Below, one piece after another: positions 1 to 64,000 of a DNA stretch of 64,000 nt. Source of the stretch: a virus. Within the stretch, counting starts at the first letter, position 1, and every line of letters starts with the position of its first letter. The DNA lies in the IMG/VR virus record IMGVR_UViG_3300035188_001035, positions 1 through 64,000 of that record. One strand, written 5' to 3'. The notes under the pieces are model-generated. The model ran no database searches. It saw only the letters and a list, made by a program, of their open reading frames with translations, and was not told the origin of the DNA. The position numbers and the translations under genes are program-made.

Positions 1-99
1 GTTGGTGGAGGTAAATATACTATACGAGTTTTATATGGAACCATTACTATTATTAAACGATTTAGTCAATCAACAACATTACTAGACTGCGCATTATGA
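1..99 (+). CDS. 3' end of an upstream, probably virion, gene (partial)
   Basis: Frame 1 is open from base 1 (VGGGKYTIRVLYGTITIIKRFSQSTTLLDCAL*). Its TGA overlaps the ATG at 96 (ATGA coupling). Confidence 0.6.
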   Translation, partial: VGGGKYTIRVLYGTITIIKRFSQSTTLLDCAL

Positions 100-3000
100 G
101 CTGTTTTGATGTACAAATTTTAGATCCCAATATCAACACCATAGAAATCGAAACTTGTATTGGTGATCAGCCATCATCTATAGATATAGTTACATATGAC
201 AATACTGCACTAGTAGAAGTTTCTCATTGTATAGCATTATTGCCTTCGGATATTAGTGAGCTAATTCCTGTGCAAGATATAGTGGCTGGTAGTGGAATCT
301 CAGTTAGTAGTATTAGTGGCATATATACTATTTCATCAAATAATAGTGATCCTGTAAGTCTATTAGAAACCGTACAAGATATTATTGGTAATAGTGGGTT
401 ATTAGCTGGAAATTATATTAATATTAATTATAACGATAATACAGGATTTACTACAATATCTGCCACTGGATTACAACCTAGTGGCAATTATGCTAATGCT
501 ATTCATACTCATACTAGTAGCGATATAACAGATTTTAATAGTAGTGTAAGCGGTTTGTTACCAAGTGTAACTGGCACTGGCTATGTCTCTTCGTCTTTTT
601 CTAATAATCTTTATACTATTTCTGTAACAGGACTACAACCTAGTGGAAATTATAGCGTTGATGGTCATACTCATACAAGCTCTAATATTACAGATTTTAA
701 CTCTAGTGTTAGCGGACTTCTTCCTGTTAAGAATATTAGTGCTGGCAGCGGCATAGGAATATCTTCAGTTTCTGGTGATTTTACAGTTAGTGTTACTGGG
801 ACTTTTGGTCTTACTGACGAAGAAGTTGATGATAGAGTAAGTAATTTATTAGTGGGTGGTAATTATGTAAATCTTAATTATAATGATTTAGGAAACAGTC
901 TAATAATTTCTGTTACTGGCGTTCAGCCAAGTGGAAACTATAGTTTAATTGGACACTCTCACAATACTAGTGATATAACAGACTTTAATAGCGGAGTAAG
1001 CGGACTCCTTCCTAGCGTTAGTGGCAGCGGATATATAGTATCGTCTTTCGCTAATAATATCTATACTCTTAGCGCTAGTGGGCTACAACCAAGTGGTAAC
1101 TATAGTGTTGTTGGTCATTCACATGTTATAGCTGATGTTTCGGGATTGCAAAATGCTTTAGATAGTAAACAACCAAGTGGAGTTTATGCTAGTGGTATTC
1201 ATTATCATATTAGTTCTGATATCACAGACTTCAATAGTGCTGTTAGTGGATTGATTCCTCCGTCTAACTTTACTTCACTAACTGGATTAAGCGGAATAGT
1301 TGTCACTAATAGTGGCACAAATTATTTTGTAACATTAAGTGATCCTACTATTCAACTAGCTGATATTACAGATCTATCTTCTAATGCTAGAACTTTTTTA
1401 TTAACACCGTCTAGTAGTAATCTTAATACTTTAATTAGTGATGAAACTGGATCTGGAAATTTAGTATTTAATAATAGTCCCGCTTTTAGTGGCACCCCAA
1501 CTGTGCCAACAGCACCAAGCGGAACAAATTCTACCCAAATTGCTAGCACAGCATTTGTTAGAACAGAAATCAGTAACCTAATAGACTCCGCCCCATCAAC
1601 ACTAGATACTCTTAATGAATTAGCAGCAGCACTAGGTGACGATCCTAATTTTGCCACCACTATTGCTAGTGGATTGGGACAAAAGGCAAATTTAAGCGGA
1701 GCTATTTTCACTGGATCAGTAACTATTCCTAGCGGAACTGGCAATTTTGATAGTTTAACAGTTGGAGGGGTGGTGGTGAGCATTAGTGGTCACTCTCACG
1801 TTACTAATGACATCACAAACTTTAATTCATCCGTTAGTGGACTACTTCCAGTTAAAGACATATTAGCTGGTAGCGGTATTTCTGTATCATCGTCTAGTGG
1901 TATTTATACTATTAATGCTGATATTAGTGGTGTCATAACAGAAGTTATTCAAGATAATTTAGGTAGTGGATTTTTAGTCGCTGGCACTGGCGTTCAATTA
2001 ACATATGACGATCCAGCTAATACTCTAAGATTGGATAATCTTCACACTGAAATTAATGAACTTAGTTTAGAACCTCAAGGATTTGTAAATAGACTTGATA
2101 GTGTTATTAGCTTTAATGATAGTACCAGAACATTTACTATTGCTCCTAGTGGAGCAAGTTATGATGTTTATATTGAGGGAATTAAAGTTACTAAAACAAC
2201 AAGCGAAAGTATTGTTATACCAACTGGAACTGCACTAAATTATCTTCATTTTAATACTGACACTGGATTATTGGATAATAAAACAACAGGATTTAATTTT
2301 GATACTGATGTACCGATAGCTTATATTCATTGGAATGCTGATATTAATCAAAGCACATTTTTTGGTGAAGAACGTCATGGAATCCGCATGGATAGTGTTA
2401 CTCATAAATGGATACACAACACTTTCGGCATACAATATATTAATGGTCTTAGTATTGGTGGATACATCTTATTAGGTAATGGATCCTCTAACAGTCATGC
2501 TCAAATTGATATATCTGATGGTGTTTTATATCAAGAAGATATAATTATAGATATTACTAATGATAATGGAATTAATAGTGCCAATGAATTTGTTCAAACA
2601 CTTAATCCAATAGCCTATATTCCTACCTACTATCATAGTGGTTCAACGGGACAGTGGGTAAGAGACTCTGCCACAGCGTTCCCAGTAAAATACAATGGAA
2701 CACGCGCTCAGTACAATCTATTTAGTGGGGGAACTTGGACAATTCCAAACGTTACTAACGATAGATTTTTCGCAATGTGGATTGTGGCAACAAACGATAT
2801 TAATGATCCTATTCTTGCTATAGTTGGTCAAAGAGAGGATAGCAGTTTAAATAGTGCCGAGAGTCACAATAATTGGAATGATATTAATCTTACTAATATT
2901 CCAACACAAGAAATAAGACCACTATATCGACTAATTTTTAAAACCAATTCTACCTATACAAATACGCCAAAGAGTAGCTTACAAAGTATACTAGATATAC

Positions 3001-4364
3001 GAGTGGCTATTCAATCTACTGTTGCTGGTGTTGTTCAAAATGATCATGGTAGTTTATTCGGATTGGCCGATGATGATCACTCCCAATATGTGCATATTGA
3101 TAATAACAGAACCATTAGCGCACTTCATACTTTTAGTAATGGTTTGAATGCTGGTGGTCTTATTAATGCTGCTAGTGGTAGTTTTACATCATTAACTGTT
3201 AATGGAACCGGAGTTAGTCTAAGCGGCCACACTCATACCAGCAGTGATATTACTGATTTTAATAGCACCGTTAGCGGACTATTACCTAGTGTTAGTGGAA
3301 TCGGATATGCTACAACGTCATTTGCCAATAATATTTATACTGTAAGTGTTACTGGATTACAGCCCAGCGGCAACTACAGCGTTGTAGGCCATACCCACAC
3401 CAGCAGTAATATTACGGACTTTAACAGTAGCGTAAGCGGATTGCTACCAATAACTAATATAGTTGCTGGTAGCAATGTAACAGTATCAACATCAGGAACT
3501 ACCTATACTATATCGTCTAGTGGTACTGGTGGCGGTGGAACAACCATAACAAATTATGGTAACAATAGATTACTAACTAGCGATGGAACATCAACAGGTA
3601 TAGTTGCCGAAAGTGGTATAGTTTTTAATGATTCTACAAAAATAGTGGATATTACTTACGATACTAGTATTGGAGATAGTGGTAATGTTCCAGGATTAAG
3701 AATTACTGCTTACGATACTAATACTTCAGCTACTATGGGTGGAAGATTAATCTTTAGAAGATTTAATGGTACAGAATCCTCACCTTCTGGTTTATTAAAT
3801 AACGATACTATTGGAGCTATAATATATGCAGCACCAAATACTAGCGGTATTGCTGAGACTGTTGGAAGAATATTAGGATCTGCGGATGGGGTTCTTGGGG
3901 GATCTAATACTAGTCAACCATCAAAAATATCAATTATCACCAGCTCTGGTCCGAGCAGACTTGATAATGAACTAACTTTAGAATCTGATGGAGAAGTATA
4001 TACTAATGGATATATTACAGTAGATGACGGCATATCTGCTCCAACGCCTGTGTACAGTCTTGGAACAGTTAGCGGAAATACTGCTATTAGTTATGATGTA
4101 GATCGACAAATACAAACAGTAACTCTTAATGGAACTAGTGTCAACTTTACAGAAGGTACCGGTTGGACAACAGCAAATCGAAGTGTTGATGTTGTGCTTC
4201 AAATTACTGTAACTTCAACAACAACTGTTGCTTTTGATAGCGGGTTTGTAACAGATTGGTATAATACTTCTTTACCAACTTTCTCTTCTGGTGTTTATCT
4301 TATACTATTACGTAGTATAGGATCGACGATTATACAAGGTCATTATATAGGCAAGAAAATTTAA
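96..4364 (+). CDS. Long tail fibre protein
   Basis: 1422 aa, Ser/Gly/Thr-rich. Eight HxH motifs, mostly as HxHxxS(D/N)ITDFNSxVSGLLP. Classic fibre motifs APSTLDTLNELAAALGDDPNFATTI and DHGSLFGLADDDHSQY. Confidence 0.85.
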   Translation: MSCFDVQILDPNINTIEIETCIGDQPSSIDIVTYDNTALVEVSHCIALLPSDISELIPVQDIVAGSGISVSSISGIYTISSNNSDPVSLLETVQDIIGNSGLLAGNYININYNDNTGFTTISATGLQPSGNYANAIHTHTSSDITDFNSSVSGLLPSVTGTGYVSSSFSNNLYTISVTGLQPSGNYSVDGHTHTSSNITDFNSSVSGLLPVKNISAGSGIGISSVSGDFTVSVTGTFGLTDEEVDDRVSNLLVGGNYVNLNYNDLGNSLIISVTGVQPSGNYSLIGHSHNTSDITDFNSGVSGLLPSVSGSGYIVSSFANNIYTLSASGLQPSGNYSVVGHSHVIADVSGLQNALDSKQPSGVYASGIHYHISSDITDFNSAVSGLIPPSNFTSLTGLSGIVVTNSGTNYFVTLSDPTIQLADITDLSSNARTFLLTPSSSNLNTLISDETGSGNLVFNNSPAFSGTPTVPTAPSGTNSTQIASTAFVRTEISNLIDSAPSTLDTLNELAAALGDDPNFATTIASGLGQKANLSGAIFTGSVTIPSGTGNFDSLTVGGVVVSISGHSHVTNDITNFNSSVSGLLPVKDILAGSGISVSSSSGIYTINADISGVITEVIQDNLGSGFLVAGTGVQLTYDDPANTLRLDNLHTEINELSLEPQGFVNRLDSVISFNDSTRTFTIAPSGASYDVYIEGIKVTKTTSESIVIPTGTALNYLHFNTDTGLLDNKTTGFNFDTDVPIAYIHWNADINQSTFFGEERHGIRMDSVTHKWIHNTFGIQYINGLSIGGYILLGNGSSNSHAQIDISDGVLYQEDIIIDITNDNGINSANEFVQTLNPIAYIPTYYHSGSTGQWVRDSATAFPVKYNGTRAQYNLFSGGTWTIPNVTNDRFFAMWIVATNDINDPILAIVGQREDSSLNSAESHNNWNDINLTNIPTQEIRPLYRLIFKTNSTYTNTPKSSLQSILDIRVAIQSTVAGVVQNDHGSLFGLADDDHSQYVHIDNNRTISALHTFSNGLNAGGLINAASGSFTSLTVNGTGVSLSGHTHTSSDITDFNSTVSGLLPSVSGIGYATTSFANNIYTVSVTGLQPSGNYSVVGHTHTSSNITDFNSSVSGLLPITNIVAGSNVTVSTSGTTYTISSSGTGGGGTTITNYGNNRLLTSDGTSTGIVAESGIVFNDSTKIVDITYDTSIGDSGNVPGLRITAYDTNTSATMGGRLIFRRFNGTESSPSGLLNNDTIGAIIYAAPNTSGIAETVGRILGSADGVLGGSNTSQPSKISIITSSGPSRLDNELTLESDGEVYTNGYITVDDGISAPTPVYSLGTVSGNTAISYDVDRQIQTVTLNGTSVNFTEGTGWTTANRSVDVVLQITVTSTTTVAFDSGFVTDWYNTSLPTFSSGVYLILLRSIGSTIIQGHYIGKKI

Positions 4365-4374
4365 GGAATAATTT

Positions 4375-4641
4375 ATGTATTATGATGATAAAAATAAAAT
4401 TATAGTAGAAACATTACCAAAAAATAGTATTGGTCCTGATGGTAATTTCTATTTTAACTTTGATAGTGCGAACGATATTAACTTGTGGGCTAATCACAAC
4501 TATTATACTATACGGAATGATGTGGAGTCTCCAGGTTCAGATTATTATGAAGATGTAAAAAACAGAGTGGTCACACTAGATAAACCATACGCCGATGTGG
4601 TTAGAGTATGGAAACAAAGAAATCCATCAGAAGGTGAATAA
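4375..4641 (+). CDS. Small tail-fibre-associated protein (chaperone-like); paralog of the N-terminus of the next gene
   Basis: Directly follows the fibre gene. Shares YYx(I/V)R..D...EDV..RVV...KPYxD..RxW with 4644..5138. Confidence 0.55.
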   Translation: MYYDDKNKIIVETLPKNSIGPDGNFYFNFDSANDINLWANHNYYTIRNDVESPGSDYYEDVKNRVVTLDKPYADVVRVWKQRNPSEGE

Positions 4642-4643
4642 TA

Positions 4644-5138
4644 ATGTACTATAATATTAATAATCAACAATTAGTCGATAGTCTACCAACTAGCATAACT
4701 CTAGATAATGGAACAATAATTACTGGAGAAAATCTGGATAATAGTATTCTTGCTGAAGGTGGATACTATTTTGTTCGTAGTGATAATCCACCTCAACCAG
4801 AAAATACAGTAGAAGATGTTTCTCAAAGAGTAGTTAATATTAATAAACCATATGTTGATATTACAAGAACATGGATACCAATTCCTATTGTGGTACCAGA
4901 AAGTATTAGCGCACGACAAGTTCGCTTATGGTTAATCGATAACGATATTAGTTTAACAAGTGTTGAGGCCGCTATTGATACTATTGTTAACGAGAAATTG
5001 AGAGAGAAAACAAGAGTAGAATGGGAATATGCTCCTTATATAGAAAGAAATCATCCTCTTATTGAAAGCCTTGGTCAATATTTAGGATTATCTCCAGAAC
5101 AAATTGATCAAGGATTTGTAATAGCGTCACAGCTATGA
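4644..5138 (+). CDS. Tail fibre assembly/associated protein
   Basis: The C-terminal SISARQVRLWL...EWEYA..IERNHPLI...LGLS.EQID..F..A pattern is typical of small genes next to phage fibres. Confidence 0.6.
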   Translation: MYYNINNQQLVDSLPTSITLDNGTIITGENLDNSILAEGGYYFVRSDNPPQPENTVEDVSQRVVNINKPYVDITRTWIPIPIVVPESISARQVRLWLIDNDISLTSVEAAIDTIVNEKLREKTRVEWEYAPYIERNHPLIESLGQYLGLSPEQIDQGFVIASQL

Positions 5139-6106
5139 ATACTTTCGTAAAAAATAATAGTTTATTAACCAATTTTAAATCTATTATTTATCCCATAGGT
5201 AGTAATACTGTGAATTGGTATAAAACAGCAAACTGGAATGGAACAACCACACTTACTGTTCCTGGAGGCAATGTAACTACAGTAGGAACCAACGGTGGTT
5301 CTAGTGCATACGGAACTTATGATCAAAGCGGACTAGTTGAAGAATATCTAGAAAATTACCAAAGTACTATTAGTGGTATAATCTATATGTATAGACATGC
5401 CGCTTCATTTGATGATACCGTAAATTATTTAAGATATACTGATTTATTCAATATAAATATAGTAGCAGCTGGTGTGGTTAGAGGATTCAGAGTAGCCTCT
5501 TTAAATAATCCGCATGGATATAATAATTTCATACCAGTTTGGGATGCTAATAATGTTGCCGCACCAAACGGATATGGTTCAGTACCATATTTATTTAATG
5601 TCGCTAAATATAATGTAACAAATAATGAGTATAAAGATTTTTTAATAGCAATAGCTTCCATAGATAATGCTCCAAGTGTTCCTAGTAATGTTTATTTAAA
5701 TGATATGGCAACAAATATTTCTGGTGGTATTACTAGGACATTGATTGGAGGAAGTGGAAGTAGTAGTCAATATGTATATACTGTAAAAGCAAATATGGGC
5801 AACAAACCAATAAATTTTGTAAGCTGGAAAATGGCAGCACGATATATCAATTGGCTACATAATGGAAAACCAAGCGGGTCTCAAAATGCCGGAACTACAG
5901 AAGACGGAGCATATGATATCAATTTAAGTATACCAATTAGAAAAGTTGGAGCCAAATATTTTTTACCAAATATTAATGAATGGACCAAGGCTGGATTTTA
6001 TAAAGGTGGTTCTACAAATGCCGGATATTGGTTATATGCTACCCAAAGTAATACTGTGCCAAATAATATTACAGCAACAGCAACAGGCGATGGTATTCTG
6101 GTGTAA
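5135..6106 (+). CDS. Circularly permuted FGE-sulfatase (SUMF1 / C-type lectin fold) domain protein, putative receptor-binding protein
   Basis: YGTYDQSGLVEEY and GFRVAS (normally the C-terminal half) precede GYGSV..KYNVTNNEY, KPINFVSW..AARYINWL and LPNINEW.KA (normally the N-terminal half). Confidence 0.75.
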   Translation: MNTFVKNNSLLTNFKSIIYPIGSNTVNWYKTANWNGTTTLTVPGGNVTTVGTNGGSSAYGTYDQSGLVEEYLENYQSTISGIIYMYRHAASFDDTVNYLRYTDLFNINIVAAGVVRGFRVASLNNPHGYNNFIPVWDANNVAAPNGYGSVPYLFNVAKYNVTNNEYKDFLIAIASIDNAPSVPSNVYLNDMATNISGGITRTLIGGSGSSSQYVYTVKANMGNKPINFVSWKMAARYINWLHNGKPSGSQNAGTTEDGAYDINLSIPIRKVGAKYFLPNINEWTKAGFYKGGSTNAGYWLYATQSNTVPNNITATATGDGILV

Positions 6107-6138
6107 TACTAAATATCCTCTAAATAAAAGGAAATAAT

Positions 6139-6351
6139 ATGGCTAATGATATAACCAAAGCAATTTCGGCTAATTCTATTAAAAATGGTACACTGCTGGT
6201 ATCCTGCACCACAACAGGAGAATACAGCTTATTAAATACTTATGTTAAAAATACTCCCACCATTAGCGATATAGAAGCTAAATATGATAACAGATTTGAT
6301 GATCCAGCATATTACTATGGTATTGGTAACGACACAGTAGTAGGAGGCTAA
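6139..6351 (+). CDS. Hypothetical protein
   Basis: ORF with an AAGGAA RBS inside the structural block. Confidence 0.6.
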   Translation: MANDITKAISANSIKNGTLLVSCTTTGEYSLLNTYVKNTPTISDIEAKYDNRFDDPAYYYGIGNDTVVGG

Positions 6352-6352
6352 T

Positions 6353-6817
6353 ATGCCAATTTTAAGAATAAATGAATTTCCAGAAGGTAGCGGCAGTCTG
6401 AGTAACGATGACGTTTTCTTATTTATGGATGATCCATCTGGTAGTGGTGTTACTAAAAAGATTAGTCTTAGTGAAATAAGTGCTGGTATTGGATATCCCA
6501 CAGTAGTTCAACTTGGTAGTGTTAGTGGTACTATCAATACAGACGCTAGTCTTGGAGATATTTTTGATCTTACGTTAGCTGCTAGTGGTACTTTATCTAA
6601 TCCAACTAATCCCACAGATGGTCAAAGTTTACGCTGGAGAATCTCTCACAACGCTAATAGTTTAACTCTTAATTTTGGTAACCAATTTAAAATTCCTAGT
6701 AGTGCCACAAGTCCACTACCTCTTAGTTCAACTAGCGGAAATATGGATATTCTTGGTGCTACTTATGATAGTAGCAGAAACAAGTGGGACATTATAGCTT
6801 TTGTACCGGGTTATTAA
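6353..6817 (+). CDS. Short tail-fibre-like protein
   Basis: N-terminal RINEFP...DD.FLF.D..SG.TKKISL fibre-attachment-like motif. C-terminal TDAS.G.IF.LTL....TL.NPTN..DGQ beta domain seen in phage fibres. GGAGG RBS. Confidence 0.6.
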   Translation: MPILRINEFPEGSGSLSNDDVFLFMDDPSGSGVTKKISLSEISAGIGYPTVVQLGSVSGTINTDASLGDIFDLTLAASGTLSNPTNPTDGQSLRWRISHNANSLTLNFGNQFKIPSSATSPLPLSSTSGNMDILGATYDSSRNKWDIIAFVPGY

Positions 6818-6834
6818 CAGAAAGGTAAAATGTT

Positions 6835-7995
6835 ATGGCAACTCTGTATTTCAACGGCGCGGTCGACAGCAACTGGAACACGCTCGGCAACTGGTGGAGC
6901 GATAATGTATACTCCGTTCCTGCCACATCTTTACCTAGTAGTGCTGACGATGTTATAATGATTGCTGATTGTTTAACTAATAGCGGTAGTGGTGCTATAG
7001 TTAACACTCTTACTTTTGATGGTGGTCCATCTAATGGCAGTGTGAGCGGCGGTACTGCAACGCTTGGCATAAATATTACGGCTATTCAAGTTTCGGAATA
7101 TTATACTATTGCAATTATAATAGATGCCTTCTTAACAGGCACACTAACCGCACACAAGGTTTATTTAACTGGAGCCTCTTATAGCGGAAATAATAATGGT
7201 ATTATTAATGGTAGTGTATTATTTAATTCTCTTGGTTATAACAATGGTACTATCAATGGAAATGCTACCTTTGGTGCTGGTGGATATAATAACGGAAGCG
7301 GCTCCGTAAATGGTAACGCAATTTTTGAAGCATCGTCGGTAAACGAGGGATATATCGGAAATAATGCTACATTTATCGATATGATTAACTACGGATACGT
7401 AAATGGAAATGCTATATTTTATGGAGGTGCTGATAATTCTAATACTATCAATCAACATGCTACTTTTAATGATTATTCATACAACAACTCCGGCGGCACC
7501 GTCACCGGAGACGCCACGTTTAATGATTATTCATACATCAACGAAGGCACCGTCAACGGCGATGCGACGTTCAACGACAATTCGTACAACAACTACGGCA
7601 CCTTCACCGGAGACGCGACATTCAACGACAGTTCGTACAACTACAACGGCACGCTCGGCGTAGACGCGACGTTCAACGACAGTTCGTACAACAACGAAGG
7701 CACCGTCCCCGGAGACGCCACGTTCAACGACAGTTCATATAACAGCGGCGGCGGCATTGTTATCGGAGACGCCACGTTCAACAACAATGCGTACAACGAC
7801 GGCGGCGTCAGTGGCAACGCGACGTTCAACGGCAGTTCGTACAACAGCGGCACCGTCACCGGAGACGCGACTTTCAATGACAGTTCGTACAACGGAAGCA
7901 CTGGCGTTGTGAATGGCACTGAAACCTACGCCAATCGCACGCCGTTTCCGATCCCTCGCGGCATCAACGGTTCTTCCATTCTAGGAGTTATATAA
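6835..7995 (+). CDS. Beta-helix repeat adhesin/tailspike-like protein
   Basis: Many G(D/N)ATFNDxSYN repeats of 16-18 aa. N-terminal W...GNW.....P...DDV motif like autotransporter/adhesin passenger starts. Confidence 0.65.
   Translation: MATLYFNGAVDSNWNTLGNWWSDNVYSVPATSLPSSADDVIMIADCLTNSGSGAIVNTLTFDGGPSNGSVSGGTATLGINITAIQVSEYYTIAIIIDAFLTGTLTAHKVYLTGASYSGNNNGIINGSVLFNSLGYNNGTINGNATFGAGGYNNGSGSVNGNAIFEASSVNEGYIGNNATFIDMINYGYVNGNAIFYGGADNSNTINQHATFNDYSYNNSGGTVTGDATFNDYSYINEGTVNGDATFNDNSYNNYGTFTGDATFNDSSYNYNGTLGVDATFNDSSYNNEGTVPGDATFNDSSYNSGGGIVIGDATFNNNAYNDGGVSGNATFNGSSYNSGTVTGDATFNDSSYNGSTGVVNGTETYANRTPFPIPRGINGSSILGVI
7459..7917 (+). repeat. About nine tandem 48-54 bp GC-rich repeats encoding ATFNDSSYNxxGTVxGD
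   Basis: Recurring gcgacgttcaacgacagttcgtacaac units, read directly from the sequence. Confidence 0.85.
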
Positions 7996-7997
7996 CT

Positions 7998-8312
7998 ATG
8001 AATCTTTCACAGCCAGTTACTATTCAACCACCAACCATTACTCGATCCACCGGAGAGGTACGTGTTCAAAAGCCTATCACTTTATCTGAATTGGACATAA
8101 CCCTAATCGACAATAACAAAAGGAAGAGATGCGAAGTTCGCATTCGCCCCTGCCCCTATTCTCTACTTTTATGGACAAACAATGATTATGATGCTATTGG
8201 CGATTATACTCAAGCCCAAGTTGAAGCTAAGGTTTTGGAACTATTAGGTAGTGAACCAGCTAAAGTATTAGAAGGGTTATTCCTTCCACCAGCGCCTCCT
8301 GTTATAAAGTAA
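7998..8312 (+). CDS. Hypothetical protein (possible chaperone/partner of the beta-helix protein)
   Basis: Starts 2 nt after the preceding stop. C-terminal LW..DYDAIGDYTQAQVEA..LELL. Confidence 0.55.
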   Translation: MNLSQPVTIQPPTITRSTGEVRVQKPITLSELDITLIDNNKRKRCEVRIRPCPYSLLLWTNNDYDAIGDYTQAQVEAKVLELLGSEPAKVLEGLFLPPAPPVIK

Positions 8313-8338
8313 ACTTTTCTAAAAGTAGGTTATAATTT

Positions 8339-8683
8339 ATGATCAAACCAGGATACAAAACCAGTGAGTTCTGGTTCACACTAGTAAGCTTCTTATTTAG
8401 TGGACTATATTTATTGGGTATACTAAATGATCATTCTCAAAAAGAGGATTTGATTGCAGAAACTAGTCGAGGTTTAGAAGCATTAATATTGATTATTGGT
8501 CAGCTAACGGTGTTATTTCGATATGTAAAAGGCCGCAATGAGATTAAGAAAATTTGGTGGACTAATCAAAATGAGTCAAATAAGTTAATAGAACAACCAG
8601 AGGTAAAAAAAGATGTCAAGCCAAGAACTAATAAGAGCAGAAGTAGAAAAACTAATAGTCAACACAAAAGAAAAAGTAAATGA
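8339..8683 (+). CDS. Holin-like membrane protein
   Basis: PGYKTSEFW N-terminus, two hydrophobic helices and a strongly basic C-terminal tail. Confidence 0.5.
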   Translation: MIKPGYKTSEFWFTLVSFLFSGLYLLGILNDHSQKEDLIAETSRGLEALILIIGQLTVLFRYVKGRNEIKKIWWTNQNESNKLIEQPEVKKDVKPRTNKSRSRKTNSQHKRKSK

Positions 8684-8999
8684 AGTTAAGCGTTTTGCTC
8701 TTGGTGAAGCGTGGAAACTATTACAGCTCACAACAGCTAGTGTTGTACAAATTATAGAAGCTATTGGTAACGATTTAAGCAATCCTGATAAAAAAGCTTT
8801 GGCAATGGATCTTTTGAATAGTTTTTATGATAAAATCTTTTTAGTGATAGATGTTCCATTTGTTCCCAATCTTGTTGAGCCTATTATACATAAGTACATC
8901 AAAAATATGCTCATGATAATGGTGAGTGCCACTATTGATGCTACGGTTACCATTTTTAGAAATACGGGCGTTTTTATTAAAAGAGAGGCTGGATTATGA
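8613..8999 (+). CDS. Hypothetical helical protein (putative lysis module)
   Basis: Amphipathic helices with a DKKALA motif; overlaps both neighbours. Confidence 0.55.
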   Translation: MSSQELIRAEVEKLIVNTKEKVNEVKRFALGEAWKLLQLTTASVVQIIEAIGNDLSNPDKKALAMDLLNSFYDKIFLVIDVPFVPNLVEPIIHKYIKNMLMIMVSATIDATVTIFRNTGVFIKREAGL

Positions 9000-9373
9000 A
9001 TTACACAGAAACTTTTGAAGAATTTGCTAGTAAAGTTGGACCAATGGATTTGGCCCTATACGCTGGTGTCGGCTTAATACTATGGGTATTATTTAAGGAT
9101 AAACTAAGCCCTGTGCAAACACTATTAGGTGGATTAGTGGAAAAATTTAAAAACGCATCTCCACTTAAACCAGTAACTCCTGTTGCTGTTGTTGTTCCGT
9201 CGGTCAAGCCGGTTGTTACAACTAAAGAGGATATATTTTTTAAACTGATTGTAAGCTGGAAACAAACGCGAGATTTAGCTGCCGAGTGCGGATGTGTTAA
9301 GGCCGTAGAAGTTGCTGATCAAATGTTTCCATACTTAAGTCCTGTAGTTTGTGGAGATAAGGAGTCAACATGA
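8996..9373 (+). CDS. Single-TM membrane protein
   Basis: Hydrophobic LALYAGVGLILWVLF segment; ATGA overlaps with both neighbours. Confidence 0.6.
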   Translation: MNYTETFEEFASKVGPMDLALYAGVGLILWVLFKDKLSPVQTLLGGLVEKFKNASPLKPVTPVAVVVPSVKPVVTTKEDIFFKLIVSWKQTRDLAAECGCVKAVEVADQMFPYLSPVVCGDKEST

Positions 9374-9867
9374 ATACTAAAACATTATTATTAGCATTAG
9401 CTTTTATACTAATAGGAATTGGATTATTCAAACCTGATCTTGGATCATTGGTAGATCGTCCACAACCTGTTGTTGTTGATATTGCAGAATTATCTGCACC
9501 GGTTAGAGAAGGCTTAAAAGCTAAAGCTGATGAGGTTGTTAGGGTTTTAAAAGACGGTGATCCTGATCGTAAAACTGATGGCAAAAGATTATCTAGTTTA
9601 TATGTAGATTTAGCAACTCTTGTAACCTTAGATGGTGATGATGAGGTTATTAAAAATACAGAAGAAATTAGACAAGCCAACAAATTAGCGGGAACTATGC
9701 TCAAACTGGATATTAAAAATAAATATCCTAAATTAGCAGAAGCTTGTAAGGCTGTAATAGTTGAGGCTATTGGCGATGATAGTGTAGCATTAAATAGAGA
9801 ATCCCGCATTCAGGCTGCTGAGGGTTTTAAAGCATTGGCGTGGGCTTGTTCACAAGGAGCAAAATAA
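9370..9867 (+). CDS. N-terminally anchored or exported helical protein
   Basis: MNTKTLLLALAFILIGIGLF signal/anchor sequence. Confidence 0.6.
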   Translation: MNTKTLLLALAFILIGIGLFKPDLGSLVDRPQPVVVDIAELSAPVREGLKAKADEVVRVLKDGDPDRKTDGKRLSSLYVDLATLVTLDGDDEVIKNTEEIRQANKLAGTMLKLDIKNKYPKLAEACKAVIVEAIGDDSVALNRESRIQAAEGFKALAWACSQGAK

Positions 9868-10791
9868 ATGGCTCGACTATCACCAATTGATCTTTATAAT
9901 AACTATAGACAAGGCTTTCAAGGAGCCATTTGGAATCAACTAGAATTTGATCACTTAATGGAAATTTTAAAATATCCATACTTTGGTGATGCTAGTTCTA
10001 GAATTACAAATAGTGGTAAAGGTAAACTATCAACTCCATACAAAAGCGTCTTGAAGTTTGATAAAAAGCCTTATGAAGAACGACAAGTTACTGGCGATTG
10101 CGTAAGTCATGGTACAAGAAACGCATGTGATATTAGTAGAGCGGTAGAAATAGATATATTGGGCGAAAAAGAAAGCTGGGTAGCAAGAGGAGCAACCGAA
10201 GCCATTTATGGCGCTAGAGGTTGGAGTGGTCAAGGTATGACAGGTAGCAAGGCCGCTGAATTTGTTAATAAAATTGGTGGTGTCCTTGTTCGTAAAAATT
10301 ATAAGGGCGTTGTTGATCTTAGCAAATATGACGGAATGCTTGGTGCCGGATGGGGTGGTCGCGGTGTTCCGGATAAAGTATTAGATTTAGCTAATGATCA
10401 TCAAATTAGAACTACATCACTTATTAAAAGTGTTGAAGAAGCACGAGACGCATTAGCAAATGGCTATGGATTAGCAGTCTGTTCTAATTATGGTTTTAGT
10501 AATAAAAGAGATAGTAAAGGATTTGCTAGAACTAGTGGTAGTTGGGCTCATTGTATGGCTTGGATAGCGTGTGATGATACCAATGGGGATACATCGTTTT
10601 TGGTACAAAATAGCTGGGGTAAATGGAATGATGGTGATCATCCAGAGTGGGGTCCAATTCCAGACGGCTCATTCCTAATCCATAGTGACGTAGCAGAAGG
10701 CATGATTAAACAAAATGGAACTTATGCCTTTAGTAATTTTAATGGATTTCCTGTACAAAAATTACCAGATTATGGGTTCGATTACTTATAA
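9868..10791 (+). CDS. Papain-like cysteine peptidase (C1 family)
   Basis: Q..GDCVSHG (catalytic Cys), WAHCM (His) and QNSWG (Asn) in papain order. Confidence 0.85.
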   Translation: MARLSPIDLYNNYRQGFQGAIWNQLEFDHLMEILKYPYFGDASSRITNSGKGKLSTPYKSVLKFDKKPYEERQVTGDCVSHGTRNACDISRAVEIDILGEKESWVARGATEAIYGARGWSGQGMTGSKAAEFVNKIGGVLVRKNYKGVVDLSKYDGMLGAGWGGRGVPDKVLDLANDHQIRTTSLIKSVEEARDALANGYGLAVCSNYGFSNKRDSKGFARTSGSWAHCMAWIACDDTNGDTSFLVQNSWGKWNDGDHPEWGPIPDGSFLIHSDVAEGMIKQNGTYAFSNFNGFPVQKLPDYGFDYL

Positions 10792-10802
10792 GGTGTATAA
10801 TA

Positions 10803-10970
10803 ATGAGACTAATAGATAAAATTGCTTTGCAACGACTAATTAGTATGCTATTAACTTTTATCTTGGCGGTACTTAAATTAATAGTACCGCAAAAAACAGA
10901 AGCGGATGATAATATTGATAATCCTAAACCAAAAAGAAAAAGAATCTTTCCAAGAGTAAAAAATGAATAA
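10803..10970 (+). CDS. Small membrane protein, 55 aa (not in the ORF track)
   Basis: Translated by hand as MRLIDKIALQRLISMLLTFILAVLKLIVPQK...RVKNE*. Fills the gap and overlaps the next start. Confidence 0.6.
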   Translation: MRLIDKIALQRLISMLLTFILAVLKLIVPQKTEADDNIDNPKPKRKRIFPRVKNE

Positions 10971-11301
10971 ATTATTAGGGCTAGTATTAGTAGCAACTAT
11001 ATTATTTGGATCATCTCAATACAAAGGATCCACTACGGCATCTGTTGTTCTGGCTGGCGGCATTATTAAGTCTACACATATTGAAATGCCTGATACAAAA
11101 TACAAAAGGAAAAATTGTCCAGTATGTAAGGGTACGGGTAAATATTTGAGTGGTGACGGTATCAAAATGGTTGATTGTGGATATTGTGAGCCAGAAACAG
11201 GCACACAAACACTCACACAACCATCTAAGAGTGGTGTAACTAAAAGTGGTTCAACAACTATATCATGTGGACCTAATGGATGTAGGATAATCAAAAAATG
11301 A
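10963..11301 (+). CDS. Exported/membrane protein with a CxxCxGxG zinc-finger-like motif
   Basis: Signal-like N-terminus; CPVCKGTG...CGYC; C-terminal CGPNGC. Confidence 0.6.
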   Translation: MNKLLGLVLVATILFGSSQYKGSTTASVVLAGGIIKSTHIEMPDTKYKRKNCPVCKGTGKYLSGDGIKMVDCGYCEPETGTQTLTQPSKSGVTKSGSTTISCGPNGCRIIKK

Positions 11302-11693
11302 ATAATGATGAACAGTTAAAAGCAATAGCCGCAAAGGTTTTAAATAAAGCCGGAGTACCACAAGAAGAAAATTTTGGTAGCGTTATTGCTATTCTTATGA
11401 TGATTAGTATTATTCTAACAGTTATTAGAGTATTACAAGAATGTAATAAAAATAAATTATCTGGAAACTATACCTCTCAAGATAAATACAATCTTTACGG
11501 ATCAGAAATTAAAGAATATAGTGCTCGTCGTGGTCTGTTCACACAGATGAGAATTAAAAGAATATTAAGAAGAGAGTTACCAAAAGAACAATATGCTAAA
11601 TATGGTATTCAACTATTGAACGCTATTTTAGATACAGGAGCAGATCTCAAGGATGATGAAGTCATAACCTTAGTGGAGGCAGCAAATGTTTAA
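11298..11693 (+). CDS. Single-TM membrane protein
   Basis: Hydrophobic FGSVIAILMMISIILTVIRVL helix; coupled to neighbouring genes. Confidence 0.6.
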   Translation: MNNDEQLKAIAAKVLNKAGVPQEENFGSVIAILMMISIILTVIRVLQECNKNKLSGNYTSQDKYNLYGSEIKEYSARRGLFTQMRIKRILRRELPKEQYAKYGIQLLNAILDTGADLKDDEVITLVEAANV

Positions 11694-11940
11694 CATTTTA
11701 GTATGGTGCGTATATGGTTTATTTGTTGGTTCTATTGCTAAAAGTATAGTACCCGGAGAAGAAAATTTTGGTTTTGTTAAAACAGTAGCATTGGGTGTTG
11801 CTGGCTCTTATATGGGCGGAGCAATCCTGTATTTATTAGGAAACTACGATGCTGTATCTCCTGCCGGTGTTGTTATGGGTGTTGCTGGTGCAGTATTATC
11901 ATTGGTTCTGTATAACAAACTCACAACAAATAAATCTTGA
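11686..11940 (+). CDS. GlsB/YeaQ/YmgE (transglycosylase-associated) family membrane protein
   Basis: W...GL.VG.IAK.IVPG.....T..LGVAGS..GG pattern with three TM helices. Confidence 0.75.
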   Translation: MFNILVWCVYGLFVGSIAKSIVPGEENFGFVKTVALGVAGSYMGGAILYLLGNYDAVSPAGVVMGVAGAVLSLVLYNKLTTNKS

Positions 11941-11964
11941 CCAGACGCGTAGGTTTGCTATAAT
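11937..11964 (+). promoter_or_regulatory. Sigma70-type promoter with extended -10; likely leaderless transcript
   Basis: TTGACC, 16 nt spacer (ending TGC), TATAAT. The ATG at 11971 lies 7 nt after the -10 box with no RBS. Confidence 0.7.
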
Positions 11965-11970
11965 ACTTCC

Positions 11971-12438
11971 ATGAGACCATCGTGGACAGATTATTTTTTA
12001 GGTTTGGCTAAAGTTGTTTCTCAACGTAGTCACGATATGCAAACACAGCACGGCTGCGTTATCACAGATTCTAGGGATAGAATTCTAGGCGTAGGATATA
12101 ATGGCTTTCCTCGTGGACTTGATGATGATTTATTACCTAGAACACGGCCAGAAAAATATCCATGGATGATTCATGCCGAAAGAAATGCGCTATCTAACTG
12201 TGTTGTTAGACCAGATAATGGTATAGCGTATGTTACTGGTCAAAGTTGTAATGACTGTATTATGGCTTTATGGCAAGAAGGTATAAGAAAAGTAGTTATG
12301 TCAAATAATCATGGTACACATTTATTCAATGAAGAAGCCCAAAATATTTTTAGAAAATTTGTCTCAATGAGCGGAATAGAAATTATTTATATAGAACCAA
12401 ATCTTTCTTGGCTGAAAGAACTCGGTGGTGTATTATGA
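11971..12438 (+). CDS. dCMP deaminase
   Basis: RPSW..YF, GYNG.PRG, HAERNA and CxxC zinc ligands. Confidence 0.9.
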   Translation: MRPSWTDYFLGLAKVVSQRSHDMQTQHGCVITDSRDRILGVGYNGFPRGLDDDLLPRTRPEKYPWMIHAERNALSNCVVRPDNGIAYVTGQSCNDCIMALWQEGIRKVVMSNNHGTHLFNEEAQNIFRKFVSMSGIEIIYIEPNLSWLKELGGVL

Positions 12439-12572
12439 ATACAACAGTATTATTCTATATTAGTATTTTTATTTTTTTATATCATAAGTTTACCGGTAAT
12501 ACAGAAATGTGTTTAACTTCTTTTCAACTCACAGTATTACTGGGCATTTCAGCAATTTTATATAGGAGATAA
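12435..12572 (+). CDS. Small hydrophobic protein, 45 aa (not in the ORF track)
   Basis: Translated by hand as MNTTVLFYISIFIFLYHKFTGNTEMCLTSFQLTVLLGISAILYRR*. ATGA-coupled and fills the gap before nrdJ. Confidence 0.5.
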   Translation: MNTTVLFYISIFIFLYHKFTGNTEMCLTSFQLTVLLGISAILYRR

Positions 12573-12573
12573 T

Positions 12574-14766
12574 ATGTCGGCGCTCCAAGAACTGCAAAAT
12601 TATACATTCGTTAGTAAATACGCTCGTTGGATTGAGGATAAGAATCGCCGTGAAACATGGAAAGAAGCGGTTGATAGAGTCCGTGACATGATGCACACGA
12701 AGTATGATGAGTTTGGAATCAAAGACGATATTGATTGGGCTTATGATATAATGTATAAGAAAAAGGTTCTTGGTTCTCAAAGAGCACTCCAATTTGGTGG
12801 CGATCCTATTCTTAAAAGACACGCAAAAATCTATAACTGTACCAGTTCTTACTGTGATAGATTACGTTTTTTCCAAGAATGTTTCTGGTTATTATTGTGC
12901 GGAAGTGGAACCGGATTTAGTGTACAAAAACACCATGTTTCTAAATTACCAACACTAGAGCACGCCCCCGTAGAAGATGTTGGAACTAAATATGTTATTG
13001 ACGATAGCATAGAAGGTTGGGCCGATGCTTTAGGTGTTTTACTTAGTTCTTATTTTAGTAAACCAGTAGAAGAATTCAAACAATATAAAAATTGTCATAT
13101 AGTTTTTGATTATACTAATATTAGACCAAAAGGATCGTCTTTGGCATCCGGCGTGGGTAAAGCACCCGGTTATGAGCCATTAGCAAATGGCCTTGAAAAA
13201 ATCAGATCTTTATTAGATCGTTGTATAGCAAATGGACAAAAAAAATTACGTCCTATCGACGCTTATGATATAGTGATGCATAGTAGCGATGCTGTTTTAA
13301 GTGGAGGAGTAAGGCGTTCGGCTAGTTTAGCGCTATTTAGTCCCGATGACGAAGAAATGGCAAAAGCTAAAACCGGTAATTGGTTTATTGACAATCCACA
13401 GAGAGCAAGAAGTAACAATTCCGCACTCCTACTAAAGAATGAAACTACTTTTGAGGAATTTGATACTCTTATGCAATCTGTGAAAGAATTCGGAGAACCA
13501 GGATTTATTTGGAGCGAGTCTACAGAAATGATTTTTAATCCATGTGTAGAAATTGGTATGTGGCCTGTCGATGAAGAAAATGGTAAGAGCGGATGGCAGG
13601 GTTGCAATCTTTCTACCATTAATTGTTCTAGTGTAACCGACGAGGAGGATTTTTATGAAAGGTGCAAAGCAGCTTCCATTATTGGTACTCTTCAAGCTGG
13701 TTTTACTAAATTGGATTATTTGGGAGAAACTAGTGAAAGGATTTTTGACAGGGAAGCCCTATTAGGCGTGTCATTAACTGGCACAATGGAAAAGCACGAT
13801 CTGGTCTTGACAGAAAAGGTTTTGACCAAAGGCGCTAAAATAGCGGTCGAAACAAATAAAGAATTAGCAAAAAAGATAGGTATTAATCAAGCGGCTAGAG
13901 TCACATGCTTAAAACCAGAAGGTACCAGCAGTAGTATGTTGGGTACTAGTTCTGGTATACATCCACATCACGCCAAACGATATATACGTCATGTACAGGC
14001 GAACATTTTAGAAGCACCATACCAACACTTCAAAAAATTAAACCCGCAAGCCTGCGAAAAATCATCTTGGTCGGCCAATAATACTGATGAAGTTATTAAA
14101 TTTCCTATAGAAGTACCTGATGGTGCAAAATTAAAGAATCAATTACCAGCCGTTGAAATGTTATCAATAGTAAAAGATACTCAAAAGCATTGGGTACAAT
14201 CAGGAAAAAATAAAGGCTTATGTACTCAAGAATATTTGAGCCATAATGTTAGTAATACTGTTACGGTTAAGCCTGACGAATGGGAAGACGTAACCAAATT
14301 TATTTATGATAATCGTAAATATTTTGCCGGTATTAGTTTGATTCCTCAGAGTGGCGATAAAGACTATCCACAAGCACCATTTACCACAGTTTATACTAGT
14401 CGTGAAATTGTTAAAGAGTATGGTGATGCTGCATTGTGGTGTTCTGGTCTAATCGAGTTATCTCTTAACGCATTCGATAACAATCTTTGGGCCGCTTGCG
14501 ATTACGTTAGTATGAATCAAGCAAAGACAGACGATGCTCAAGATAAGTTATTATTTGTTACGAAAATGAAAAACTTTGCTGGTAAATATTTTGATGGTGA
14601 TATCAAACGTTTAACATATTGCATGAAAGACGTTTATAATTGGAAAATCTATTGTGATCTATATAATAGTTTCAAAAAGGTTGATTATACGCAACTATCT
14701 GAAACAGAGGACAATACCGTGGGAATAGAGGAAATTAGTTGCGCTGGCGGTGCATGTCTAATTTAA
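12574..14766 (+). CDS. nrdJ: Class II (adenosylcobalamin-dependent, RTPR-type) ribonucleotide reductase
   Basis: YNC, GGVRRSA, NPCVEI, CNLS, KPEGT and the C-terminal CAGGAC redox pair. No nrdB nearby. Confidence 0.85.
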   Translation: MSALQELQNYTFVSKYARWIEDKNRRETWKEAVDRVRDMMHTKYDEFGIKDDIDWAYDIMYKKKVLGSQRALQFGGDPILKRHAKIYNCTSSYCDRLRFFQECFWLLLCGSGTGFSVQKHHVSKLPTLEHAPVEDVGTKYVIDDSIEGWADALGVLLSSYFSKPVEEFKQYKNCHIVFDYTNIRPKGSSLASGVGKAPGYEPLANGLEKIRSLLDRCIANGQKKLRPIDAYDIVMHSSDAVLSGGVRRSASLALFSPDDEEMAKAKTGNWFIDNPQRARSNNSALLLKNETTFEEFDTLMQSVKEFGEPGFIWSESTEMIFNPCVEIGMWPVDEENGKSGWQGCNLSTINCSSVTDEEDFYERCKAASIIGTLQAGFTKLDYLGETSERIFDREALLGVSLTGTMEKHDLVLTEKVLTKGAKIAVETNKELAKKIGINQAARVTCLKPEGTSSSMLGTSSGIHPHHAKRYIRHVQANILEAPYQHFKKLNPQACEKSSWSANNTDEVIKFPIEVPDGAKLKNQLPAVEMLSIVKDTQKHWVQSGKNKGLCTQEYLSHNVSNTVTVKPDEWEDVTKFIYDNRKYFAGISLIPQSGDKDYPQAPFTTVYTSREIVKEYGDAALWCSGLIELSLNAFDNNLWAACDYVSMNQAKTDDAQDKLLFVTKMKNFAGKYFDGDIKRLTYCMKDVYNWKIYCDLYNSFKKVDYTQLSETEDNTVGIEEISCAGGACLI

Positions 14767-14790
14767 TCCACTATTCGCAAAGGGTAAACA

Positions 14791-15510
14791 TTGAGAAAAA
14801 ATAATAAAAAGAAAAAAGCTGTTGATCTCACTAATGATATTGAACAATCTGGTCCTATCTATAGAAATAGATTAAAACCCAGGAGCGAAAATCAAAAAGA
14901 ATATATAAGAACTGTTGCTGAAAATACTATAACTTTTTGTCAAGGGTTAGCCGGATCAGGTAAAACCCACATAGCAATTGGTATGGCACTAGAGTATTTA
15001 TTAGACCAAAAGGTTAATAGAATTGTTATCACAAGGCCAGTTATAGAGGCTGGTGAAAAAATAGGATATCTACCAGGAACGGCGGAAGAAAAATTACATC
15101 CTTATTTATTGCCTATTATTGATGAAATTAATCATTTTATTAGTATGGCCCAGTATGCTTCATTAAAACTAAATAATAAGATAGAAGTAGTACCTTTAGG
15201 TTTAATGAGAGGTCGTAATTTTCACAACTGTTTCATTGTTGCTGACGAGTGCCAAAACGCATCATACGAACAATTAAAAATGTTATTGACAAGAGTTGGT
15301 CACGAGAGTAAATTAATACTAACTGGCGATATTGGACAATCCGATCTTAGTAGACACTTACAGGGTGGATTTATTCATATGATCAATGCTCTAGATGGAA
15401 TAGAAGGTATCGGGAATTGTAAATTAGAATCATCAGACATAGTGAGAAATCCAATAATAGCAAAAATTTTAGCAAGATTAGATAATTTTGAAAATGGAAC
15501 AAAAACATAA
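14791..15510 (+). CDS. phoH: PhoH family ATPase
   Basis: GLAGSGKT, TRPVIEAGE.IGYLPG, MRGRNF, DECQN, GD..QSDL, DIVRN. Confidence 0.92.
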   Translation: MRKNNKKKKAVDLTNDIEQSGPIYRNRLKPRSENQKEYIRTVAENTITFCQGLAGSGKTHIAIGMALEYLLDQKVNRIVITRPVIEAGEKIGYLPGTAEEKLHPYLLPIIDEINHFISMAQYASLKLNNKIEVVPLGLMRGRNFHNCFIVADECQNASYEQLKMLLTRVGHESKLILTGDIGQSDLSRHLQGGFIHMINALDGIEGIGNCKLESSDIVRNPIIAKILARLDNFENGTKT

Positions 15511-16069
15511 ACAATGTCTATTATTGAATGCTGATTATAGTCCATTAAGTATAATATCCTGGCAAAAGGCTATTATATGGTCTATAAGATTTGAAAATAA
15601 TCCTAGATACGGTATTGAAATAATAGATTTCTATAAAAACGATCACATCAATGGAGTAGATAAAAAATATCCTATTCCAGCAGTAACCAAAACGCAAAGA
15701 TTTTTTAGAATCAATAATCAGGATGTTATATTCTCTCGTAAAAATATTTTTATCAGAGATAATTATACTTGTCAATATTGCCATAAACAATATGAAATGA
15801 GTAGTCTAACATATGATCATGTTATACCAAAATCTAAATGGACAGGACCATCATCACCAACTAGTTGGACAAATATAGTCACGGCGTGTACATACTGTAA
15901 TCGTAAAAAGGGTAATAAAACACCCAAACAAGCTAATATGCCCTTGATTAAATTACCAATAAAACCAAATAAAAATATGAAATTCTTGCCTATTGCCGAA
16001 CATCTTCTTAAGATAAAAGATGATCTACCAGAAGAATGGAAGACATATCTGCCGGAATCTTATCTATAA
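15494..16069 (+). CDS. HNH endonuclease
   Basis: LLLNADYSPL, RDNYTCQYC, T.DHVIPKS, W.N.VTAC..CN..K. The ATG at 15494 is preferred as start. Confidence 0.88.
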   Translation: MEQKHKQCLLLNADYSPLSIISWQKAIIWSIRFENNPRYGIEIIDFYKNDHINGVDKKYPIPAVTKTQRFFRINNQDVIFSRKNIFIRDNYTCQYCHKQYEMSSLTYDHVIPKSKWTGPSSPTSWTNIVTACTYCNRKKGNKTPKQANMPLIKLPIKPNKNMKFLPIAEHLLKIKDDLPEEWKTYLPESYL

Positions 16070-16446
16070 TGCCAACATACTCATATCAGTGCGAAAAATG
16101 TCAAAATAGATTTGAATTATTTTTTTATATCAAAGACTATATAGATCATCCCAAATGTGAAAAATGCCACAGTAAACAAACCCACAGAAGATATGTTGAT
16201 GATGTGATAACACAAAGCACAAGTGTTCGTAAGTCTGATACAGAATTAAAAACATTAGGCGATTTAGCTAAACGTAATAGTGACAGAATGAGCGAGGATG
16301 AAAAAACTCATTTATATCATAAACATAACGAATATAAATTTGATGAAAGTACTAAGACATTACCAACAGGCATGAGCAGAATCAAAAAACCAGAAAAAAT
16401 CAAATGGCCAGGATCCAAAGGCAAAACTAAACGAGGTAAAAAATGA
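16069..16446 (+). CDS. FmdB-family zinc ribbon protein
   Basis: MPTYSYQCEKC...F....CEKC. The start at 16069 overlaps the previous stop (TAATG). Confidence 0.75.
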   Translation: MPTYSYQCEKCQNRFELFFYIKDYIDHPKCEKCHSKQTHRRYVDDVITQSTSVRKSDTELKTLGDLAKRNSDRMSEDEKTHLYHKHNEYKFDESTKTLPTGMSRIKKPEKIKWPGSKGKTKRGKK

Positions 16447-16829
16447 ATCATTATTCTAATATATTCCAAATCAATCCTTCCAAAATAGATCCAGTTTCGG
16501 ATAGGAATTATTATACTGTTTTAGGAAAACACGATTTCTTGGATGAAAACAACAATCCGCGAACCAAAAATGAAAAAAATGCTTACGCTTATTCCAAAAT
16601 CAACAACGATAGCGATACTCAATATTTTGTAAAGGTTGGATTATATGGTAAGATATTTAATCCAATAGGACTATATTCAGAAGGCAAAGCTAATAAATTC
16701 TTATCAAAAGTAGGTAAAAATGAATTCAGTTTCACCAGAGTTAATCAAAAGGTTTTTGATATGTATGTAAATTTTTTAAGAACAAAAAATGTCGCATGGT
16801 TAAATAATGCAGAAAGGGAACTAACATGA
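16443..16829 (+). CDS. Hypothetical protein
   Basis: ATGA-coupled ORF in the operon. Confidence 0.65.
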   Translation: MNHYSNIFQINPSKIDPVSDRNYYTVLGKHDFLDENNNPRTKNEKNAYAYSKINNDSDTQYFVKVGLYGKIFNPIGLYSEGKANKFLSKVGKNEFSFTRVNQKVFDMYVNFLRTKNVAWLNNAERELT

Positions 16830-17152
16830 ACAAAGAAACAAAGTACGCAATATTGTACCTAAATAGTATAGGGAAATCTGATGAACAAATATCCAAAGAA
16901 CTCAAAGTAGATATTTCAGATATCAAAAAAGCAACCAAACAATCTAGCAATAATACTAAAATAAAAACAACTTCTTCGAAGGTTAATAGTAAAGATCTTA
17001 TGATTACACAAACCAACAATAAGAAGATCAATTCTGTGGCTATTATGACAAAAGCAGCATCAGAAGTAAATGACGATTTCAAGAAAAAAATCAAATCCAC
17101 AGTATCTCGTAGTGGCAAAGTATCTATTTTTCGACCAGATAAAAATAAATGA
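16826..17152 (+). CDS. Hypothetical basic protein with an N-terminal HTH-like segment
   Basis: GKSDEQISKELKVDISDI resembles an HTH; coupled ORF. Confidence 0.55.
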   Translation: MNKETKYAILYLNSIGKSDEQISKELKVDISDIKKATKQSSNNTKIKTTSSKVNSKDLMITQTNNKKINSVAIMTKAASEVNDDFKKKIKSTVSRSGKVSIFRPDKNK

Positions 17153-17556
17153 AATATATCTCCAAATATTCCAATGATAAATTTGTAACAGCACAGCAAT
17201 ATATTACTGAGCTGATTTGCGAACACAAGGCATTAAAGGAAAAAAAGGATTTGCATTTTAGATTTTGGACAAACAAGGAGTGGTCTTTATTTTATAGAAA
17301 TCAGATAGCCACAGCTAATAAATTAATTGAAAAATATTCTAGCCAAGCCATTATAGAAGCCATCAAAGACGATAGAGCCAAGAAAATTTTTTCATTGCGA
17401 GCACCGCACTTGATTCCTATCATAGAAGAACACGAGGCTATCATACAAGCACAAAATAATAAATTGTCTATGGAATTTGATAGAAATACTCAAAAGACAT
17501 ACCACAAATCATCTAAACAAAAAAATACTCTGTCAAGATTAAAGGAATTAGAATGA
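17149..17556 (+). CDS. Hypothetical protein
   Basis: Coupled ORF immediately before the recA-like gene. Confidence 0.65.
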   Translation: MKYISKYSNDKFVTAQQYITELICEHKALKEKKDLHFRFWTNKEWSLFYRNQIATANKLIEKYSSQAIIEAIKDDRAKKIFSLRAPHLIPIIEEHEAIIQAQNNKLSMEFDRNTQKTYHKSSKQKNTLSRLKELE

Positions 17557-18572
17557 GCTTAAAAGAGGATGTAAAAAAGAACTTCGGAGATAATATTCTA
17601 ATTACAGCAAGTTCTGTCATGGACAAAAAACTGCTCACAATACCAGTTAGTCCATCGTTAGATATTGTATTAAATGGTGGTATTCCAGAGGGTAGTTTTG
17701 TTATTTTAACAGGACAACCCAAGTGCGGAAAAACAACAACATCCCTAGATTTCTGTGCTACTGCACAAAAACCAGAATACGCATATGGATCTTTTAAAGA
17801 TGGCCGAGAAGTGTATTACCTGAACATTGAAGGTAGATTGAAAAAAAGAGACTTAGAAGGAATACCAGGATTAAATCTTGATAAATTTCATATTGTAGGA
17901 TCTCAAGAAGGTAAAATTTTACACGCAGAAGAATATCTACAAATAGGCGAACGCATTATTAATGAATTACCAGGATCAATAGTTATTATTGATTCATATT
18001 CAGCATTATGCACCGAGGCCGAGATCACTAGCGATATGAATAAAATGCAAAGAGCAGACGGAGCAAAATTATTAGCTAAGTTTTGTCGTAAAGTAGCTAA
18101 TGTTATTCCTGTTAACAAAAATATAGTTATTGGTATTACTCATCTAATGGGTAATCCCGGATATGGAAATGCTGAATGGAAAGAGAAGAGCGGTCAGGCC
18201 ATTGCATATCAAACTGATATAAAGCTTAAAGCCAAGTTTTTTAAGAAGTGGAATCTATCCGATGATAGTCCACAAATCGGACAAGAAGTAGAATGGGAAG
18301 TACTATGTTCGGCATTAGGACCACCGGGCGGCTCAATTACTAGTTATATAAGATACGGAACAGGTATTGATAAACACATGGAGCTTTTAAATTTAGCCGT
18401 GGATCTTGGCTTAATCAATAAGGGTGGTGCTTGGTATACAATTACTACTGTTGAAGATAAGCCAAAATTTCAAGGTTTAGAAAAAGCCAGACAGTATCTT
18501 GTTGATAATCCGAAAACATATAATGATCTTTTGGAAAAAGTCTATGAAACAATGGGTATCAAATGCAAGTAA
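17553..18572 (+). CDS. RecA/UvsX-like recombinase
   Basis: SLDIVLNGGIPEG, Walker A GQPKCGKTT, Walker B IIDS, and a G.I.KGGAWY C-terminal motif. Confidence 0.85.
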   Translation: MSLKEDVKKNFGDNILITASSVMDKKLLTIPVSPSLDIVLNGGIPEGSFVILTGQPKCGKTTTSLDFCATAQKPEYAYGSFKDGREVYYLNIEGRLKKRDLEGIPGLNLDKFHIVGSQEGKILHAEEYLQIGERIINELPGSIVIIDSYSALCTEAEITSDMNKMQRADGAKLLAKFCRKVANVIPVNKNIVIGITHLMGNPGYGNAEWKEKSGQAIAYQTDIKLKAKFFKKWNLSDDSPQIGQEVEWEVLCSALGPPGGSITSYIRYGTGIDKHMELLNLAVDLGLINKGGAWYTITTVEDKPKFQGLEKARQYLVDNPKTYNDLLEKVYETMGIKCK

Positions 18573-18970
18573 AAGATTTGGACAATAATTTTTGTCATTG
18601 GCAATTAATTGGTGGAATATCTCATGGGTCGCTCAAGAACAAATCAAGCCTACATCTAAAAGCCAGAGAGTTAATTCATGAATGTTTTCCAACACTTCAG
18701 GTTCTAGAAGAAGTACCAGTTCAAGTTAGGAGATCAGAAACTCTGTATTTGGATTTTTACTTGCCATTGAACAAGAAATGTATAGAAGTACATGGAGAAC
18801 AACATTATACATTTAGCAGATTTTATCATCACAACTTGTTAGGATTCATGAGGCACAAAAAAAGAGATCAAGAAAAAGCTGAATGGTGCAGTATCAATGG
18901 GATTGAATATATAGAATTACCGTTTAATGAAGATATAGACAAATGGAAAAGCAGAATAAAAAATGAATAA
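18563..18970 (+). CDS. Vsr/DUF559-like restriction-fold endonuclease
   Basis: LEEV, LDFYLP, IEVHGEQHY, RD..K..WC..NGI.YIE. Confidence 0.7.
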   Translation: MQVKDLDNNFCHWQLIGGISHGSLKNKSSLHLKARELIHECFPTLQVLEEVPVQVRRSETLYLDFYLPLNKKCIEVHGEQHYTFSRFYHHNLLGFMRHKKRDQEKAEWCSINGIEYIELPFNEDIDKWKSRIKNE

Positions 18971-19469
18971 TACTACCACCAACAAAAGTTCAACTGAACA
19001 AGTTAGTTATTGGGACAATATTTTAGATGAGTACGAGAAAAATCTCGGACTACCTAATTATATTAGTGAGGTTATTAGCGAACAAGAGATCAATCAATAT
19101 TTAACCATGGATAGAGATCGCATAGAAAAATTAACGCCAGAAGATTGTTCTCAAATAGCATACAGGTTGGCCCAATTTGCTTTTCATATACAAAGATCAC
19201 TAAATAGAGAACTCGCAAGATTAAACTGGGCGGAAGATACGATTAAAGAAACTATTGCTGATGATATAAATAATTATAAGGGATATGGCTATATAGAAAA
19301 GTCAGCACAAGCCATCAAACACAACGATAAAGCTAGTGCATTAAACAAAATTAAGAAATATGCCAAACAAAGATCAGATAGACTCAGTTATATCGCCTCC
19401 TCTGTAAAAAATCTATCAGATATATTGATTTCTATTCAAAAAACAAAGGTGAAACATCATGGAACTTAA
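18963..19469 (+). CDS. Coiled-coil hypothetical protein (possibly a recombination mediator)
   Basis: Helical coiled-coil sequence between the recombinase and helicase genes; function suggested by position only. Confidence 0.5.
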   Translation: MNNTTTNKSSTEQVSYWDNILDEYEKNLGLPNYISEVISEQEINQYLTMDRDRIEKLTPEDCSQIAYRLAQFAFHIQRSLNRELARLNWAEDTIKETIADDINNYKGYGYIEKSAQAIKHNDKASALNKIKKYAKQRSDRLSYIASSVKNLSDILISIQKTKVKHHGT

Positions 19470-19845
19470 TTTTAGTGATCCAGAGCAAATTAAGCAATTA
19501 ATTAGTGCATTACAAAATTTATTACCGAAAGAAAATACTCCAAAGGCAGAAGAGAGAACAGAAGAAATTCTTCCAGATCATAATATAAAAACAAAAACAA
19601 GAAAACTAAAATCAGAACATTATAATAAATTTGATAATATGCCAGAAGCCGGTATGCATAAAAGTGATTCTTTAATAGATAAAAAGTTGTCTGTTCATCC
19701 TCCAAGCCCAAGAACAAGACAATTTGAGGCTGTAGATGTAAAGTGTAGATCTTGTGGGAAAAGCGAAAAAATCAATCCTGTTCTTCTGCCGGATTCCAAC
19801 GATAGATATAAATGCAACAAGTGTTCTACGATGGCTGGTGAGTAA
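19459..19845 (+). CDS. Zinc-ribbon hypothetical protein
   Basis: C-terminal CRSC...CNKC. Confidence 0.6.
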   Translation: MELNFSDPEQIKQLISALQNLLPKENTPKAEERTEEILPDHNIKTKTRKLKSEHYNKFDNMPEAGMHKSDSLIDKKLSVHPPSPRTRQFEAVDVKCRSCGKSEKINPVLLPDSNDRYKCNKCSTMAGE

Positions 19846-21318
19846 ATGCCAATAATTTTATCTGATCCTTCTGCTGAAAGAGCGGTACTCGCAGGAATAT
19901 GTAAGTATGGCGAGGAAGTTTATCTTGATATTGCAGATATACTTCAAGAGTCTTCTTTTACCATTGATAGTAATAAAATACTATATAAGTGCTTAAAAGA
20001 TCTGTGTGAAAAGAATAGTCCTAATAGTATAGATCTCGCATCTATATATTCTGTGGCTCAAGAAGTTGGTGTGTCTCATATTTTATCCAAAAAAGAAGAG
20101 GCCCAACATCTTAGGGCGGTTTTAGATTTTCCTGTTAATAAAGAAAATGTACCTAAGTTTGCGGCTAAAATTCGTAAGCTAGAAATTGCAAGATTACTTA
20201 GGGAGCAACTAGAAAAAGCACAAGATAAAATATTAGAAATTAATGGTAGCGAATCTATATCTTCGATTATAGGACTAGCCGAGGATACGGTTTTTAATTT
20301 TACGTCGCTCCTTAACGATACTGACTCTGCTCCGGAGCAAATAGGTTCTAATCTTGATGAGTACATCGAAAATCTAGAAAAAAATAAAGTAGATCAAGTT
20401 GGTATACCAACAGGATTTCCTGTGTACGATCAGGCTATTGGCGGAGGATTAAGAAGAGGAACAGTAAATGTTATAGCGGCCAGACCCAAAACAGGAAAAA
20501 CGCTTTTGTCCGATAATATAGGAAAAAATATTGCTGATCTTGGTATTCCCATATTAAATATGGATACAGAAATGAATAAACAAGATCATATTCATAGAAT
20601 TCTTGCTATGATGAGCGAAACCGAAATCAATAGTATAGAAACCGGAAAGTTTGCTGATTCTCCGGATAAAAAGAATAAAATAGCAAAAGCTGTTAACGAA
20701 TTAAAATCTCTAAAAATATACCATAAAAGCATAGCTGGAAAACCCTTTGAAGATCAATTAGCCATCATGAGAAGATGGTTAGTTAAAGAGGTTGGTTTAA
20801 ATGATGATGGTACAGCAAAAGAGTGTGTTATATTTTATGATTATCTAAAATTAATGGATAGTTCTGGTATTAGTCAAGACCTCAAAGAATATCAATTATT
20901 AGGATTTATGATGACAAGTCTTCATAATTTTGCTGTTAGATATCAAGTGCCAATTGTGGCTTTTATTCAATTAAATAGAGATGGTATCACCAAAGAAAGT
21001 ACAGATACGGCTAGTGGATCAGATAGAATTATATGGCTATGTAGTAATTTCAGTATATTTAAACGCAAAAGCGACGAAGAAATAGCCGAAGATGGTCCGT
21101 CAGAAGGTAATCGCAAATTGGTTCCATTAATTAGCCGTCACGGCGGAGGATTAGATGATAACGATTATATTAATTGTCATATGAAAGGATGGTGTGCAAA
21201 AATCACAGAAGGAAGAACCAAATTAGAAATTTCTAATAATACAGGAACCAAAAAGAATAACAAAAATACATTTGTACTAGAAAATGATAACACAGAAGAA
21301 AACATCCCGTTTGTATAA
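19846..21318 (+). CDS. dnaB: Replicative DNA helicase, DnaB family
   Basis: AERAVLA, GIPTGF, AARPKTGKT, DYLKLM, QLNR. No intein. Confidence 0.92.
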   Translation: MPIILSDPSAERAVLAGICKYGEEVYLDIADILQESSFTIDSNKILYKCLKDLCEKNSPNSIDLASIYSVAQEVGVSHILSKKEEAQHLRAVLDFPVNKENVPKFAAKIRKLEIARLLREQLEKAQDKILEINGSESISSIIGLAEDTVFNFTSLLNDTDSAPEQIGSNLDEYIENLEKNKVDQVGIPTGFPVYDQAIGGGLRRGTVNVIAARPKTGKTLLSDNIGKNIADLGIPILNMDTEMNKQDHIHRILAMMSETEINSIETGKFADSPDKKNKIAKAVNELKSLKIYHKSIAGKPFEDQLAIMRRWLVKEVGLNDDGTAKECVIFYDYLKLMDSSGISQDLKEYQLLGFMMTSLHNFAVRYQVPIVAFIQLNRDGITKESTDTASGSDRIIWLCSNFSIFKRKSDEEIAEDGPSEGNRKLVPLISRHGGGLDDNDYINCHMKGWCAKITEGRTKLEISNNTGTKKNNKNTFVLENDNTEENIPFV

Positions 21319-22423
21319 TCAAAAACAGCTTAAAGTAATTTGCGACAAGTTGTGCGATAGTATAGATGATCTTATACAAGTATTATCTATAAGTCATTTA
21401 AAACATAACGGCAAAATGATATCGGGTAGTTGTCCCATACACAATGGAGATAATCCATCTGCTTTTAATTTATATCCTGAAGGAGAATCTTATAGAGGTA
21501 ACTGGAAATGCAGAACGCACGGATGCGAGAAAATTTTTAAAGGATCAATTATAGGCTTTATTAGGGGAGTTCTGTCGAATAAGAATTATGGCTGGGTCAC
21601 AGAAGGTGACGATACTGCATCTTTTGAAGAAACTATAGAGTTTGTAGAAGCCTTTCTAAAGCAAGAAGTACACAAGATCAAAATATCAAAACACGAGATA
21701 GAGAAAACTAATTTTACTAATATCGTTAATAATATCGTTACTAAAGCAGAGTCTCCTAAACAACTAATAACCAGACAACAAGTTAGAAAGTCTCTAGAAT
21801 ATCCTTGCAATTATTTTATTAATAGAGGTTTCAGTAACGATATTTTAGAAAAATACGATGTTGGGTTATGTAATAAATCTAATAAAGAAATGTACAATAG
21901 GGCTGTTGTACCAATTTATGATAATGATTACAAATTTTTAGTAGGATGCACAGGAAGAAGCATATTCGACAAATGTGACAAATGTGGATATTACCATGAT
22001 CAGAATTGTCCATCAGAATCAGAAGGTTGGAAATTCCCTAAATGGAAACATAATTATGAATTCAAAAGCCAAAATCATTTATACAATTTCTGGTTTGCTA
22101 AAAAATCTATACTAGAGTCTGGAAAGGTTATTCTTGTAGAAAGTCCTGGTAACGTATGGAGATTAGAACAAGCCGGTATTCATAATAGCGTAGCCATGTT
22201 TGGCTCGTCATTAAGCGATAGACAAAAAATCATATTGGATGGATCTGGTGCTATGACTATAATAACTATTATGGATAATGATTTAGCTGGTAAAAAAGCG
22301 GCTGAGATAATTTATACGAAATGTAAAAATACTTATAATATTGTGAATCTAAGTATCAATAAGCCAGATGTTGCCGAAATGACCATAGAAGAAATCGACA
22401 CAGAAATTAAGAGTAAAATATGA
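21284..22423 (+). CDS. dnaG: DNA primase (CHC2 zinc finger + TOPRIM)
   Basis: CPIH.GDN..AF...WKC..C, LVES, MDND.AG. Extra CDKC..H..C insert. Confidence 0.85.
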   Translation: MITQKKTSRLYNQKQLKVICDKLCDSIDDLIQVLSISHLKHNGKMISGSCPIHNGDNPSAFNLYPEGESYRGNWKCRTHGCEKIFKGSIIGFIRGVLSNKNYGWVTEGDDTASFEETIEFVEAFLKQEVHKIKISKHEIEKTNFTNIVNNIVTKAESPKQLITRQQVRKSLEYPCNYFINRGFSNDILEKYDVGLCNKSNKEMYNRAVVPIYDNDYKFLVGCTGRSIFDKCDKCGYYHDQNCPSESEGWKFPKWKHNYEFKSQNHLYNFWFAKKSILESGKVILVESPGNVWRLEQAGIHNSVAMFGSSLSDRQKIILDGSGAMTIITIMDNDLAGKKAAEIIYTKCKNTYNIVNLSINKPDVAEMTIEEIDTEIKSKI

Positions 22424-23016
22424 CACAAATTATTGCATTTGCTGGTCGCAAACAATCAGGGAAAACAACTTGCTCTGAAGCTCTTTTAAAATATGCGAAT
22501 GGATCAATAGTCCCCTATAATAGTGGCAAGATATATAATTTTGCTGATCCACTCAAAAAAGACATTTGCATGAATATACTTGGATTAACATATGATCAAT
22601 GCTACGGTTCTGATGACCAAAAAAATGAACTAGTAAATTGCTTTTGGGATAATAATCAATTAACAGCCAGAGAAGTTATGCAATTTGTTGGCACAAATAT
22701 TTTTAGAAAAATGCAAAATAATGTATGGGCAGATGCCACCATATCAAAAATTAAAACTGAAAATCCTAACATAGCAATAATTGCAGATTGTAGATTTCCA
22801 AACGAAGTTTCTTCAATTAAGGATGCTGGAGGCGTAGTTATAAAATTAATGCGTAATCCATACAATTCAGATCACGAAAGTGAGATTGCGTTGGATCCTG
22901 ATAATTATGATTATTCTCATTTTGATTTAGTCATTGATAATCATCGTATGTCTATACGAGAGCAAATAGATACTGTTATTAATTTCCTAACCAATAAAGG
23001 AATATTACCATTATAA
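22420..23016 (+). CDS. Deoxynucleoside monophosphate kinase
   Basis: GRKQSGKTT, FADPLK, REVMQ.VGT, DCRF.NE, H.SE. Confidence 0.85.
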   Translation: MTQIIAFAGRKQSGKTTCSEALLKYANGSIVPYNSGKIYNFADPLKKDICMNILGLTYDQCYGSDDQKNELVNCFWDNNQLTAREVMQFVGTNIFRKMQNNVWADATISKIKTENPNIAIIADCRFPNEVSSIKDAGGVVIKLMRNPYNSDHESEIALDPDNYDYSHFDLVIDNHRMSIREQIDTVINFLTNKGILPL

Positions 23017-24056
23017 TTACATATTTTCGGAGTTCGTCATACAATACTCATAGTATGTGCGAACAACAATATTTTATTGAATATGTTTTGGGTATGCGTG
23101 GACAATCTAATAAAAAAGCAGATAAAGGAACAATCTGTCATAAAGTTTTAGAATTGCTCGCTGTTATCAAAAAAGCACAACAAGATAAAATATTATTTAT
23201 AGAAGATGAAATAGTTGGTAATATAAATATTAATAAATATGATTTAGATATTCTAATCGAACAAGTATATAACTACTATATTGGTGAATTTTCCCATCAC
23301 GTTTGGGAAAGCAAAGACTTCAAAGACTGTCGTACCTGGGTTTATAAAGCCATAGAATTTAATAGTGGGGCTTTTGATCCGAGAAATAGAGAAATAGTAT
23401 GTCCAGAGCAACATTTTGATATAGAGATAAAAAAACCTTGGTCTAAATATTCATATTCTACTGATGAAGGTCAGCTAGAAGGACATCTGGCTATTAAGGG
23501 AACTATTGACTTGATCACCAAAGTGAGCGATAATACATTAGAAATCGTGGATTGGAAAACTGGAAAAAGACTTGATTGGGCAACAGGACAGGAAAAAACT
23601 CCAGAAAAATTACAGAATGATCCTCAATTGATGATTTATCATTATGCTGTTAGTCATTTATATCCAGAATATGATTATGTGATTGTGACTATATATTTTA
23701 TTAATGATGGAGGTCCATTCTCTATACTTTTTGATAAAAGCGATCTTGCAAAAACAGAAAAAATGTTACAGTCTAAATTTGAGGTGATCAAGAAAACTAA
23801 AAAACCTAGATTACATAAAACATGGATGTGTAATAAGTTGTGCCATTTTGGTAAAACAACTTTTGAAAACGACAATAAGATATTACCAATTATAGAATAT
23901 AGAGATAATCAAGTTTGTAATCCAAACTATCCAATGACAAAATGCGAACAAATAAAACACGATATAGAGATTAAGGGTATGGACGCCGTTGTATCAGAAT
24001 ATAAAAAGGATGGACATTCTTTTGGTAAATACAAAGCTCCTGGTGCAGTAGAATGA
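23010..24056 (+). CDS. PD-(D/E)XK Cas4/AddB-like exonuclease; start probably upstream of the ATG at 23055
   Basis: GTIDL, VDWKTG, QL..Y, N-terminal Cys plus a C-terminal Cys cluster. In-frame IITYFRSSSYNTHS precedes the ATG. Confidence 0.8.
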   Translation: MIITYFRSSSYNTHSMCEQQYFIEYVLGMRGQSNKKADKGTICHKVLELLAVIKKAQQDKILFIEDEIVGNININKYDLDILIEQVYNYYIGEFSHHVWESKDFKDCRTWVYKAIEFNSGAFDPRNREIVCPEQHFDIEIKKPWSKYSYSTDEGQLEGHLAIKGTIDLITKVSDNTLEIVDWKTGKRLDWATGQEKTPEKLQNDPQLMIYHYAVSHLYPEYDYVIVTIYFINDGGPFSILFDKSDLAKTEKMLQSKFEVIKKTKKPRLHKTWMCNKLCHFGKTTFENDNKILPIIEYRDNQVCNPNYPMTKCEQIKHDIEIKGMDAVVSEYKKDGHSFGKYKAPGAVE

Positions 24057-25930
24057 AATTTTATAATCCTTTACATTGTCACTCGATGTATAGTCTATTA
24101 GACGGTTTATCTAAACCTCAACAAATAGCTGATAGATGTTTAGAAATAGGATCTACCGCTTGTGCTTTAACAGACCACGGTAATATAGCTGGTGCTATTA
24201 AATTTCACAAGGTTATGAAGAAAGCTGGTATAAAACCAATTCTAGGATGTGAGTTGTATATATCAGAAGATGCTTCTATAAAAGATAAGTCAAATAAAGA
24301 ACTTAGCCATTTTATTGTATTGGCCAAAAATAAAACCGGGTGGCAGAATTTAATCAATCTGGTATCAGAGTCCAACAGACCAGACTTTTATTATCACAAG
24401 CCTAGGATCGATTTAAACAATCTGGAGAGATTCTGTGACGGCAACCTAATAGGTATTTGCGGCCATCTAGGTTCTTTATTGGCCGATAAAATTACGGAAA
24501 ATGATCAAATTATTCCTGATTGGAAAAATATAGGAACCAGATTGATAGATCAATTAAAAGATATATTTGGTCCAGAAAATTTATTCTTGGAAGCCCAATT
24601 AATGGATCAAGAAAATTTACCCATACAAAAGAAATTAACAGAAGTTGTAAGGGCATTAGGTCAATTTACAAAAACCAAAATTATATGTACTCCAGACGCT
24701 CATTATGCGAATAAAGAGGATGCTTCAGATCAAAGAATACTATTGTGTAATAATCTAAAAACCACAATGCCAGAAATTAGTAAAAAGATTAATCAAAATC
24801 AAGATATACCAATGGGGTGTTTCTTTACTTCTGATAATTATCATATTTTATCTCAAGAAGAAATTGCCGCTCTGCACACAGAAGAAGAAAGAGATAATAC
24901 TCTATTAGTATCTGATATGTGCGAAAATTATGAAATTGAAAGCAAACCTAGATTGCCACCATTTGGTTGCGATGCTCCAGATGAATTCTTAAGAGAACTA
25001 TGCAGAAAAGGATGGAAAGATAAAATACAAAATAATATACCAAAAGAACAGCAGAGTATTTATGTTGATAGAATCAAATATGAATTAGATATTTTACAAG
25101 GAGCTGGTCTTAGTAGTTACTTTTTAATAGTTCAAGATATTGTCAATCATGTTAGAGACAACAAATGGCTTCCAGGACCGGGTCGAGGTAGTGCTGCCGG
25201 GTGTCTAGTATCCTACTTAATTGGTATAACCAATATTGATCCGATAAGATATAGTTTATTGTTTGATAGATTCTACAACTCTGGACGAAATACTGGTGAT
25301 CGAGTAAGTATGCCGGATATTGATGTTGACGTTCCCATTGAAAAGAGAGAAGATATTATTTCTTATATTAAAATGAAGTATGGATCTAGTCAGGTTTCAC
25401 AGATGGTTACATTCAATACAATTAAAGGTAGAGGTGCTATTAAAGACGTATTAAGAGTATATGGTAATATTGGTTTTGAAGAAATGAATAATATTACTAA
25501 AAATATACCCGATGAAGCTAAAATAGCAGACGAACTTCAAGAAATGAAAGACGAAACAGGTGAATCGTCAATTATACGTTGGGCATTGGAGAACCAGCCA
25601 GACAAACTAAAAGAATGGTGTCATATTGATAATAATGGACAATTTCAGGGGCCGCTTGCCAAAAGATTTGAACAGGCTATTAGATTAGAGGGAACTAAAG
25701 TGAACCAATCTAAACATGCGGCTGGCGTCGTTATTGCTGATACCGAATTATCCAGCATATGTCCCATGGTGTATGATACTAAAACAAAAACTAGAATAGC
25801 CGGAATGGAAATGGAAGATTTGGAAAGTATCGGAATTGTAAAATTTGATATCCTTGGTGTTGCTATGTTGGACAAAATCATGTATATATCAGAATATCTC
25901 AAGAAAGGAGTTTCAAATGAAATTTCATGA
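24053..25930 (+). CDS. dnaE: DNA polymerase III alpha, N-terminal part (PHP + palm/thumb)
   Basis: HCHSMYSLLDG, TDHG, GPGRGSAAG, MPDIDVD, HAAGVVI, KFDILG. Ends shortly after the third catalytic Asp. Confidence 0.92.
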   Translation: MKFYNPLHCHSMYSLLDGLSKPQQIADRCLEIGSTACALTDHGNIAGAIKFHKVMKKAGIKPILGCELYISEDASIKDKSNKELSHFIVLAKNKTGWQNLINLVSESNRPDFYYHKPRIDLNNLERFCDGNLIGICGHLGSLLADKITENDQIIPDWKNIGTRLIDQLKDIFGPENLFLEAQLMDQENLPIQKKLTEVVRALGQFTKTKIICTPDAHYANKEDASDQRILLCNNLKTTMPEISKKINQNQDIPMGCFFTSDNYHILSQEEIAALHTEEERDNTLLVSDMCENYEIESKPRLPPFGCDAPDEFLRELCRKGWKDKIQNNIPKEQQSIYVDRIKYELDILQGAGLSSYFLIVQDIVNHVRDNKWLPGPGRGSAAGCLVSYLIGITNIDPIRYSLLFDRFYNSGRNTGDRVSMPDIDVDVPIEKREDIISYIKMKYGSSQVSQMVTFNTIKGRGAIKDVLRVYGNIGFEEMNNITKNIPDEAKIADELQEMKDETGESSIIRWALENQPDKLKEWCHIDNNGQFQGPLAKRFEQAIRLEGTKVNQSKHAAGVVIADTELSSICPMVYDTKTKTRIAGMEMEDLESIGIVKFDILGVAMLDKIMYISEYLKKGVSNEIS

Positions 25931-26090
25931 AGTTGCGGTTGGAGAAAAATTTATTCACAATAATCAGGAGTATATTAAGACTCCAGAAATGAGGGTCAGT
26001 TGCTGCAAGATCAAAGATAACTGTCAGATTCTTACCACAGGACAAAAGGCAGTACTAAAACCGTTGGATGAAGTAGAAAAAGTACAATAA
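25917..26090 (+). CDS. Small hypothetical protein (57 aa)
   Basis: AAGGAG RBS before the ATG at 25917; MKFHEVAVGEKFIHNNQEYIK. Confidence 0.6.
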   Translation: MKFHEVAVGEKFIHNNQEYIKTPEMRVSCCKIKDNCQILTTGQKAVLKPLDEVEKVQ

Positions 26091-26092
26091 AT

Positions 26093-26791
26093 ATGCTGAC
26101 CAAAAAAATATGTGTTTTTGACTTTGAAACCGATGGATCAAATCCTCTGGTTTGTAGTCCAGTACAATTAGCGGCTGTTATAATAGATCCCGTTAAACTA
26201 GAGATTGTTCCAGATTCTGAATTTAATGCTTTTTTTAAACCAGAACCGATGGAGAATAATTCTGATTATAAGTATGATACTGATATAATCGAATTTCATT
26301 CAAAGGTTAGAGGTTGTTCTCAAGAAGCGATATACGCCGCTTGGAACGAATATCCATCCCAAGAAGTTTCATGGAAAGCTTTTGTCAGTTATCTAGAGAA
26401 ATATAATTGTTTTGGATATAAGAAAAAGAGTATATTCTCCGCACCTATTGCCGCTGGATATAATATAAATAGATTTGATCTGAAAATTATACAAAGATTA
26501 AGCGAAAAATATAAAAATGTTGATGCTAAAGAAAATATCACCACTTTATTTTATCCAAGAGACGTACTCGACATAATGAATTTGGTATTCTATTGGTTCG
26601 AAAATATCAATATCAAAAATTATTCTTTAGATACGATCAGAGAATATATGGGAATATCAAAAGATGGTGCTCATGATGCTCTGAAAGACGTAAAAGACTG
26701 TGCCAAAATATTATTAAGATTTATGAGACTACATAGAAATTTATCTGCTAAGATTATATTTAAGGACGCCTTTTTAAATGATAAAGTTTGA
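26093..26791 (+). CDS. DEDDh 3'-5' exonuclease (DnaQ/epsilon-like)
   Basis: ExoI FDFET, ExoII GYNI..FD, ExoIII HDALKD. Confidence 0.85.
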   Translation: MLTKKICVFDFETDGSNPLVCSPVQLAAVIIDPVKLEIVPDSEFNAFFKPEPMENNSDYKYDTDIIEFHSKVRGCSQEAIYAAWNEYPSQEVSWKAFVSYLEKYNCFGYKKKSIFSAPIAAGYNINRFDLKIIQRLSEKYKNVDAKENITTLFYPRDVLDIMNLVFYWFENINIKNYSLDTIREYMGISKDGAHDALKDVKDCAKILLRFMRLHRNLSAKIIFKDAFLNDKV

Positions 26792-28382
26792 GTGCGGTTG
26801 TGAGTTCCCAACCGATAGTTTGGATAAACAAAAAACATCTATCGATTTTGATATTCATAATATAAATTTTAGTTGTCAAAAAACCTGGGACTTAATCTCT
26901 GAAGGAAATACCAAAGGATGTTTTCAATTAGAGAGCCGCCTTGGGCAAGCAATGAGTAAAAAACTCAAGCCTACTAATATAGAAGAATTATCCGCTTTGA
27001 TTAGTATTTTAAGACCAGGATGCTTGGAAGCATATAGAGATGGAAAAAGCGTATCATATCATTATATTGATAGAAAAAACGGTAACGAATCTATAGACTA
27101 TTTTCATAGTTCGTTAGAGCCAATCTTGAAAAATACTTATGGAGAAATGGTATATCAAGAACAAGCAATGGAAATAGCCAAAGATATAGCTGGCTTTAAT
27201 TTGCAAGAAGCTGATATGTTGCGTAAGGCTATAGGAAAGAAAAAGCCAGAAGAAATGGCAAAGATTAAAACCAAATTCTTAGATGGCACTAGAAGTATGG
27301 CTAAGGTATCAACAGATGAGGCCGAACAAATATTCGGATGGATAGAAAAAAGTCAAAGATATTCTTTTAATAAAAGCCATGCTGTGAGTTACGCAATCAA
27401 TGCTTATATATCAGCGTATGCTAAAACACACTTTCCAACCATTTTTTTCTTATCATATCTTAGATTAGCTAAAGATAAAATTGATCCACAATTAGAAACG
27501 TTAGAATTAATTAGTAATGCAAAGGATATGGGCATTAGTGTTTTTGGACCACAATTAAAACACAAGAATAAAGATTTTGCTATTATTGATGGAAAAATAT
27601 ATTTCGGATTAACGAACATCAAAGGATTAGGGGATTCTGTTTATCAAAAAATATTATCAATAACAGAAAATTTAGATGTTGCATCATTAGATTGGCCAAA
27701 TACATTATTAAGAATTTTGGTAAATATCAACTCGTCATCTGCTAAAGCTATAATCTTATCTGGAGCTTTAGACTATCTTAAAATTTCCAGAAATAAAATG
27801 CTATTCGAATTAAATTTGATATTGGAATTAACAGATAAAGAAATTAGTAAGTGTCTTGAAATTATACATTCTAATAAAATTAATAATTCATGCGATATAG
27901 TTAGGCTATTACTAGCAAATAGTAAAATATCTAAAAATAGACATCCAAAAGTTTTAAGTATACTTAACCAGTTATCGGATCCTTCTTATGCTTTAACAGA
28001 CGATCCTGAGTGGGTTTCTAATAATGAAAGAGACATACTCGGCGTATCGATATCGTATGCTAAAACGGACTTCTATGACTCGTCATACGCTAATACTGAC
28101 TGTAAAACTATAAAGACATTCCCTGAAAATAAACAATTTTTTCTAATAGCTGAAATTGAAAATATGAGTGTTATTGTAACTAAAAGAGGAAAAACACCAG
28201 GACAAGAAATGTGTTTTTTGAGATTATCAGATGGTGCTGGTAGTCTGGATTCTGTTGTTATGTTTCCTGATGATTTTTCTAAATATAAGGAATTACTGCT
28301 AGAGGGCCGAGTGTTGATGTTTAATGGACAAAAGAACCAAAAAAATAATTCAATTATCGCAAAAAAATGTTTTTTGGTATAG
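26778..28382 (+). CDS. dnaE: DNA polymerase III alpha, C-terminal part (fingers, HhH, OB fold)
   Basis: GCFQLES, RPGC, YQEQ.M, AD.LRKAIGKKK, YSFNKSHA, FGL..IKGLG, and the OB-fold M.F..LSD motif. Confidence 0.9.
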   Translation: MIKFECGCEFPTDSLDKQKTSIDFDIHNINFSCQKTWDLISEGNTKGCFQLESRLGQAMSKKLKPTNIEELSALISILRPGCLEAYRDGKSVSYHYIDRKNGNESIDYFHSSLEPILKNTYGEMVYQEQAMEIAKDIAGFNLQEADMLRKAIGKKKPEEMAKIKTKFLDGTRSMAKVSTDEAEQIFGWIEKSQRYSFNKSHAVSYAINAYISAYAKTHFPTIFFLSYLRLAKDKIDPQLETLELISNAKDMGISVFGPQLKHKNKDFAIIDGKIYFGLTNIKGLGDSVYQKILSITENLDVASLDWPNTLLRILVNINSSSAKAIILSGALDYLKISRNKMLFELNLILELTDKEISKCLEIIHSNKINNSCDIVRLLLANSKISKNRHPKVLSILNQLSDPSYALTDDPEWVSNNERDILGVSISYAKTDFYDSSYANTDCKTIKTFPENKQFFLIAEIENMSVIVTKRGKTPGQEMCFLRLSDGAGSLDSVVMFPDDFSKYKELLLEGRVLMFNGQKNQKNNSIIAKKCFLV

Positions 28383-28384
28383 TC

Positions 28385-28412
28385 TTGACTTGAGCTAGAA
28401 TTCTGATATAAT
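28385..28412 (+). promoter_or_regulatory. Sigma70-type promoter with extended -10 upstream of ssb
   Basis: TTGACT, 16 nt spacer (ending TGA), TATAAT; same geometry as the promoter at 11937. Confidence 0.7.
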
Positions 28413-28457
28413 ATAAGTGTTGATTGTATTTTTGTTTTAACTTAAAGGAGATTGCTT

Positions 28458-28829
28458 ATGAATATTGTAATTTTAAAAGGTAATTTAACTAGGGATCCAG
28501 AGCTACGTGTTGTTAGTAGCGGAGAAAAGCAAACATCCGTAGTTTCTTTTACGGTTGCTGTATCCAAGGATTTCACAAGAGCTAATGGAACAAAAGATAA
28601 GATTGTTTCATATATCCAATGTGAAGCGTGGGATAGCGGTGCTGAAGTCATCGGATCGTCTTTCAAAAAGGGTGATCTTGTTATGATCGAAGGTAGTTTA
28701 AGGAATGATTCTTGGGAAAAGGATGGAGTCAAGCACTCTACATTAAAGGTCAGAGTTAATAACTTTGCCAAAGTAACAAGAGTCTATAAGAAAGATGCAG
28801 TAACTGCTGAATCATCAGTAGCTTTCTGA
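28458..28829 (+). CDS. ssb: Single-stranded DNA-binding protein
   Basis: MNIVILKGNLTRDPELR, CEAW, KG..V.IEG.L...W; AAGGAG RBS. Confidence 0.92.
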   Translation: MNIVILKGNLTRDPELRVVSSGEKQTSVVSFTVAVSKDFTRANGTKDKIVSYIQCEAWDSGAEVIGSSFKKGDLVMIEGSLRNDSWEKDGVKHSTLKVRVNNFAKVTRVYKKDAVTAESSVAF

Positions 28830-28831
28830 GA

Positions 28832-28861
28832 TTGACATAATATATATGTGATCTATATAAT
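28832..28861 (+). promoter_or_regulatory. Possible sigma70 promoter for the glycosyltransferase operon
   Basis: TTGACA at 28832 and TATAAT at 28856 (18 nt spacer). Confidence 0.45.
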
Positions 28862-28863
28862 AG

Positions 28864-28887
28864 GGGGCGACACACGCCCCTTATTTT
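28864..28887 (+). terminator. Intrinsic terminator-like hairpin after ssb
   Basis: GGGGCG-acaca-CGCCCC followed by TTATTTT. Confidence 0.65.
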
Positions 28888-28915
28888 ATATACCTCAAAA
28901 AGAAACAGTAATAAT

Positions 28916-30520
28916 ATGAGAAAAAAACGAGTATTGATGTGTGCAGAGGCGCATCATATAAATTCTGGATTCGGCAGATACACAAAGGAAATACTATACA
29001 GACTAAGTAAAAGTAATAAATATGAGCTTGCTGAATTGGCTTGTTATCATAAAGATGGATCAAAAACAAACGTACCATGGAAAGTATACTCAAACGTACC
29101 AAAAGACGATGATAAACAAAGTATAGAAGCATACGAATCTAATCAGCTTAATCAATTTGGTCAATGGAGATTCGAAAAAGTATTATTAGATTTTAAACCT
29201 GATATAGTTTTTGATATAAGGGATTATTGGATGTTCTCCTACCAAGAACTTTCATGTTTAAGACCATACTATAAATGGATAATAGCCCCAACCATAGATT
29301 CTATACCACAAAAAACAGAATGGTTAACAACGTTTGAAAATGCAGATATGGTATTAACACATACCGATTGGGCTGGAGACTATTTAAGGTCTCTAAATAG
29401 ACCTATTAATGTTGGTCCGTGCATCACAGATTCTGTTGACACAGAAGTTTTTCAACCAGTACACTGTACAAAAACATATCATAAATCTAGATATGGTTTA
29501 CCAGCCGATTCTATTATTATAGGATCAGTAATGAGAAATCAAAAGCGTAAACTCATTGCTGAATTATTTAAAGTTCTAAGAAAATTAATAGATACGACAA
29601 ATAATCATAATATATTTTTATATTTGCATACTTCTTATCCAGAAAAACAGGGTTGGCCGATTCCCGAATTGTTACAAGAGCATGGGGTGGAGAATAATGT
29701 ATTATTTACATATTATTCTATTAAGGATAATAGTATATTTGTATCAAAATATAAAGGCTCAAAGATACCATCTCCGTCATGTGACGATGGAGTATCCATC
29801 TTCCCTAATGTGCAATTAGGTATTAATAACGATCAGCTTAATGATGTATATAATTTATTTGATATATATGTACAGTATGCTATTTGTGAAGGCTTGGGTA
29901 TTCCTCAGCTAGAAGCTGCTTCTTGTGGTATACCTATTTTTTCTGTTAATTATAGCGGAATGGAAGAAATAACATCTAAAGTTGATGGCGTTAAAATTAA
30001 TTATTTATTGGCTACTGAGTTGGAAACCGGATCAGATAGGGCAACACCAGATAATGATCATTTAATGCACGAGATCATGGAATGGATGCAAAAAACAACA
30101 AAAGATAAGCTTAAATTTTCACATAAAACAAGAGAATTATTAGTTCAAAATTATAGTTGGGATATGACAGCAAAAACTATCATGGATGTTTTTGATAATA
30201 TGCCTATAAATGAAGACATATGGTCTGTTCCAATGAATGCCAATACAAAACTATCAGTTCCAGATAATCTATCCAATAGAGAATTTGTAGAATTTATTAT
30301 CCGTGATATTATGTGTGAGCCTAATTTATTAAAAACTTATTTTGCTCAAAACCTAATAAAATCACTCAATGAATCTATTGATATCACATCAAATAAAAAT
30401 AATATTCAAGCCAGAGAAGCGGTTATCAAAGCACTAGAGATATTCTTAAATAATAAAGTCTTTTGTGAACAAGTCAGATCAGGAAAAATCAAACTAAATG
30501 ATAATTTCTTGTCATCATGA
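28916..30520 (+). CDS. GT-B (GT4-like) glycosyltransferase
   Basis: SGFGRY, RNQ.RK, YNLFD.YV....EGLGIP.LEAASCG.P. Confidence 0.85.
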   Translation: MRKKRVLMCAEAHHINSGFGRYTKEILYRLSKSNKYELAELACYHKDGSKTNVPWKVYSNVPKDDDKQSIEAYESNQLNQFGQWRFEKVLLDFKPDIVFDIRDYWMFSYQELSCLRPYYKWIIAPTIDSIPQKTEWLTTFENADMVLTHTDWAGDYLRSLNRPINVGPCITDSVDTEVFQPVHCTKTYHKSRYGLPADSIIIGSVMRNQKRKLIAELFKVLRKLIDTTNNHNIFLYLHTSYPEKQGWPIPELLQEHGVENNVLFTYYSIKDNSIFVSKYKGSKIPSPSCDDGVSIFPNVQLGINNDQLNDVYNLFDIYVQYAICEGLGIPQLEAASCGIPIFSVNYSGMEEITSKVDGVKINYLLATELETGSDRATPDNDHLMHEIMEWMQKTTKDKLKFSHKTRELLVQNYSWDMTAKTIMDVFDNMPINEDIWSVPMNANTKLSVPDNLSNREFVEFIIRDIMCEPNLLKTYFAQNLIKSLNESIDITSNKNNIQAREAVIKALEIFLNNKVFCEQVRSGKIKLNDNFLSS

Positions 30521-31623
30521 ATAATATACTATATATAGGACCATATAGAGAATTTACTGGAATAGGTAATGCATCTAGAAAATATATACAGGCTTTATGC
30601 GACGCTGGATTCAATATTGTCTGTCGCCCACTATTCAATACTATAAAACCTATTATAGAACAAGAATTAGAAGATATTATTATTCGTTGTGAAAAGAATA
30701 ATTTAGACAATTATGATACAATAATTCAACATGCATATCCACACCAGTTTTGTCATATCAATGGCTATAAAAATATAGGTATAGTTTCTTTAGATAAAAC
30801 TCATTATGGATACGATATTTATGAATATCTGAATATCGTGGATGAAATTTGGGTTGGTTCAACACACGCTAGAGAAGAACTTATTAATGGCAACATAGAT
30901 ATTGATAAAATAAAAGTTGTGCCAGAATTTATAGATTTATCAATTATAGATGATTATAAACAGAAAAATATAAAACAATCTAAAAAAAACAAGTTTATGT
31001 TTTATACCATATCAGATTTTACTAATAAAAAAAATCTACAAACTTTGATTCTAGCATTCTTTATTATTGCTATAGAATTTCCAGATACTGGACTACTGAT
31101 TAAAACTAAAAATACAAATAATGATAGTAGTAACTTAACATCTTTATTGACCTATGAAATAGATAAAATAATAGATTCATTACCTTTTAAGATCGATAAA
31201 AATATAACATACCCAACACTTATAGTAGGGGAAACTAAATATGATAATATACTATATATACATAATAATTGCGATTGTTATATAGATATATCGTCCGGAG
31301 AAAGTTTTGGATATCCAGTATTAGAGGCTATGTGTTTTAATAATCAGATTATAGTGAATAAGAATTCTGGTTCTTCAGATATAGTTAAGGGTACAAAATT
31401 CTATGGAGTAGAATCAACCCCTAAAAATGCTCACGATAATAGTCATCCATATTGGATATATAATTCTTTTCATCATAAATATTATGTTCCGGAACTTGAT
31501 AGTTTGGTTATGCAAATGAAGCGAGCTTTAAGTGAGTCTCTTTCAGAAAAGTCTGAGCGAATAGAATCACAAAACCATAAAGTCCTAAGCTATTCTATCA
31601 ATAATATTAAAGGGTTTATATGA
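30517..31623 (+). CDS. GT-B (GT4-like) glycosyltransferase
   Basis: TGIGNASR.YI, KKNL..LI, CDCYI..S.GESFG.P.LEAM. Confidence 0.82.
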   Translation: MNNILYIGPYREFTGIGNASRKYIQALCDAGFNIVCRPLFNTIKPIIEQELEDIIIRCEKNNLDNYDTIIQHAYPHQFCHINGYKNIGIVSLDKTHYGYDIYEYLNIVDEIWVGSTHAREELINGNIDIDKIKVVPEFIDLSIIDDYKQKNIKQSKKNKFMFYTISDFTNKKNLQTLILAFFIIAIEFPDTGLLIKTKNTNNDSSNLTSLLTYEIDKIIDSLPFKIDKNITYPTLIVGETKYDNILYIHNNCDCYIDISSGESFGYPVLEAMCFNNQIIVNKNSGSSDIVKGTKFYGVESTPKNAHDNSHPYWIYNSFHHKYYVPELDSLVMQMKRALSESLSEKSERIESQNHKVLSYSINNIKGFI

Positions 31624-32087
31624 GTATATCATCAATTATACATAAAACTCTATTAATGAATAACACACCAAATGTATTATGGACATACACTGATCATAAA
31701 AATTTTGAAAAGCATATAGAAAAAGATAATATTAATCTTATAGATATGGAGGATACTCTATATGGTATTTATGATATAGATCTTGTAGTTTGCAATAATA
31801 GAATGATAAATTTAGATAAATGTATAGAATTAGCACTATTTTTACATTGCCCACTAATCATTATAGATCATGTTGAAAAACCAAATTATATATCAGAAGT
31901 GCCCAATCATTATATGTTCGAACCAGTATATCAAATTGCAGTATCTGAAAATATATGTAATTCATGGAATAGAATTCATAATAAAGTTATTCCATATAGT
32001 AATATATCAGATATAATAGATATTATTAAAAATATGAGTAAAGAATTTTTAAAAATCAAAATACAACCAGAAATTAAAAAATCATGA
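31620..32087 (+). CDS. Hypothetical protein (possible degenerate GT-B N-domain)
   Basis: DLVVCN, PLIIIDH and IAVS pattern; operon context. Confidence 0.45.
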   Translation: MSISSIIHKTLLMNNTPNVLWTYTDHKNFEKHIEKDNINLIDMEDTLYGIYDIDLVVCNNRMINLDKCIELALFLHCPLIIIDHVEKPNYISEVPNHYMFEPVYQIAVSENICNSWNRIHNKVIPYSNISDIIDIIKNMSKEFLKIKIQPEIKKS

Positions 32088-32521
32088 AAAAAATCAGAAA
32101 ATATTTTCTATACACAACAGAACCCTCAAATCCAATTAAGGGTTTTGAATATTGTTCTATTAGTAAGTTTAGTAAATTCAAATCGCCAAATATAGATGAG
32201 TTGTTTGTTGCGGATCTAATTGATAATGTACCAGCAAATCAAAAAGATCAACTTGTCAAAGATATCAAATCTAAATTAAAAACTAATGGTATTTTATATG
32301 TGCAATCATTAGATAGATACGCTAGTGCAGCATCGATTCTAAATAAACAAATAGATAATAATTTTCTTAACACTCTACTATTTGCTAATAATAGGAAAAC
32401 ACTATCTTGTATGTCTGAAATAGTTCAATTATTAAATAAACATGGTTTTATTATAGAACAATCCAAATTTATAAATGGTATCCAATATTTTATTAAAGCA
32501 AGAGCATCTGATAATGAATGA
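32084..32521 (+). CDS. Hypothetical protein, methyltransferase-fold-like
   Basis: DEL...D.ID....KLK.NG.L pattern resembles the C-terminal half of class I MTases. Confidence 0.4.
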   Translation: MKKIRKYFLYTTEPSNPIKGFEYCSISKFSKFKSPNIDELFVADLIDNVPANQKDQLVKDIKSKLKTNGILYVQSLDRYASAASILNKQIDNNFLNTLLFANNRKTLSCMSEIVQLLNKHGFIIEQSKFINGIQYFIKARASDNE

Positions 32522-33182
32522 TATTTCGTATATCATATTAGCTTGTCATATTGATAAGGGGATGAAATCCTTTGGATCAAAAGGCTTATTAGAATTTCAT
32601 AATAAAAAAATTTTTAACTATCAAATAGAATGGATTAAAAAACAGAATCATAACAATTATGAAATAATTATTATCTCCAATTTTGATACAATAAAAATAC
32701 AACGATCTTTTTCTGATACTATAAAAGTTGTTGAATGCGATACCAATCCTATTCTAAAAGGGTGTCTTGAGTCAAAATATAACAACTTAATTTTTATAGA
32801 TTATGGATGCTTATTTAACCCTAAGATTTTAAAAAAAATACAGCACCTCAAATCTAATTACGCAATTACTATTAGTGATATTAATCTTGATATTGGATGT
32901 ATTATAGATCATAATAGAATATCGCACATTTATTTGGATTTGCCAGATCATAAATTTAGTAATATTTTTAAATTAAACCATACATCAAAATTAGAAATTA
33001 TTAATAATAGTATTTATGATAGATCTAATCTTTTATATTTCGAAACATTGAATACTTTAATAAATAATGGAAATACGATAGAAAATATAATTATTGATAA
33101 AAAAGATTTCTTATACTTCAAACATATGGATCAAAAACATGCAATCAACAAATTCCTTAAAAGAATATCCAATCCAAATTAG
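32514..33182 (+). CDS. Nucleotidyl/sugar-phosphate transferase-like protein (divergent)
   Basis: IILA....GMKS.G.KGLL......YQI resembles the NTP_transferase N-terminus. Confidence 0.55.
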   Translation: MNDISYIILACHIDKGMKSFGSKGLLEFHNKKIFNYQIEWIKKQNHNNYEIIIISNFDTIKIQRSFSDTIKVVECDTNPILKGCLESKYNNLIFIDYGCLFNPKILKKIQHLKSNYAITISDINLDIGCIIDHNRISHIYLDLPDHKFSNIFKLNHTSKLEIINNSIYDRSNLLYFETLNTLINNGNTIENIIIDKKDFLYFKHMDQKHAINKFLKRISNPN

Positions 33183-33507
33183 TTTTTACTATAATCAAGT
33201 AACTAATGAAATTTTTAAAGACAAAAACTTTATAGAAATTAATGAGTTTTTATCTGATAAGAACAATATAGGTAAATATACATATTCTATCTATACCGAT
33301 CTAAATTTATTAAAACCTAATATCTTTGTTCCTATTTTTGATACAATATATTTAGCTTCTAGAAATCATAATGTTGTCCTAAATAGTACTAATGATTTTT
33401 GGTTATGCGATCTTTATAAACAAAACAAATACTTTTTTGTTGGATCGTGTGATCATAAAAGTATCCAATCTATTGAATCTATTACGGAGATATCAAATGA
33501 AATATGA
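33139..33507 (+). CDS. Hypothetical protein
   Basis: ORF in the operon; ATG at 33139 chosen as start. Confidence 0.5.
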   Translation: MQSTNSLKEYPIQISFYYNQVTNEIFKDKNFIEINEFLSDKNNIGKYTYSIYTDLNLLKPNIFVPIFDTIYLASRNHNVVLNSTNDFWLCDLYKQNKYFFVGSCDHKSIQSIESITEISNEI

Positions 33508-34288
33508 TAAATTAAACGATAGTCAAAAAGAGAAATTAATTAAAGAACTATACAGTATTAAAAAACAATCTTTTCAACAAATAGCAGAATTATATGATAC
33601 ATATCCTAATAAGATTAGACGAGATGCTAAAAAATTCAATATAGATATAAGGAATAAGAGTGAAGCTCAAAAAAACGCTTTAGATAACGGATCTCATAAG
33701 CATCCAACAAAAGGACAAACAAGACCAGAAAATATAAAAAGTAAAATTGGAAAAAGCGTATTAGAAAAATGGGAGAGTTTGGATGAGTCAGAATTAAAAA
33801 CAATTAAACAGAAGGCACGGGATAGATGGGAAAAATTATCTGATGATGAAAAAGAAAATAGAATATCTGCCGCTATACAAGCCGTTAGGAAAACTAGCAA
33901 AACAGGATCAAAACTAGAAAATTTTATTCATACAAAACTTGTTAAATCTGGATATAAGGTGGACTTTCATAAGGAACAAACTTTATCTAATACCAAACTA
34001 CAGATTGATATATTTATACCATCATTAAATGTTGCGATAGAAATTGATGGACCATCACACTTTTTACCAGTATGGGGAGACGATACTCTGCAAAAAAATA
34101 TCAAATACGACAACAAGAAAACGGGTTTGGTACTTGGAAAAGGATGTGCTCTGATTAGAATAAAACAGACACGAGATTTTTCAAACGCACGAGCAGAAAT
34201 TTTATGGGAAAAATTATCAGAAATACTATCTAGTATTAAGACTAAATTTCCCAATCCACAGGACAGACTCATCAACATAGGAGATTAA
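33497..34288 (+). CDS. Putative homing endonuclease (HTH/NUMOD-like DNA-binding region + Vsr/DUF559-like nuclease)
   Basis: SFQQIAE HTH, R..SEAQ and H..KG..R NUMOD-like repeats, SKLE, IDI.IP...AIEIDGP.H. GGAG RBS before the ATG at 33497. Confidence 0.65.
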   Translation: MKYDKLNDSQKEKLIKELYSIKKQSFQQIAELYDTYPNKIRRDAKKFNIDIRNKSEAQKNALDNGSHKHPTKGQTRPENIKSKIGKSVLEKWESLDESELKTIKQKARDRWEKLSDDEKENRISAAIQAVRKTSKTGSKLENFIHTKLVKSGYKVDFHKEQTLSNTKLQIDIFIPSLNVAIEIDGPSHFLPVWGDDTLQKNIKYDNKKTGLVLGKGCALIRIKQTRDFSNARAEILWEKLSEILSSIKTKFPNPQDRLINIGD

Positions 34289-34289
34289 A

Positions 34290-34979
34290 ATGGTCAAAAA
34301 CAAAAAAGAAAATACCGATACTAAAAATACTGTAACACCTAATGATCTGGAGTGGACTGATCATGTTCTAAGTTTGTTGTCTGATGATGAAAAGATATCT
34401 GATAATCCTACTACTGATGGATTACGAAGAATATTTGAAATTGCATTAAATTGTACAGTAATACGATCAACTAGTGATGTTGTTCAGAGTCCTGATCCTA
34501 ATAATGAAAAAAGAGCCACTGTTGTTCATACGCTAGAATATTCATCGAATGATAATAGTAGTATTGTGAAAACTATAAGTGGTGCGGCCGATGTGTATTG
34601 GGGTAATTGTGATAAAATATATAGAAATCATCCTGTGGCCGTTGCCGAAACACGAGCAGAAGGGCGCGCATTAAGACGAGCTTTAAAACTACGCAAGGTT
34701 GTGGCTGCCGAAGAAATTGCAAAAGATATTGAGGATAATCCTGATGGTGACTCGGTGTATAAGGTTAGTGCTAATCAGCTAAACTTTATGGATGTTTTGG
34801 CCAAAAGACTAGATATTAATATGGCTAAAGTTCTAGAGGATGCTGGACATAATGATAAAAATGTTTATAATATAGAGCATAGTATCGCTGTTGATATTAT
34901 CAAAAAATTGTCATCATATCAGCAAAATATCCATAATATATCTGATGATATAAAAGGATACGATGCTGGTTGGAAATAA
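34290..34979 (+). CDS. Putative Rad52/Sak-like single-strand annealing protein
   Basis: G.ADV and AETRAEGRALRRAL motifs; C-terminal SANQ..F..L helical domain. Confidence 0.45.
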   Translation: MVKNKKENTDTKNTVTPNDLEWTDHVLSLLSDDEKISDNPTTDGLRRIFEIALNCTVIRSTSDVVQSPDPNNEKRATVVHTLEYSSNDNSSIVKTISGAADVYWGNCDKIYRNHPVAVAETRAEGRALRRALKLRKVVAAEEIAKDIEDNPDGDSVYKVSANQLNFMDVLAKRLDINMAKVLEDAGHNDKNVYNIEHSIAVDIIKKLSSYQQNIHNISDDIKGYDAGWK

Positions 34980-34988
34980 GGGCTATTT

Positions 34989-35318
34989 ATGAAACTAATC
35001 TATAAAGCTAATGAAAAACTACAATTTGAACTTGAAGCCGAAGGTCAAAAAGAAATATTCAAAGAACTTGCAGTAATCCAGGAAATATTTAGCGAAGATA
35101 AATGCGCATTATGCAACAAAGGTAATATTAAATTTGTTGTAAGAAATGTTGATGGTAATGATTATTATGAATTAAGATGTCAGGACTGTGGAGGCATTTT
35201 ATCTTTTGGTCAACATAAAAAGGGTGGAACATTATTTCCAAAACGCAAGGACGACAATAATGAATATTTGCCGAATAGGGGTTGGCATAAATGGAGCAAA
35301 GAATCTAAGGATAAATAA
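34989..35318 (+). CDS. Zinc-ribbon hypothetical protein
   Basis: CALC...CQDCG; LFPKRK...GW.KW. Confidence 0.6.
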
Positions 35319-38300
35319 TGTCTCCTGTTTATGTATCGTGTGATGGTAGAATATCACTAACACAACACGGTGTAACAACAGATGAAAACTGTTGTGGCGG
35401 ATGCTGTTCATACATTTCCGCAAATATAGACTATGTAAAAAATGGTCTGCCAACTAGCCCACCATCGTACACTAATTGTATCCCTGATGGTCCATCAAAA
35501 CCAGTTGTTATAAACGAAAATCCACCAGCAGGTATTTGTGCGCTACATGGTCTTCCTGGAAGTGATGGTACTTTTTCGCCCGGTTGTGATTGTGATTTTG
35601 CAAATAGAACCGATTGTTGTGCTTTCTATTGCGATGTTTGCAATGGATCCGCAATTGGTTGTGATTTTCCTCCTGAGTGTTTCGCGGAATGGACACCTCA
35701 TGAGTATTGCTATTTGACCAATCCGGTATATCCAGAACAAATATATAATATGGAGCAATATGCATTAGCTTGGGCTCAAAATGCTGATTTTACAATTATT
35801 GACAGATTGAGTGGTGCTCTAAATGAATTAAAAACTTGTTTGGAAGATATGGGTTATCAAAACGTAACAGCCAATGCTGGTCTAAGTTATATGCCAGGAA
35901 CCGACGAACATGGTCATTTTGCTCCTATTGTCGTAGATAACCAGCCTTGGGTTCCTGTGGACGAAACTGGACATACACATAATGAATACTTTTCTCAACA
36001 AAGATTAGAAGAAGAATATGGATGGGTATTTTATAATGGATATAATCCTGGAGGATGTGTACCTGATGGAGAGTGTCATCCAGATATGCAAGCTGCTTGT
36101 GGTGGGCCGTGTGGCGGCAATGGTCCGTGTATAAGTCCGGTTATTGTAGACCCGATTAGTAATTTGACGTGTCCTCCTCTGATAGTTGATTATGATAACT
36201 GTACACAATATTGCGAAAAACAAGACTGTTGTGTGTCTTTAGAACCTATTAGGATAACAGGAAATCTTTCTGCTAGTTGTTGTGATAATTGTGGGCGTCT
36301 TGGTAAGGCCAAATGCTGTACAGCATCCAGCGTTATATTTTCTCAACAGGATTTGGAAACTTTGAGTATTGGTACATCGGCCGGTAGAGGAGGAAAATGT
36401 GGAATTAATGGATGTTCTCCGGCAGTATCAGGAATAAGTGAATGTGATACGTTAGGTAATGGAATTTTAAATATGTGGTTCGAACCACTATACGAAGGAT
36501 CAAATGAGTATAATCTTAAAATACTAGCCAGAGAATGTGCGGGATCAAATACTTGTGTAATTGGTCCATTAAGAGCTTATGAATCAGGATGGAATGAAAG
36601 TACACAAAATTATAATAAGCCTATAGATACTTGTGATTATTCTTTTGAAAATCAAGAAGCTTGTGAATGTGGCTATAGAGTTAAAAAATTATGTGTTTCT
36701 ACAATCCAAAGAACTTTTAAATTTAATCTTAATACTAGACACGTTGAGTCTGTTTTTGATGGATTTATAGCGATATATGCTCCCAATAATCCTAGATGGA
36801 TGGTTCCAGATCCTCCAACAACACCTTTTGAACAAGATCTTTATAATAGTATATATACAAATTATTGTGTTGATAAATATTTATGGCCTTCTTGTTTACC
36901 AGAGGATTATGGGATTGGAAATGATGGTTTTTATGTCAGAAAAAGATGCATAGAGAGTGGTCCGCGGCCGTACAATGAAGATGTTATTACTCCTGGCAAT
37001 TTCGTTTCTGAATCAGAATCAGTTGATCCATCCTATCCATTTGCAGGTTATGCTTTATGGCATTTTAGAAATGACTTGGTTCCTGGATGGGAATTATTTG
37101 AGGTAGACGGACCAGATTCTCCAAGAACACAAGGTCTTGCTAGTACACGATCTGCAATAATGAGAGAAACGGTATATGGTCCTCCAGACGAAAGTGCCGC
37201 AACAACAAAATATTACTATACTGCATTTACAAGAAGAGGACTTCCCGATTGGGTGGTATTTACTGTTGGACAAGTAACAAATACAGATTGGACATATGGA
37301 GGTTTAACTACTGCTTGGCCCCTGGGTTCTGCTATATCGAATCATTATGCTGCTATGTGGGGTACTGCACCGGTCTGTGATGATATTGATAATCAATTAC
37401 TGTTCGGTGATGGTGTTTGTGCTGGTAGATTTAAAGAATATTACTATCAATGGACAGTTTCAGAACAATTTCCTAATCAAGAATCGTCTTGCTCGCCAGT
37501 ACTAACAAAAGACAATGAAATGAAAAACTGGGGCTGTGGAGTAATGATAGGCGATGAGTTTATGCAAAATGGAGCTTGTGAAACAGGTATTCAAATTGTT
37601 GATTTTGCTAACGAACTCGAATGGTTGAATGTAATGAACAATTTTAGACCAGTTCCCCCATGGAATATTGAATTATTATTGGGTACTGATGCTGTGGAAT
37701 ATACTTGTGGATCAGAGTGGGGGGTATGGAATGATCCTGAGTGTGTAGTTGTATATGATGAGGAACCAACATGCGATCCTACTCCAACACCAGCACCAAC
37801 ATCAACAGAAACTCCAGTAGCATTTACTCCTACTCCGGGACCTACTGAACCATGTCCAACACCAGAACCTACTCGTCATTGTGAATCGTTATCTCATGAG
37901 TTTGATAGTAATCAATGTCCAACTCCGAGTCCATCAGCTACTCCAACACCAACACCAACTGAAACTCCTACTCCGACACCTACTCCCACTGAGACTCCTA
38001 CTCCAACGCCGTCGCCAACACCAAGTCCAACGCCATCGCCAACACCAAGTCCGACTCCAAGTCCTACTCCGAGTCCAACGCCGTCGCCAACACCGAGTCC
38101 GACTCCAAGTCCTACTCCGAGTCCAACGCCGTCGCCAACACCTAGCCCGACACCATCGCCAACACCGAGTCCAACGCCATCGCCAACACCAAGTCCGACT
38201 CCAAGTCCGACTCCAAGTCCGACTCCATCACCCACGCCAAGTCCTACTCCATCGCCAACACCAAGTCCGACTCCAAGTCCTACTCCGAGTCCAACGCCGT

Positions 38301-38506
38301 CGCCAACACCAAGTCCGACTCCAAGTCCTACTCCGAGTCCAACGCCGTCGCCAACACCTAGCCCGACACCATCGCCAACACCGAGTCCAACGCCATCGCC
38401 AACACCTAGCCCGACACCATCGCCAACACCGAGTCCAACACCAAGCCCAACGCCGTCGCCAACACCAAGCCCGACTCCGAGTCCAACGCCATCGCCCACT
38501 CCTTAA
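35318..38506 (+). CDS. Cys-rich protein with a C-terminal mucin-like (PTPS)n tail
   Basis: About 860 aa Cys/Gly/Pro-rich body followed by about 195 aa of almost pure P/T/S. Confidence 0.8.
37919..38503 (+). repeat. 12-nt-unit tandem array encoding (PTPS)n, array 1
   Basis: About 40 PTPS units with higher-order DNA repeats. Confidence 0.95.
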
Positions 38507-38528
38507 GTTATAATAAGAGAATAATATT

Positions 38529-39155
38529 ATGGAACCTATTAAAATTATCAATATAGAATGCGTAAGTAGTAATGCTCCGTGTTATACTATCACTATATCA
38601 GCTGCTAATTTTATTCCTGGATATTATATTGAGACTAGTTTAGACAATGGAGGAACATGGACAACACAACAATTATTAACATCTTCAATAACTACTACCG
38701 ATATATGTTTCGAAGAACCACTAGAATCTGCTGTCTTGATCAGATTAGCATATGTAGGATGTATGGAAACTATACCTCCAACGCCAACACCATCACCAAC
38801 ACCAACAGAAACTCCAACACCTACCCCGACACCTACTCCCACTGAGACTCCTACTCCAACGCCGTCACCAACACCGAGTCCGACACCTAGTCCAACGCCA
38901 AGTCCTACTCCATCGCCAACACCAAGTCCGACTCCAAGTCCGACTCCATCACCCACGCCAAGTCCGACTCCATCACCCACGCCAAGTCCTACTCCATCGC
39001 CAACACCAAGTCCGACTCCAAGTCCTACTCCGAGTCCAACGCCGTCGCCAACACCTAGCCCGACACCATCGCCAACTCCTAGTCCAACGCCGTCGCCAAC
39101 ACCGAGTCCAATGCCATCACCAACACCGAATCCGACGCCGTCACCAACCCCATAA
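38529..39155 (+). CDS. Small beta-domain protein with a C-terminal (PTPS)n tail
   Basis: About 80 aa domain containing SLDNGGTW (Asp-box-like), then about 125 aa P/T/S. Confidence 0.75.
38775..39152 (+). repeat. (PTPS)n array 2
   Basis: Shares a 98 bp identical stretch with array 1 (38958-39055 = 38213-38310). Confidence 0.95.
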
Positions 39156-39194
39156 TTACTATATCTCTATATAATCAAAGGACTTAAATTCATT

Positions 39195-40454
39195 ATGGAA
39201 ACAATATTTATTCAAATAGCATCATACAGGGATCCTGAATTAGTACCAACTATTAATGATCTGATAGATAAAGCAGCAAATCCTAACAATCTAAGATTCG
39301 GCATAGCGTGGCAAAATAATAAAAAAAATGATGCTTGGGATAATATAGATTTATTTAAAAATGATAAACGATTTAGAATTATAGATATAGATTATAAACA
39401 ATCTCAGGGAGTATGTTGGGCCAGAAATAAAGTACAACAGTTATATAATAATGAAAAGTATACACTACAAATAGATAGTCATCATAGGTTTATAAAAGAT
39501 TGGGACATTTTATTGATAGACATGGTCAAAAATTTGCAAAATGATGGTTATAACAAACCATTGATCACCACATACTTGCCTAGTTATAATCCAAAAAATG
39601 ACCCAAGTGATAGAGTTATGGTTCCTTGGAAAATGAATTTTGATAGATTCATACCAGAAGGGGCCGTTTTCTTTTTACCAGCACCATTTGACAATAATGA
39701 TGATATTACTAAACCTATACCATCCAGATTTTATAGCGCACACTTTGCGTTTACATTAGGTGATTTTGTTAAAGAAGTACAACACGACCCTAATTATTAT
39801 TTTCATGGTGAAGAAATAAGTATAGCAGTAAGAGCATTTACACACGGATATGATCTTTTTCATCCTAATATTGTTGTGGCTTGGCACGAATATACTAGAA
39901 AAGACAGAACCAAACAGTGGGATGATGATAAAACTTGGCATGTAAGAAACCAATTAAGCCATTTAAGAAATAGAAAATTATTTGGAATGGATAATGAAAA
40001 ACAAGATATTGATTTTGAAAAATATGGTTTTGGCAATATTAGAAGTTTAACAGATTATGAGAAGTATAGTGGGCTATCGTTTAAATCAAGATCCATTACA
40101 GATGATGTGATTTATCATAAAAATCCTAATTTGAATAATATAGATATTCCTGATAAAGATTTTCAAGAATCATTACAACACATTTTTAAATATTGTATAA
40201 ATTTACCATCAGATAAAATTAATGAAAATGATTATGATTTTTGGGTGGTTGCTTTTCATGATGCTGAAGATAGAACAGTATATAGAAAAGATAGTGATAA
40301 AGAAGAAATAAAAAATACAGTTTCTAACGGGCGACCGACCTTCTATAATATATGGAGAGAATTTCATGTTTCCGAAATGCCAAAAAAATGGGTGGTATGG
40401 CCGCACTCACTATCTAAAGGCTGGTGCGAAAAAATAGAAGGTTCAATAATATGA
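39195..40454 (+). CDS. GT60-like polypeptide/Skp1 alpha-GlcNAc transferase
   Basis: IFIQIASYRDPEL..TI, G.CWAR, LQIDSH.RF...WD, F.GEEI....R.FT.GYD. Confidence 0.8.
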   Translation: METIFIQIASYRDPELVPTINDLIDKAANPNNLRFGIAWQNNKKNDAWDNIDLFKNDKRFRIIDIDYKQSQGVCWARNKVQQLYNNEKYTLQIDSHHRFIKDWDILLIDMVKNLQNDGYNKPLITTYLPSYNPKNDPSDRVMVPWKMNFDRFIPEGAVFFLPAPFDNNDDITKPIPSRFYSAHFAFTLGDFVKEVQHDPNYYFHGEEISIAVRAFTHGYDLFHPNIVVAWHEYTRKDRTKQWDDDKTWHVRNQLSHLRNRKLFGMDNEKQDIDFEKYGFGNIRSLTDYEKYSGLSFKSRSITDDVIYHKNPNLNNIDIPDKDFQESLQHIFKYCINLPSDKINENDYDFWVVAFHDAEDRTVYRKDSDKEEIKNTVSNGRPTFYNIWREFHVSEMPKKWVVWPHSLSKGWCEKIEGSII

Positions 40455-41281
40455 AAAGGGCATTGGTTGGTTTTGTAACAAATATTACAGCTAATTATTC
40501 AAAAATAAAAATATGGACTAATAGCTTTAAAAAACATTGTAAAAATGATGCAATATATCTTATTGCAGCAAATGCATCAAATGAAGAAATAGACTTATTA
40601 ATAAAACTAGATATTAATATTCATAATATTATTATTGATGATAATGATTTACAATTTATCAACCATAAAAGACTTTACTATACATATGATCTTTTGTCTA
40701 AAATTGATATAGAATATATATTAGTTACTGATGTTTTTGATGTTATTTTTCAAAATGATCCATTTAAAAAATTAGACTTTAATAAATTTGATTTGTTTCT
40801 AACTTTAGAAGGAGTGTTGGTGAGTGAAGAACCTTGGAATTCTGATGTAATAAACAAAATTTTTCCAGAATACTATCAGTTATGTAGAAATCGAGATGTA
40901 ATTTGTAGCGGCATTATAGCAGGAAAACGAGACCATCTAATTAATTTATTATCTAGCATGTATAATTTGTGTGAAAACTGTTCAAATAATCATAATATAA
41001 AAGATCAGGCCGCACTTATAGTTTTGGATACTATCAAACGTATTGATGCACATATTAAATATCTATCATTAAAGGATGGTTGGGTCGTGAATTGTGCCGT
41101 TGCTGGGCCAACCAATTTTTTTGAATCTTGGGGATTTAAGAATACTATTGAAAAAAGATACCTAGATATACCAGTATTAAGAAATAATAATATATATATT
41201 GGTGATTTACAATATGATATAGTACATCAATTTAATCGTATTTCTGAATGGAATAAGGAGTTAATAAAAGATTATGAGTAA
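40451..41281 (+). CDS. GT-A fold glycosyltransferase-like protein
   Basis: ILVTDVFDVIFQNDPF, CSG.IAG, DQA, IVHQF. Confidence 0.65.
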   Translation: MKRALVGFVTNITANYSKIKIWTNSFKKHCKNDAIYLIAANASNEEIDLLIKLDINIHNIIIDDNDLQFINHKRLYYTYDLLSKIDIEYILVTDVFDVIFQNDPFKKLDFNKFDLFLTLEGVLVSEEPWNSDVINKIFPEYYQLCRNRDVICSGIIAGKRDHLINLLSSMYNLCENCSNNHNIKDQAALIVLDTIKRIDAHIKYLSLKDGWVVNCAVAGPTNFFESWGFKNTIEKRYLDIPVLRNNNIYIGDLQYDIVHQFNRISEWNKELIKDYE

Positions 41282-42026
41282 TGCAATATGCATGTGTACA
41301 ACATCAGAGACATACTCCCAAAATTTAATAGATTGGAAAAAGAATTTTATTGATGAGAACACCTATTTGATTGTAGATAAAACTAAAAATAGTAATTTTA
41401 ATTCTAATGATTTTATATATACAGAATCTGATATTAGAAAAAATCTTAATTTTAATCATGATGTTAGCAAAAAGCACTACTGGAATAGCTATGGCAACAG
41501 AAATATTATCTGGTTTTATGCGCATTTTAGAATGATTAATTTCTATTTAACCCATAATGATTTTGACTATTATTGGTTTTTTGACGATGATGTATATATG
41601 GATAATTGGCAAAAATTTATTGATACTACAAATAATTATGATTATGATTTTATGTCATATTTTTGTTTTAAAAAGAATAATGTAAAATCTACAGAAAATA
41701 TACCATATATCGATCACAACACAACTTCTGGACAACTGTGGTTTGAAAGATTTCCTGGTCATAATGACATACTACCAAAAACAAATGAATATTTTGGGTC
41801 TTTTTTTCCAACGGTCAGGTACTCTAATAAAGCGATGAGAAAATTGATTGAAATTAATAGTTTAGGATATTTTGGTTATTCTGAGGGTTTTGTTCCAACA
41901 GTATTAAATATGTATAATTTTTCACTCAAATCTATTATCAATCCTGATAATTCATCAGATATGTTCGATATTAACGATATAAATATTTTACATAAAAATA
42001 TAAGGATTACATGGCAATGGATATAA
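41274..42026 (+). CDS. GT-A fold glycosyltransferase-like protein
   Basis: FDYYWFFDDDVY (DxD), FFP.VRYS, EGFVPT. Confidence 0.6.
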   Translation: MSNAICMCTTSETYSQNLIDWKKNFIDENTYLIVDKTKNSNFNSNDFIYTESDIRKNLNFNHDVSKKHYWNSYGNRNIIWFYAHFRMINFYLTHNDFDYYWFFDDDVYMDNWQKFIDTTNNYDYDFMSYFCFKKNNVKSTENIPYIDHNTTSGQLWFERFPGHNDILPKTNEYFGSFFPTVRYSNKAMRKLIEINSLGYFGYSEGFVPTVLNMYNFSLKSIINPDNSSDMFDINDINILHKNIRITWQWI

Positions 42027-43387
42027 AAAAGCCAATATTAGTTACAGCTATTTATGATATAGGTAGAGATAATTGGGAATCATATAATCTATCATACAAC
42101 AATTATTTAGCATGGATGCGCAATACTCTCTCATTAGATAGTTATATTGTAATTTATACAGAACGGAAATTTTTGTCTAAAATAGAGGAAATGCGTAAGG
42201 AATTCGATCCTACACTAGATAAAACAGTTATTATAACAACACCAATTGAGGAGTTGGATGCGTATAAACTGTACTATACTAAACTTTGTGATTTAATGTT
42301 CAGTAAAGAATTCAAAGATAAAATACATACTAAAGTTCCAGAGATGACCAAACCCCTATATAATGTCATCATGTTCAATAAAATATTTTTTCTAAAAAAA
42401 GCTAAAGAATTTTTTAATGGAGATTTTTATATTTGGGTAGATGCTGGTGGTCTAAGAGAGAATATATCCAATTATAATAATCAAAGATGGCCATGTTTGA
42501 ATAAAATCAACGAACTAGATAACTCAAAAATAACATTTTTTAGCCATAGTCAAACTATAATGATTAGGAATCAAGATATCGAAAATCATGCGTTGTCTCA
42601 ACAAAGATACATACAAGGAACAGCTTTTTTGATTCCGGTAAATTTGATAGATGAATTATTAGATAATTTTAATCAAACTATTAATGAATCTCTGGAACAT
42701 CAATATATAGGAAGTGACGAAAAAATATTCGATATAACTTATTGCAAAAATAAAACCAAATATAGTTTAATTAAGTGTGATTGGAGGACTTACTTTAATA
42801 TATTCAAAGACGATGGACTAAAACTTTTCGATAAAGACGGAAATAGACCTTCAAAAATATTTCTAGATCTAGGATCTCATCAATTACAAGGATTAAAAAA
42901 ATATATTGATAAATTATATATAGATAATAGCTGGGAAATACATTGTTTTGAACCGAATTCTATGGTTAAAACAGAAGAGTTTATTGAAGCGATTAAAGAA
43001 TTGTCTATTCAATTTCATAAAAAAGCAGTATGGATAAGAAATGGAAGAACTATTTTTAATCAACACGGAGAAAAAGGAGAAGGGCAAGGTTCTTTATTGG
43101 AAGAAACTGAAGGTGGAAAAGCGTATGGAGATTTTTATGCAGAAGAGGTAGTGGACTGTGTTGATTTGCTAGACTTTATAAAAAAATTAGATCCTAAAAA
43201 AGATATTTATATCAAAATGGATATAGAATGGTCAGAATATAAAGTTCTTAATAAATTATTATCTGATTGGCCTAAAAATATCAAAAAGATATGGATTGAA
43301 TGGCATGGATCTAATAGCAATAAAGAGAATATAAAGACTCTAGAGGATGCTATTAAAAATTTAGGAACAGATCTAGAGGTAATTTAA
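42011..43387 (+). CDS. HtrL/YibB-like glycosyltransferase fused to an FkbM-family methyltransferase
   Basis: N-terminal LVTA.YDIGR..W, K..F...A, WVDAG. C-terminal FLDLG.H..G, CFEPN, KAVW, IKMDIE.SEY. Confidence 0.75.
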   Translation: MAMDIKKPILVTAIYDIGRDNWESYNLSYNNYLAWMRNTLSLDSYIVIYTERKFLSKIEEMRKEFDPTLDKTVIITTPIEELDAYKLYYTKLCDLMFSKEFKDKIHTKVPEMTKPLYNVIMFNKIFFLKKAKEFFNGDFYIWVDAGGLRENISNYNNQRWPCLNKINELDNSKITFFSHSQTIMIRNQDIENHALSQQRYIQGTAFLIPVNLIDELLDNFNQTINESLEHQYIGSDEKIFDITYCKNKTKYSLIKCDWRTYFNIFKDDGLKLFDKDGNRPSKIFLDLGSHQLQGLKKYIDKLYIDNSWEIHCFEPNSMVKTEEFIEAIKELSIQFHKKAVWIRNGRTIFNQHGEKGEGQGSLLEETEGGKAYGDFYAEEVVDCVDLLDFIKKLDPKKDIYIKMDIEWSEYKVLNKLLSDWPKNIKKIWIEWHGSNSNKENIKTLEDAIKNLGTDLEVI

Positions 43388-43392
43388 TCAAT

Positions 43393-44103
43393 CTATTTTT
43401 GTGCATATTCTGATCTAGGATATCTTTTAGTATAGTGATCTATCTTTGAATGATGCATACAATACGGATTTGCAAAACCTTTATTTAAAGCGTTCAAAAG
43501 CCAAAACTCTCCAAAAATTCTAAATTCGATAGGCTGTAGTTGAGAATCTTTTCTTATATAACAACCATATACATCATTAAAACTTCTAATTTTTTTAATA
43601 TAAGAATTTGATGCCCACCAAAAATTACCAGAAAAATGTGGATGTTTATGACCGTCTTGTATAGACTGAAGATTAACTCCACAAGCATCATAATTTTTTA
43701 AATATTTTGTTGATTCGTCCCATAATTCTATCAAGAAATATTCCATTAAGTCTATCCAATCCTGTATATTATCTTTTTCATTTTCTTTTGAGTGTGCTCT
43801 CCACACTCCTTTACTATGTAAATATAAAATATTATCTTCGTCTGAAAATTCCTTACATTTATTCCATAAAAAATCTAATGTGTGTCCTTCCGTACTTTCA
43901 TTATTTGAATTAAATGATAGATGAATTTTATTATCGTCTTTTAGAAGTGAAATGATAGAATCATCAATATGTTTACCTATCATATTAATATATATTGTAT
44001 TAATAGAATCATAAAGTCCATAATTTTTAATTTTATGCATGGTTTTTTGGAATCTATCAAAGTAGTCATTTATACAAAACATATGATAAAAGATATAGTT
44101 CAT
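43393..44103 (-). CDS. Glycosyltransferase-like conserved viral protein
   Basis: E..TL, ILYLHSKG, W...M.YF, HFSGNFWWA...YI motif set seen in viral glyco-clusters. Confidence 0.55.
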   Translation of the reverse strand: MNYIFYHMFCINDYFDRFQKTMHKIKNYGLYDSINTIYINMIGKHIDDSIISLLKDDNKIHLSFNSNNESTEGHTLDFLWNKCKEFSDEDNILYLHSKGVWRAHSKENEKDNIQDWIDLMEYFLIELWDESTKYLKNYDACGVNLQSIQDGHKHPHFSGNFWWASNSYIKKIRSFNDVYGCYIRKDSQLQPIEFRIFGEFWLLNALNKGFANPYCMHHSKIDHYTKRYPRSEYAQK

Positions 44104-44112
44104 AATATAGTT

Positions 44113-44790
44113 TTAGTTTTTAAAAAAGTTGTACGCTAAATAATCTTCTATCTCATTCTGATTTCCTATATCGAAATGATGATCTCCTAATCTACCATCA
44201 TCGATTCTATTATATTTTTTAACTTGAAATTCTTCCCTAGTTTTAGAATAATAGTGATTTAATTGAGCAATATCTGTTGGTACATCTAGATAAGGACAAT
44301 TAGGGCGATGAACTTGCATACTAGGGGTGTTTTTATCGATTCTTACTATAGATTTTCCAATAATATCAGGATTAATACCTCTTTTTGTAAATCTTTGTAA
44401 AACACTATAATTATTATTTTCAACTTTATCCAAACCATTATTACCAAAATAAAACCATCTAAAACAAAACGCAGCATATTCTTTATAGTTTTTTAAAAAA
44501 TCTTTTATATTTTTATGATTTTTTAGAACTAAAAATTCATCAATATCAAAAAAAGCAGCATATTCATATTCTGATTTATAATCGTCAATAAATTTATTAT
44601 AACTATAAATTTGTCTATCTCCTCTATCTTCATCAAATTCTATTTTAATTAAATTAGGATGATTAAATTTTGTGCGCCAATTATTTTGATAAAGAAATAT
44701 ATTATCGAATCCTAATTTAATATGATATTCTACCCATTCTTGAATATAATAATCTTCATTTTTAGCTATACAAACACACGCTGTTTTCAT
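44113..44790 (-). CDS. GT2-like/GT92-like glycosyltransferase
   Basis: CIAKNE..YI.EWV.YH...GFD, FFDIDEF, LNHY..K..EEF. Likely start MKTACV at 44790. Confidence 0.8.
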   Translation of the reverse strand: MKTACVCIAKNEDYYIQEWVEYHIKLGFDNIFLYQNNWRTKFNHPNLIKIEFDEDRGDRQIYSYNKFIDDYKSEYEYAAFFDIDEFLVLKNHKNIKDFLKNYKEYAAFCFRWFYFGNNGLDKVENNNYSVLQRFTKRGINPDIIGKSIVRIDKNTPSMQVHRPNCPYLDVPTDIAQLNHYYSKTREEFQVKKYNRIDDGRLGDHHFDIGNQNEIEDYLAYNFFKN

Positions 44791-44792
44791 AT

Positions 44793-45449
44793 TTATTTGC
44801 ACCAGTTTGTTGATCTGTTTCCACTCATGTACGATTCGTACTCTCCAGGCATCAACTGATTTTTCCAATCTTTGTACCAAGGAAGATGTTTAGAAGTATA
44901 TGGTCCAGCTAATCTTATATATGGCCAATTAGTTGTATAGTTATTATTAATCAAACAAAAAGTGGTATCTATATCAGCCCAATACATTTCTATCTCTTCA
45001 TGTATGACCTTATTTTGCCAAAATTTACTTTCCCATTGTTTTATAGTTTGATTTTCATATTTAACATCTTCTCGCAGATTATCACCAGAAATATCTAAAG
45101 CAACCCCTACTTTTCTAATTTTATATTTTTCAGAAGTTTCATACATTATTTGTATTGTTTTTTTATCTACAGCATCAGATATTTCAATATCAGGATCTGT
45201 CAATAGGAAAATGGGTCCAACTATTTTTTTAATTGATTCTAATTCATACACCCTATGTCCATGATTCTCCGATAGTCTAATAATGTTTAGTTTAGAATTA
45301 TCCAAAAAATTTACCATTGGACCGTATGTACTATTATTATCAACAATGAATATATTATTAGTTATATTAATAAGTCTTTCACAAATTTTTTTAACATATG
45401 TATAATTATTATATGCTATAATTAAGCATGGTATGTTTTCTGTATTCAT
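44793..45449 (-). CDS. GT2-like glycosyltransferase
   Basis: IIAYNN, IVDNNSTY.P, LTDPDI (DxD), IDTTF, HLPWY. Confidence 0.7.
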   Translation of the reverse strand: MNTENIPCLIIAYNNYTYVKKICERLINITNNIFIVDNNSTYGPMVNFLDNSKLNIIRLSENHGHRVYELESIKKIVGPIFLLTDPDIEISDAVDKKTIQIMYETSEKYKIRKVGVALDISGDNLREDVKYENQTIKQWESKFWQNKVIHEEIEMYWADIDTTFCLINNNYTTNWPYIRLAGPYTSKHLPWYKDWKNQLMPGEYESYMSGNRSTNWCK

Positions 45450-45997
45450 ATTAATTCTTCATTAAAATTTAGAATAGTTGGCCATAAATATTCTACCATA
45501 TAATTGGTCTCGTTTTTGACTTCATATGTAGGTAATAAGCTTTTGATTTTTTCATACTGATCAATATCTCTTTTTTTTATTAAATTTCTAGAAACAATAC
45601 ATTGAGCTGAATTAATAAACTTTATTGGTAATTTATAAGCAATATCGTGTTTTTTACATAAATTTATTGTTCTATCAAGAACTTCGCCACCTCTTTCGTA
45701 TACTCTTCCCAATGGTACAAATTCTTTATCGAAGTTAAAATTATTAACAATATTTAAAAAAGAGGCACAGTGGAAAAAAGGATTATCTTGACTAAAACAA
45801 ACATAATCTGGTAAATCATAATAATTATCTATTATATAACTTAAATAAGCTATAGTGTCAAAACCTACATTTGGTAAATCAATGTGGTATTTTCCATTAT
45901 TAATAGGATTTTTATTATAAACAATGTATTCATGTTTTAATTCATTTATCCATGTAAGATTTTGTTCATAATGACAGATGATAATTTTCATTTTCAT
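45446..45997 (-). CDS. DUF3431-like (glycosyltransferase-associated) protein
   Basis: Y.Q.L.W, LPNVG, YL.YIIDNY..LPD...F.Q.NPF.H, Q..VSR..I, E..W. Confidence 0.65.
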   Translation of the reverse strand: MKMKIIICHYEQNLTWINELKHEYIVYNKNPINNGKYHIDLPNVGFDTIAYLSYIIDNYYDLPDYVCFSQDNPFFHCASFLNIVNNFNFDKEFVPLGRVYERGGEVLDRTINLCKKHDIAYKLPIKFINSAQCIVSRNLIKKRDIDQYEKIKSLLPTYEVKNETNYMVEYLWPTILNFNEELI

Positions 45998-46021
45998 ATT
46001 ATTATACCTATATTGTGATGA

Positions 46022-47035
46022 TTATATAATAGGGGTCTCGGTTGGTGTCGGGCTTGGCGTTGGAGTCGGAGATGGTGTTGGGCTAGGCGTCGGACTCGGT
46101 GTTGGTGACGGCGTTGGACTTGGAGTCGGGCTTGGTGTTGGTGATGGCGTTGGACTTGGAGTCGGGCTTGGTGTTGGTGATGGCGTTGGACTTGGAGTCG
46201 GGCTTGGTGTTGGTGATGGCGTTGGACTTGGAGTCGGGCTTGGCGTTGGAGTCGGAGATGGTGTTGGGCTAGGCGTAGGACTCGGTGTCGGCGATGGCGT
46301 TGGACTTGGCGTTGGAGTCTCGGTCGGTGTTGGACTTGGAGTAGGACTCGGCGTCGGGCTAGGCATTGGAGACGGTGTTGGACAATTAAGGCTATTGAAA
46401 AACTCCATATTAGAATAACAAGCAATAGTTGGCGTTGGTGTAGGAGTAGGAGTTGGTGGAGGTAATGTTGGTGTACACGCAATTGTAACACAAGGAGTTG
46501 GTGTAGGATTATACAAATGACACGCAACATCTATCCAAATTAATCCACCTTTTTCGCAACAGTTAGATTCTTCTGAAAATCCTTCATACTGAGTATGACC
46601 GAGGAACTGAATAGTCCCGCAATACTGCGAATTATAATTTGGTATTTGTTCTATAGGCATACTAAAATATCTATAATTACAATCAGTATCTAGGGTTGGT
46701 GGCATAATAGCCCCGGAACATAAGCTTAGAGACTCCCAATACATTCCTCGGCCAGATCCATGCACCAAAACCTGAGGAACTCCCTCACTAAAATTTGGTA
46801 TTTGTTTTATATCGTGGTTGAAAAATCGTTGACAAGATTGTGCTCCACCAAGAGTTCCAGAACTACAAGCATCTTCTGTTTCACCATTAATACTCATCCA
46901 TCTTAAACCATCAGCAGTATCATAGGAATGAGTTAATATTTGCTCTTTATTAGCGTTGAATCCTGATAATTGTTCCATAGGTACATTGAAATACCTGTGA
47001 ATTCTACACCACTTTGGGTCTTGATATGCACACAT
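46022..47035 (-). CDS. Cys-containing protein with a C-terminal (PTPS)n tail
   Basis: About 190 aa body with two F.(V/M)P(M/I)EQ repeats, then about 120 aa P/T/S. Confidence 0.78.
46031..46381 (-). repeat. (PTPS)n array 3, inverted relative to arrays 1 and 2
   Basis: Includes about 3.7 perfect copies of a 36 bp unit (46110-46243). Confidence 0.95.
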
Positions 47036-47054
47036 TAGTATTTACCTATCATTA

Positions 47055-50000
47055 CTAAGGTGGTCCACCATCATCTAAACATTCTTCAGTAGTACTAAAA
47101 AGTGGTGGAGATCCTGTTCCTATAATCATATACGTTCCACCAGGACAATCACTAGCGCTTTCATCACCACCCAAACTTGAATCGCATATCAGATACATTG
47201 TTACCAAATCACCAGCTGCTGCTCCGTAACCCAAAGGATTTCTTACGTCATTTATTAACGTTGATCCCAATATACACTCTGAAGACATTGAATGATCAAC
47301 ATTAACTGATATTCCGGATGCGGTGTTAGAAGTAAAGTCATTATCTGCTGTACCAGTTACCAATAATGGTGCACTAGATACGTGCTCCATGATAATGTAT
47401 TCATTATTTTCATGAAGTTTGGCATATATTTTACTGCCTTTATAATAAGTCTTACCTAGATAGTCTTTAACATTAATAAAATTACAACCAGATCCAGCTA
47501 ATTTAGCTTCTCCACTGCACATAGGATCAATACGTTCTGTTAATTGAGCGATAACAATTTTATTAGAGTCTCCTCCTGCTACCCATACTCCTCTTTTTCT
47601 ATCAAACCTTAGATCTATAGGAGCAACTGGCCAAGTTCGTGGATTAGCGAGCCAATTATCCATAAATTTATCAGCTAATCCTGAGTTATTAAAAATGCCC
47701 TTTTCAGTATCTATTTGAATATCTGTAGAATTTGGTATAGGTTTACCATCAGTATCATAACCCCAAGCTTGTAAAACTAGTGGGCCTCTTAGAGCACAAA
47801 ATCCGAAATCATCATGATCGTCGTATCTGTCAGGATCGTGAGAAGATTTAATATCAGCAATATCTTCACCAAATGAAAGCATTAAAATATTAGTACTATC
47901 AGATTCTCCTCTAGAATCCCATTCTTCTAATAACTTCTTAGATAAAATAGGATTTAAATATTTTTGATTAATAGGTAAGCCTTTTGATCCACTATTCTTT
48001 TTATTTGTTGATGAATTTTCATCATCTTGATCCCAGCTTTGAAAATAAGGACTCAGTCTATATTTTCTGCCCTTGATCGATACTGGAGAAATTAAACCAT
48101 CTAATGACATTAATGCCATATTATATACGGCATCTCCTGTGACTGCACTTTCTACTTCTTTTAGAGTATTAAGTCCCATTTCATAATTTTTACGCGTTGT
48201 TGATGATGAACTATCTTCTTCCGAAGTATCTTCTTCTTCTTCTTCTTCTGGTTGTTGTTCTTCTTCGCATTGATCAAACGATGAATCACATATACCGTCT
48301 AAGTTTATAGCAATGCTTGGAGTGCATTCATTATTTGGAGTTGGTGTTGGTGTAGGAGTTGGTTCGTTATTTTCTTCGCCACCGCCTCCTCCATTATCTT
48401 CTTCTTCTAAGATAGCATCATAATATCCACCAATTAATAAGGACGATGGAGAAGCCGAAACATTTGGCGAAGCAACTCGACTTAAAATTTCTTGTATACC
48501 TAAATCTTTTAACCTTTGTGCGATAGCTTTTCTAGTTTCTGCCACCATAATAAGTGAATTTTTTCTTTGTGTTCTAATAATATCTAGTATTCTATTTCTT
48601 TCTTTATTTGCTTTCTGAACCTCATCAGACAAAGCCTTGGCGTATTGACCAAATTTTGCTGAGTATACCTGAAATGAATAATCTGAAGTAACACCGCCCT
48701 CATTATAATTTACATTAATACTCTTGATTGTAGCTATTGTATTACGAAAAACCCCTATACTGTAAGCTGGTGGTTCAGCAAGTGTTACACTACCGCTCTC
48801 TGTTTTATTGGTAAATCTAAGACCAGCATTGGACAAAGCTGTTCCCACAGTATTCATACCAGCATAATCACCATAGGCCCACGGACTCAAATCGGTTTTT
48901 ACAATTTCTGTTGAGCCTATTTGTCCTTGACTACCAACCCAAGGACCATAAACATAAATATTACTTTTCATAGGTATATTAACAGCATAATACATTGCTG
49001 CTGCATTTTCTAGTTTAAAAATATTGATAGCTGTTTTTCTAGTTGCTCCCTTAATTCCTTGTTGATGATTCGATATAAAATCTGTTACATTTTGTGCCAT
49101 ACCGAGCATAGCGGCTAAAGCTCTTAAACCTTGTGTTTTAATTCTATTATCCGCATTAACTGTTAGTCCTAAAAAGGGTGTTTGTATAACCACATCATTA
49201 GTATTGGTTTGAGGATTATTATAAACTTGTCCTGTGGTAGTTAATGATCCATAGATCATATTATTAGTTGGTTGATATACATAATTATTATCAGAAAAAT
49301 CTTTAGATATGATAAAGTCAATATCAAATGCCCCAATCCGTCTTTTTCTACTTCCGGCGGCTGAAATCATACCAAATCCATTAACTTTACCATCTTGAGT
49401 AATAAATAAAGAAGGATCAATTAATCCCATTCTATTAGCTGGTGTTCCGTATCCAGCCTCTACGGGAACATCTGATAATGATACTGAAGTATTATCTGAT
49501 GCCATACCACCGTATAAACCATATGGAGCATGAGCACATATTGTATTAACAGGCACAAGCCAGTATCTACCGTACCATGTTTTAATAAATTGTTGGAACC
49601 ATGCATATGCTCTTTCATATAAAACAACATTTACAGCAGCAGAGAACGCGGTGGATATCCCGGAGATATCGTCCATAGCTCTTGCGAAACCGTTCACATT
49701 TCCATTGTTAGCAAAACCTTGCAAAGCATTAAACGCATCTAAAACACGACGTAAATTGACTTGTCCCAATCCTAATAAATTAATAAGAGTTCCGGACAAG
49801 CTTTGTTTATTATTTTCATTACATATTATACCATATAATTTCCACATTTCCGAACTACCAGTAAAGAGTATTTCTTCTTCGGAAATGGTAAACATAGGAG
49901 GAAATCCATTAATAATAGCGGCTATAGGACTAGTATTAATAGGAACTGTAAAATTAATACCATCAACCTGTATAGGAAATCCTGTGAGATCGTATCCTAA

Positions 50001-50966
50001 CATCATCCGAGCTTTTGTTTCTGTAACAACATTGGCTAAATAATGAACTTGTTCACCAATAACAAATTTATTACTATTCGCATAAATTTCTTCGAATCCG
50101 CGTTCTCCCTTTGTGCAAATACCAGAGGAGAATCCAGCAGATATAATATCTTTTATTGGATTATCATTTGTTGGTATAATAGTTCTATCTATTAGATTAA
50201 TAAATATAGTATATCTTTGGAGTGTAACATAAAAATCACAACCACAAGCATCACATGCCTCACTAATTAAATTTAATAAATTACTTTCAGAATTAGATGT
50301 TCTAGCATATGGTGCTCTAAATAATAATGTATTAATCAACAATTGAAAGTTTAACGATAATCTATATTGTCCATTAGTTGTCACTATACCAGTATTATAT
50401 TGTTGTATAGCGCGTAAAGCATCAACTAGATAAACCTGGTTATCACCAGATGATCTTCCCCAATTGTTACAATTATTAACTCGTGGCCAATTGTGGGTAT
50501 CTTCTCCCGGAGGACACAGTGCAACATCTTTGTGCATCCAAGCGCAAACATTCATAAAGTTATAATTATCTAATGATGGTACTGGACAATAATATCCTTT
50601 TAATAAAACAGATACATACTCTAACATTTTTCTAGGATCAATAACTTGTACCTTATATCTTAATCCATTACTACTTAAACTTTCTGTAGCTGATGTTAGT
50701 ATTCCACCAAAAGATAATCCAGGAGTAGAAGATCCTTGATTAGCATAAACATTAAATAAAACTGGTGTTCCTACTTCTGCTATTTGACCCGCTCCTTGAC
50801 CAGCACAAGGATCAACAACCAATTCCATATCCAAAGTTGATGATGCCGCACCTATGCCTAATACTAGACTAAAATTACTTAGCCATAAATTACTGGATAC
50901 AACTTGTCCACCAGATGGTGTTGTAAATGTAAATAGGGCGCTCCTAGAATCACATTTCGTTGGCAT
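47055..50966 (-). CDS. Large tail/baseplate hub-like virion protein
   Basis: 1303 aa, downstream of the tape measure gene. N-terminal STLDMELV.D...V.DPR hub-like region, acidic/PT linker, RGPLVL.AWGYD.DG and DLRFDRKRGVW motifs. Confidence 0.55.
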   Translation of the reverse strand: MPTKCDSRSALFTFTTPSGGQVVSSNLWLSNFSLVLGIGAASSTLDMELVVDPCAGQGAGQIAEVGTPVLFNVYANQGSSTPGLSFGGILTSATESLSSNGLRYKVQVIDPRKMLEYVSVLLKGYYCPVPSLDNYNFMNVCAWMHKDVALCPPGEDTHNWPRVNNCNNWGRSSGDNQVYLVDALRAIQQYNTGIVTTNGQYRLSLNFQLLINTLLFRAPYARTSNSESNLLNLISEACDACGCDFYVTLQRYTIFINLIDRTIIPTNDNPIKDIISAGFSSGICTKGERGFEEIYANSNKFVIGEQVHYLANVVTETKARMMLGYDLTGFPIQVDGINFTVPINTSPIAAIINGFPPMFTISEEEILFTGSSEMWKLYGIICNENNKQSLSGTLINLLGLGQVNLRRVLDAFNALQGFANNGNVNGFARAMDDISGISTAFSAAVNVVLYERAYAWFQQFIKTWYGRYWLVPVNTICAHAPYGLYGGMASDNTSVSLSDVPVEAGYGTPANRMGLIDPSLFITQDGKVNGFGMISAAGSRKRRIGAFDIDFIISKDFSDNNYVYQPTNNMIYGSLTTTGQVYNNPQTNTNDVVIQTPFLGLTVNADNRIKTQGLRALAAMLGMAQNVTDFISNHQQGIKGATRKTAINIFKLENAAAMYYAVNIPMKSNIYVYGPWVGSQGQIGSTEIVKTDLSPWAYGDYAGMNTVGTALSNAGLRFTNKTESGSVTLAEPPAYSIGVFRNTIATIKSINVNYNEGGVTSDYSFQVYSAKFGQYAKALSDEVQKANKERNRILDIIRTQRKNSLIMVAETRKAIAQRLKDLGIQEILSRVASPNVSASPSSLLIGGYYDAILEEEDNGGGGGEENNEPTPTPTPTPNNECTPSIAINLDGICDSSFDQCEEEQQPEEEEEEDTSEEDSSSSTTRKNYEMGLNTLKEVESAVTGDAVYNMALMSLDGLISPVSIKGRKYRLSPYFQSWDQDDENSSTNKKNSGSKGLPINQKYLNPILSKKLLEEWDSRGESDSTNILMLSFGEDIADIKSSHDPDRYDDHDDFGFCALRGPLVLQAWGYDTDGKPIPNSTDIQIDTEKGIFNNSGLADKFMDNWLANPRTWPVAPIDLRFDRKRGVWVAGGDSNKIVIAQLTERIDPMCSGEAKLAGSGCNFINVKDYLGKTYYKGSKIYAKLHENNEYIIMEHVSSAPLLVTGTADNDFTSNTASGISVNVDHSMSSECILGSTLINDVRNPLGYGAAAGDLVTMYLICDSSLGGDESASDCPGGTYMIIGTGSPPLFSTTEECLDDGGPP

Positions 50967-50979
50967 AATATAATTCCTT

Positions 50980-53430
50980 CTAACTAATATTTAGTTTATT
51001 TTGATATTCAGTAAATATTAAATTTACTAATTCATTAGAATTATTATTTAGAATAATCCTAGTCTCATTCTGATATAATAAATTATCCGCTAGATAAGTA
51101 TCATCTCCTTTAATTATATATACACCCGGTATTAAATTAGTAAAAGTAGTATCTTCATTAAATGAATTATAATAATTTTTTGGACCAATAATAGCACATT
51201 GTGTATTTTGTGGACTAATTTTAACAGATAGGGTCAGTCCTTCTGATTCTATAGTATTAATTTCACCAAGGCTGGTAGACTCATAAGAGGATCCACCAAA
51301 CAATGATTTGACCCAAGTTGATATAATAAAAGAGTTTTCTAATGTGTCTGTAAGGACACTAGGAATAAAAGTATTGTTTTGGTTACCTATGTAAACTAAG
51401 ATATCACCATATTTTATCAAGTCTAAAATTGATCTATTATAAATGGTCAAGACCTGTTGCATATTTAAAAAATGATTATCATAATCTATAGTATTATTAT
51501 TAAAGCTTAAATATTTTGGAATATTATTAAATCTATCTTTAATTCTAACAATCATATATCTTTCATCTAAATTTGAAACATATTGAGTATCTTTAATAAG
51601 ATTATTTTCAAATAAAATATTTTTCAATTCAGAATCTGTTGAATTAAAAGTATAATATTCTATAGAATAAATATTATTTAATGATTCTTCTGGTGTGAAG
51701 AATGTGCTTTGGCCCTGAATATCTAAACTAATTTCACCAGTATGTTTAGGATCTGTTATACTATATATATAAATATTATTATAGTTATTTGAGTTATTAA
51801 TAACTTTGATTAATTGTTTAATGTGCTGTAAATAGTTAAAAGAATTTGGATATATATCACATATAATATTATTAATATCTATATTATAAGTTAGTAAATT
51901 AAATTTTTGTAAAAAATTAATTGTAGTATCATAAGATAATGGTGAATATAGATTTTTTAATATGCTGGTAGATATTTCTTCTATGATAATATCATTATCT
52001 GTTGAAGAACCGATAGCAATACCAGCACAACCACCGTTAAAAAATTCTCGATATCCGGTACCGTTTATAATCAGGCTTCCCTTAATCAAACTAGGATTGT
52101 CACTATCAATTTCATTAGATTTTAATCCTAGTGTCATGTCAAAAGATTCTTTTGTTTTTAAATTCAACAAAGATACCACAGAAGATGGATCCTGTACTCC
52201 TGGTGAAATATGAAAATAATAAAACCATTCATTAGAATTGTTTCCTAATTTTAATAATTCAATAGTACCATCAGTAATAGAATATTTATCTAACATATTT
52301 CTAACAACAAGAAACTCATTTTGCACACCATTAATATTAAAATATATACTACTATTAATTGACAAATTTTGTATGGTTTGCCAAAGAGTAGAGTTTTGTA
52401 CAATATATTTATATGGTATCAGTACTGTATCAAATATATCTCTTGTTAAAACTAAATTCTTAGTAACGATTGGATTGTCTGGTTGAAGTCTAATATTAAT
52501 ATTCATTGGACTAATATTAGGTATAATAAAAGACGATTCTAATGAACACCGATTATCAAGTGGTGACGGATTCACATACATTGTATAATTACCGGGTGGA
52601 AAAGCATTATAGAATTTATAATGATATGTCTTTTTATCATAATTATTAATTTGTGTATTAGTAATATCTTGGTATTGAATATAATCTGTAGATGGTCCTA
52701 ATGGTCCAGACTGATTAGTGTAGAAATTAAAAGAATCAACACTTGTAATTTCTGTCACAAAAGGATTATTAAATTTAGAATATACATATGTTTGTTCTGT
52801 AGTATTATTAATAAATTTTAAATCAAACGGACCGTATCCAGTAAGCTTGAATTCTAGTGAGCCATAGGAATCATATAGAGCTGGTGGATATATATTATCG
52901 TATTGAATACTGATAGTATCATTTTTAACAGTAAACTCTGTGCCGGTAACAGAACAATTATTGCTATCTATAATCGTGGGTAGGTATGTTCCGGGAATTA
53001 AGTTATCTATAGTAAAAACATCATTATTATTGATAGTTGTTGTAGAATCTCCGAGAATAACTCTATATGGACTAATTCCTCCAATAATTTGAGCTTTATA
53101 ATATCCATTATTAAAACAACTATACTCTGATTGTTGTATTTCATTCAAAATTAATTCATCTGGTGATTCTATAGATATTGTTGTTATTGAACTATATGTA
53201 TTATCAATTAAACTTTTGAGTTTGTATGAATAAGTTCCATTCGATAAATTAAACACTTTTCTGGTATCATTAGAGATTTGATTAGCTGAAATATTATTTG
53301 ACCACTCCACAACATACGAAGCAAATGATACTATTTCTGCTTGGTTTGTAAATTGAATAGATGTTATTCTTATCGATCCGCTACTATTACTATAGCATTT
53401 ATTATCTGTTTTAATATATTTTGTGATCAT
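50980..53430 (-). CDS. Virion protein with SprB/Ig-like beta repeats
   Basis: NLSNGTY, GGISPY, L.PGTY...I.DSNNC. Confidence 0.5.
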   Translation of the reverse strand: MITKYIKTDNKCYSNSSGSIRITSIQFTNQAEIVSFASYVVEWSNNISANQISNDTRKVFNLSNGTYSYKLKSLIDNTYSSITTISIESPDELILNEIQQSEYSCFNNGYYKAQIIGGISPYRVILGDSTTTINNNDVFTIDNLIPGTYLPTIIDSNNCSVTGTEFTVKNDTISIQYDNIYPPALYDSYGSLEFKLTGYGPFDLKFINNTTEQTYVYSKFNNPFVTEITSVDSFNFYTNQSGPLGPSTDYIQYQDITNTQINNYDKKTYHYKFYNAFPPGNYTMYVNPSPLDNRCSLESSFIIPNISPMNINIRLQPDNPIVTKNLVLTRDIFDTVLIPYKYIVQNSTLWQTIQNLSINSSIYFNINGVQNEFLVVRNMLDKYSITDGTIELLKLGNNSNEWFYYFHISPGVQDPSSVVSLLNLKTKESFDMTLGLKSNEIDSDNPSLIKGSLIINGTGYREFFNGGCAGIAIGSSTDNDIIIEEISTSILKNLYSPLSYDTTINFLQKFNLLTYNIDINNIICDIYPNSFNYLQHIKQLIKVINNSNNYNNIYIYSITDPKHTGEISLDIQGQSTFFTPEESLNNIYSIEYYTFNSTDSELKNILFENNLIKDTQYVSNLDERYMIVRIKDRFNNIPKYLSFNNNTIDYDNHFLNMQQVLTIYNRSILDLIKYGDILVYIGNQNNTFIPSVLTDTLENSFIISTWVKSLFGGSSYESTSLGEINTIESEGLTLSVKISPQNTQCAIIGPKNYYNSFNEDTTFTNLIPGVYIIKGDDTYLADNLLYQNETRIILNNNSNELVNLIFTEYQNKLNIS

Positions 53431-53439
53431 AATTAGCTT

Positions 53440-54903
53440 TTATCCGCATTTAATAAATTCTGTAGTTTTGCTATAAGTATATTTTCCTTCAGTTCTTTTA
53501 TTTTTTAATTGCCACCAACTATTATATGGGGCTATTGCTGTTAACCAATAATTATCAACGCACTCTATTAGTGTTGGCATTTTGGTAGTATCACAATTTT
53601 TTAAACTACCTCTTATAGTTACAGTAGCTCTATGAGGAGTATCCGCAACAACCTGTACTATAGCTTTATTACTATAAGGAATAGGTATTTCAATAGCCCT
53701 ATAAACAGGTAATGATTCATCCACACTTAATTCGATAGAACCATCTCCCACAGGATCACAACTATTAATATCATCAAATTGAGCACTAAAAGTTATTTCT
53801 CCGTTTACTGGCGATTTATTTAAAGAGCTGGATATTCTTTGATAGCAATACTGGAAACCCGAAGATGGACACGGATTTAAGGTTAATACACAATTACCAG
53901 CGATACCATTCAGGGCGACAAAATCACTTGATGGCCAAGTTCCATTAATTAATAATGGTTGTAATTGATTTAATGCTTGTAATGCATTGGCGTACCTTTC
54001 TTCTGTACAACTTTTATTATCTAATATATCTGTAGTAGCACTAGATAATCCTTTAATAGTTCCGCTAATGTTTCTGAAACGTTGATTTTTAACTTGATCT
54101 TTTTTATCTTCTGTATTAATATCAACAAATGCATATGGTGCGCATGATCCTTGGCTAACATACATATCGAATGACCATGATACTAAACCATTACCAGTAT
54201 TAATATCTAAAGATTTTGTATCTAACCATTTTGACCATCCGCTATATTTTCCTATAGGGTGTGACGAATCACACGCATTTAAAGCCATTAATGCTTTGGC
54301 TCTTTCTTTTATAATATCAATAGAATTTTGAATACCATTATATGATGGTATGCCACACACATCTCTACCATAAGAAGCAACATTAAGTCTTCCAGATATT
54401 TTAATATAGCTTTTAGATACCCCCATAATTTGATCAACAGAACCAAGGTTATTAACCTCTCCAATAATTTGAATGTTTTCATCATATTCTAATAAAAACA
54501 AAGCTTTAGTTATACATGTTTGTCTTAGAAAATCAGGGTCCGGATTAACTGCTGGTGATCCATCTACAGTTTCTATAGCTATTTGTATAGTATAATTTGC
54601 AGTATATGGTTGATCACCCATAGTAATGTCAACACTGCGTATTCTGCCATTACCATTCAAAAAATCGCTACCACCAGAACATCCTATCATTAAATTAATA
54701 CAACTATAATTAGTTTGATAAGTATTTAATTCAGCAATTTTTTGTTTAATATTTTTATCTACAAGTGTTCCACTCAAAGTAACAATTAGAAAACCACCAA
54801 TAGTATGTTCTCCAGCTTTTGTATATTCATACGATGTATTTACGAATGGTGCTGGTCGTAAACTAGTGCCATTTAAAAATACAGAATCAAATTTAGAACT
54901 CAT
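53440..54903 (-). CDS. Tail-associated protein (paralog of 54916..56394)
   Basis: Shares YA.VD, R.I.G.I.GL and KS...G.I.F motifs with the neighbouring gene; lies in the tail region. Confidence 0.55.
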   Translation of the reverse strand: MSSKFDSVFLNGTSLRPAPFVNTSYEYTKAGEHTIGGFLIVTLSGTLVDKNIKQKIAELNTYQTNYSCINLMIGCSGGSDFLNGNGRIRSVDITMGDQPYTANYTIQIAIETVDGSPAVNPDPDFLRQTCITKALFLLEYDENIQIIGEVNNLGSVDQIMGVSKSYIKISGRLNVASYGRDVCGIPSYNGIQNSIDIIKERAKALMALNACDSSHPIGKYSGWSKWLDTKSLDINTGNGLVSWSFDMYVSQGSCAPYAFVDINTEDKKDQVKNQRFRNISGTIKGLSSATTDILDNKSCTEERYANALQALNQLQPLLINGTWPSSDFVALNGIAGNCVLTLNPCPSSGFQYCYQRISSSLNKSPVNGEITFSAQFDDINSCDPVGDGSIELSVDESLPVYRAIEIPIPYSNKAIVQVVADTPHRATVTIRGSLKNCDTTKMPTLIECVDNYWLTAIAPYNSWWQLKNKRTEGKYTYSKTTEFIKCG

Positions 54904-54915
54904 ATTATCTCCAAT

Positions 54916-56394
54916 TTATACTGTACATTGTTGTAAATAATCTTTTTTAAGAGTTAAGCTATTTAGTGTTCTATTGATATTGTTATTAACAATAATAAAT
55001 CCTGTACCATCTCCACCACCTTGAAGATTAACAGTATCTGTTGCCTTGCCTATGTATTGTTCTATTAGCTTTTGTAGTTTATTTTTTAAATCATTGATAA
55101 TACAAGAGTCAAATGCAGCACAAGAATTTCCATTGGACGATAAAGATGCTGTAAACTCATATTTAAGAGGTCTGAATGTTTTTAAGTCTTGTAATAGTGT
55201 TCCATACATCGGAATAATATGTTCAACAACTATTGGCTCTCGATAATTAATATCAACTGTTAAATCAGTTCTAAATCCATTTTCTTCGCACGAATCGACA
55301 GTAGACCAATCGAAAGTAAAAGAAATAGAGCCATCAACTCTAGATTTAGATATTGTTGATGCAGAAGGTTTGATACAAAGAGCATTATCCAGTGTGGTGG
55401 TTTCGCAGGCTGTGATAGGGTTATTAGGACAATTTGGCTGTTTGATCAAAGATAATTCTGAACCTTCCCATGAACTTAAATTAGAGAATCTATTTTTAAT
55501 AACAGCTAATACAGAATCAGCATTAGCTAGTTTGGAATCCGTACAAGTATCAGACAAGTCTATTAGATCTGACCATGATACGGATATCAGACCATTAATA
55601 TTCCCTGTTATTGATCTTTTTTCGGTTTTATCTTGATAGTTTTTATTGTTTGCAAAAGTTAAATCTACTAGAGCATACTTTTGTGTGGAGCATTGAGGAA
55701 TCAGGATAATGGAAGCAGAAAAGGACACGGATCCATCTATATTAGTATCCATGCTTCTAGTTTGTAATAATTTAGTCCATGTTTTATATTCGCTAAATAT
55801 TTCATGTTGTGGTCCAAATTTTACTAGTTTACGCAAAACAGTCATGGCTTTTTTAAACGTATCGCCATCATCATTACATACTGGCTGACATTTAATATTT
55901 ATTTTATTAGTAAATCTTACAAAAGTTTTAGAAAATTCTCCATTATTGTATAAATAACCATGGGAATCCTCACCTAATTCTATCTCTTCTGATTGATCTA
56001 AACTAGTTACACAATCAGATGCTACTATTCCTAAAGTATTTGGTGGTATAGTATCAATTTTACTTTTAAGTTCTATACTATAAGCACCAAGATTAATCCA
56101 TGCAGGATCAGCTCCCTGCTCTATATTAACATTAATTATTCTTGCCAAACCAGAATAAAATGAATCAAGGGTAACAGTAATGCACTGTGAGTCCCGACCA
56201 ATATTTCTTATATTTTGTAGTTTACTCATAACCTGACTGCCGGTGATAGAGCCGTCATCAGAAACACTAACAGTACCAGTAACAGTATAAGATACTGAAC
56301 CTCCTATAATTTCCCCTGATCGTGTTCTATAGTATTCTGGTCTACTTGTTACTTTAGCATCTTCTAATAATATTCCTGCTATAGTTACTGCCAT
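54916..56394 (-). CDS. Tail-associated protein (paralog of 53440..54903)
   Basis: Similar size (492 vs 487 aa) and the same shared motifs. Confidence 0.55.
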   Translation of the reverse strand: MAVTIAGILLEDAKVTSRPEYYRTRSGEIIGGSVSYTVTGTVSVSDDGSITGSQVMSKLQNIRNIGRDSQCITVTLDSFYSGLARIINVNIEQGADPAWINLGAYSIELKSKIDTIPPNTLGIVASDCVTSLDQSEEIELGEDSHGYLYNNGEFSKTFVRFTNKINIKCQPVCNDDGDTFKKAMTVLRKLVKFGPQHEIFSEYKTWTKLLQTRSMDTNIDGSVSFSASIILIPQCSTQKYALVDLTFANNKNYQDKTEKRSITGNINGLISVSWSDLIDLSDTCTDSKLANADSVLAVIKNRFSNLSSWEGSELSLIKQPNCPNNPITACETTTLDNALCIKPSASTISKSRVDGSISFTFDWSTVDSCEENGFRTDLTVDINYREPIVVEHIIPMYGTLLQDLKTFRPLKYEFTASLSSNGNSCAAFDSCIINDLKNKLQKLIEQYIGKATDTVNLQGGGDGTGFIIVNNNINRTLNSLTLKKDYLQQCTV

Positions 56395-56417
56395 AGTCCT
56401 TGTCCTTATAATAAATT

Positions 56418-59400
56418 TTAATTATTGCTTGAACTAATTGTTATCCAATTATCATTACCAGCGTGAACTAATGATATGTTTGTTGATGGTGCTAAACTTG
56501 TTAATTCTGTGCCATATCCGCTTTTTCTTATAAATATATAAAAACCAGTATCTCTATTTACTATAGTAAATTTTTTACCCATATATAGTCCGGTACCATT
56601 AGGTAAATATAATATAGCTGGATTAACAGTTGGAGTTAAAAATTGATATTCTGCATCGTTTGCGGATAAGTATGTAGATGCTCCAGATAAAGAACCAGAA
56701 GTTGCTAGGTTTTCATATCTTAATCTACTATTATTTATGGTGTCGGTACTATCTGTCTGGTAAATCATTTTATGAATTGAACTAGTGCCAGTTGGCATAG
56801 TAGTTGGAGTTATATTTGTACCTGTTGGTGTTGATAATGAATTAATAATAACTCCACTATTTAATATAACACCACTATTAAACGAAGATATTCCATAGAT
56901 ATTTACGGCTCCACTTACACTAATACCAGATGCAATTTGTGCATTACTAACAGTGATATTGGTAAATATACCAGAAACAAATGTGCTTGTACCAGAACTC
57001 ACTATGCCCGATGAAAATATTCCAGTGCCGCCTGCAATATTTATACCTGAATAAAAGGTTGCAGATCCCGAACTAATAATACCAGAAGCAAATGTTCCTG
57101 TTCCTATTACAATAATATTATCATCAAAAGTAAATTCATCATCAGAATAAAAATATATTCCAGTAGACTTTACTAATAATCCATTAGTGTTATTAGCAAA
57201 AATATGTATTCCGCTATTGCCTACTACGGTGCGATTATGTCCAATTACAATATTATCTGTTCCGCTAGCACTGGAGTTCATACCATGAATAATATTATTT
57301 AATCCTGTTGCATATGATTCTATACCACAAACTATATTATTTAAACCAGAGACTGATGATGATTGTCCAAAAATAATTCCGCCAGAACCATATATACTAT
57401 TATTATAGCCAACGATAACACCTGTCTCTTCGATATCTGCATAGTTACCATTACCGACAGCAAATACACTAGCAAAAAATGAAGAATTATCAAGAGTATT
57501 ACTTCTGCCAACAGCAACAGATCCATTTGCAACAACAGTATTATTCTCTCCTATAGCTACAGAATAATCTCCATGAGCACCATTATCATAGCCCATACTA
57601 ACACTATATAGGCCACTACTAGTATTATTATTACCAAGTGCTATTGCATAATTTTCATATGCATTATTATTGTTTCCCAATAGAACTATACCAGTAGCTA
57701 TAACTCCTGATGTAAGTGCGTTCATATTAGAACCAACCACCAGAGCACCACTACCAGAGCAAGAGATGTCTCGACCTAATAAAATATTATTTGTTCCACT
57801 ACTATTGATATCTGTACCATATACTATATTACCACTATTAGTAATAGCATTATTTAATCCATAAACGATATTTGTTCCACTAACACTATTATATCCTACA
57901 GAACAGGTATTTTTACCTAAATCAATAACTCCTGATTTATTGCCATCTACCAATACAAAAACTTGATATTTACTATTTTCTAATCCTGAAGTTAATGCTG
58001 TTACATTATTACGTAATAATAAACCAGTAGTTGGCATATTAGAACTATTCATAAAAACGAAACCAATAGTTTCGTTGATTCCACTAGACAGAATACTAGT
58101 ATTTATAAGATTAAAATTGATATCACTATTAACACTAGTGTTATAGCTAATGTCTCCGGATTGACTTATTTTAATATACTTTGTATTATCATAACAAAGA
58201 TATGTAGAATTGGATCCGCTAGCAGATATTCCTGATCCTCCAATAATCCAAATATTTGTGCCAGATACTGAATGATCATTGCCTATAATACCACAATAAG
58301 TTGAACCAGAAGACAACACATTATCATTACCTAATAGTATGCTGTTTTGTGCGGATGACGAGTTATTGGATCCTACTTGTATATTTTGTCCTATATTATC
58401 AGAGAATGTTCCTATAACTATACCATCAGTATTATCATTATCTGATCCTACTGTTAAACCGTCTGTTGAAATAATAAGATTGTCTTTTACTATACCATTA
58501 TCATAAATTGAAGCTTTAATAGCAGACTTTTCTGATCCTGCTGTTGCAGAATCGATGTACGCTGATAATTGAACGTATGGTACTCCATTATTACTAGTAT
58601 TAAGTCCGGAAAAAACTAGAGCGCCAATTCGATCATTACTAATATTTCCACTAGTACTACTATTATGAATTGATAGTTCAGGACCAGTACCACTACTTTC
58701 TATAGTTAGTCCATTAGTTTCTGAAGTTTTAATATGAACAGTATCAAGAGGATTAGAATTATTAATACCAATATTATTGGTGCTAGCATCAATAAATAAT
58801 AAATGGGTTAATCCACTACCCTCTATTCTAAAATCTTTATCCAGTGACTGTTCATTGAATACTACTGTGCCGCCAGAAATCGGTATAATAACATCCGCTG
58901 TTACAAGATTACCCGTTCCACCTATTTGTAATGAAGAATTTGAACTATTCCAATTTAATGCTGCTACTCCGCTAAAAGCTTGATTATTAACAATCTGAAT
59001 AGTACCATCTATACCATAAGCGGATGTAGAGTCTTGAATAGGATCTAAAAATAACCAGCCACTTTGTGATGGTACAGAAACTAATTGTATATAGTCATTA
59101 AGAATTGATAATGAATCTGATGAATTGCCATTAACAGTTTCTGTGCCGTATGGTAAAAACTCCACAGCATTTGCTTGTTCGTATTGACCACCTATAGTTT
59201 GATTTAAAAGAAATCCTAAAATGATAGGATCTTCTCCGACTACTGTGGGTAACGAAACCTGTACGTTAGATGATGATGCATCAATAATATACGTGGTAGG
59301 TATATAGTCAGCAGTAAAATTAGCTGATTTTGATTCTACATTATTAAATGATGTATTGACTCTATCTTGACTAATAATAGTTTCTATGAACTTGGTACCA

Positions 59401-59675
59401 CCAGAAAATGATACTAAATTATTGCTACTGCTTGAAGCTATTACAGTTTGTCTAACTAATTGATCTATGCCTCCACTACTCGATATATATCCTGTGCCTA
59501 TTTCCCATTCAAAATCATTATCTATTCTATAGATATAATAAGATAATAAATTATTGGCACCTATTACATCAGAAAAACTTCTATAACCAGTAATAGCGCC
59601 AGATAATACAAGATTACCTGTTCCATTAGTTGTTGATGATTCTTTTACTCTATTAGCGTAGTATTTAATTGACAT
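56418..59675 (-). CDS. Tail fibre/spike with YadA-head-like beta-roll repeats
   Basis: N-terminal RVKESSTT.GTG...WEIGTG fibre anchor; many 14-aa (S/A)(I/V)A(I/L)G..N repeats. Confidence 0.7.
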   Translation of the reverse strand: MSIKYYANRVKESSTTNGTGNLVLSGAITGYRSFSDVIGANNLLSYYIYRIDNDFEWEIGTGYISSSGGIDQLVRQTVIASSSSNNLVSFSGGTKFIETIISQDRVNTSFNNVESKSANFTADYIPTTYIIDASSSNVQVSLPTVVGEDPIILGFLLNQTIGGQYEQANAVEFLPYGTETVNGNSSDSLSILNDYIQLVSVPSQSGWLFLDPIQDSTSAYGIDGTIQIVNNQAFSGVAALNWNSSNSSLQIGGTGNLVTADVIIPISGGTVVFNEQSLDKDFRIEGSGLTHLLFIDASTNNIGINNSNPLDTVHIKTSETNGLTIESSGTGPELSIHNSSTSGNISNDRIGALVFSGLNTSNNGVPYVQLSAYIDSATAGSEKSAIKASIYDNGIVKDNLIISTDGLTVGSDNDNTDGIVIGTFSDNIGQNIQVGSNNSSSAQNSILLGNDNVLSSGSTYCGIIGNDHSVSGTNIWIIGGSGISASGSNSTYLCYDNTKYIKISQSGDISYNTSVNSDINFNLINTSILSSGINETIGFVFMNSSNMPTTGLLLRNNVTALTSGLENSKYQVFVLVDGNKSGVIDLGKNTCSVGYNSVSGTNIVYGLNNAITNSGNIVYGTDINSSGTNNILLGRDISCSGSGALVVGSNMNALTSGVIATGIVLLGNNNNAYENYAIALGNNNTSSGLYSVSMGYDNGAHGDYSVAIGENNTVVANGSVAVGRSNTLDNSSFFASVFAVGNGNYADIEETGVIVGYNNSIYGSGGIIFGQSSSVSGLNNIVCGIESYATGLNNIIHGMNSSASGTDNIVIGHNRTVVGNSGIHIFANNTNGLLVKSTGIYFYSDDEFTFDDNIIVIGTGTFASGIISSGSATFYSGINIAGGTGIFSSGIVSSGTSTFVSGIFTNITVSNAQIASGISVSGAVNIYGISSFNSGVILNSGVIINSLSTPTGTNITPTTMPTGTSSIHKMIYQTDSTDTINNSRLRYENLATSGSLSGASTYLSANDAEYQFLTPTVNPAILYLPNGTGLYMGKKFTIVNRDTGFYIFIRKSGYGTELTSLAPSTNISLVHAGNDNWITISSSNN

Positions 59676-59692
59676 GTTAATTAATTTTACTC

Positions 59693-62600
59693 CTATCTTC
59701 TTATATTAATATTAATACCTGGCATAGCGTCTCTGATCGCATTTTCTACAGCGCCGATAACTTCATCTCTGAGTTGTGGCATATCTTGTTGTACAGCTTC
59801 TCCATTCATTTCAACAGTGACATTTACTGGTATAGATCCATTAATATTCAATGATATGTTTGATGGTATTCTGGATATGGCTCTTTCCAAAGATCGTAAT
59901 GATGTATTAAATCCATTAATAGTGTTATTAAAATTATTGGATGCTGAATTTATAGATGCTGCCGCAACACTAAGTTTAGCCGCGCCAGACTCTATACTAT
60001 TTAATTGTCCAAAGGCTGAGGATATCTTATTACCCGTTTGAACAAAAGAGTCAATTACGGATTTTAATGAATCCACAGATCTACTAAAGTTGTCAAATGC
60101 ACTATTTAACGATTCAATATCTAATACACCACTTTGACTAGGACGGCCACCGCCACTATTACCTCCAGCACCGTATGATCCTATCATTCCACCATTTTGA
60201 AAATAGTCTGGATTTTGACCATTATTAATAGACTTTAATAGTGATAGATTATTCTTAGTAGATTTAGCATTTACAACAAATTCACCAGGAGTTAGCATAG
60301 CAGGAACAGTATCAGTACCTTTAGGTTTAAAGTTAATATATTTTCCATCATTAGCATATATTAATCCACCATTAGCATGGTGCTGAATATCAATAGAATG
60401 AGCATACTTTTCTTGGGCTATCTTTGCTGCTTCAATACCTAATTTATCAGCAAGAGGGGACAAATGAAAATGAACTTCTTTTCTAAACAAATCCATTAAT
60501 TTTATGGATTCTAATGTAATTGGAACATCTGTTGCTATGGCTCTGCTAGTACCGGGTGGAGCGCCTGGTCCTTCTATAAATGTATTAGGTCCCTCCACCG
60601 CTTTGATTTTAGCTTTGTTTTTTATTTCCTCTACCCAGCTAATTAATGCATCTTCATCAGCACCAGTACGTGTTGCATATGTATCGATTGAATTATTCAA
60701 TACGTCTTTTATGGTTTCTCCTGGTTTGGGTTGATAACCAGCTGCGGTTGATAATTCATCAGCATACATTCTAGCAGCTAAATTTGATTGATCTGTTACA
60801 CGAGCTATATTAGATTCAAGAATTGGCTCACTTGTTCTCGTTAAGACCAATCTAGCATCTGTGATAGGAGTAGTACCATCCCACGCATATCTAATGGCTG
60901 TTTGAGCAGCTTCTTCTAGAGTTGTGGTTGATGGTAATGAGCCTCGGGGAACATTAGTTTCGGTACCAACATATTTACCAGGACCTAGGTTACCCATACC
61001 TGGTCTATTGGGATCTGTGAATTTAGGACTCTCTCCAAATTCTCCTATAAAAATACCCTTGCTATCTCTCATTTGAGCATCAGGCAAATCTGCCCATGGA
61101 TATTTAGTGCCATGAACACCAGCCACTTCTGCTTCTCTCATTCTTTGAGCAAGATTTTTTGCAGCTAACTCGATATCTGCTTCATTTGGTTTAAAATTAG
61201 CTCCTTCAAGTAATCGTGCATTGGCTTGTTTACTTAAATGTTTGGACATGCCTAACTCTGCTAATTTAAATGCTCCATGAGCAGCAACTGTAAAAGCGGC
61301 CATTAATAAAGCTTCTTTTGCTCCTTCATTATCTCCTGTAGCATATGCTATTCCGGCAGCGGTTGTTGGAGCGCCAGCTTCAACAGCGAATGCTGCTCCG
61401 GTTCCTAATCCGGCTGTTCCTATCATTGTGGCCATAACGGCAGGATCAGCAACACTCAAACCTAATTCTACAGTTTTTCCAACTATGGGTAAACCAGTAA
61501 TATCAGATACAACTTGTCCGGTTTCACTAGGAACGCCGGTAAAAACTTCCCCTTTTTTATAGTCTTTACCAGCATTGAGCAACTTTCGTGTTTGTCTAGC
61601 GGTAATTTTAGGATCTGGTGGAGTAAAGATTCCGTTTAGTTGTTCTTCAAAAAATTCTCTCCATAAACGACCATTAAAATATCTACTATATCTTTTTTCT
61701 GCTGCTTTTCTTCTTTTTATTTCTTCTTCAGTAATTGTTGATTGTGACAGATCCATCATTGGCGATCCACCAGCATATGGATTTGGTCCAAGATCTTTAA
61801 TTTCTCCTCCAAATGGATTATATTTTTTAAGTGGCTTGTTTGTTCCATCAGCAAAATAATTCATGCCATTTTTTTGTAATGAACCACCACTATTTATACT
61901 CTTAAGTAATGGTAAGTTCTTTCTGGTGGCTTCACGATTAACAACAAATTCACCCGGAGTCAACATTGCCGGAACAGTATCGCTACCTTTTGGTTTAAAA
62001 TTGATGTATTTACCAGTACTAGCATATGTGGTTGGTAATTTTGTATTGTTTGATGTTAATGCTTTAACTGCGGCCCCTTCTAAATCCTCTCTATCAACAG
62101 TTCTTAATATTTCAGCAATAGTATCTAATTTTTTATTTGTTAATACTAGAGCATTAGTAAACGAATCCTGTATAACGCTAGGCTTTAATACTGTTGCTGG
62201 ATCAGGAGCAGCACCGGCAGGAGCAGCACCGGCAGGAGCAGCAGGAGCAGCAGGAGCGGCATTACCAGCGGCAGGAGGTTCTGGTTTATTAGGATCTCGT
62301 TTTAATTCAAATTCTTGTGGTTTTATAGATTCTTTTAATAGTTTGGCAGATTCTGTTACGGTAGCTGACCATAACTGAGCAGATTTTTCAACCTCAGTAA
62401 ATAAAATATTAGCACCAGCTTCCATTCTTTCTTTTAATTGTTCTGTGGCTTTACGTTGCTCTTCAAATAACATTCTAGCACGACCAACCTCAGCTTCTAT
62501 TTCAGGATTTTCTCTGCCTGGACGTAACCCTAATTGATTTTTAATAAAGTCTAAAGTTGCAGCTAAAGTTGGATCTTCTCTACCTATTTTTGTAAGTACA

Positions 62601-64000
62601 TTATCAAAAAATTGCTTAGTAAGTTCTTCTCCTTGTGCTTGTGGCACCATTGAAACGATTTTTTCAAGGCCAGCTACTGCTTGAGGTAATTCAAAATTTT
62701 GAATATTACCAGTTAATGCTCTAGAATATGCGTCTACAGAATTGACAAAATCCACTTGCCATTCTGGATTATTAACATTTTTGATAATATCGGTAAGAAT
62801 ATTACGACCACCCTGTTGTGCTTGCCTTAAATCTTGAATTTTAGCCAATGACAATGCTGCTCTTTGACCATCAGTAGCTAACTTATTTAGGGCTAATCTT
62901 AATTTTTCACCTTCGGCAGTAATTTTACCAAGTTTATTAGTTAATAATGATACTTCTTTCTCTCTATCTTTTTGGTCTGGTATTGTGGCTGCCCTATCAA
63001 GTTCTTTTTGAATACCAGCCCGTAAATCATCAGCAAAATCTAAACGTTTTCTAATCTCTAATGGATCTAATGTTCCAGCTTGTCTTATACCAGCACCAGC
63101 AGCACCTTGATCTTGTGCAATATTAGGGATAGTGGTTAGTCTACTGATTTCATCATTAAATGGCTTGAATAATCTATCCATTGAAACTGTTCTATTTAAA
63201 GCTTTATCGATACTGTTGGCTCCTTCTGTTCTAATTTTTCCAGCTTGAATTTCTAGATTAGTGATTTGAACTAGAGCGTCAGAATATTCTTGTAGTCTTT
63301 GATTAACCTCATTTAGTGTTTTTAATCTGGCTTCTTCACTTCGTTTTAATACGGGACTTAGTGCAACAACTTGATCAATAACATTTTTTAAAGCTTTTTG
63401 ATCATTTATCAAATCTTTAGCATTAGCTAATGGACCACCCTCTCTACTAGGCTTGGTAATAAGATCTGATACTTTACCACCAATAGATTTGGCAAAATCT
63501 TCACCAACTACATTTTTAAGCGCATCAGTAACTTCGTTAGCAATAAATGCAGTATCAACTTCGTCTCCGGGGTCTCTTGCTCCTAGTGTAGCATTTCTGG
63601 CTATTGATTTACCAATAATATTTGGTAGATCTTGAGTTAGAATTTTTTCAGTTAAAATTCTTTGTTTAAAAACATCTGTTAATTCTTTATCAAAACCTAA
63701 TCCACCAGTAACATTCTGAATTGCTCTGGCAATATCATCATTAGATGAGGCAAGTAAATTATTTAAAACTGTTAAGTTTTTATTACTAGCTTTAGATATT
63801 GTTGCTTTACCACCAAGTCTAGTACCAATAGATAATTCTCTGTCTCTGGCAGCATCCTGGAATACATCACTAGCTTTGTTAATAGCAGCTTCAAAAACAT
63901 TTAACGCATTATTTAATCTGTCTACTTGTATTCTTGTTACAGTTCCTAGTCTATCAGCTTCTGCTTGTTTTAATATCGGCTCTCCTGCTCTACCTAATGC
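59693..64000 (-). CDS. Tape-measure-like protein, C-terminal part (5' end lies outside the window)
   Basis: I checked the frame and it is open from 64000 to 59693 (at least 1435 aa). Helical, with two G(S/T)DTVPAMLTPGEFVVN motifs typical of tape measure C-termini. Confidence 0.75.
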   Translation of the reverse strand, partial: ALGRAGEPILKQAEADRLGTVTRIQVDRLNNALNVFEAAINKASDVFQDAARDRELSIGTRLGGKATISKASNKNLTVLNNLLASSNDDIARAIQNVTGGLGFDKELTDVFKQRILTEKILTQDLPNIIGKSIARNATLGARDPGDEVDTAFIANEVTDALKNVVGEDFAKSIGGKVSDLITKPSREGGPLANAKDLINDQKALKNVIDQVVALSPVLKRSEEARLKTLNEVNQRLQEYSDALVQITNLEIQAGKIRTEGANSIDKALNRTVSMDRLFKPFNDEISRLTTIPNIAQDQGAAGAGIRQAGTLDPLEIRKRLDFADDLRAGIQKELDRAATIPDQKDREKEVSLLTNKLGKITAEGEKLRLALNKLATDGQRAALSLAKIQDLRQAQQGGRNILTDIIKNVNNPEWQVDFVNSVDAYSRALTGNIQNFELPQAVAGLEKIVSMVPQAQGEELTKQFFDNVLTKIGREDPTLAATLDFIKNQLGLRPGRENPEIEAEVGRARMLFEEQRKATEQLKERMEAGANILFTEVEKSAQLWSATVTESAKLLKESIKPQEFELKRDPNKPEPPAAGNAAPAAPAAPAGAAPAGAAPDPATVLKPSVIQDSFTNALVLTNKKLDTIAEILRTVDREDLEGAAVKALTSNNTKLPTTYASTGKYINFKPKGSDTVPAMLTPGEFVVNREATRKNLPLLKSINSGGSLQKNGMNYFADGTNKPLKKYNPFGGEIKDLGPNPYAGGSPMMDLSQSTITEEEIKRRKAAEKRYSRYFNGRLWREFFEEQLNGIFTPPDPKITARQTRKLLNAGKDYKKGEVFTGVPSETGQVVSDITGLPIVGKTVELGLSVADPAVMATMIGTAGLGTGAAFAVEAGAPTTAAGIAYATGDNEGAKEALLMAAFTVAAHGAFKLAELGMSKHLSKQANARLLEGANFKPNEADIELAAKNLAQRMREAEVAGVHGTKYPWADLPDAQMRDSKGIFIGEFGESPKFTDPNRPGMGNLGPGKYVGTETNVPRGSLPSTTTLEEAAQTAIRYAWDGTTPITDARLVLTRTSEPILESNIARVTDQSNLAARMYADELSTAAGYQPKPGETIKDVLNNSIDTYATRTGADEDALISWVEEIKNKAKIKAVEGPNTFIEGPGAPPGTSRAIATDVPITLESIKLMDLFRKEVHFHLSPLADKLGIEAAKIAQEKYAHSIDIQHHANGGLIYANDGKYINFKPKGTDTVPAMLTPGEFVVNAKSTKNNLSLLKSINNGQNPDYFQNGGMIGSYGAGGNSGGGRPSQSGVLDIESLNSAFDNFSRSVDSLKSVIDSFVQTGNKISSAFGQLNSIESGAAKLSVAAASINSASNNFNNTINGFNTSLRSLERAISRIPSNISLNINGSIPVNVTVEMNGEAVQQDMPQLRDEVIGAVENAIRDAMPGININIRR
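60218..62026 (-). repeat. Two 141 bp diverged direct repeats (60218-60358 and 61886-62026) inside the tape measure gene
   Basis: Both encode YA..GKYINFKPKG(S/T)DTVPAMLTPGEFVVN...T..NL.LLKSIN.G. Confidence 0.9.

Follow-up and report, generated by a model that had tools for sequence, protein, structure and literature searches.

A GT60-family glycosyltransferase encoded beside Pro/Thr/Ser-repeat proteins: a candidate mucin-type O-glycosylation module of an uncultured phage

The locus described here raises the question whether a phage glycosylates proteins of its own. The window, a stretch of 64,000 nucleotides from a 92,962-bp contig (64% complete), derives from an uncultured long-tailed phage and contains three ORFs with tails of 126-194 residues of (P-[T/S])n, which lie on both flanks of eight tightly packed glyco-genes. 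A first-pass annotation had placed Pro/Thr/Ser tails of 120-195 aa at 35318 and 38529 (+) and at 46022 (-); when the ORFs were rechecked, the tails were found and all of its coordinates were borne out. The features are:

35318-38506, + strand: PT1, 1062 aa, proposed acceptor
38529-39155, + strand: PT2, 208 aa, directly upstream of the GT60 gene, proposed acceptor
39195..40454, + strand: soluble GT60-family (PF11397) glycosyltransferase, from Pfam, PHROG, motif and model
40451..41281, + strand: gene 40424, GT60 partner and probable nucleotide-sugar transferase, from a weak PHROG match, co-occurrence and atlas leads
41274..42026, + strand: partner gene, possible GT-A enzyme with a DDD motif, from co-occurrence and atlas leads
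42011..43387, + strand: fusion of HtrL_YibB (aa 9-266) and an FkbM-type methyltransferase (aa 301-444), from Pfam
43393..44103, - strand: PHFSGNFWWA-motif protein, function unassigned, last gene of the minus arm
44113..44790, - strand: GT92/GT2_4-like glycosyltransferase, from Pfam
44793..45449, - strand: GT2-family glycosyltransferase (Pfam Glycos_transf_2, E 4.8e-6)
45446..45997, - strand: DUF3431-like protein with a small GT-A-like fold (Pfam DUF3431, E 1.9e-14)
46022-47035, - strand: PT3, 337 aa, final protein-coding gene in the tail operon, proposed to be an acceptor and a tail appendage
47055..50966, - strand: 1303-aa tail-region protein, encoded five genes after the 4202-aa tape measure

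Repeat proteins and cassette enzymes

In the tails of PT1, PT2 and PT3 every second residue is proline, and such tracts are absent elsewhere in the whole contig. PT1 has an N-terminal part of 860 aa that is rich in cysteine (55 Cys), followed by short Pro/Thr stretches, a C-x11-C-PTPSP module and the 194-aa C-terminal tail (aa 869-1062, nt ~37922-38503; 94 P, 54 T, 43 S). PT3 is built in the same order, from a Cys-containing N-terminal part (~175 aa) through short Pro/Thr stretches and the C-x11-C-PTPSP module to a 132-aa tail (aa 206-337, nt ~46025-46420). PT2 consists of an N-terminal domain of ~80 aa and a 126-aa tail (aa 83-208, nt ~38775-39152); this layout, with a short N-domain and a tract from ~residue 60-80, is also that of many tract proteins encoded upstream of GT60 in other phages. 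Searches of 5.8 billion clusters and of 1.84 billion representatives gave no relatives of the N-terminal part of PT1, a search with that of PT3 gave none either, and the N-domain of PT2 matches no PHROG family. Neither a signal peptide nor a transmembrane segment was found in PT1. Near perfect at the peptide level, the repeat is matched only to 61-85% in the DNA, and Ser codons of both the AGY and TCN types are used; the tracts therefore appear to fit selection on the peptide better than simple slippage.

The gene directly downstream of PT2 encodes the lead enzyme of the cassette. Gene 39195 matches PF11397/GT60 with an E value of 6.9e-77 (259.7 bits, cut-off 21) and phrog_24687 with 6e-166. 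D94, H96 and H231 are invariant and S95 is nearly so in 14 homologues (33-63% identity to the window enzyme), making a DSH motif and a downstream His the conserved residues. In the predicted model (pLDDT 90.9), a GT27-like catalytic domain (aa 1 to ~300) is followed by an additional beta-rich domain at the C-terminus (~aa 328-417). The model's best 29 PDB neighbours (Foldseek, VIA) are all GT27 polypeptide GalNAc-transferases, with Z scores of 19.4-23.0, 261-313 residues aligned and an rmsd of 3.2-4.9 Å (≤3.9 Å in 28 of 29); other GT-A folds reach a Z of at most 16.9. The enzyme had been called GT60-like from the letters of the sequence, and Pfam score, motif and fold agree with this; by HMM and structure it is GT60/GT27-like. 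We propose that it is the initiating polypeptide O-HexNAc transferase.

The other genes of the cassette follow each other closely or overlap, and neither a transmembrane segment nor a signal peptide was found in any cassette protein. Four glyco-enzyme-like genes had been described after the repeat genes in each arm. The four genes are indeed there on either strand, but 40424, 41274 and 43393 have no Pfam match. For the designation of 40424 and 41274 as GT-A-like there are weak leads. Gene 40424, whose likelier start is the ATG at 40451 that overlaps the GT60 stop (ATGA), matches the glycosyltransferase family phrog_1579 (E 1e-4), has GT60 as a neighbour in 9 of 80 loci, which belong to several lineages, and gave as atlas leads viral fusions of its fold with GT29 and with GT60 plus GT7. 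Gene 41274, with no PHROG match either, co-occurs with GT60 in 9/80 loci, and its atlas leads are DUF3405/DUF707 and the GT14 'Branch' fold (TM 0.64-0.76). For the fusion protein at 42011 both domains were confirmed by Pfam (HtrL_YibB, E 3.8e-19; FkbM, E 1.1e-5); HtrL homologues adjoin GT60 in 23 of 80 loci, and the product is proposed to perform an elongation step and to add an O-methyl cap.

In the minus arm, Pfam likewise recovered the DUF3431-like, GT2-like and GT92-like genes of the first-pass annotation. The Foldseek matches of the DUF3431-like model (pLDDT 85) were weak (E 6e-4 to 4e-2), and almost all of them were GT-A enzymes; homologues of the gene adjoin GT60, directly downstream, in L012, L040, L004/5, L050 and L016. 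Gene 44113, with its likelier start at the ATG at 44790, matches Glyco_transf_92 (E 2e-12) and Glyco_tranf_2_4 (E 3.5e-11). The 43393 protein had been listed among the glyco-enzyme-like ones as HSKG/SGNFWW. The PHFSGNFWWA motif is invariant in the family alignment (A3), and the protein has 127 viral relatives, giant-virus bins among them; Pfam, PHROG and PDB sequence searches gave no match. Altogether, the remaining cassette genes are, or plausibly are, glycosyltransferase-like, and the cassette includes an FkbM methyltransferase domain. GT60, DUF3431, g40424, g41274 and HtrL form a recurrent adjacent set across lineages (L012, L004/5, L040).

Two GT4 genes, which were not in the earlier list, lie upstream of the cassette on the + strand (28916-31623):

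28916..30520, + strand: GT4a, GT4-family glycosyltransferase (Pfam Glycos_transf_1, E 2.4e-10; phrog_2170)
30517..31623, + strand: GT4b, second GT4-family glycosyltransferase (Pfam Glycos_transf_1, E 3.1e-10)

A 12/12 sigma-70-like promoter match lies at 28832-28861, and GT4a is the first gene behind it; GT4a is conserved in the sister phage L003 (40% identity) and may belong to the glycosylation module. The best PDB relatives of the two are 5d00 (N-acetyl-alpha-D-glucosaminyl L-malate synthase) and, for GT4b by sequence, 3oy2 (Glycosyltransferase B736L), not GtfA.

Linkage of GT60 and tract genes

A tract was defined as a run of at least 30 aa whose 24-aa windows have P≥4, T+S≥8 and P+T+S≥15. 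By this measure a tract gene stands at rank -1 of GT60 in 63 of 81 viral loci, most of which come from one clade, so that the raw counts overstate independence. Tract genes are also found further upstream (-2, 38/67; -3, 30/58; -4, 20/55; -5, 16/48; -6, 6/42), but not at ranks -7 to -12 (0/162) or downstream at +1 to +4 (0/315). At least five GT60 lineages (clade A, L004, L006, L003 and the window phage) show the linkage, and the globular domains of their tract proteins are unrelated from one lineage to the next. The genomic backbones differ as well, since clade A phages have a family B DNA polymerase and the window phage a split DnaE. The adjacency of GT60 and PT/PS-repeat genes in relatives, on which the earlier proposal depended, is therefore strong and repeated.

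In the reverse direction, 80 viral loci were chosen solely by a (P[T/S])8 DNA pattern. Four of them hold divergent GT60 homologues (25-37% identity) near the tract gene; the other 76 are without GT60 in the DNA examined, so tracts also occur without a nearby GT60. The 43393 family is not linked to GT60 elsewhere: a control set of 80 loci chosen by this family (1.12 Mb), which are glyco-gene neighbourhoods too, contained GT60 in none and a short tract ORF in four. Within 10 kb of GT60, no tract occurs in one jumbo-phage clade (6 rows) or in L071. Three jumbo contigs whose GT60 lacks an adjacent tract were searched: two carry 22 and 69 pattern matches elsewhere, against 0 for a control pattern, and in the third the strict pattern is absent.

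The linkage is also seen in bacteria, less often than in phages. Tract ORFs in bacterial genome records are most frequent at GT60 rank -1 (10/57), and their products have RR-containing, export-like N-termini; about two thirds (29/45) of the bacteria-only GT60 clusters (70% identity) have no nearby tract gene. Some bacterial GT60-like genes sit among sugar-nucleotide and carbamoyltransferase genes, the neighbours being UDP-glucose dehydrogenase-, epimerase- and carbamoyltransferase-like by N-terminal sequence, which suggests polysaccharide work for these enzymes. Given this recurrence in many phages, as well as in some bacteria, it is probable that the phage adds sugars to proteins of its own.

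Acceptor and destination of the proposed module

We favour, with fair confidence, a phage-encoded, cytoplasmic, mucin-type protein O-glycosylation module. The tracts, the enzyme families and fold, the layout of the operons and the genetic linkage across lineages are seen in the data; the acceptor, the sugar, the sequence of the steps, the place in the virion and the role are inferred. Late in infection, three soluble tract proteins would be made, whose tails present ~216 Thr/Ser hydroxyls. The soluble GT60, whose DxH metal site and GT-A fold resemble those of polypeptide GalNAc-transferases, would add the first sugar to Thr/Ser of the tracts, most likely a HexNAc from a UDP-sugar, e.g. UDP-GlcNAc. 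The glycan may then be extended by the co-transcribed GT-A-like enzymes (DUF3431-like, g40424, g41274, HtrL domain, GT2, GT92), with the two upstream GT4s as possible further extenders, and methylated by the FkbM domain. The glycosylated proteins would enter the virion, PT3 being assigned to the distal tail from its place at the end of the tail operon, and the repeat tails would stand out as brushes that are stiff, hydrophilic and resistant to proteases.

The enzymes could instead use a non-protein acceptor (host envelope polysaccharide, LPS, teichoic acid or phage DNA), with the tracts being unglycosylated flexible linkers or tails and the genes lying close together only by a shared variable region by tail-fibre genes. 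The acceptor is not fixed by a GT-A fold or by homology, and the lower-ranked structural neighbours of 39195 include polysaccharide and teichoic-acid enzymes such as RmlT, GlfT2, K4CP and TarP; the closest 29, however, are all polypeptide transferases and stand well apart from the rest. The frequent lack of a tract beside bacterial GT60-like genes, and their sugar-nucleotide neighbours, would also suit a polysaccharide, but the phage cassette is without membrane segments, and the Pfam matches listed include no recognised flippase or polymerase. As to DNA, the phage encodes a dCMP deaminase and a dNMP kinase, and one clade A HtrL-domain protein weakly matches a T4-type DNA glucosyltransferase PHROG (E 3.9e-4), whereas a thymidylate-synthase-like hydroxymethylase is not on the contig (64% complete). 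A shared variable region would hardly confine tract genes to ranks -1 to -6, nor would it readily explain why the linkage returns on backbones that differ, with tract proteins that are unrelated and GT60s of just 25-37% identity, or why tracts are rare in the glyco-neighbourhood controls. We regard a non-protein acceptor as unlikely.

Are the tract proteins virion appendages at all? On the minus strand, the order is large terminase, major capsid gene, 4202-aa tape measure, five large proteins, PT3 and glycosyltransferases, with PT3 starting 19 nt past the gene for the 1303-aa tail-region protein. In the sister phages L003 and L068 the tracts sit in the homologue of this 1303-aa protein, and in clade A a collagen-like tail-fibre gene lies amid the tract genes; the capsid gene of the window phage has no tract. 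The phage collection includes four isolates with GT60, among them XacN1, where a 40-aa tract lies in a 3313-aa protein encoded after baseplate wedge genes and convergent with the GT60 arm. XacN1 virions contain at least two Schiff-positive (PAS) glycoprotein bands, without assignment to proteins, and the authors suggested as their source its two glycosyltransferases, including the GT60 homologue ORF334 (PMC5852040). Tail-operon end and sister-phage homologue thus give positional support to a virion location of PT3. PT1 and PT2 lie outside the structural operon; on the + strand they follow replication genes and an HNH gene, and they are not tied to the virion by homology, their N-terminal domains having no structural-protein match. 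This, together with the export-like N-termini of the bacterial counterparts, would be expected if the tract proteins were glycosylated by the cassette but released at lysis or kept in the cell as matrix-binding, decoy or enzyme-carrier proteins. Given the position of PT3, the tail-region tracts of the sister phages and XacN1, the fibre gene amid the tract genes of clade A, the Schiff-positive XacN1 virions and the lack of a signal peptide in the phage tract proteins, we consider such a fate improbable.

A sugar on hydroxyproline, as in Skp1 (Gnt1 type) or plant extensins, is very improbable: half of each tract is Pro and GT60 includes the Skp1 hydroxyproline GlcNAc-transferase Gnt1, cytoplasmic and soluble like 39195 (PMC8724618), but the 2OG-Fe(II) prolyl-hydroxylase domain PF13640 is not on the contig (64% complete) and tracts of other lineages are Thr-dominated and Pro-poor (e.g. 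PTNTQT; 42-48% T, ~20% P), which makes Thr/Ser the conserved feature.

Comparison with known systems

The preferred reading, O-glycosylation of Thr/Ser in the phage's own tract proteins, has parallels in several systems. In Gram-positive serine-rich-repeat adhesins, O-HexNAc initiation on long Ser/Thr-rich repeats takes place in the cytoplasm and the glycan is extended stepwise by several glycosyltransferases encoded beside the substrate gene. Their initiator is the GT4 pair GtfA/GtfB and export is by SecA2/Y2, whereas the proposed initiator here is a GT60, the best PDB relatives of the phage GT4s are not GtfA, and no accessory Sec genes were recognised.

Giant viruses (PBCV-1 capsid glycans, Mimivirus fibrils) have multi-enzyme glycosylation machinery of their own for virion proteins, as cited in the XacN1 report (PMC5852040), and the 43393 family is common to giant-virus bins and the window phage. 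Those viruses infect eukaryotes, and acceptor and linkage types differ. In the literature searched we found no paper describing the GT60-tract pairing, nor a description of GT60 plus repeats in giant viruses; the pairing would thus be a variant of virus-encoded protein glycosylation not found described there. In mycobacteriophages, phage glycosyltransferases modify the C-terminal regions of the phage's own structural proteins (Freeman et al. 2023, as cited in PMC12619734). The acceptors in that system are the C-termini of capsid and tail-tube subunits; in the present phage the candidate acceptors are separate proteins devoted to repeat tails of 126-194 aa, and its capsid gene is free of tracts.

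GT60 enzymes of Dictyostelium and T. cruzi start mucin-type O-glycosylation on Ser/Thr-rich mucin domains (PMC8724618). Like these alpha-GlcNAc-transferases, 39195 belongs to PF11397 with a very strong score, has the DxH metal motif and a predicted GT-A fold, carries no ricin-type lectin domain recognised by Pfam, is soluble like Gnt1 and has Ser/Thr-rich mucin-like candidate acceptors at hand. It differs in being viral, placed in a bacterial cytoplasm and not the Golgi, known here by sequence and model, in its extra conserved C-terminal beta-rich domain (~90 aa) and in having the candidate acceptors encoded beside it. The closest solved structures to its model are GT27 enzymes (GalNAc-T1, T2, T4, T7, T10, T12; PGANT9; TgGalNAc-T3), with which it shares just 10-15% identity, a PDB sequence search giving no match; it has no transmembrane anchor, and its C-terminal domain is not assigned as a lectin. 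GT27 enzymes initiate the dense O-glycosylation of Pro/Thr/Ser-rich mucin domains, and this is the role that we propose for 39195.

Tract proteins and the glycosyltransferase cassette

Three proteins of the window, PT1, PT2 and PT3, end in (P-[T/S])n tails and are the proposed acceptors of glycosylation. The coordinates that the first-pass annotation had assigned to the three repeat genes and to the eight genes between them were all confirmed, and the Pro/Thr/Ser tails, described there as 120-195 aa long, comprise 194 residues in PT1, 126 in PT2 and 132 in PT3.

Features of the contig
+ strand: tail-fibre-like gene, ribonucleotide reductase, DnaB helicase, split DnaE polymerase
+ strand: two GT4 genes and an HNH gene, then PT1, PT2 and the + arm of the cassette
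35318-38506, + strand: PT1; C-terminal 194 residues with 94 Pro, 54 Thr and 43 Ser
38529-39155, + strand: PT2; 208 aa with a 126-residue terminal tract
46022-47035, - strand: PT3; 132-residue terminal tract
59693-72301, - strand: tape measure, 4,202 aa, a single ORF in the structural operon
81750-82754, - strand: major capsid protein, structural operon
86983-88995, - strand: large terminase, structural operon

Every second position of the tracts is Pro, and the 97, 60 and 59 Thr and Ser residues of the three tracts amount to ~216 candidate sites. A scan of the whole 92,962-bp contig found Pro/Thr tracts in PT1, PT2 and PT3 only. In the DNA, Tandem Repeats Finder detects repeats whose period is mostly a multiple of 12 nt and whose matches are only 61-85%, and both AGY and TCN are used as Ser codons. 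The repeat is thus much more regular in the peptide than in the DNA, suggesting that selection acts on the peptide. The arrays on the + and - strands form an inverted "repeat" with 70-77% complementarity, as expected from the same peptide repeat written in mixed codons, and a role of the PTPS arrays as anchors for recombination or inversion was therefore rejected.

The N-terminal part of PT1 (860 aa) contains 55 Cys. No homologue of PT1 residues 1-860 was found in the two databases searched, nor did a search with PT3 residues 1-200 find any, and the N-terminal domains of the window PT proteins have no Pfam or PHROG match. PT1 and PT3, otherwise unrelated, share a C-x11-C-PTPSP module just before the main tract (37880-37935, aa 855-872 in PT1; 46365-46420, aa 206-223 in PT3), which PT2 lacks; the module might form a disulfide loop or help the transferase to dock.

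The window covers the first 64 kb of an IMG/VR virus record with a CheckV completeness of 64%. Its minus strand is one long structural operon, in which the tape measure gene is followed by genes for five large proteins (1085, 492, 487, 816 and 1303 aa) and then by PT3, whose start lies 19 nt past the 1303-aa gene, and by the DUF3431, GT2, GT92 and 43393 genes. The minus glyco arm thus directly continues the structural operon and is the distal end of the tail operon. The + arm (39195, 40424, 41274 and 42011) converges on it with the ends 5 nt apart. Inside each arm, neighbouring genes touch or overlap, as 40424 does with GT60: its probable ATG, at 40451, overlaps the stop codon of GT60. A sigma-70-like sequence (28832-28861, 12/12 match) precedes the first GT4 gene; it is a consensus match only.

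The five tail-region proteins have no Pfam or PHROG match, save for YadA-head and beta-roll ("antifreeze") repeats at about aa 700-820 of the 1085-aa protein (56418-59675, minus strand), which directly follows the tape measure and is possibly an adhesin-like tail-tip component. Tape measures usually scale at 0.15 nm of tail per residue. With 4,202 aa this predicts a tail of ~600 nm, very long for a contig estimated at ~145 kb when complete. The DnaE-type polymerase is split into two ORFs of 625 and 534 aa (24053-28382, + strand) with at least one 232-aa ORF between the halves (26093-26791), and one window protein outside the cassette has an FGE-sulfatase (C-type-lectin-like) Pfam domain (E 1.3e-6). 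Megablast of the + arm against GenBank phages gave no match. The closest genome matches (52-69% identity) are mostly to Bacteroidota and, together with a prophage-like locus in Saprospiraceae, hint at a host in that phylum.

Most of the enzyme assignments of the first-pass annotation held. Gene 42011 encodes an HtrL-FkbM fusion (Pfam HtrL_YibB and FkbM), and Pfam likewise supports the GT92-like 44113 (GT92/GT2_4), the GT2-like 44793 (GT2) and the DUF3431-like 45446 of the minus arm. The model of the DUF3431-like protein (pLDDT 85) gave weak matches, nearly all to GT-A enzymes. For 40424 and 41274, both called GT-A-like, the evidence amounts to leads: a weak PHROG glycosyltransferase match for 40424, and ESM Atlas neighbours with DUF707/DUF3405/GT14-like folds for 41274. 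ESM Atlas neighbours of the 40451-41278 product include phage protein clusters that join the 40424-like fold to GT29 (a sialyltransferase family) and others that join it to GT60 and GT7 domains (796 aa); these fusions are Rosetta-stone-type leads to a shared pathway. The last protein of the minus arm (43393-44103, minus strand) has no Pfam, PHROG or PDB sequence match. Its family, with 127 viral stretches from phages and giant-virus bins, has an invariant PHFSGNFWWA as well as H7, E72, T75, Y94-x-H96-x-K98-G99 and E199-x-W201, and is sometimes fused into 1,300-1,700-aa proteins. No membrane segment or signal peptide was found in any cassette protein, so that any chemistry would take place in the cytoplasm.

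The GT60-like enzyme

Gene 39195, read as GT60-like in the first-pass annotation, indeed matches PF11397, which is Pfam's model for CAZy GT60, with 259.7 bits (cut-off 21, E 6.9e-77) over model positions 1-53 and 96-351 of 352, and a PHROG glycosyltransferase family with E 6e-166. Among 14 homologues with 33-63% identity to 39195, a DxH motif, predicted to bind metal, and a downstream His are conserved: D94, H96 and H231 without exception, and S95 almost without. Searches of PDB sequences with the GT60 sequence and with a profile found no true match, so a fold search was needed. The AlphaFold2 model has a GT-A fold (mean pLDDT 90.9), and its likeness to GT27 was borne out: the top Foldseek PDB matches and the 29 best realigned entries are all polypeptide GalNAc-transferases (human T1, T2, T4, T7, T10 and T12, fly PGANT9 and Toxoplasma T3); the realignments span 261-313 residues at Z 19.4-23.0, with an rmsd of mostly 3.2-3.9 A. 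Generic GT-A enzymes come next, at Z 16.9 or less.

Enzymes of GT60 are retaining and transfer alpha-GlcNAc from UDP-GlcNAc to Thr/Ser or Hyp of polypeptides, an activity that 39195 may share. GT27 is separated from GT60 by a ricin-like lectin domain, which is absent in GT60. A Pfam scan of 39195 gave no lectin domain match. However, the protein extends past the Pfam model with an extra conserved, beta-rich C-terminal domain (~aa 328-417), and with GalNAc-T1, T7, T12 and TgT3 some of the alignments reach into the lectin region. Family model, DxH motif and fold place 39195 in GT60. We know of no biochemically characterised member of the phage and bacterial GT60 family.

Linkage of GT60 to tract genes

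The adjacency of GT60 and repeat genes seen in the window recurs elsewhere, as a strong linkage in phages and a partial one in bacteria. One pattern scan of IMG/VR gave 179 GT60 relatives with 57-63% identity, and the best 80 of the 179 loci were analysed together with the window; these loci, as top matches of a single scan, are mostly of one clade. Genes were called by a simple longest-ORF heuristic, and a sequence counted as a tract if it ran over 30 or more residues with P>=4, T+S>=8 and P+T+S>=15 in its 24-aa windows. Directly upstream of GT60 (rank -1), a tract gene was present in 63/81 loci, followed by 38/67 at rank -2, 30/58 at -3, 20/55 at -4, 16/48 at -5 and 6/42 at -6. Not a single one was found at ranks -7 to -12 (0/162) or downstream at +1 to +4 (0/315) in the 81 loci. 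These raw counts overstate independence, since 49 of the 61 distinct GT60 sequences form one clade (A) in the tree, which comes from a quick IQ-TREE search only. All members of clade A with enough upstream DNA have tracts.

The window, L004, L006 and the sister phages L003/L068 are separate deep GT60 branches, each with tract genes, and no two of these branches, nor any of them and clade A, share a globular domain in their tract proteins. In place of DnaE, the phages of clade A have a family B polymerase. Their operon starts with a tract protein (N-terminal domain of ~640 aa) and a collagen-like tail fibre, followed by three short tract proteins, GT60, GT25, a gene of no assigned family and an HtrL protein. 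Ten tract proteins of other loci gave no Pfam or PHROG match except for a sub-threshold knottin-like one in L004; there, the tract protein upstream of GT60 (8533-9954, + strand) contains a small Cys-rich module four times over, set between Pro/Thr/Ala linkers, and the module scores 21.9 bits against the knottin-type toxin family Toxin_7 (cut-off 27). GT60, DUF3431, 40424-like, 41274-like and HtrL genes form an adjacent set in L012, L004/5 and L040; in the jumbo contigs L050 and L016 all five recur in a less regular order.

The six sequences of the jumbo-phage clade and L071 have no tract within 10 kb of GT60. Elsewhere on two of the three jumbo contigs searched, the strict (P[T/S])4 DNA pattern gave 22 and 69 matches on the coding strand, and a control pattern gave none. 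In the reverse direction, 80 viral loci were selected with nothing but a (P[T/S])8 DNA pattern (740 kb); 70 of them encode a true tract, and GT60 homologues with 25-37% identity occur in 4/80, two to about eleven genes from the tract gene. In a control set selected with the unrelated cassette gene 43393 (1.12 Mb), GT60 was present in 0/80 and a short tract ORF in 4/80.

The GT60 family is very common in environmental phages and comprises >7,480 protein clusters at 90% identity. Among phage isolates, a protein search found homologues only in four jumbo Xanthomonas/Stenotrophomonas phages (45-47% identity). The family occurs also in Bacteroidota, Burkholderiaceae, Verrucomicrobiota and other bacteria, with 290 GT60-like stretches in species-representative genomes. 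Bacterial tract ORFs peak at rank -1 of GT60 as well (10/57). Only 16/45 of the bacteria-only clusters (70% identity) have a tract in the locus, a number that may be inflated by naive ORF calling in high-GC genomes.

Two chromosomal loci, L315 (Jiulongibacter sediminis, 1.3-Mb contig, 7948-15145) and L305 (Saprospiraceae MAG, 230-kb contig, 8513-11251), have GT60 divergent from a tract protein whose N-terminus carries an RR-containing, Tat-like motif, an arrangement that would suggest glycosylation in the cytoplasm and then export of the folded protein. In L315, GT60 is followed by genes that, judged by N-terminal sequences, are carbamoyltransferase-like and FkbM-type-like; in the Xanthomonas jumbo phage XacN1, the gene at the corresponding position is annotated as a carbamoyl transferase. 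The prophage-like locus L317 (Saprospiraceae MAG, 3.0-Mb contig, 2316-21218) has, directly upstream of GT60, a 673-aa tract protein whose "GYYSDG" domain is characteristic of tract proteins from clade A phages, and hints that clade A-type phages may infect Saprospiraceae or other Bacteroidota.

Altogether, the tracts are probably glycosylated by the cassette. An unlikely alternative, which nevertheless deserves some weight, is that the enzymes act on a non-protein acceptor and that the tracts are unglycosylated linkers; the bacterial GT60 contexts speak for it, as do the limits of homology. Against it stand the fold of 39195, which is specific to polypeptide transferases, the sharp rank profile of the tract genes and the recurrence of the linkage with unrelated tract proteins. 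Moreover, the cassette proteins have no membrane segments, and no flippase or polymerase gene was recognised among the Pfam matches listed; the thymidylate-synthase-like hydroxymethylase PF00303 is absent from the contig, which is 64% complete.

Virion location, proposed pathway and known systems

That the tracts are glycosylated and the proteins carrying them are not virion-borne appears improbable to us. PT3 is the last gene of the tail operon, which counts toward a location on the virion; nothing ties PT1 or PT2 to the particle, and the N-terminal parts of PT1 and PT3 have no detectable relatives. In clade A, tract genes flank the collagen-like fibre gene. In XacN1, ORF334, the GT60 homologue, is the first gene of one of two convergent arms; in the other, baseplate wedge genes are followed by ORF325 (3313 aa, with a 40-aa tract near the C-terminus), ORF326, ORF327 and a GT9 gene. 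Purified XacN1 virions gave at least two Schiff-positive glycoprotein bands; the proteins in the bands were not named, and the phage's own glycosyltransferases were suggested as their source (PMC5852040).

A virion location is favoured also by L003/L068, in which the homologue of the 1303-aa tail protein encoded just upstream of PT3 consists of two in-frame ORFs of 523 and 909 aa with one stop between them (L003 16080-20387, minus strand, and the matching region of L068). The second ORF has two Pro/Thr tracts and a C-terminal domain, and the next gene encodes a 229-aa all-tract protein. The split could be read-through, recoding or two genes. A pattern scan found no relatives of the 1303-aa protein, and tblastn found only those in L003/L068.

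According to our model, PT1, PT2 and PT3 would be made in the cytoplasm, where GT60 would put the first sugar on Thr/Ser of the tracts, probably a HexNAc from an abundant UDP-sugar, for which the GT60 family offers precedent (PMC8724618). The GT-A-like partners would then lengthen the glycan, the FkbM domain would methylate it, and the products would become part of the virion, with PT3 placed at the distal tail. A sugar on hydroxyproline instead is very improbable, since no prolyl hydroxylase (PF13640) was found on the contig (64% complete) and the tracts of other lineages are rich in Thr and poor in Pro. The tracts are linkers between small Cys-bearing domains in clade A and free C-terminal ends in the window phage; with nothing after them, they would form dangling brushes anchored by the N-terminal domains. 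Speculatively, they might act as a shield or stiffener, or adhere to polysaccharide matrices or to surface layers of the host.

A wider reading, offered as a tentative possibility rather than as our expectation, is that the phage and bacterial GT60s are a widespread prokaryotic, cytoplasmic counterpart of eukaryotic mucin-type O-glycosylation, with an initiating step homologous to GT60/GT27 and possibly tied to their origin, and that tailed phages use it to equip appendage proteins, those of the tail tip among them, with free tails or linkers in the form of glycan "bottle-brushes". If true, many aquatic phages would carry heavily glycosylated appendages, which would affect adsorption, stability, resistance to grazing and proteases, and antigenicity. 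Close relatives of the eukaryotic enzymes that initiate mucin glycosylation would then be known from prokaryotes and viruses, and a small soluble enzyme together with the 208-aa PT2 would be a simple route to mucin-like glycoproteins in bacteria.

Glycosylation of virion proteins by virus-encoded enzymes is known from giant viruses and, recently, from mycobacteriophages. A full-text literature search found no paper linking GT60/PF11397 to phages or describing mucin-like phage proteins; we thus found no description, in the literature searched, of a phage system like the one predicted here, with a mucin-type initiator and dedicated mucin-like substrates. Four traits set the window apart: its phage backbone is of the DnaE type and has a 4,202-aa tape measure; the free tails are strictly (PSPT)n; the eight cassette genes form two convergent arms and have two further GT4 genes upstream; and the tail operon ends in a tract gene.

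In mycobacteriophages, glycosylated C-terminal extensions are found on the major capsid and tail-tube subunits. The window phage resembles them in that its glycosyltransferase genes lie within or next to the structural module, PT3 and the DUF3431, GT2, GT92 and 43393 genes continuing the tail operon. Its system is not of that type, however, since none of the head and tail-tube ORFs (72-91 kb), including the major capsid gene at 81750-82754, has Pro/Thr tracts. Serine-rich-repeat adhesins are glycosylated in the cytoplasm by a system with a GT4 initiator, GtfA/GtfB, and accessory Sec export. A GT4 pair is present in the window too, but its best PDB sequence matches are 5d00 (N-acetyl-alpha-D-glucosaminyl L-malate synthase) and 3oy2 (Glycosyltransferase B736L), GtfA/GtfB are not among the matches at E <= 0.1 in this sequence comparison, and a GtfA/GtfB-like role is not supported; SecA2/Y2 were not recognised among the 25 of 34 Pfam families listed. 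Two features are shared with mucin-type systems: proteins with long, dense Pro/Thr/Ser tracts, here PT1, PT2 and PT3, and a coupling of enzyme and proposed acceptor, seen here as genetic linkage beyond chance. By analogy, the window system would work like mucin-type initiation and, in its cytoplasmic setting, like the glycosylation of serine-rich-repeat adhesins.

Follow-up and report, generated by a model that had tools for sequence, protein, structure and literature searches.

A giant tape measure gene with repeated joints

The window, the whole stretch of 64,000 nucleotides that was analysed, belongs to an uncultured metagenome contig (IMG/VR record IMGVR_UViG_3300035188_001035) with an estimated completeness of 64%. 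A long open reading frame occupies its end on the minus strand. The frame runs past the window end, and the whole gene (G000:C1:59693-72301, minus strand) encodes 4,202 aa. The following features can be distinguished:

59693..64000, minus strand: tape measure protein (TMP) gene, window share, the last 1,435 aa of 4,202 aa (ORF list and translation)
59693..60151, minus strand: conserved TMP C-terminal end, aa 4051-4202 and stop codon (36-45% identical in the full-length relatives L103, L109, L110 and L133)
60152..60385, minus strand: joint 5, aa 3973-4050, A-N-G-G-L-I-Y-A ... core motif (60272-60313) ... Y-F-Q-N-G-G (its profile matches lambda gpH and Douge gp16)
60386..61801, minus strand: cassette proper, aa 3501-3972, about 470 aa (orphan in all searches)
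60884..61117, minus strand: H-G-T (H3730) ... G-P-G-K-Y-V-G (Y3777) ... A-I-R-Y-A pattern (motif reading)
61253..61465, minus strand: Gly/Ala-rich hydrophobic hairpin, aa 3613-3640 and 3663-3683 (hydropathy scan)
61802..62059, minus strand: joint 4, aa 3415-3500, core motif 61940-61981 (common to 31 of 75 related TMPs)
62201..62281, minus strand: Ala/Pro-rich (A-A-P-A-G)n array

The gene encodes a TMP, as proposed in the first-pass annotation. PF10145 (PhageMin_Tail) matches aa 182-388 with 82.3 bits against a cut-off of 33.2 bits, and the protein matches the TMP PHROGs 4211, 28 and 1272. Both a C-proximal element of the lambda gpH type and hydrophobic segments are present, as seen with the joint profile and the hydropathy scan. 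PF10145 is the only Pfam family that reaches significance in the 4,202-aa protein; an H-E-S-F-H sequence at about aa 1370 and a D-x-D-x-T sequence (HAD_2, E 0.2) remain at the level of motifs. Downstream, a same-strand gene for a protein of 1,085 aa begins 18 bases past the TMP gene. The ten same-strand ORFs flanking the TMP gene have no PHROG match, which leaves the TMP itself as the basis for inferring a tail context. A search of the record for sheath families gave no match.

Two copies of the sequence G-[ST]-D-T-V-P-A-M-L-T-P-G-E-F-V-V-N had been noted around the insert. Both are found in the translation of 59693-64000 (minus strand), with the core motifs at 61940-61981 and 60272-60313. They are 542 aa apart, and while the window holds two copies, the whole protein has five, at aa 601, 1712, 2369, 3441 and 3997. 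We refer to these elements as joints. A joint spans 60-80 aa and consists of an aromatic-A-x-G-G site, the D-T-V-P-A-M-L-T-P-G-E-F-V core, a short helix and an aromatic-x-x-G-G site. In joint 4 the flanking sites are degenerate (Y-A-S-T-G upstream, F-A-D-G-T downstream). Joint 5 is 57-68% identical to the joints of related TMPs.

A profile of the joint compared with PDB chains (E up to 1) matches Douge gp16 at aa 961-1028 and 1410-1473 (E 2e-14) and lambda gpH at 725-786 (E 0.002), with no T5 chain among the matches. In 398 matches from bacterial genomes the joint is usually single and lies 80-140 aa from the TMP C-end; multiple joints occur there only in TMPs that carry the same N-terminal core as the protein described here. 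The joint is the element that ordinary TMPs bear once near their C-end. The AlphaFold2 monomer prediction (65 sequences) gives an extended peptide with short helices at a pLDDT of 62, not a globular domain, and is uninformative about cutting. Neither the joint (86 aa) nor the N-core found a match among GenBank phages by tblastn.

Exchange of cassettes among related proteins

The N-terminal core of 500 aa is common to at least 510 IMG/VR uncultured-phage loci. For comparison we used 75 related TMPs with lengths of 2,500 to more than 3,850 aa, which contain 0-5 joints each within the DNA covered. Coverage of the 4,202-aa protein by these relatives is very uneven: the core is matched in 73-74 of them, the joints in 29-54, individual cassettes in 2-36 and the flagged cassette in none. 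The presence or absence of segments between joints varies independently. The ends of homology blocks fall within 15 aa of an aromatic-x-x-G-G site in 33% of cases versus 10.6% at random, a frequency reached in none of 2,000 circular shifts.

A direct example is provided by P0003, a 99%-identical, 4,615-aa version of the protein encoded on an independent contig. Here, aa ~640-800 are replaced between two aromatic-x-x-G-G sites, and an extra cassette of about 345 aa together with a sixth joint has been added. The independent segments, the positions of the block ends and the swap in P0003 support the proposal, made from the sequence of the window, that the repeats bound modules that are swapped among relatives. 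Other cassettes in the same slots of the relatives are discrete units with 45-60% identity.

The first-pass annotation suggested aligning TMP homologs to see whether the cargo between the repeats varies. It does so in the family, but an exchange of the flagged cassette itself is not seen, as its only two carriers have it in essentially the same form (99% identity). When IMG/VR was scanned with aa 3000-3440, the last part of the coiled-coil segment before the cassette, no relative came up.

The orphan cassette and the ADP-ribosyltransferase question

The first roughly 40-90 residues of the cassette are weakly shared with a few relatives, and aa 3601-3900 are covered by none of the 75. A phmmer search of the insert against 1.84 billion representative proteins returned only the protein itself and a fragment, and a word-indexed homolog search over long proteins only the protein itself and P0003. 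No match to the insert was found in Pfam, PHROGs or PDB sequences, in GenBank phages by tblastn, or in the metagenome and IMG/VR scans. By all of these sequence searches, the flagged cassette is an orphan.

The Gly/Ala-rich hydrophobic hairpin seen in the first reading of the sequence is confirmed, with a mean Kyte-Doolittle hydropathy of 1.4-1.5 over 19 aa. Three further hydrophobic clusters occur in the same TMP, at aa 457-490, 2152-2346 and 2481-2582. The part that follows the hairpin, about 270 aa, does not look coiled-coil-like: aa 3700-3972 contain 7.0% Pro, 1.1% Trp and 2.6% Tyr, compared with 3.0%, 0.2% and 0.5% for aa 2700-3300, which form the coiled-coil region. From its composition, this part looks globular rather than ruler-like. 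The polymorphic-toxin architecture that had been suggested for the insert does not hold. Polymorphic toxins have the toxin domain at the extreme C-end with an immunity gene after it, whereas the insert lies inside the protein, ahead of joint 5 and the conserved TMP C-end, and the ORFs adjoining the TMP gene include no evident immunity-type gene.

The second part of the cassette had also been read as an ADP-ribosyltransferase (ART) of the H-Y type. The motifs are where they were said to be (V-H-G-T at 61106-61117, G-N-L-G-P-G-K-Y-V-G at 60965-60994 and A-I-R-Y-A at 60884-60898), and the quoted signature fits the consensus Y-H-G-T ... G-x-G-F-x-F-T ... A-x-x-Y-A derived from 42 ART-PolyVal proteins. 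We looked for the pattern HG[ST]...G.G.[YF]...A..[YF]A in every frame of 200 aa or more in the DNA retrieved for the analysis. Among 860,836 residues it occurs only in the insert, and it is absent from 5 shuffles; since the pattern was defined after the sequence had been seen, its rarity is suggestive only.

A possible, if tentative, reading is that the region of about aa 3720-3960 is a highly divergent H-Y-type ART, kin to ART-PolyVal and Tox-ART-HYD2, that would use NAD+ on a host target after ejection. The order and spacing of V-H-G-T ... G-P-G-K-Y-V-G ... A-I-R-Y-A follow the ART-PolyVal consensus. However, no profile method ties the insert to any ART family. The PF18760 (ART-PolyVal) model, with a family cut-off of 31.2 bits, gave nothing against the insert at E up to 10, nor did hmmscan of sub-pieces find an ART family at E up to 10. 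Our own HMMs, built from 42 and 122 ART-PolyVal family domains and run with filters off, scored -1.3 and -0.5 bits; ART-PolyVal proteins had been gathered in steps (2, then 40, then 120) as bridging intermediates, and the bridge failed with the wider HMM still at -0.5 bits. In hhalign, the insert reached probabilities of 0.1% against the ART-PolyVal family and 0.3% against the ART-like cassette of relatives described below (A6). An ordered block-PSSM test was equally negative, with 103 of 1,000 and 140 of 500 shuffles scoring as well as the insert. Its best chain differs from the proposed one, whose blocks score between -1.8 and +6.6 bits, including -1.8 bits for V-H-G-T (H3730) and +3.6 bits for G-P-G-K-Y-V-G (Y3777), at a spacing compatible with ART-PolyVal.

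The conserved residues of the family are likewise incomplete. In ART-PolyVal, the His of Y-H-G-T belongs to strand 1 and the Tyr/Phe of G-x-G-F-x-F-T to strand 2. The Asp of G-Y-D-G, the strand-5 Asp of ART-PolyVal (PMC5512222), and the P-E-Q-I-K-S block are invariant in the 42-sequence alignment. The insert contains no G-Y-D-G in order; a W-D-G (aa 3807-3809) does not fall in the required order, and with G-P-N-T an Asn would stand at the position of the Asp. The counterpart of P-E-Q-I-K-S, L-E-S-I-K-L, keeps only E, I and K (-1.7 bits). Inspection by eye for the motifs of R-S-E-type ARTs found no R ... S-T-S ... E-x-E at plausible spacing.

The structure check called for by the first-pass annotation, a single-sequence AlphaFold2 prediction of aa 3700-3980, was unusable (pLDDT 39.8), as the insert has no homologs to align. 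In the ESM Atlas, the second-ranked cluster for the whole insert (0.88) has ART-PolyVal on 92% of its members, and the top three clusters for aa 3715-3900 alone (0.83, 0.82 and 0.80) all carry ART-PolyVal; the tool itself draws its line at 0.9, above all of these scores, and ten consistent families are also returned for a third of shuffled proteins. Because the language model may respond to these same short motifs, it is not independent evidence.

A different ART-PolyVal-like cassette (A6) is found in ten related TMPs, directly after an aromatic-A-x-G-G site. It matches the N-terminal half of ART-PolyVal with an hhalign probability of 89% (E 2e-6), or 92% in a local run, and four of nine A6-type cassettes show a weak DUF3990 match. 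The TMP family therefore does include ART-like cassettes. For the flagged cassette, an ART-like fold of the second part is possible but not demonstrated, at roughly one chance in three.

A probable passenger cassette in a presumably injected tail protein

TMPs are the first phage proteins to enter the cell. We favor, with a probability of about 0.7, the explanation that the stretch is a lineage-specific passenger cassette of a cassette-type giant TMP. The backbone common to this large family of uncultured phages consists of the 500-aa N-core with PF10145, some 600 aa of coiled coil and a C-end of about 200 aa, with cassettes inserted between the backbone parts and fenced by joint copies. The flagged cassette comprises the two-helix hydrophobic hairpin and then the part of about 270 aa, in which Pro, Trp and Tyr are more frequent than in the coiled coil. 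Like other TMPs, from which its injection is inferred, the protein would fill the tail lumen and leave the tail ahead of the DNA. The hairpin may then enter a host membrane, a role proposed also for hydrophobic segments in lambda gpH* and T5 pb2*, and the part behind it would come to lie in the envelope or cytoplasm of the host. Cuts at the G-G sites within the joints could free the cassettes; in T5, the cut in pb2 separates a hydrophobic stretch from an enzyme motif. No protease candidate emerged: the JAB and NlpC/P60 (lambda-gpK-like) families had no match in the record, which is only 64% complete, and the HExxH cassette is present in only 2 of the 75 relatives. That the cassettes are passengers with a function of their own rests on analogy, because none of those in this protein matches Pfam significantly. 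Across its other cassettes, P0003 and seven related TMPs, Pfam finds nothing beyond PF10145 and TMP_N.

The insert could instead be an enzyme-free structural piece of the ruler or channel, in which an extra membrane-inserting hairpin and a spacer lengthen the tail or a trans-envelope conduit. Gly/Ala hydrophobic segments recur four times in the protein, and such segments of TMPs have been linked to channel formation in lambda and T5 (PMC12617516; bioRxiv 10.1101/2022.09.20.507954). The lack of a detectable enzyme family in the insert, its orphan status, which would suit a weakly constrained filler, and the low-confidence model, largely helical after aa 3830, are consistent with this. We nevertheless consider it doubtful: the Pro, Trp and Tyr content of aa 3700-3972 looks globular rather than ruler-like, and the same-slot cassettes of relatives are conserved units, one of them ART-like, which indicates that the slots usually hold folded domains.

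A bolder version of the passenger explanation, which we regard as unlikely, would make the TMP an injected polyprotein whose cassettes are freed at the aromatic-x-x-G-G joints. The flagged one would then be the membrane-anchored founder of a new and very divergent clade of H-Y-type ARTs, modifying a host target at DNA entry. Finally, that repeats and insert are a mis-assembly or a recent functionless tandem duplication is barely credible: although the record is a partial metagenome contig, the frame is open over 12.6 kb, the near-identical P0003 is encoded on a second contig, the protein cluster is found on 18 contigs, the same layout recurs in dozens of related TMPs, and the repeat copies, only 68-81% identical in DNA over 62-142 nt, are old and kept at the protein level.

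Mycobacteriophage TMPs are reported to contain embedded cell-wall hydrolase motifs (Pedulla 2003; Piuri and Hatfull 2006). These resemble the passenger cassettes proposed here in being small functional parts inside a TMP that act on the host at entry, but they are reportedly short, belong to known families and occur in TMPs of ordinary size.

Among published systems, T5 pb2 is the closest in organization. It is a polyprotein TMP in which a hydrophobic stretch precedes a peptidase motif; it is cut between the two during tail assembly, and both parts (pb2* and pb2C) are retained in the tail and ejected into the envelope of the host (bioRxiv 10.1101/2022.09.20.507954). In contrast to the TMP described here, it has one small C-terminal peptidase piece and no row of cassettes, and cutting of the present protein is a proposal. 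P23-45 gp96 of a Thermus phage, a 5,002-aa TMP fused to the virion RNA polymerase (PMC10770324), is likewise a giant TMP with an enzyme unrelated to tail building that is active in early infection. Its enzyme is a single N-terminal fusion, its abstract describes neither repeated joints nor cassette exchange, and it has no sequence relation to the present protein.

The joint element is also present in lambda gpH and Douge gp16, but in one or two copies versus five or six here. Lambda gpH* forms a periplasmic channel, and the joint element lies in gpHC, just past the Gly-rich zone of gpH cleavage (PMC12617516). The element is without resolved structure in both proteins (PMC12617516, PMC13033339).

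The polyvalent proteins, including ART-PolyVal (Iyer et al. 2017, PMC5512222; PF18760), also bring together, in one injected polypeptide, many unrelated effector domains that proteolysis may separate, and the A6 cassette of the relatives resembles the N-half of ART-PolyVal. They are defined by two or more unrelated effector domains, often with a zincin MPTase (PMC5512222); in the present TMP no polyvalent-protein domain reaches significance, and the carrier here is a tail protein that has a repeated joint of its own. The text of that paper does not mention TMPs (0 occurrences of 'tape').

The published enzyme-bearing TMPs are single fusions, namely the T5 peptidase piece (bioRxiv 10.1101/2022.09.20.507954) and the P23-45 RNA polymerase (PMC10770324), and we found no paper describing joint-fenced cassettes of a TMP in the literature searched. 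Widespread uncultured-phage TMPs with rows of exchangeable, joint-fenced cassettes would make the tail lumen a general store of ready-made entry effectors, and the joint would become a candidate processing signal for lambda gpH. The flagged cassette, an orphan that combines a membrane hairpin with a rare ART-like pattern, would be a cheap target for expression and NAD+ assays. The Ala/Pro-rich array just upstream of joint 4 has a different unit number in the near-identical P0003.

The tape measure gene and its joints

Window positions 59693-64000 (-) form a single open frame, by ORF list and translation, that continues past the window end. The IMG/VR virus record that begins with the window's 64 kb (92,962 bases, estimated 64% complete) contains the full frame (G000:C1:59693-72301), encoding the 4,202-aa protein P0002; the window holds the last third of the gene. 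Residues 182-388 match PF10145 in Pfam (82.3 bits, cut-off 33.2) and several tape measure PHROGs match the N-terminal 500-650 aa. By sequence, P0002 is a tape measure protein (TMP). It contains no cysteine in all 4,202 residues, and a 171-aa opposite-strand ORF inside its gene, window 61863-62378 (+), is most likely a chance frame. For ten large same-strand ORFs flanking the gene (290-1,303 aa), PHROG searches were empty at E 0.001, which leaves the phage tail module almost wholly unannotated:

window 46022-59675 and L004:13388-17523 (-): the ten flanking ORFs (L004, DNA with the gene part beyond the window)

The two repeats that the first-pass annotation saw around an insert are real (aa 3441-3454, window 61940-61981; aa 3997-4010, window 60272-60313) and belong to a "joint" present in five copies, at aa 601, 1712, 2369, 3441 and 3997. 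A consensus built from these copies, then from 65 copies of related loci, starts with aromatic-A-x-G-G, 5-15 residues and the core D-T-V-P-A-M-L-T-P-G-E-F-V, followed by about 15 residues with a short helix ending L-x-x-x-N and then aromatic-x-x-G-G. The P0002 copies share 68-81% DNA identity; what is conserved is the protein sequence, and the copies do not stem from recent duplication. A monomer prediction that used 65 sequences gives the joint as an extended stretch with short helices (pLDDT 62); on this model it is not a domain. An (A-A-P-A-G)n Ala/Pro array lies immediately before joint 4 (window 62201-62281 (-), aa 3341-3367).

The PDB matches of the 65-sequence profile are tape measure chains only: mycobacteriophage Douge gp16 (aa 961-1028 and 1410-1473, E 2e-14), lambda gpH (aa 725-786, E 0.002) and, weakly, two further TMPs. 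In lambda, the element lies inside gpHC, just past the Gly-rich zone of the gpH to gpH* cleavage, and its residues are not traced in the structure (PMC12617516). The only traced residues of Douge gp16 are 1658-1699 (PMC13033339). This 1,699-aa TMP of a cultured phage (PDB 8zdo_S) carries its two copies about 380 aa apart. When prokaryotes were scanned at one genome for each species, the joint had 398 matches. Ordinary prophage TMPs among them have one element, 80-140 aa from the C-end, and the only TMPs with multiple joints come from contigs assembled from aquatic metagenomes and have an N-terminus 43-57% identical to that of P0002.

Cassette exchange in the TMP family

Searched with aligned N-terminal cores, IMG/VR gave at least 510 loci that encode a related core (52-60% identity), on contigs as long as 238 kb, while GenBank phages gave no match to it at E 1e-10. 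Eighty loci yielded 75 TMPs with lengths from 2,500 to over 3,850 aa; many are truncated by the 10-kb flank, and the sequence retrieved contains 0-5 joints per TMP.

Coverage of P0002 by the 75 related TMPs (blastp)
aa 1-500, core: 73-74/75
five joints: 29-54/75
aa 800-1250: 14-27/75
aa 1240-1520: 2/75
aa 1527-1760: 10-22/75
aa 2800-3200, coiled-coil region: 33-36/75
aa 3601-3900, flagged insert: 0/75

An aromatic-x-x-G-G site lies within 15 aa of 33% of homology-block ends, against 10.6% at random; none of 2,000 circular shifts reached the observed 33%. P0003, a 4,615-aa protein from a separate contig, is 99% identical to P0002, yet has aa ~640-800 swapped for an unrelated segment exactly between Y-A-x-G-G and F-N-x-G-G, and an extra cassette of about 345 aa with a sixth joint after joint 5. 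By coverage, block ends and the P0003 swap, the cargo between repeats does vary among homologs at the level of the family, which for the family supports the earlier proposal of a swappable, repeat-fenced module: the TMP is a backbone with joint-fenced, independently inherited cassettes. P0003 also has three more (A-A-P-A-G)n units, so the length of this array is unstable.

Three other cassettes of P0002 lie beyond the window:

L004:9580-10890 (-), aa ~806-1240: F-D-F-D-K-T-L-V cassette
L004:8740-9567 (-), aa 1246-1515: H-E-S-F-H (HExxH) cassette
L004:8190-8730 (-), aa ~1527-1700: cassette adjoining joint 2

The first, found in 14-27 relatives at 24-46% identity, forms a block that ends at the flanking G-G sites; its motif matches Pfam HAD_2 at a non-significant E of 0.2. 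The second, edged by F-G-R-G-G and F-A-D-G-G, is common to only two of the 75 relatives (L146 and L149, 44-46% identity), and the third to 10-22 (50-60%), always adjoining a joint of the joint-2 type. Neither of these two has a Pfam match.

The flagged cassette as a probable passenger

The flagged insert (window 60386-61801 (-), aa 3501-3972) lies between joints 4 and 5. Its first 40-90 or so residues are common to a few relatives, and the hydrophobic hairpin described earlier is confirmed:

aa 3613-3640 and 3663-3683: hydrophobic pair

The following 270 or so residues (aa 3700-3972) contain 7.0% Pro, 1.1% Trp and 2.6% Tyr, compared with 3.0%, 0.2% and 0.5% in the coiled-coil region. A phmmer search of 1.84 billion representatives returned the insert itself and a 301-aa fragment, and there was no match in family libraries, PDB sequences, GenBank phages, metagenome contigs or IMG/VR; judged by these searches, the cassette is an orphan. 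The variation seen for it is presence or absence only. The architecture argues against the label "polymorphic-toxin-like", as the insert is internal and is followed by joint 5 and the conserved TMP C-end.

By analogy with published TMPs, the protein would sit in the tail lumen and be expelled first, and its hydrophobic segments would enter the membrane. The T5 TMP is cut between its hydrophobic stretch and enzyme part, and the tail keeps both pieces (bioRxiv 10.1101/2022.09.20.507954); lambda gpH is cited with T5 as precedent for TMP cutting (PMC12617516), and phage P23-45 has a giant TMP bearing an enzyme used early in infection (PMC10770324). Given these precedents and the fenced cassettes, we read the insert as most likely a passenger, in which the hairpin would be a membrane anchor and the part after it the payload. 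The joints may be cleavage sites. Only 2/75 relatives carry the HExxH cassette, too few for it to be the general protease, and a search of the incomplete record turned up neither a JAB nor an NlpC/P60 gene.

Possible ADP-ribosyltransferase features of the insert and of related TMPs

Whether the payload has an ADP-ribosyltransferase (ART)-like fold, as the first-pass annotation proposed, is doubtful; we put it at about one in three, unproven. The quoted signature fairly describes the first three blocks of an ART-PolyVal (PF18760) consensus drawn from domains of two bacterial genomes and 40 small proteins (Y-H-G-T, G-x-G-F-x-F-T, A-x-x-Y-A), which are followed by V-x-P-V-Y-L-S-L-Q-N-P, G-Y-D-G and P-E-Q-I-K-S. 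The active site comprises His in strand 1, Tyr in strand 2 and Asp in strand 5 (Iyer et al., PMC5512222). V-H-G-T, G-P-G-K-Y-V-G and A-I-R-Y-A are all present in this order and where the first-pass annotation placed them, a combination, defined post hoc, that only the insert shows among 860,836 residues and that no shuffle reproduced. All profile tests were nevertheless negative. A PF18760 search allowing E up to 10 gave no match, HMMs built on 42 and on 122 domains scored -1.3 and -0.5 bits with filters off, and hhalign gave 0.1%. The proposed blocks score -1.8, +3.6, +6.6, -1.5 and -1.7 bits, and 10-28% of shuffles do equally well in the ordered block-PSSM test; nothing in the insert convincingly corresponds to the invariant G-Y-D-G Asp or to the P-E-Q-I-K-S block. 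In the ESM Atlas, the whole insert neighbours an ART-PolyVal/LPD22 cluster (rank 2, 0.88) and aa 3715-3900 neighbour three ART-PolyVal-bearing clusters (0.83-0.80), but these scores stay short of the 0.9 that the tool sets as its line, and the same motifs may account for them. At a pLDDT of 39.8, the AlphaFold2 model of the ART-like part carries no weight either way.

The ART-PolyVal HMM matches several related TMPs weakly, in a single conserved cassette, some 225 aa long, that occurs in ten relatives, is unrelated to the flagged insert and is absent from P0002 and P0003:

L138:16418-17128, L099:14435-15100, L101:10646-11392 and six more (alignment A6): ART-like cassette

It extends from just after an aromatic-A-x-G-G site to the next joint and opens with L-Y-H-G-[ST]-x-T-G ... 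G-Y-G-Q-G-x-G-F-Y-V-Y ... G-K-P-M-V-L-x-F. Pfam itself does not recognize it and its C-half has no clear G-Y-D-G or P-E-Q-I-K-S, but hhalign aligns it with the N-terminal half of ART-PolyVal (89%, E 2e-6; local run 92%), so that ART-like cassettes probably do occur in this TMP family. DUF3990, annotated together with PF18760 on several proteins, matches four of nine members weakly. In a polyvalent-type protein of a bacterial contig (L086), a degenerate second ART-like stretch, Y-H-G-T ... G-A-H-Y (ORF residues 679-757), comes immediately after a genuine ART-PolyVal domain.
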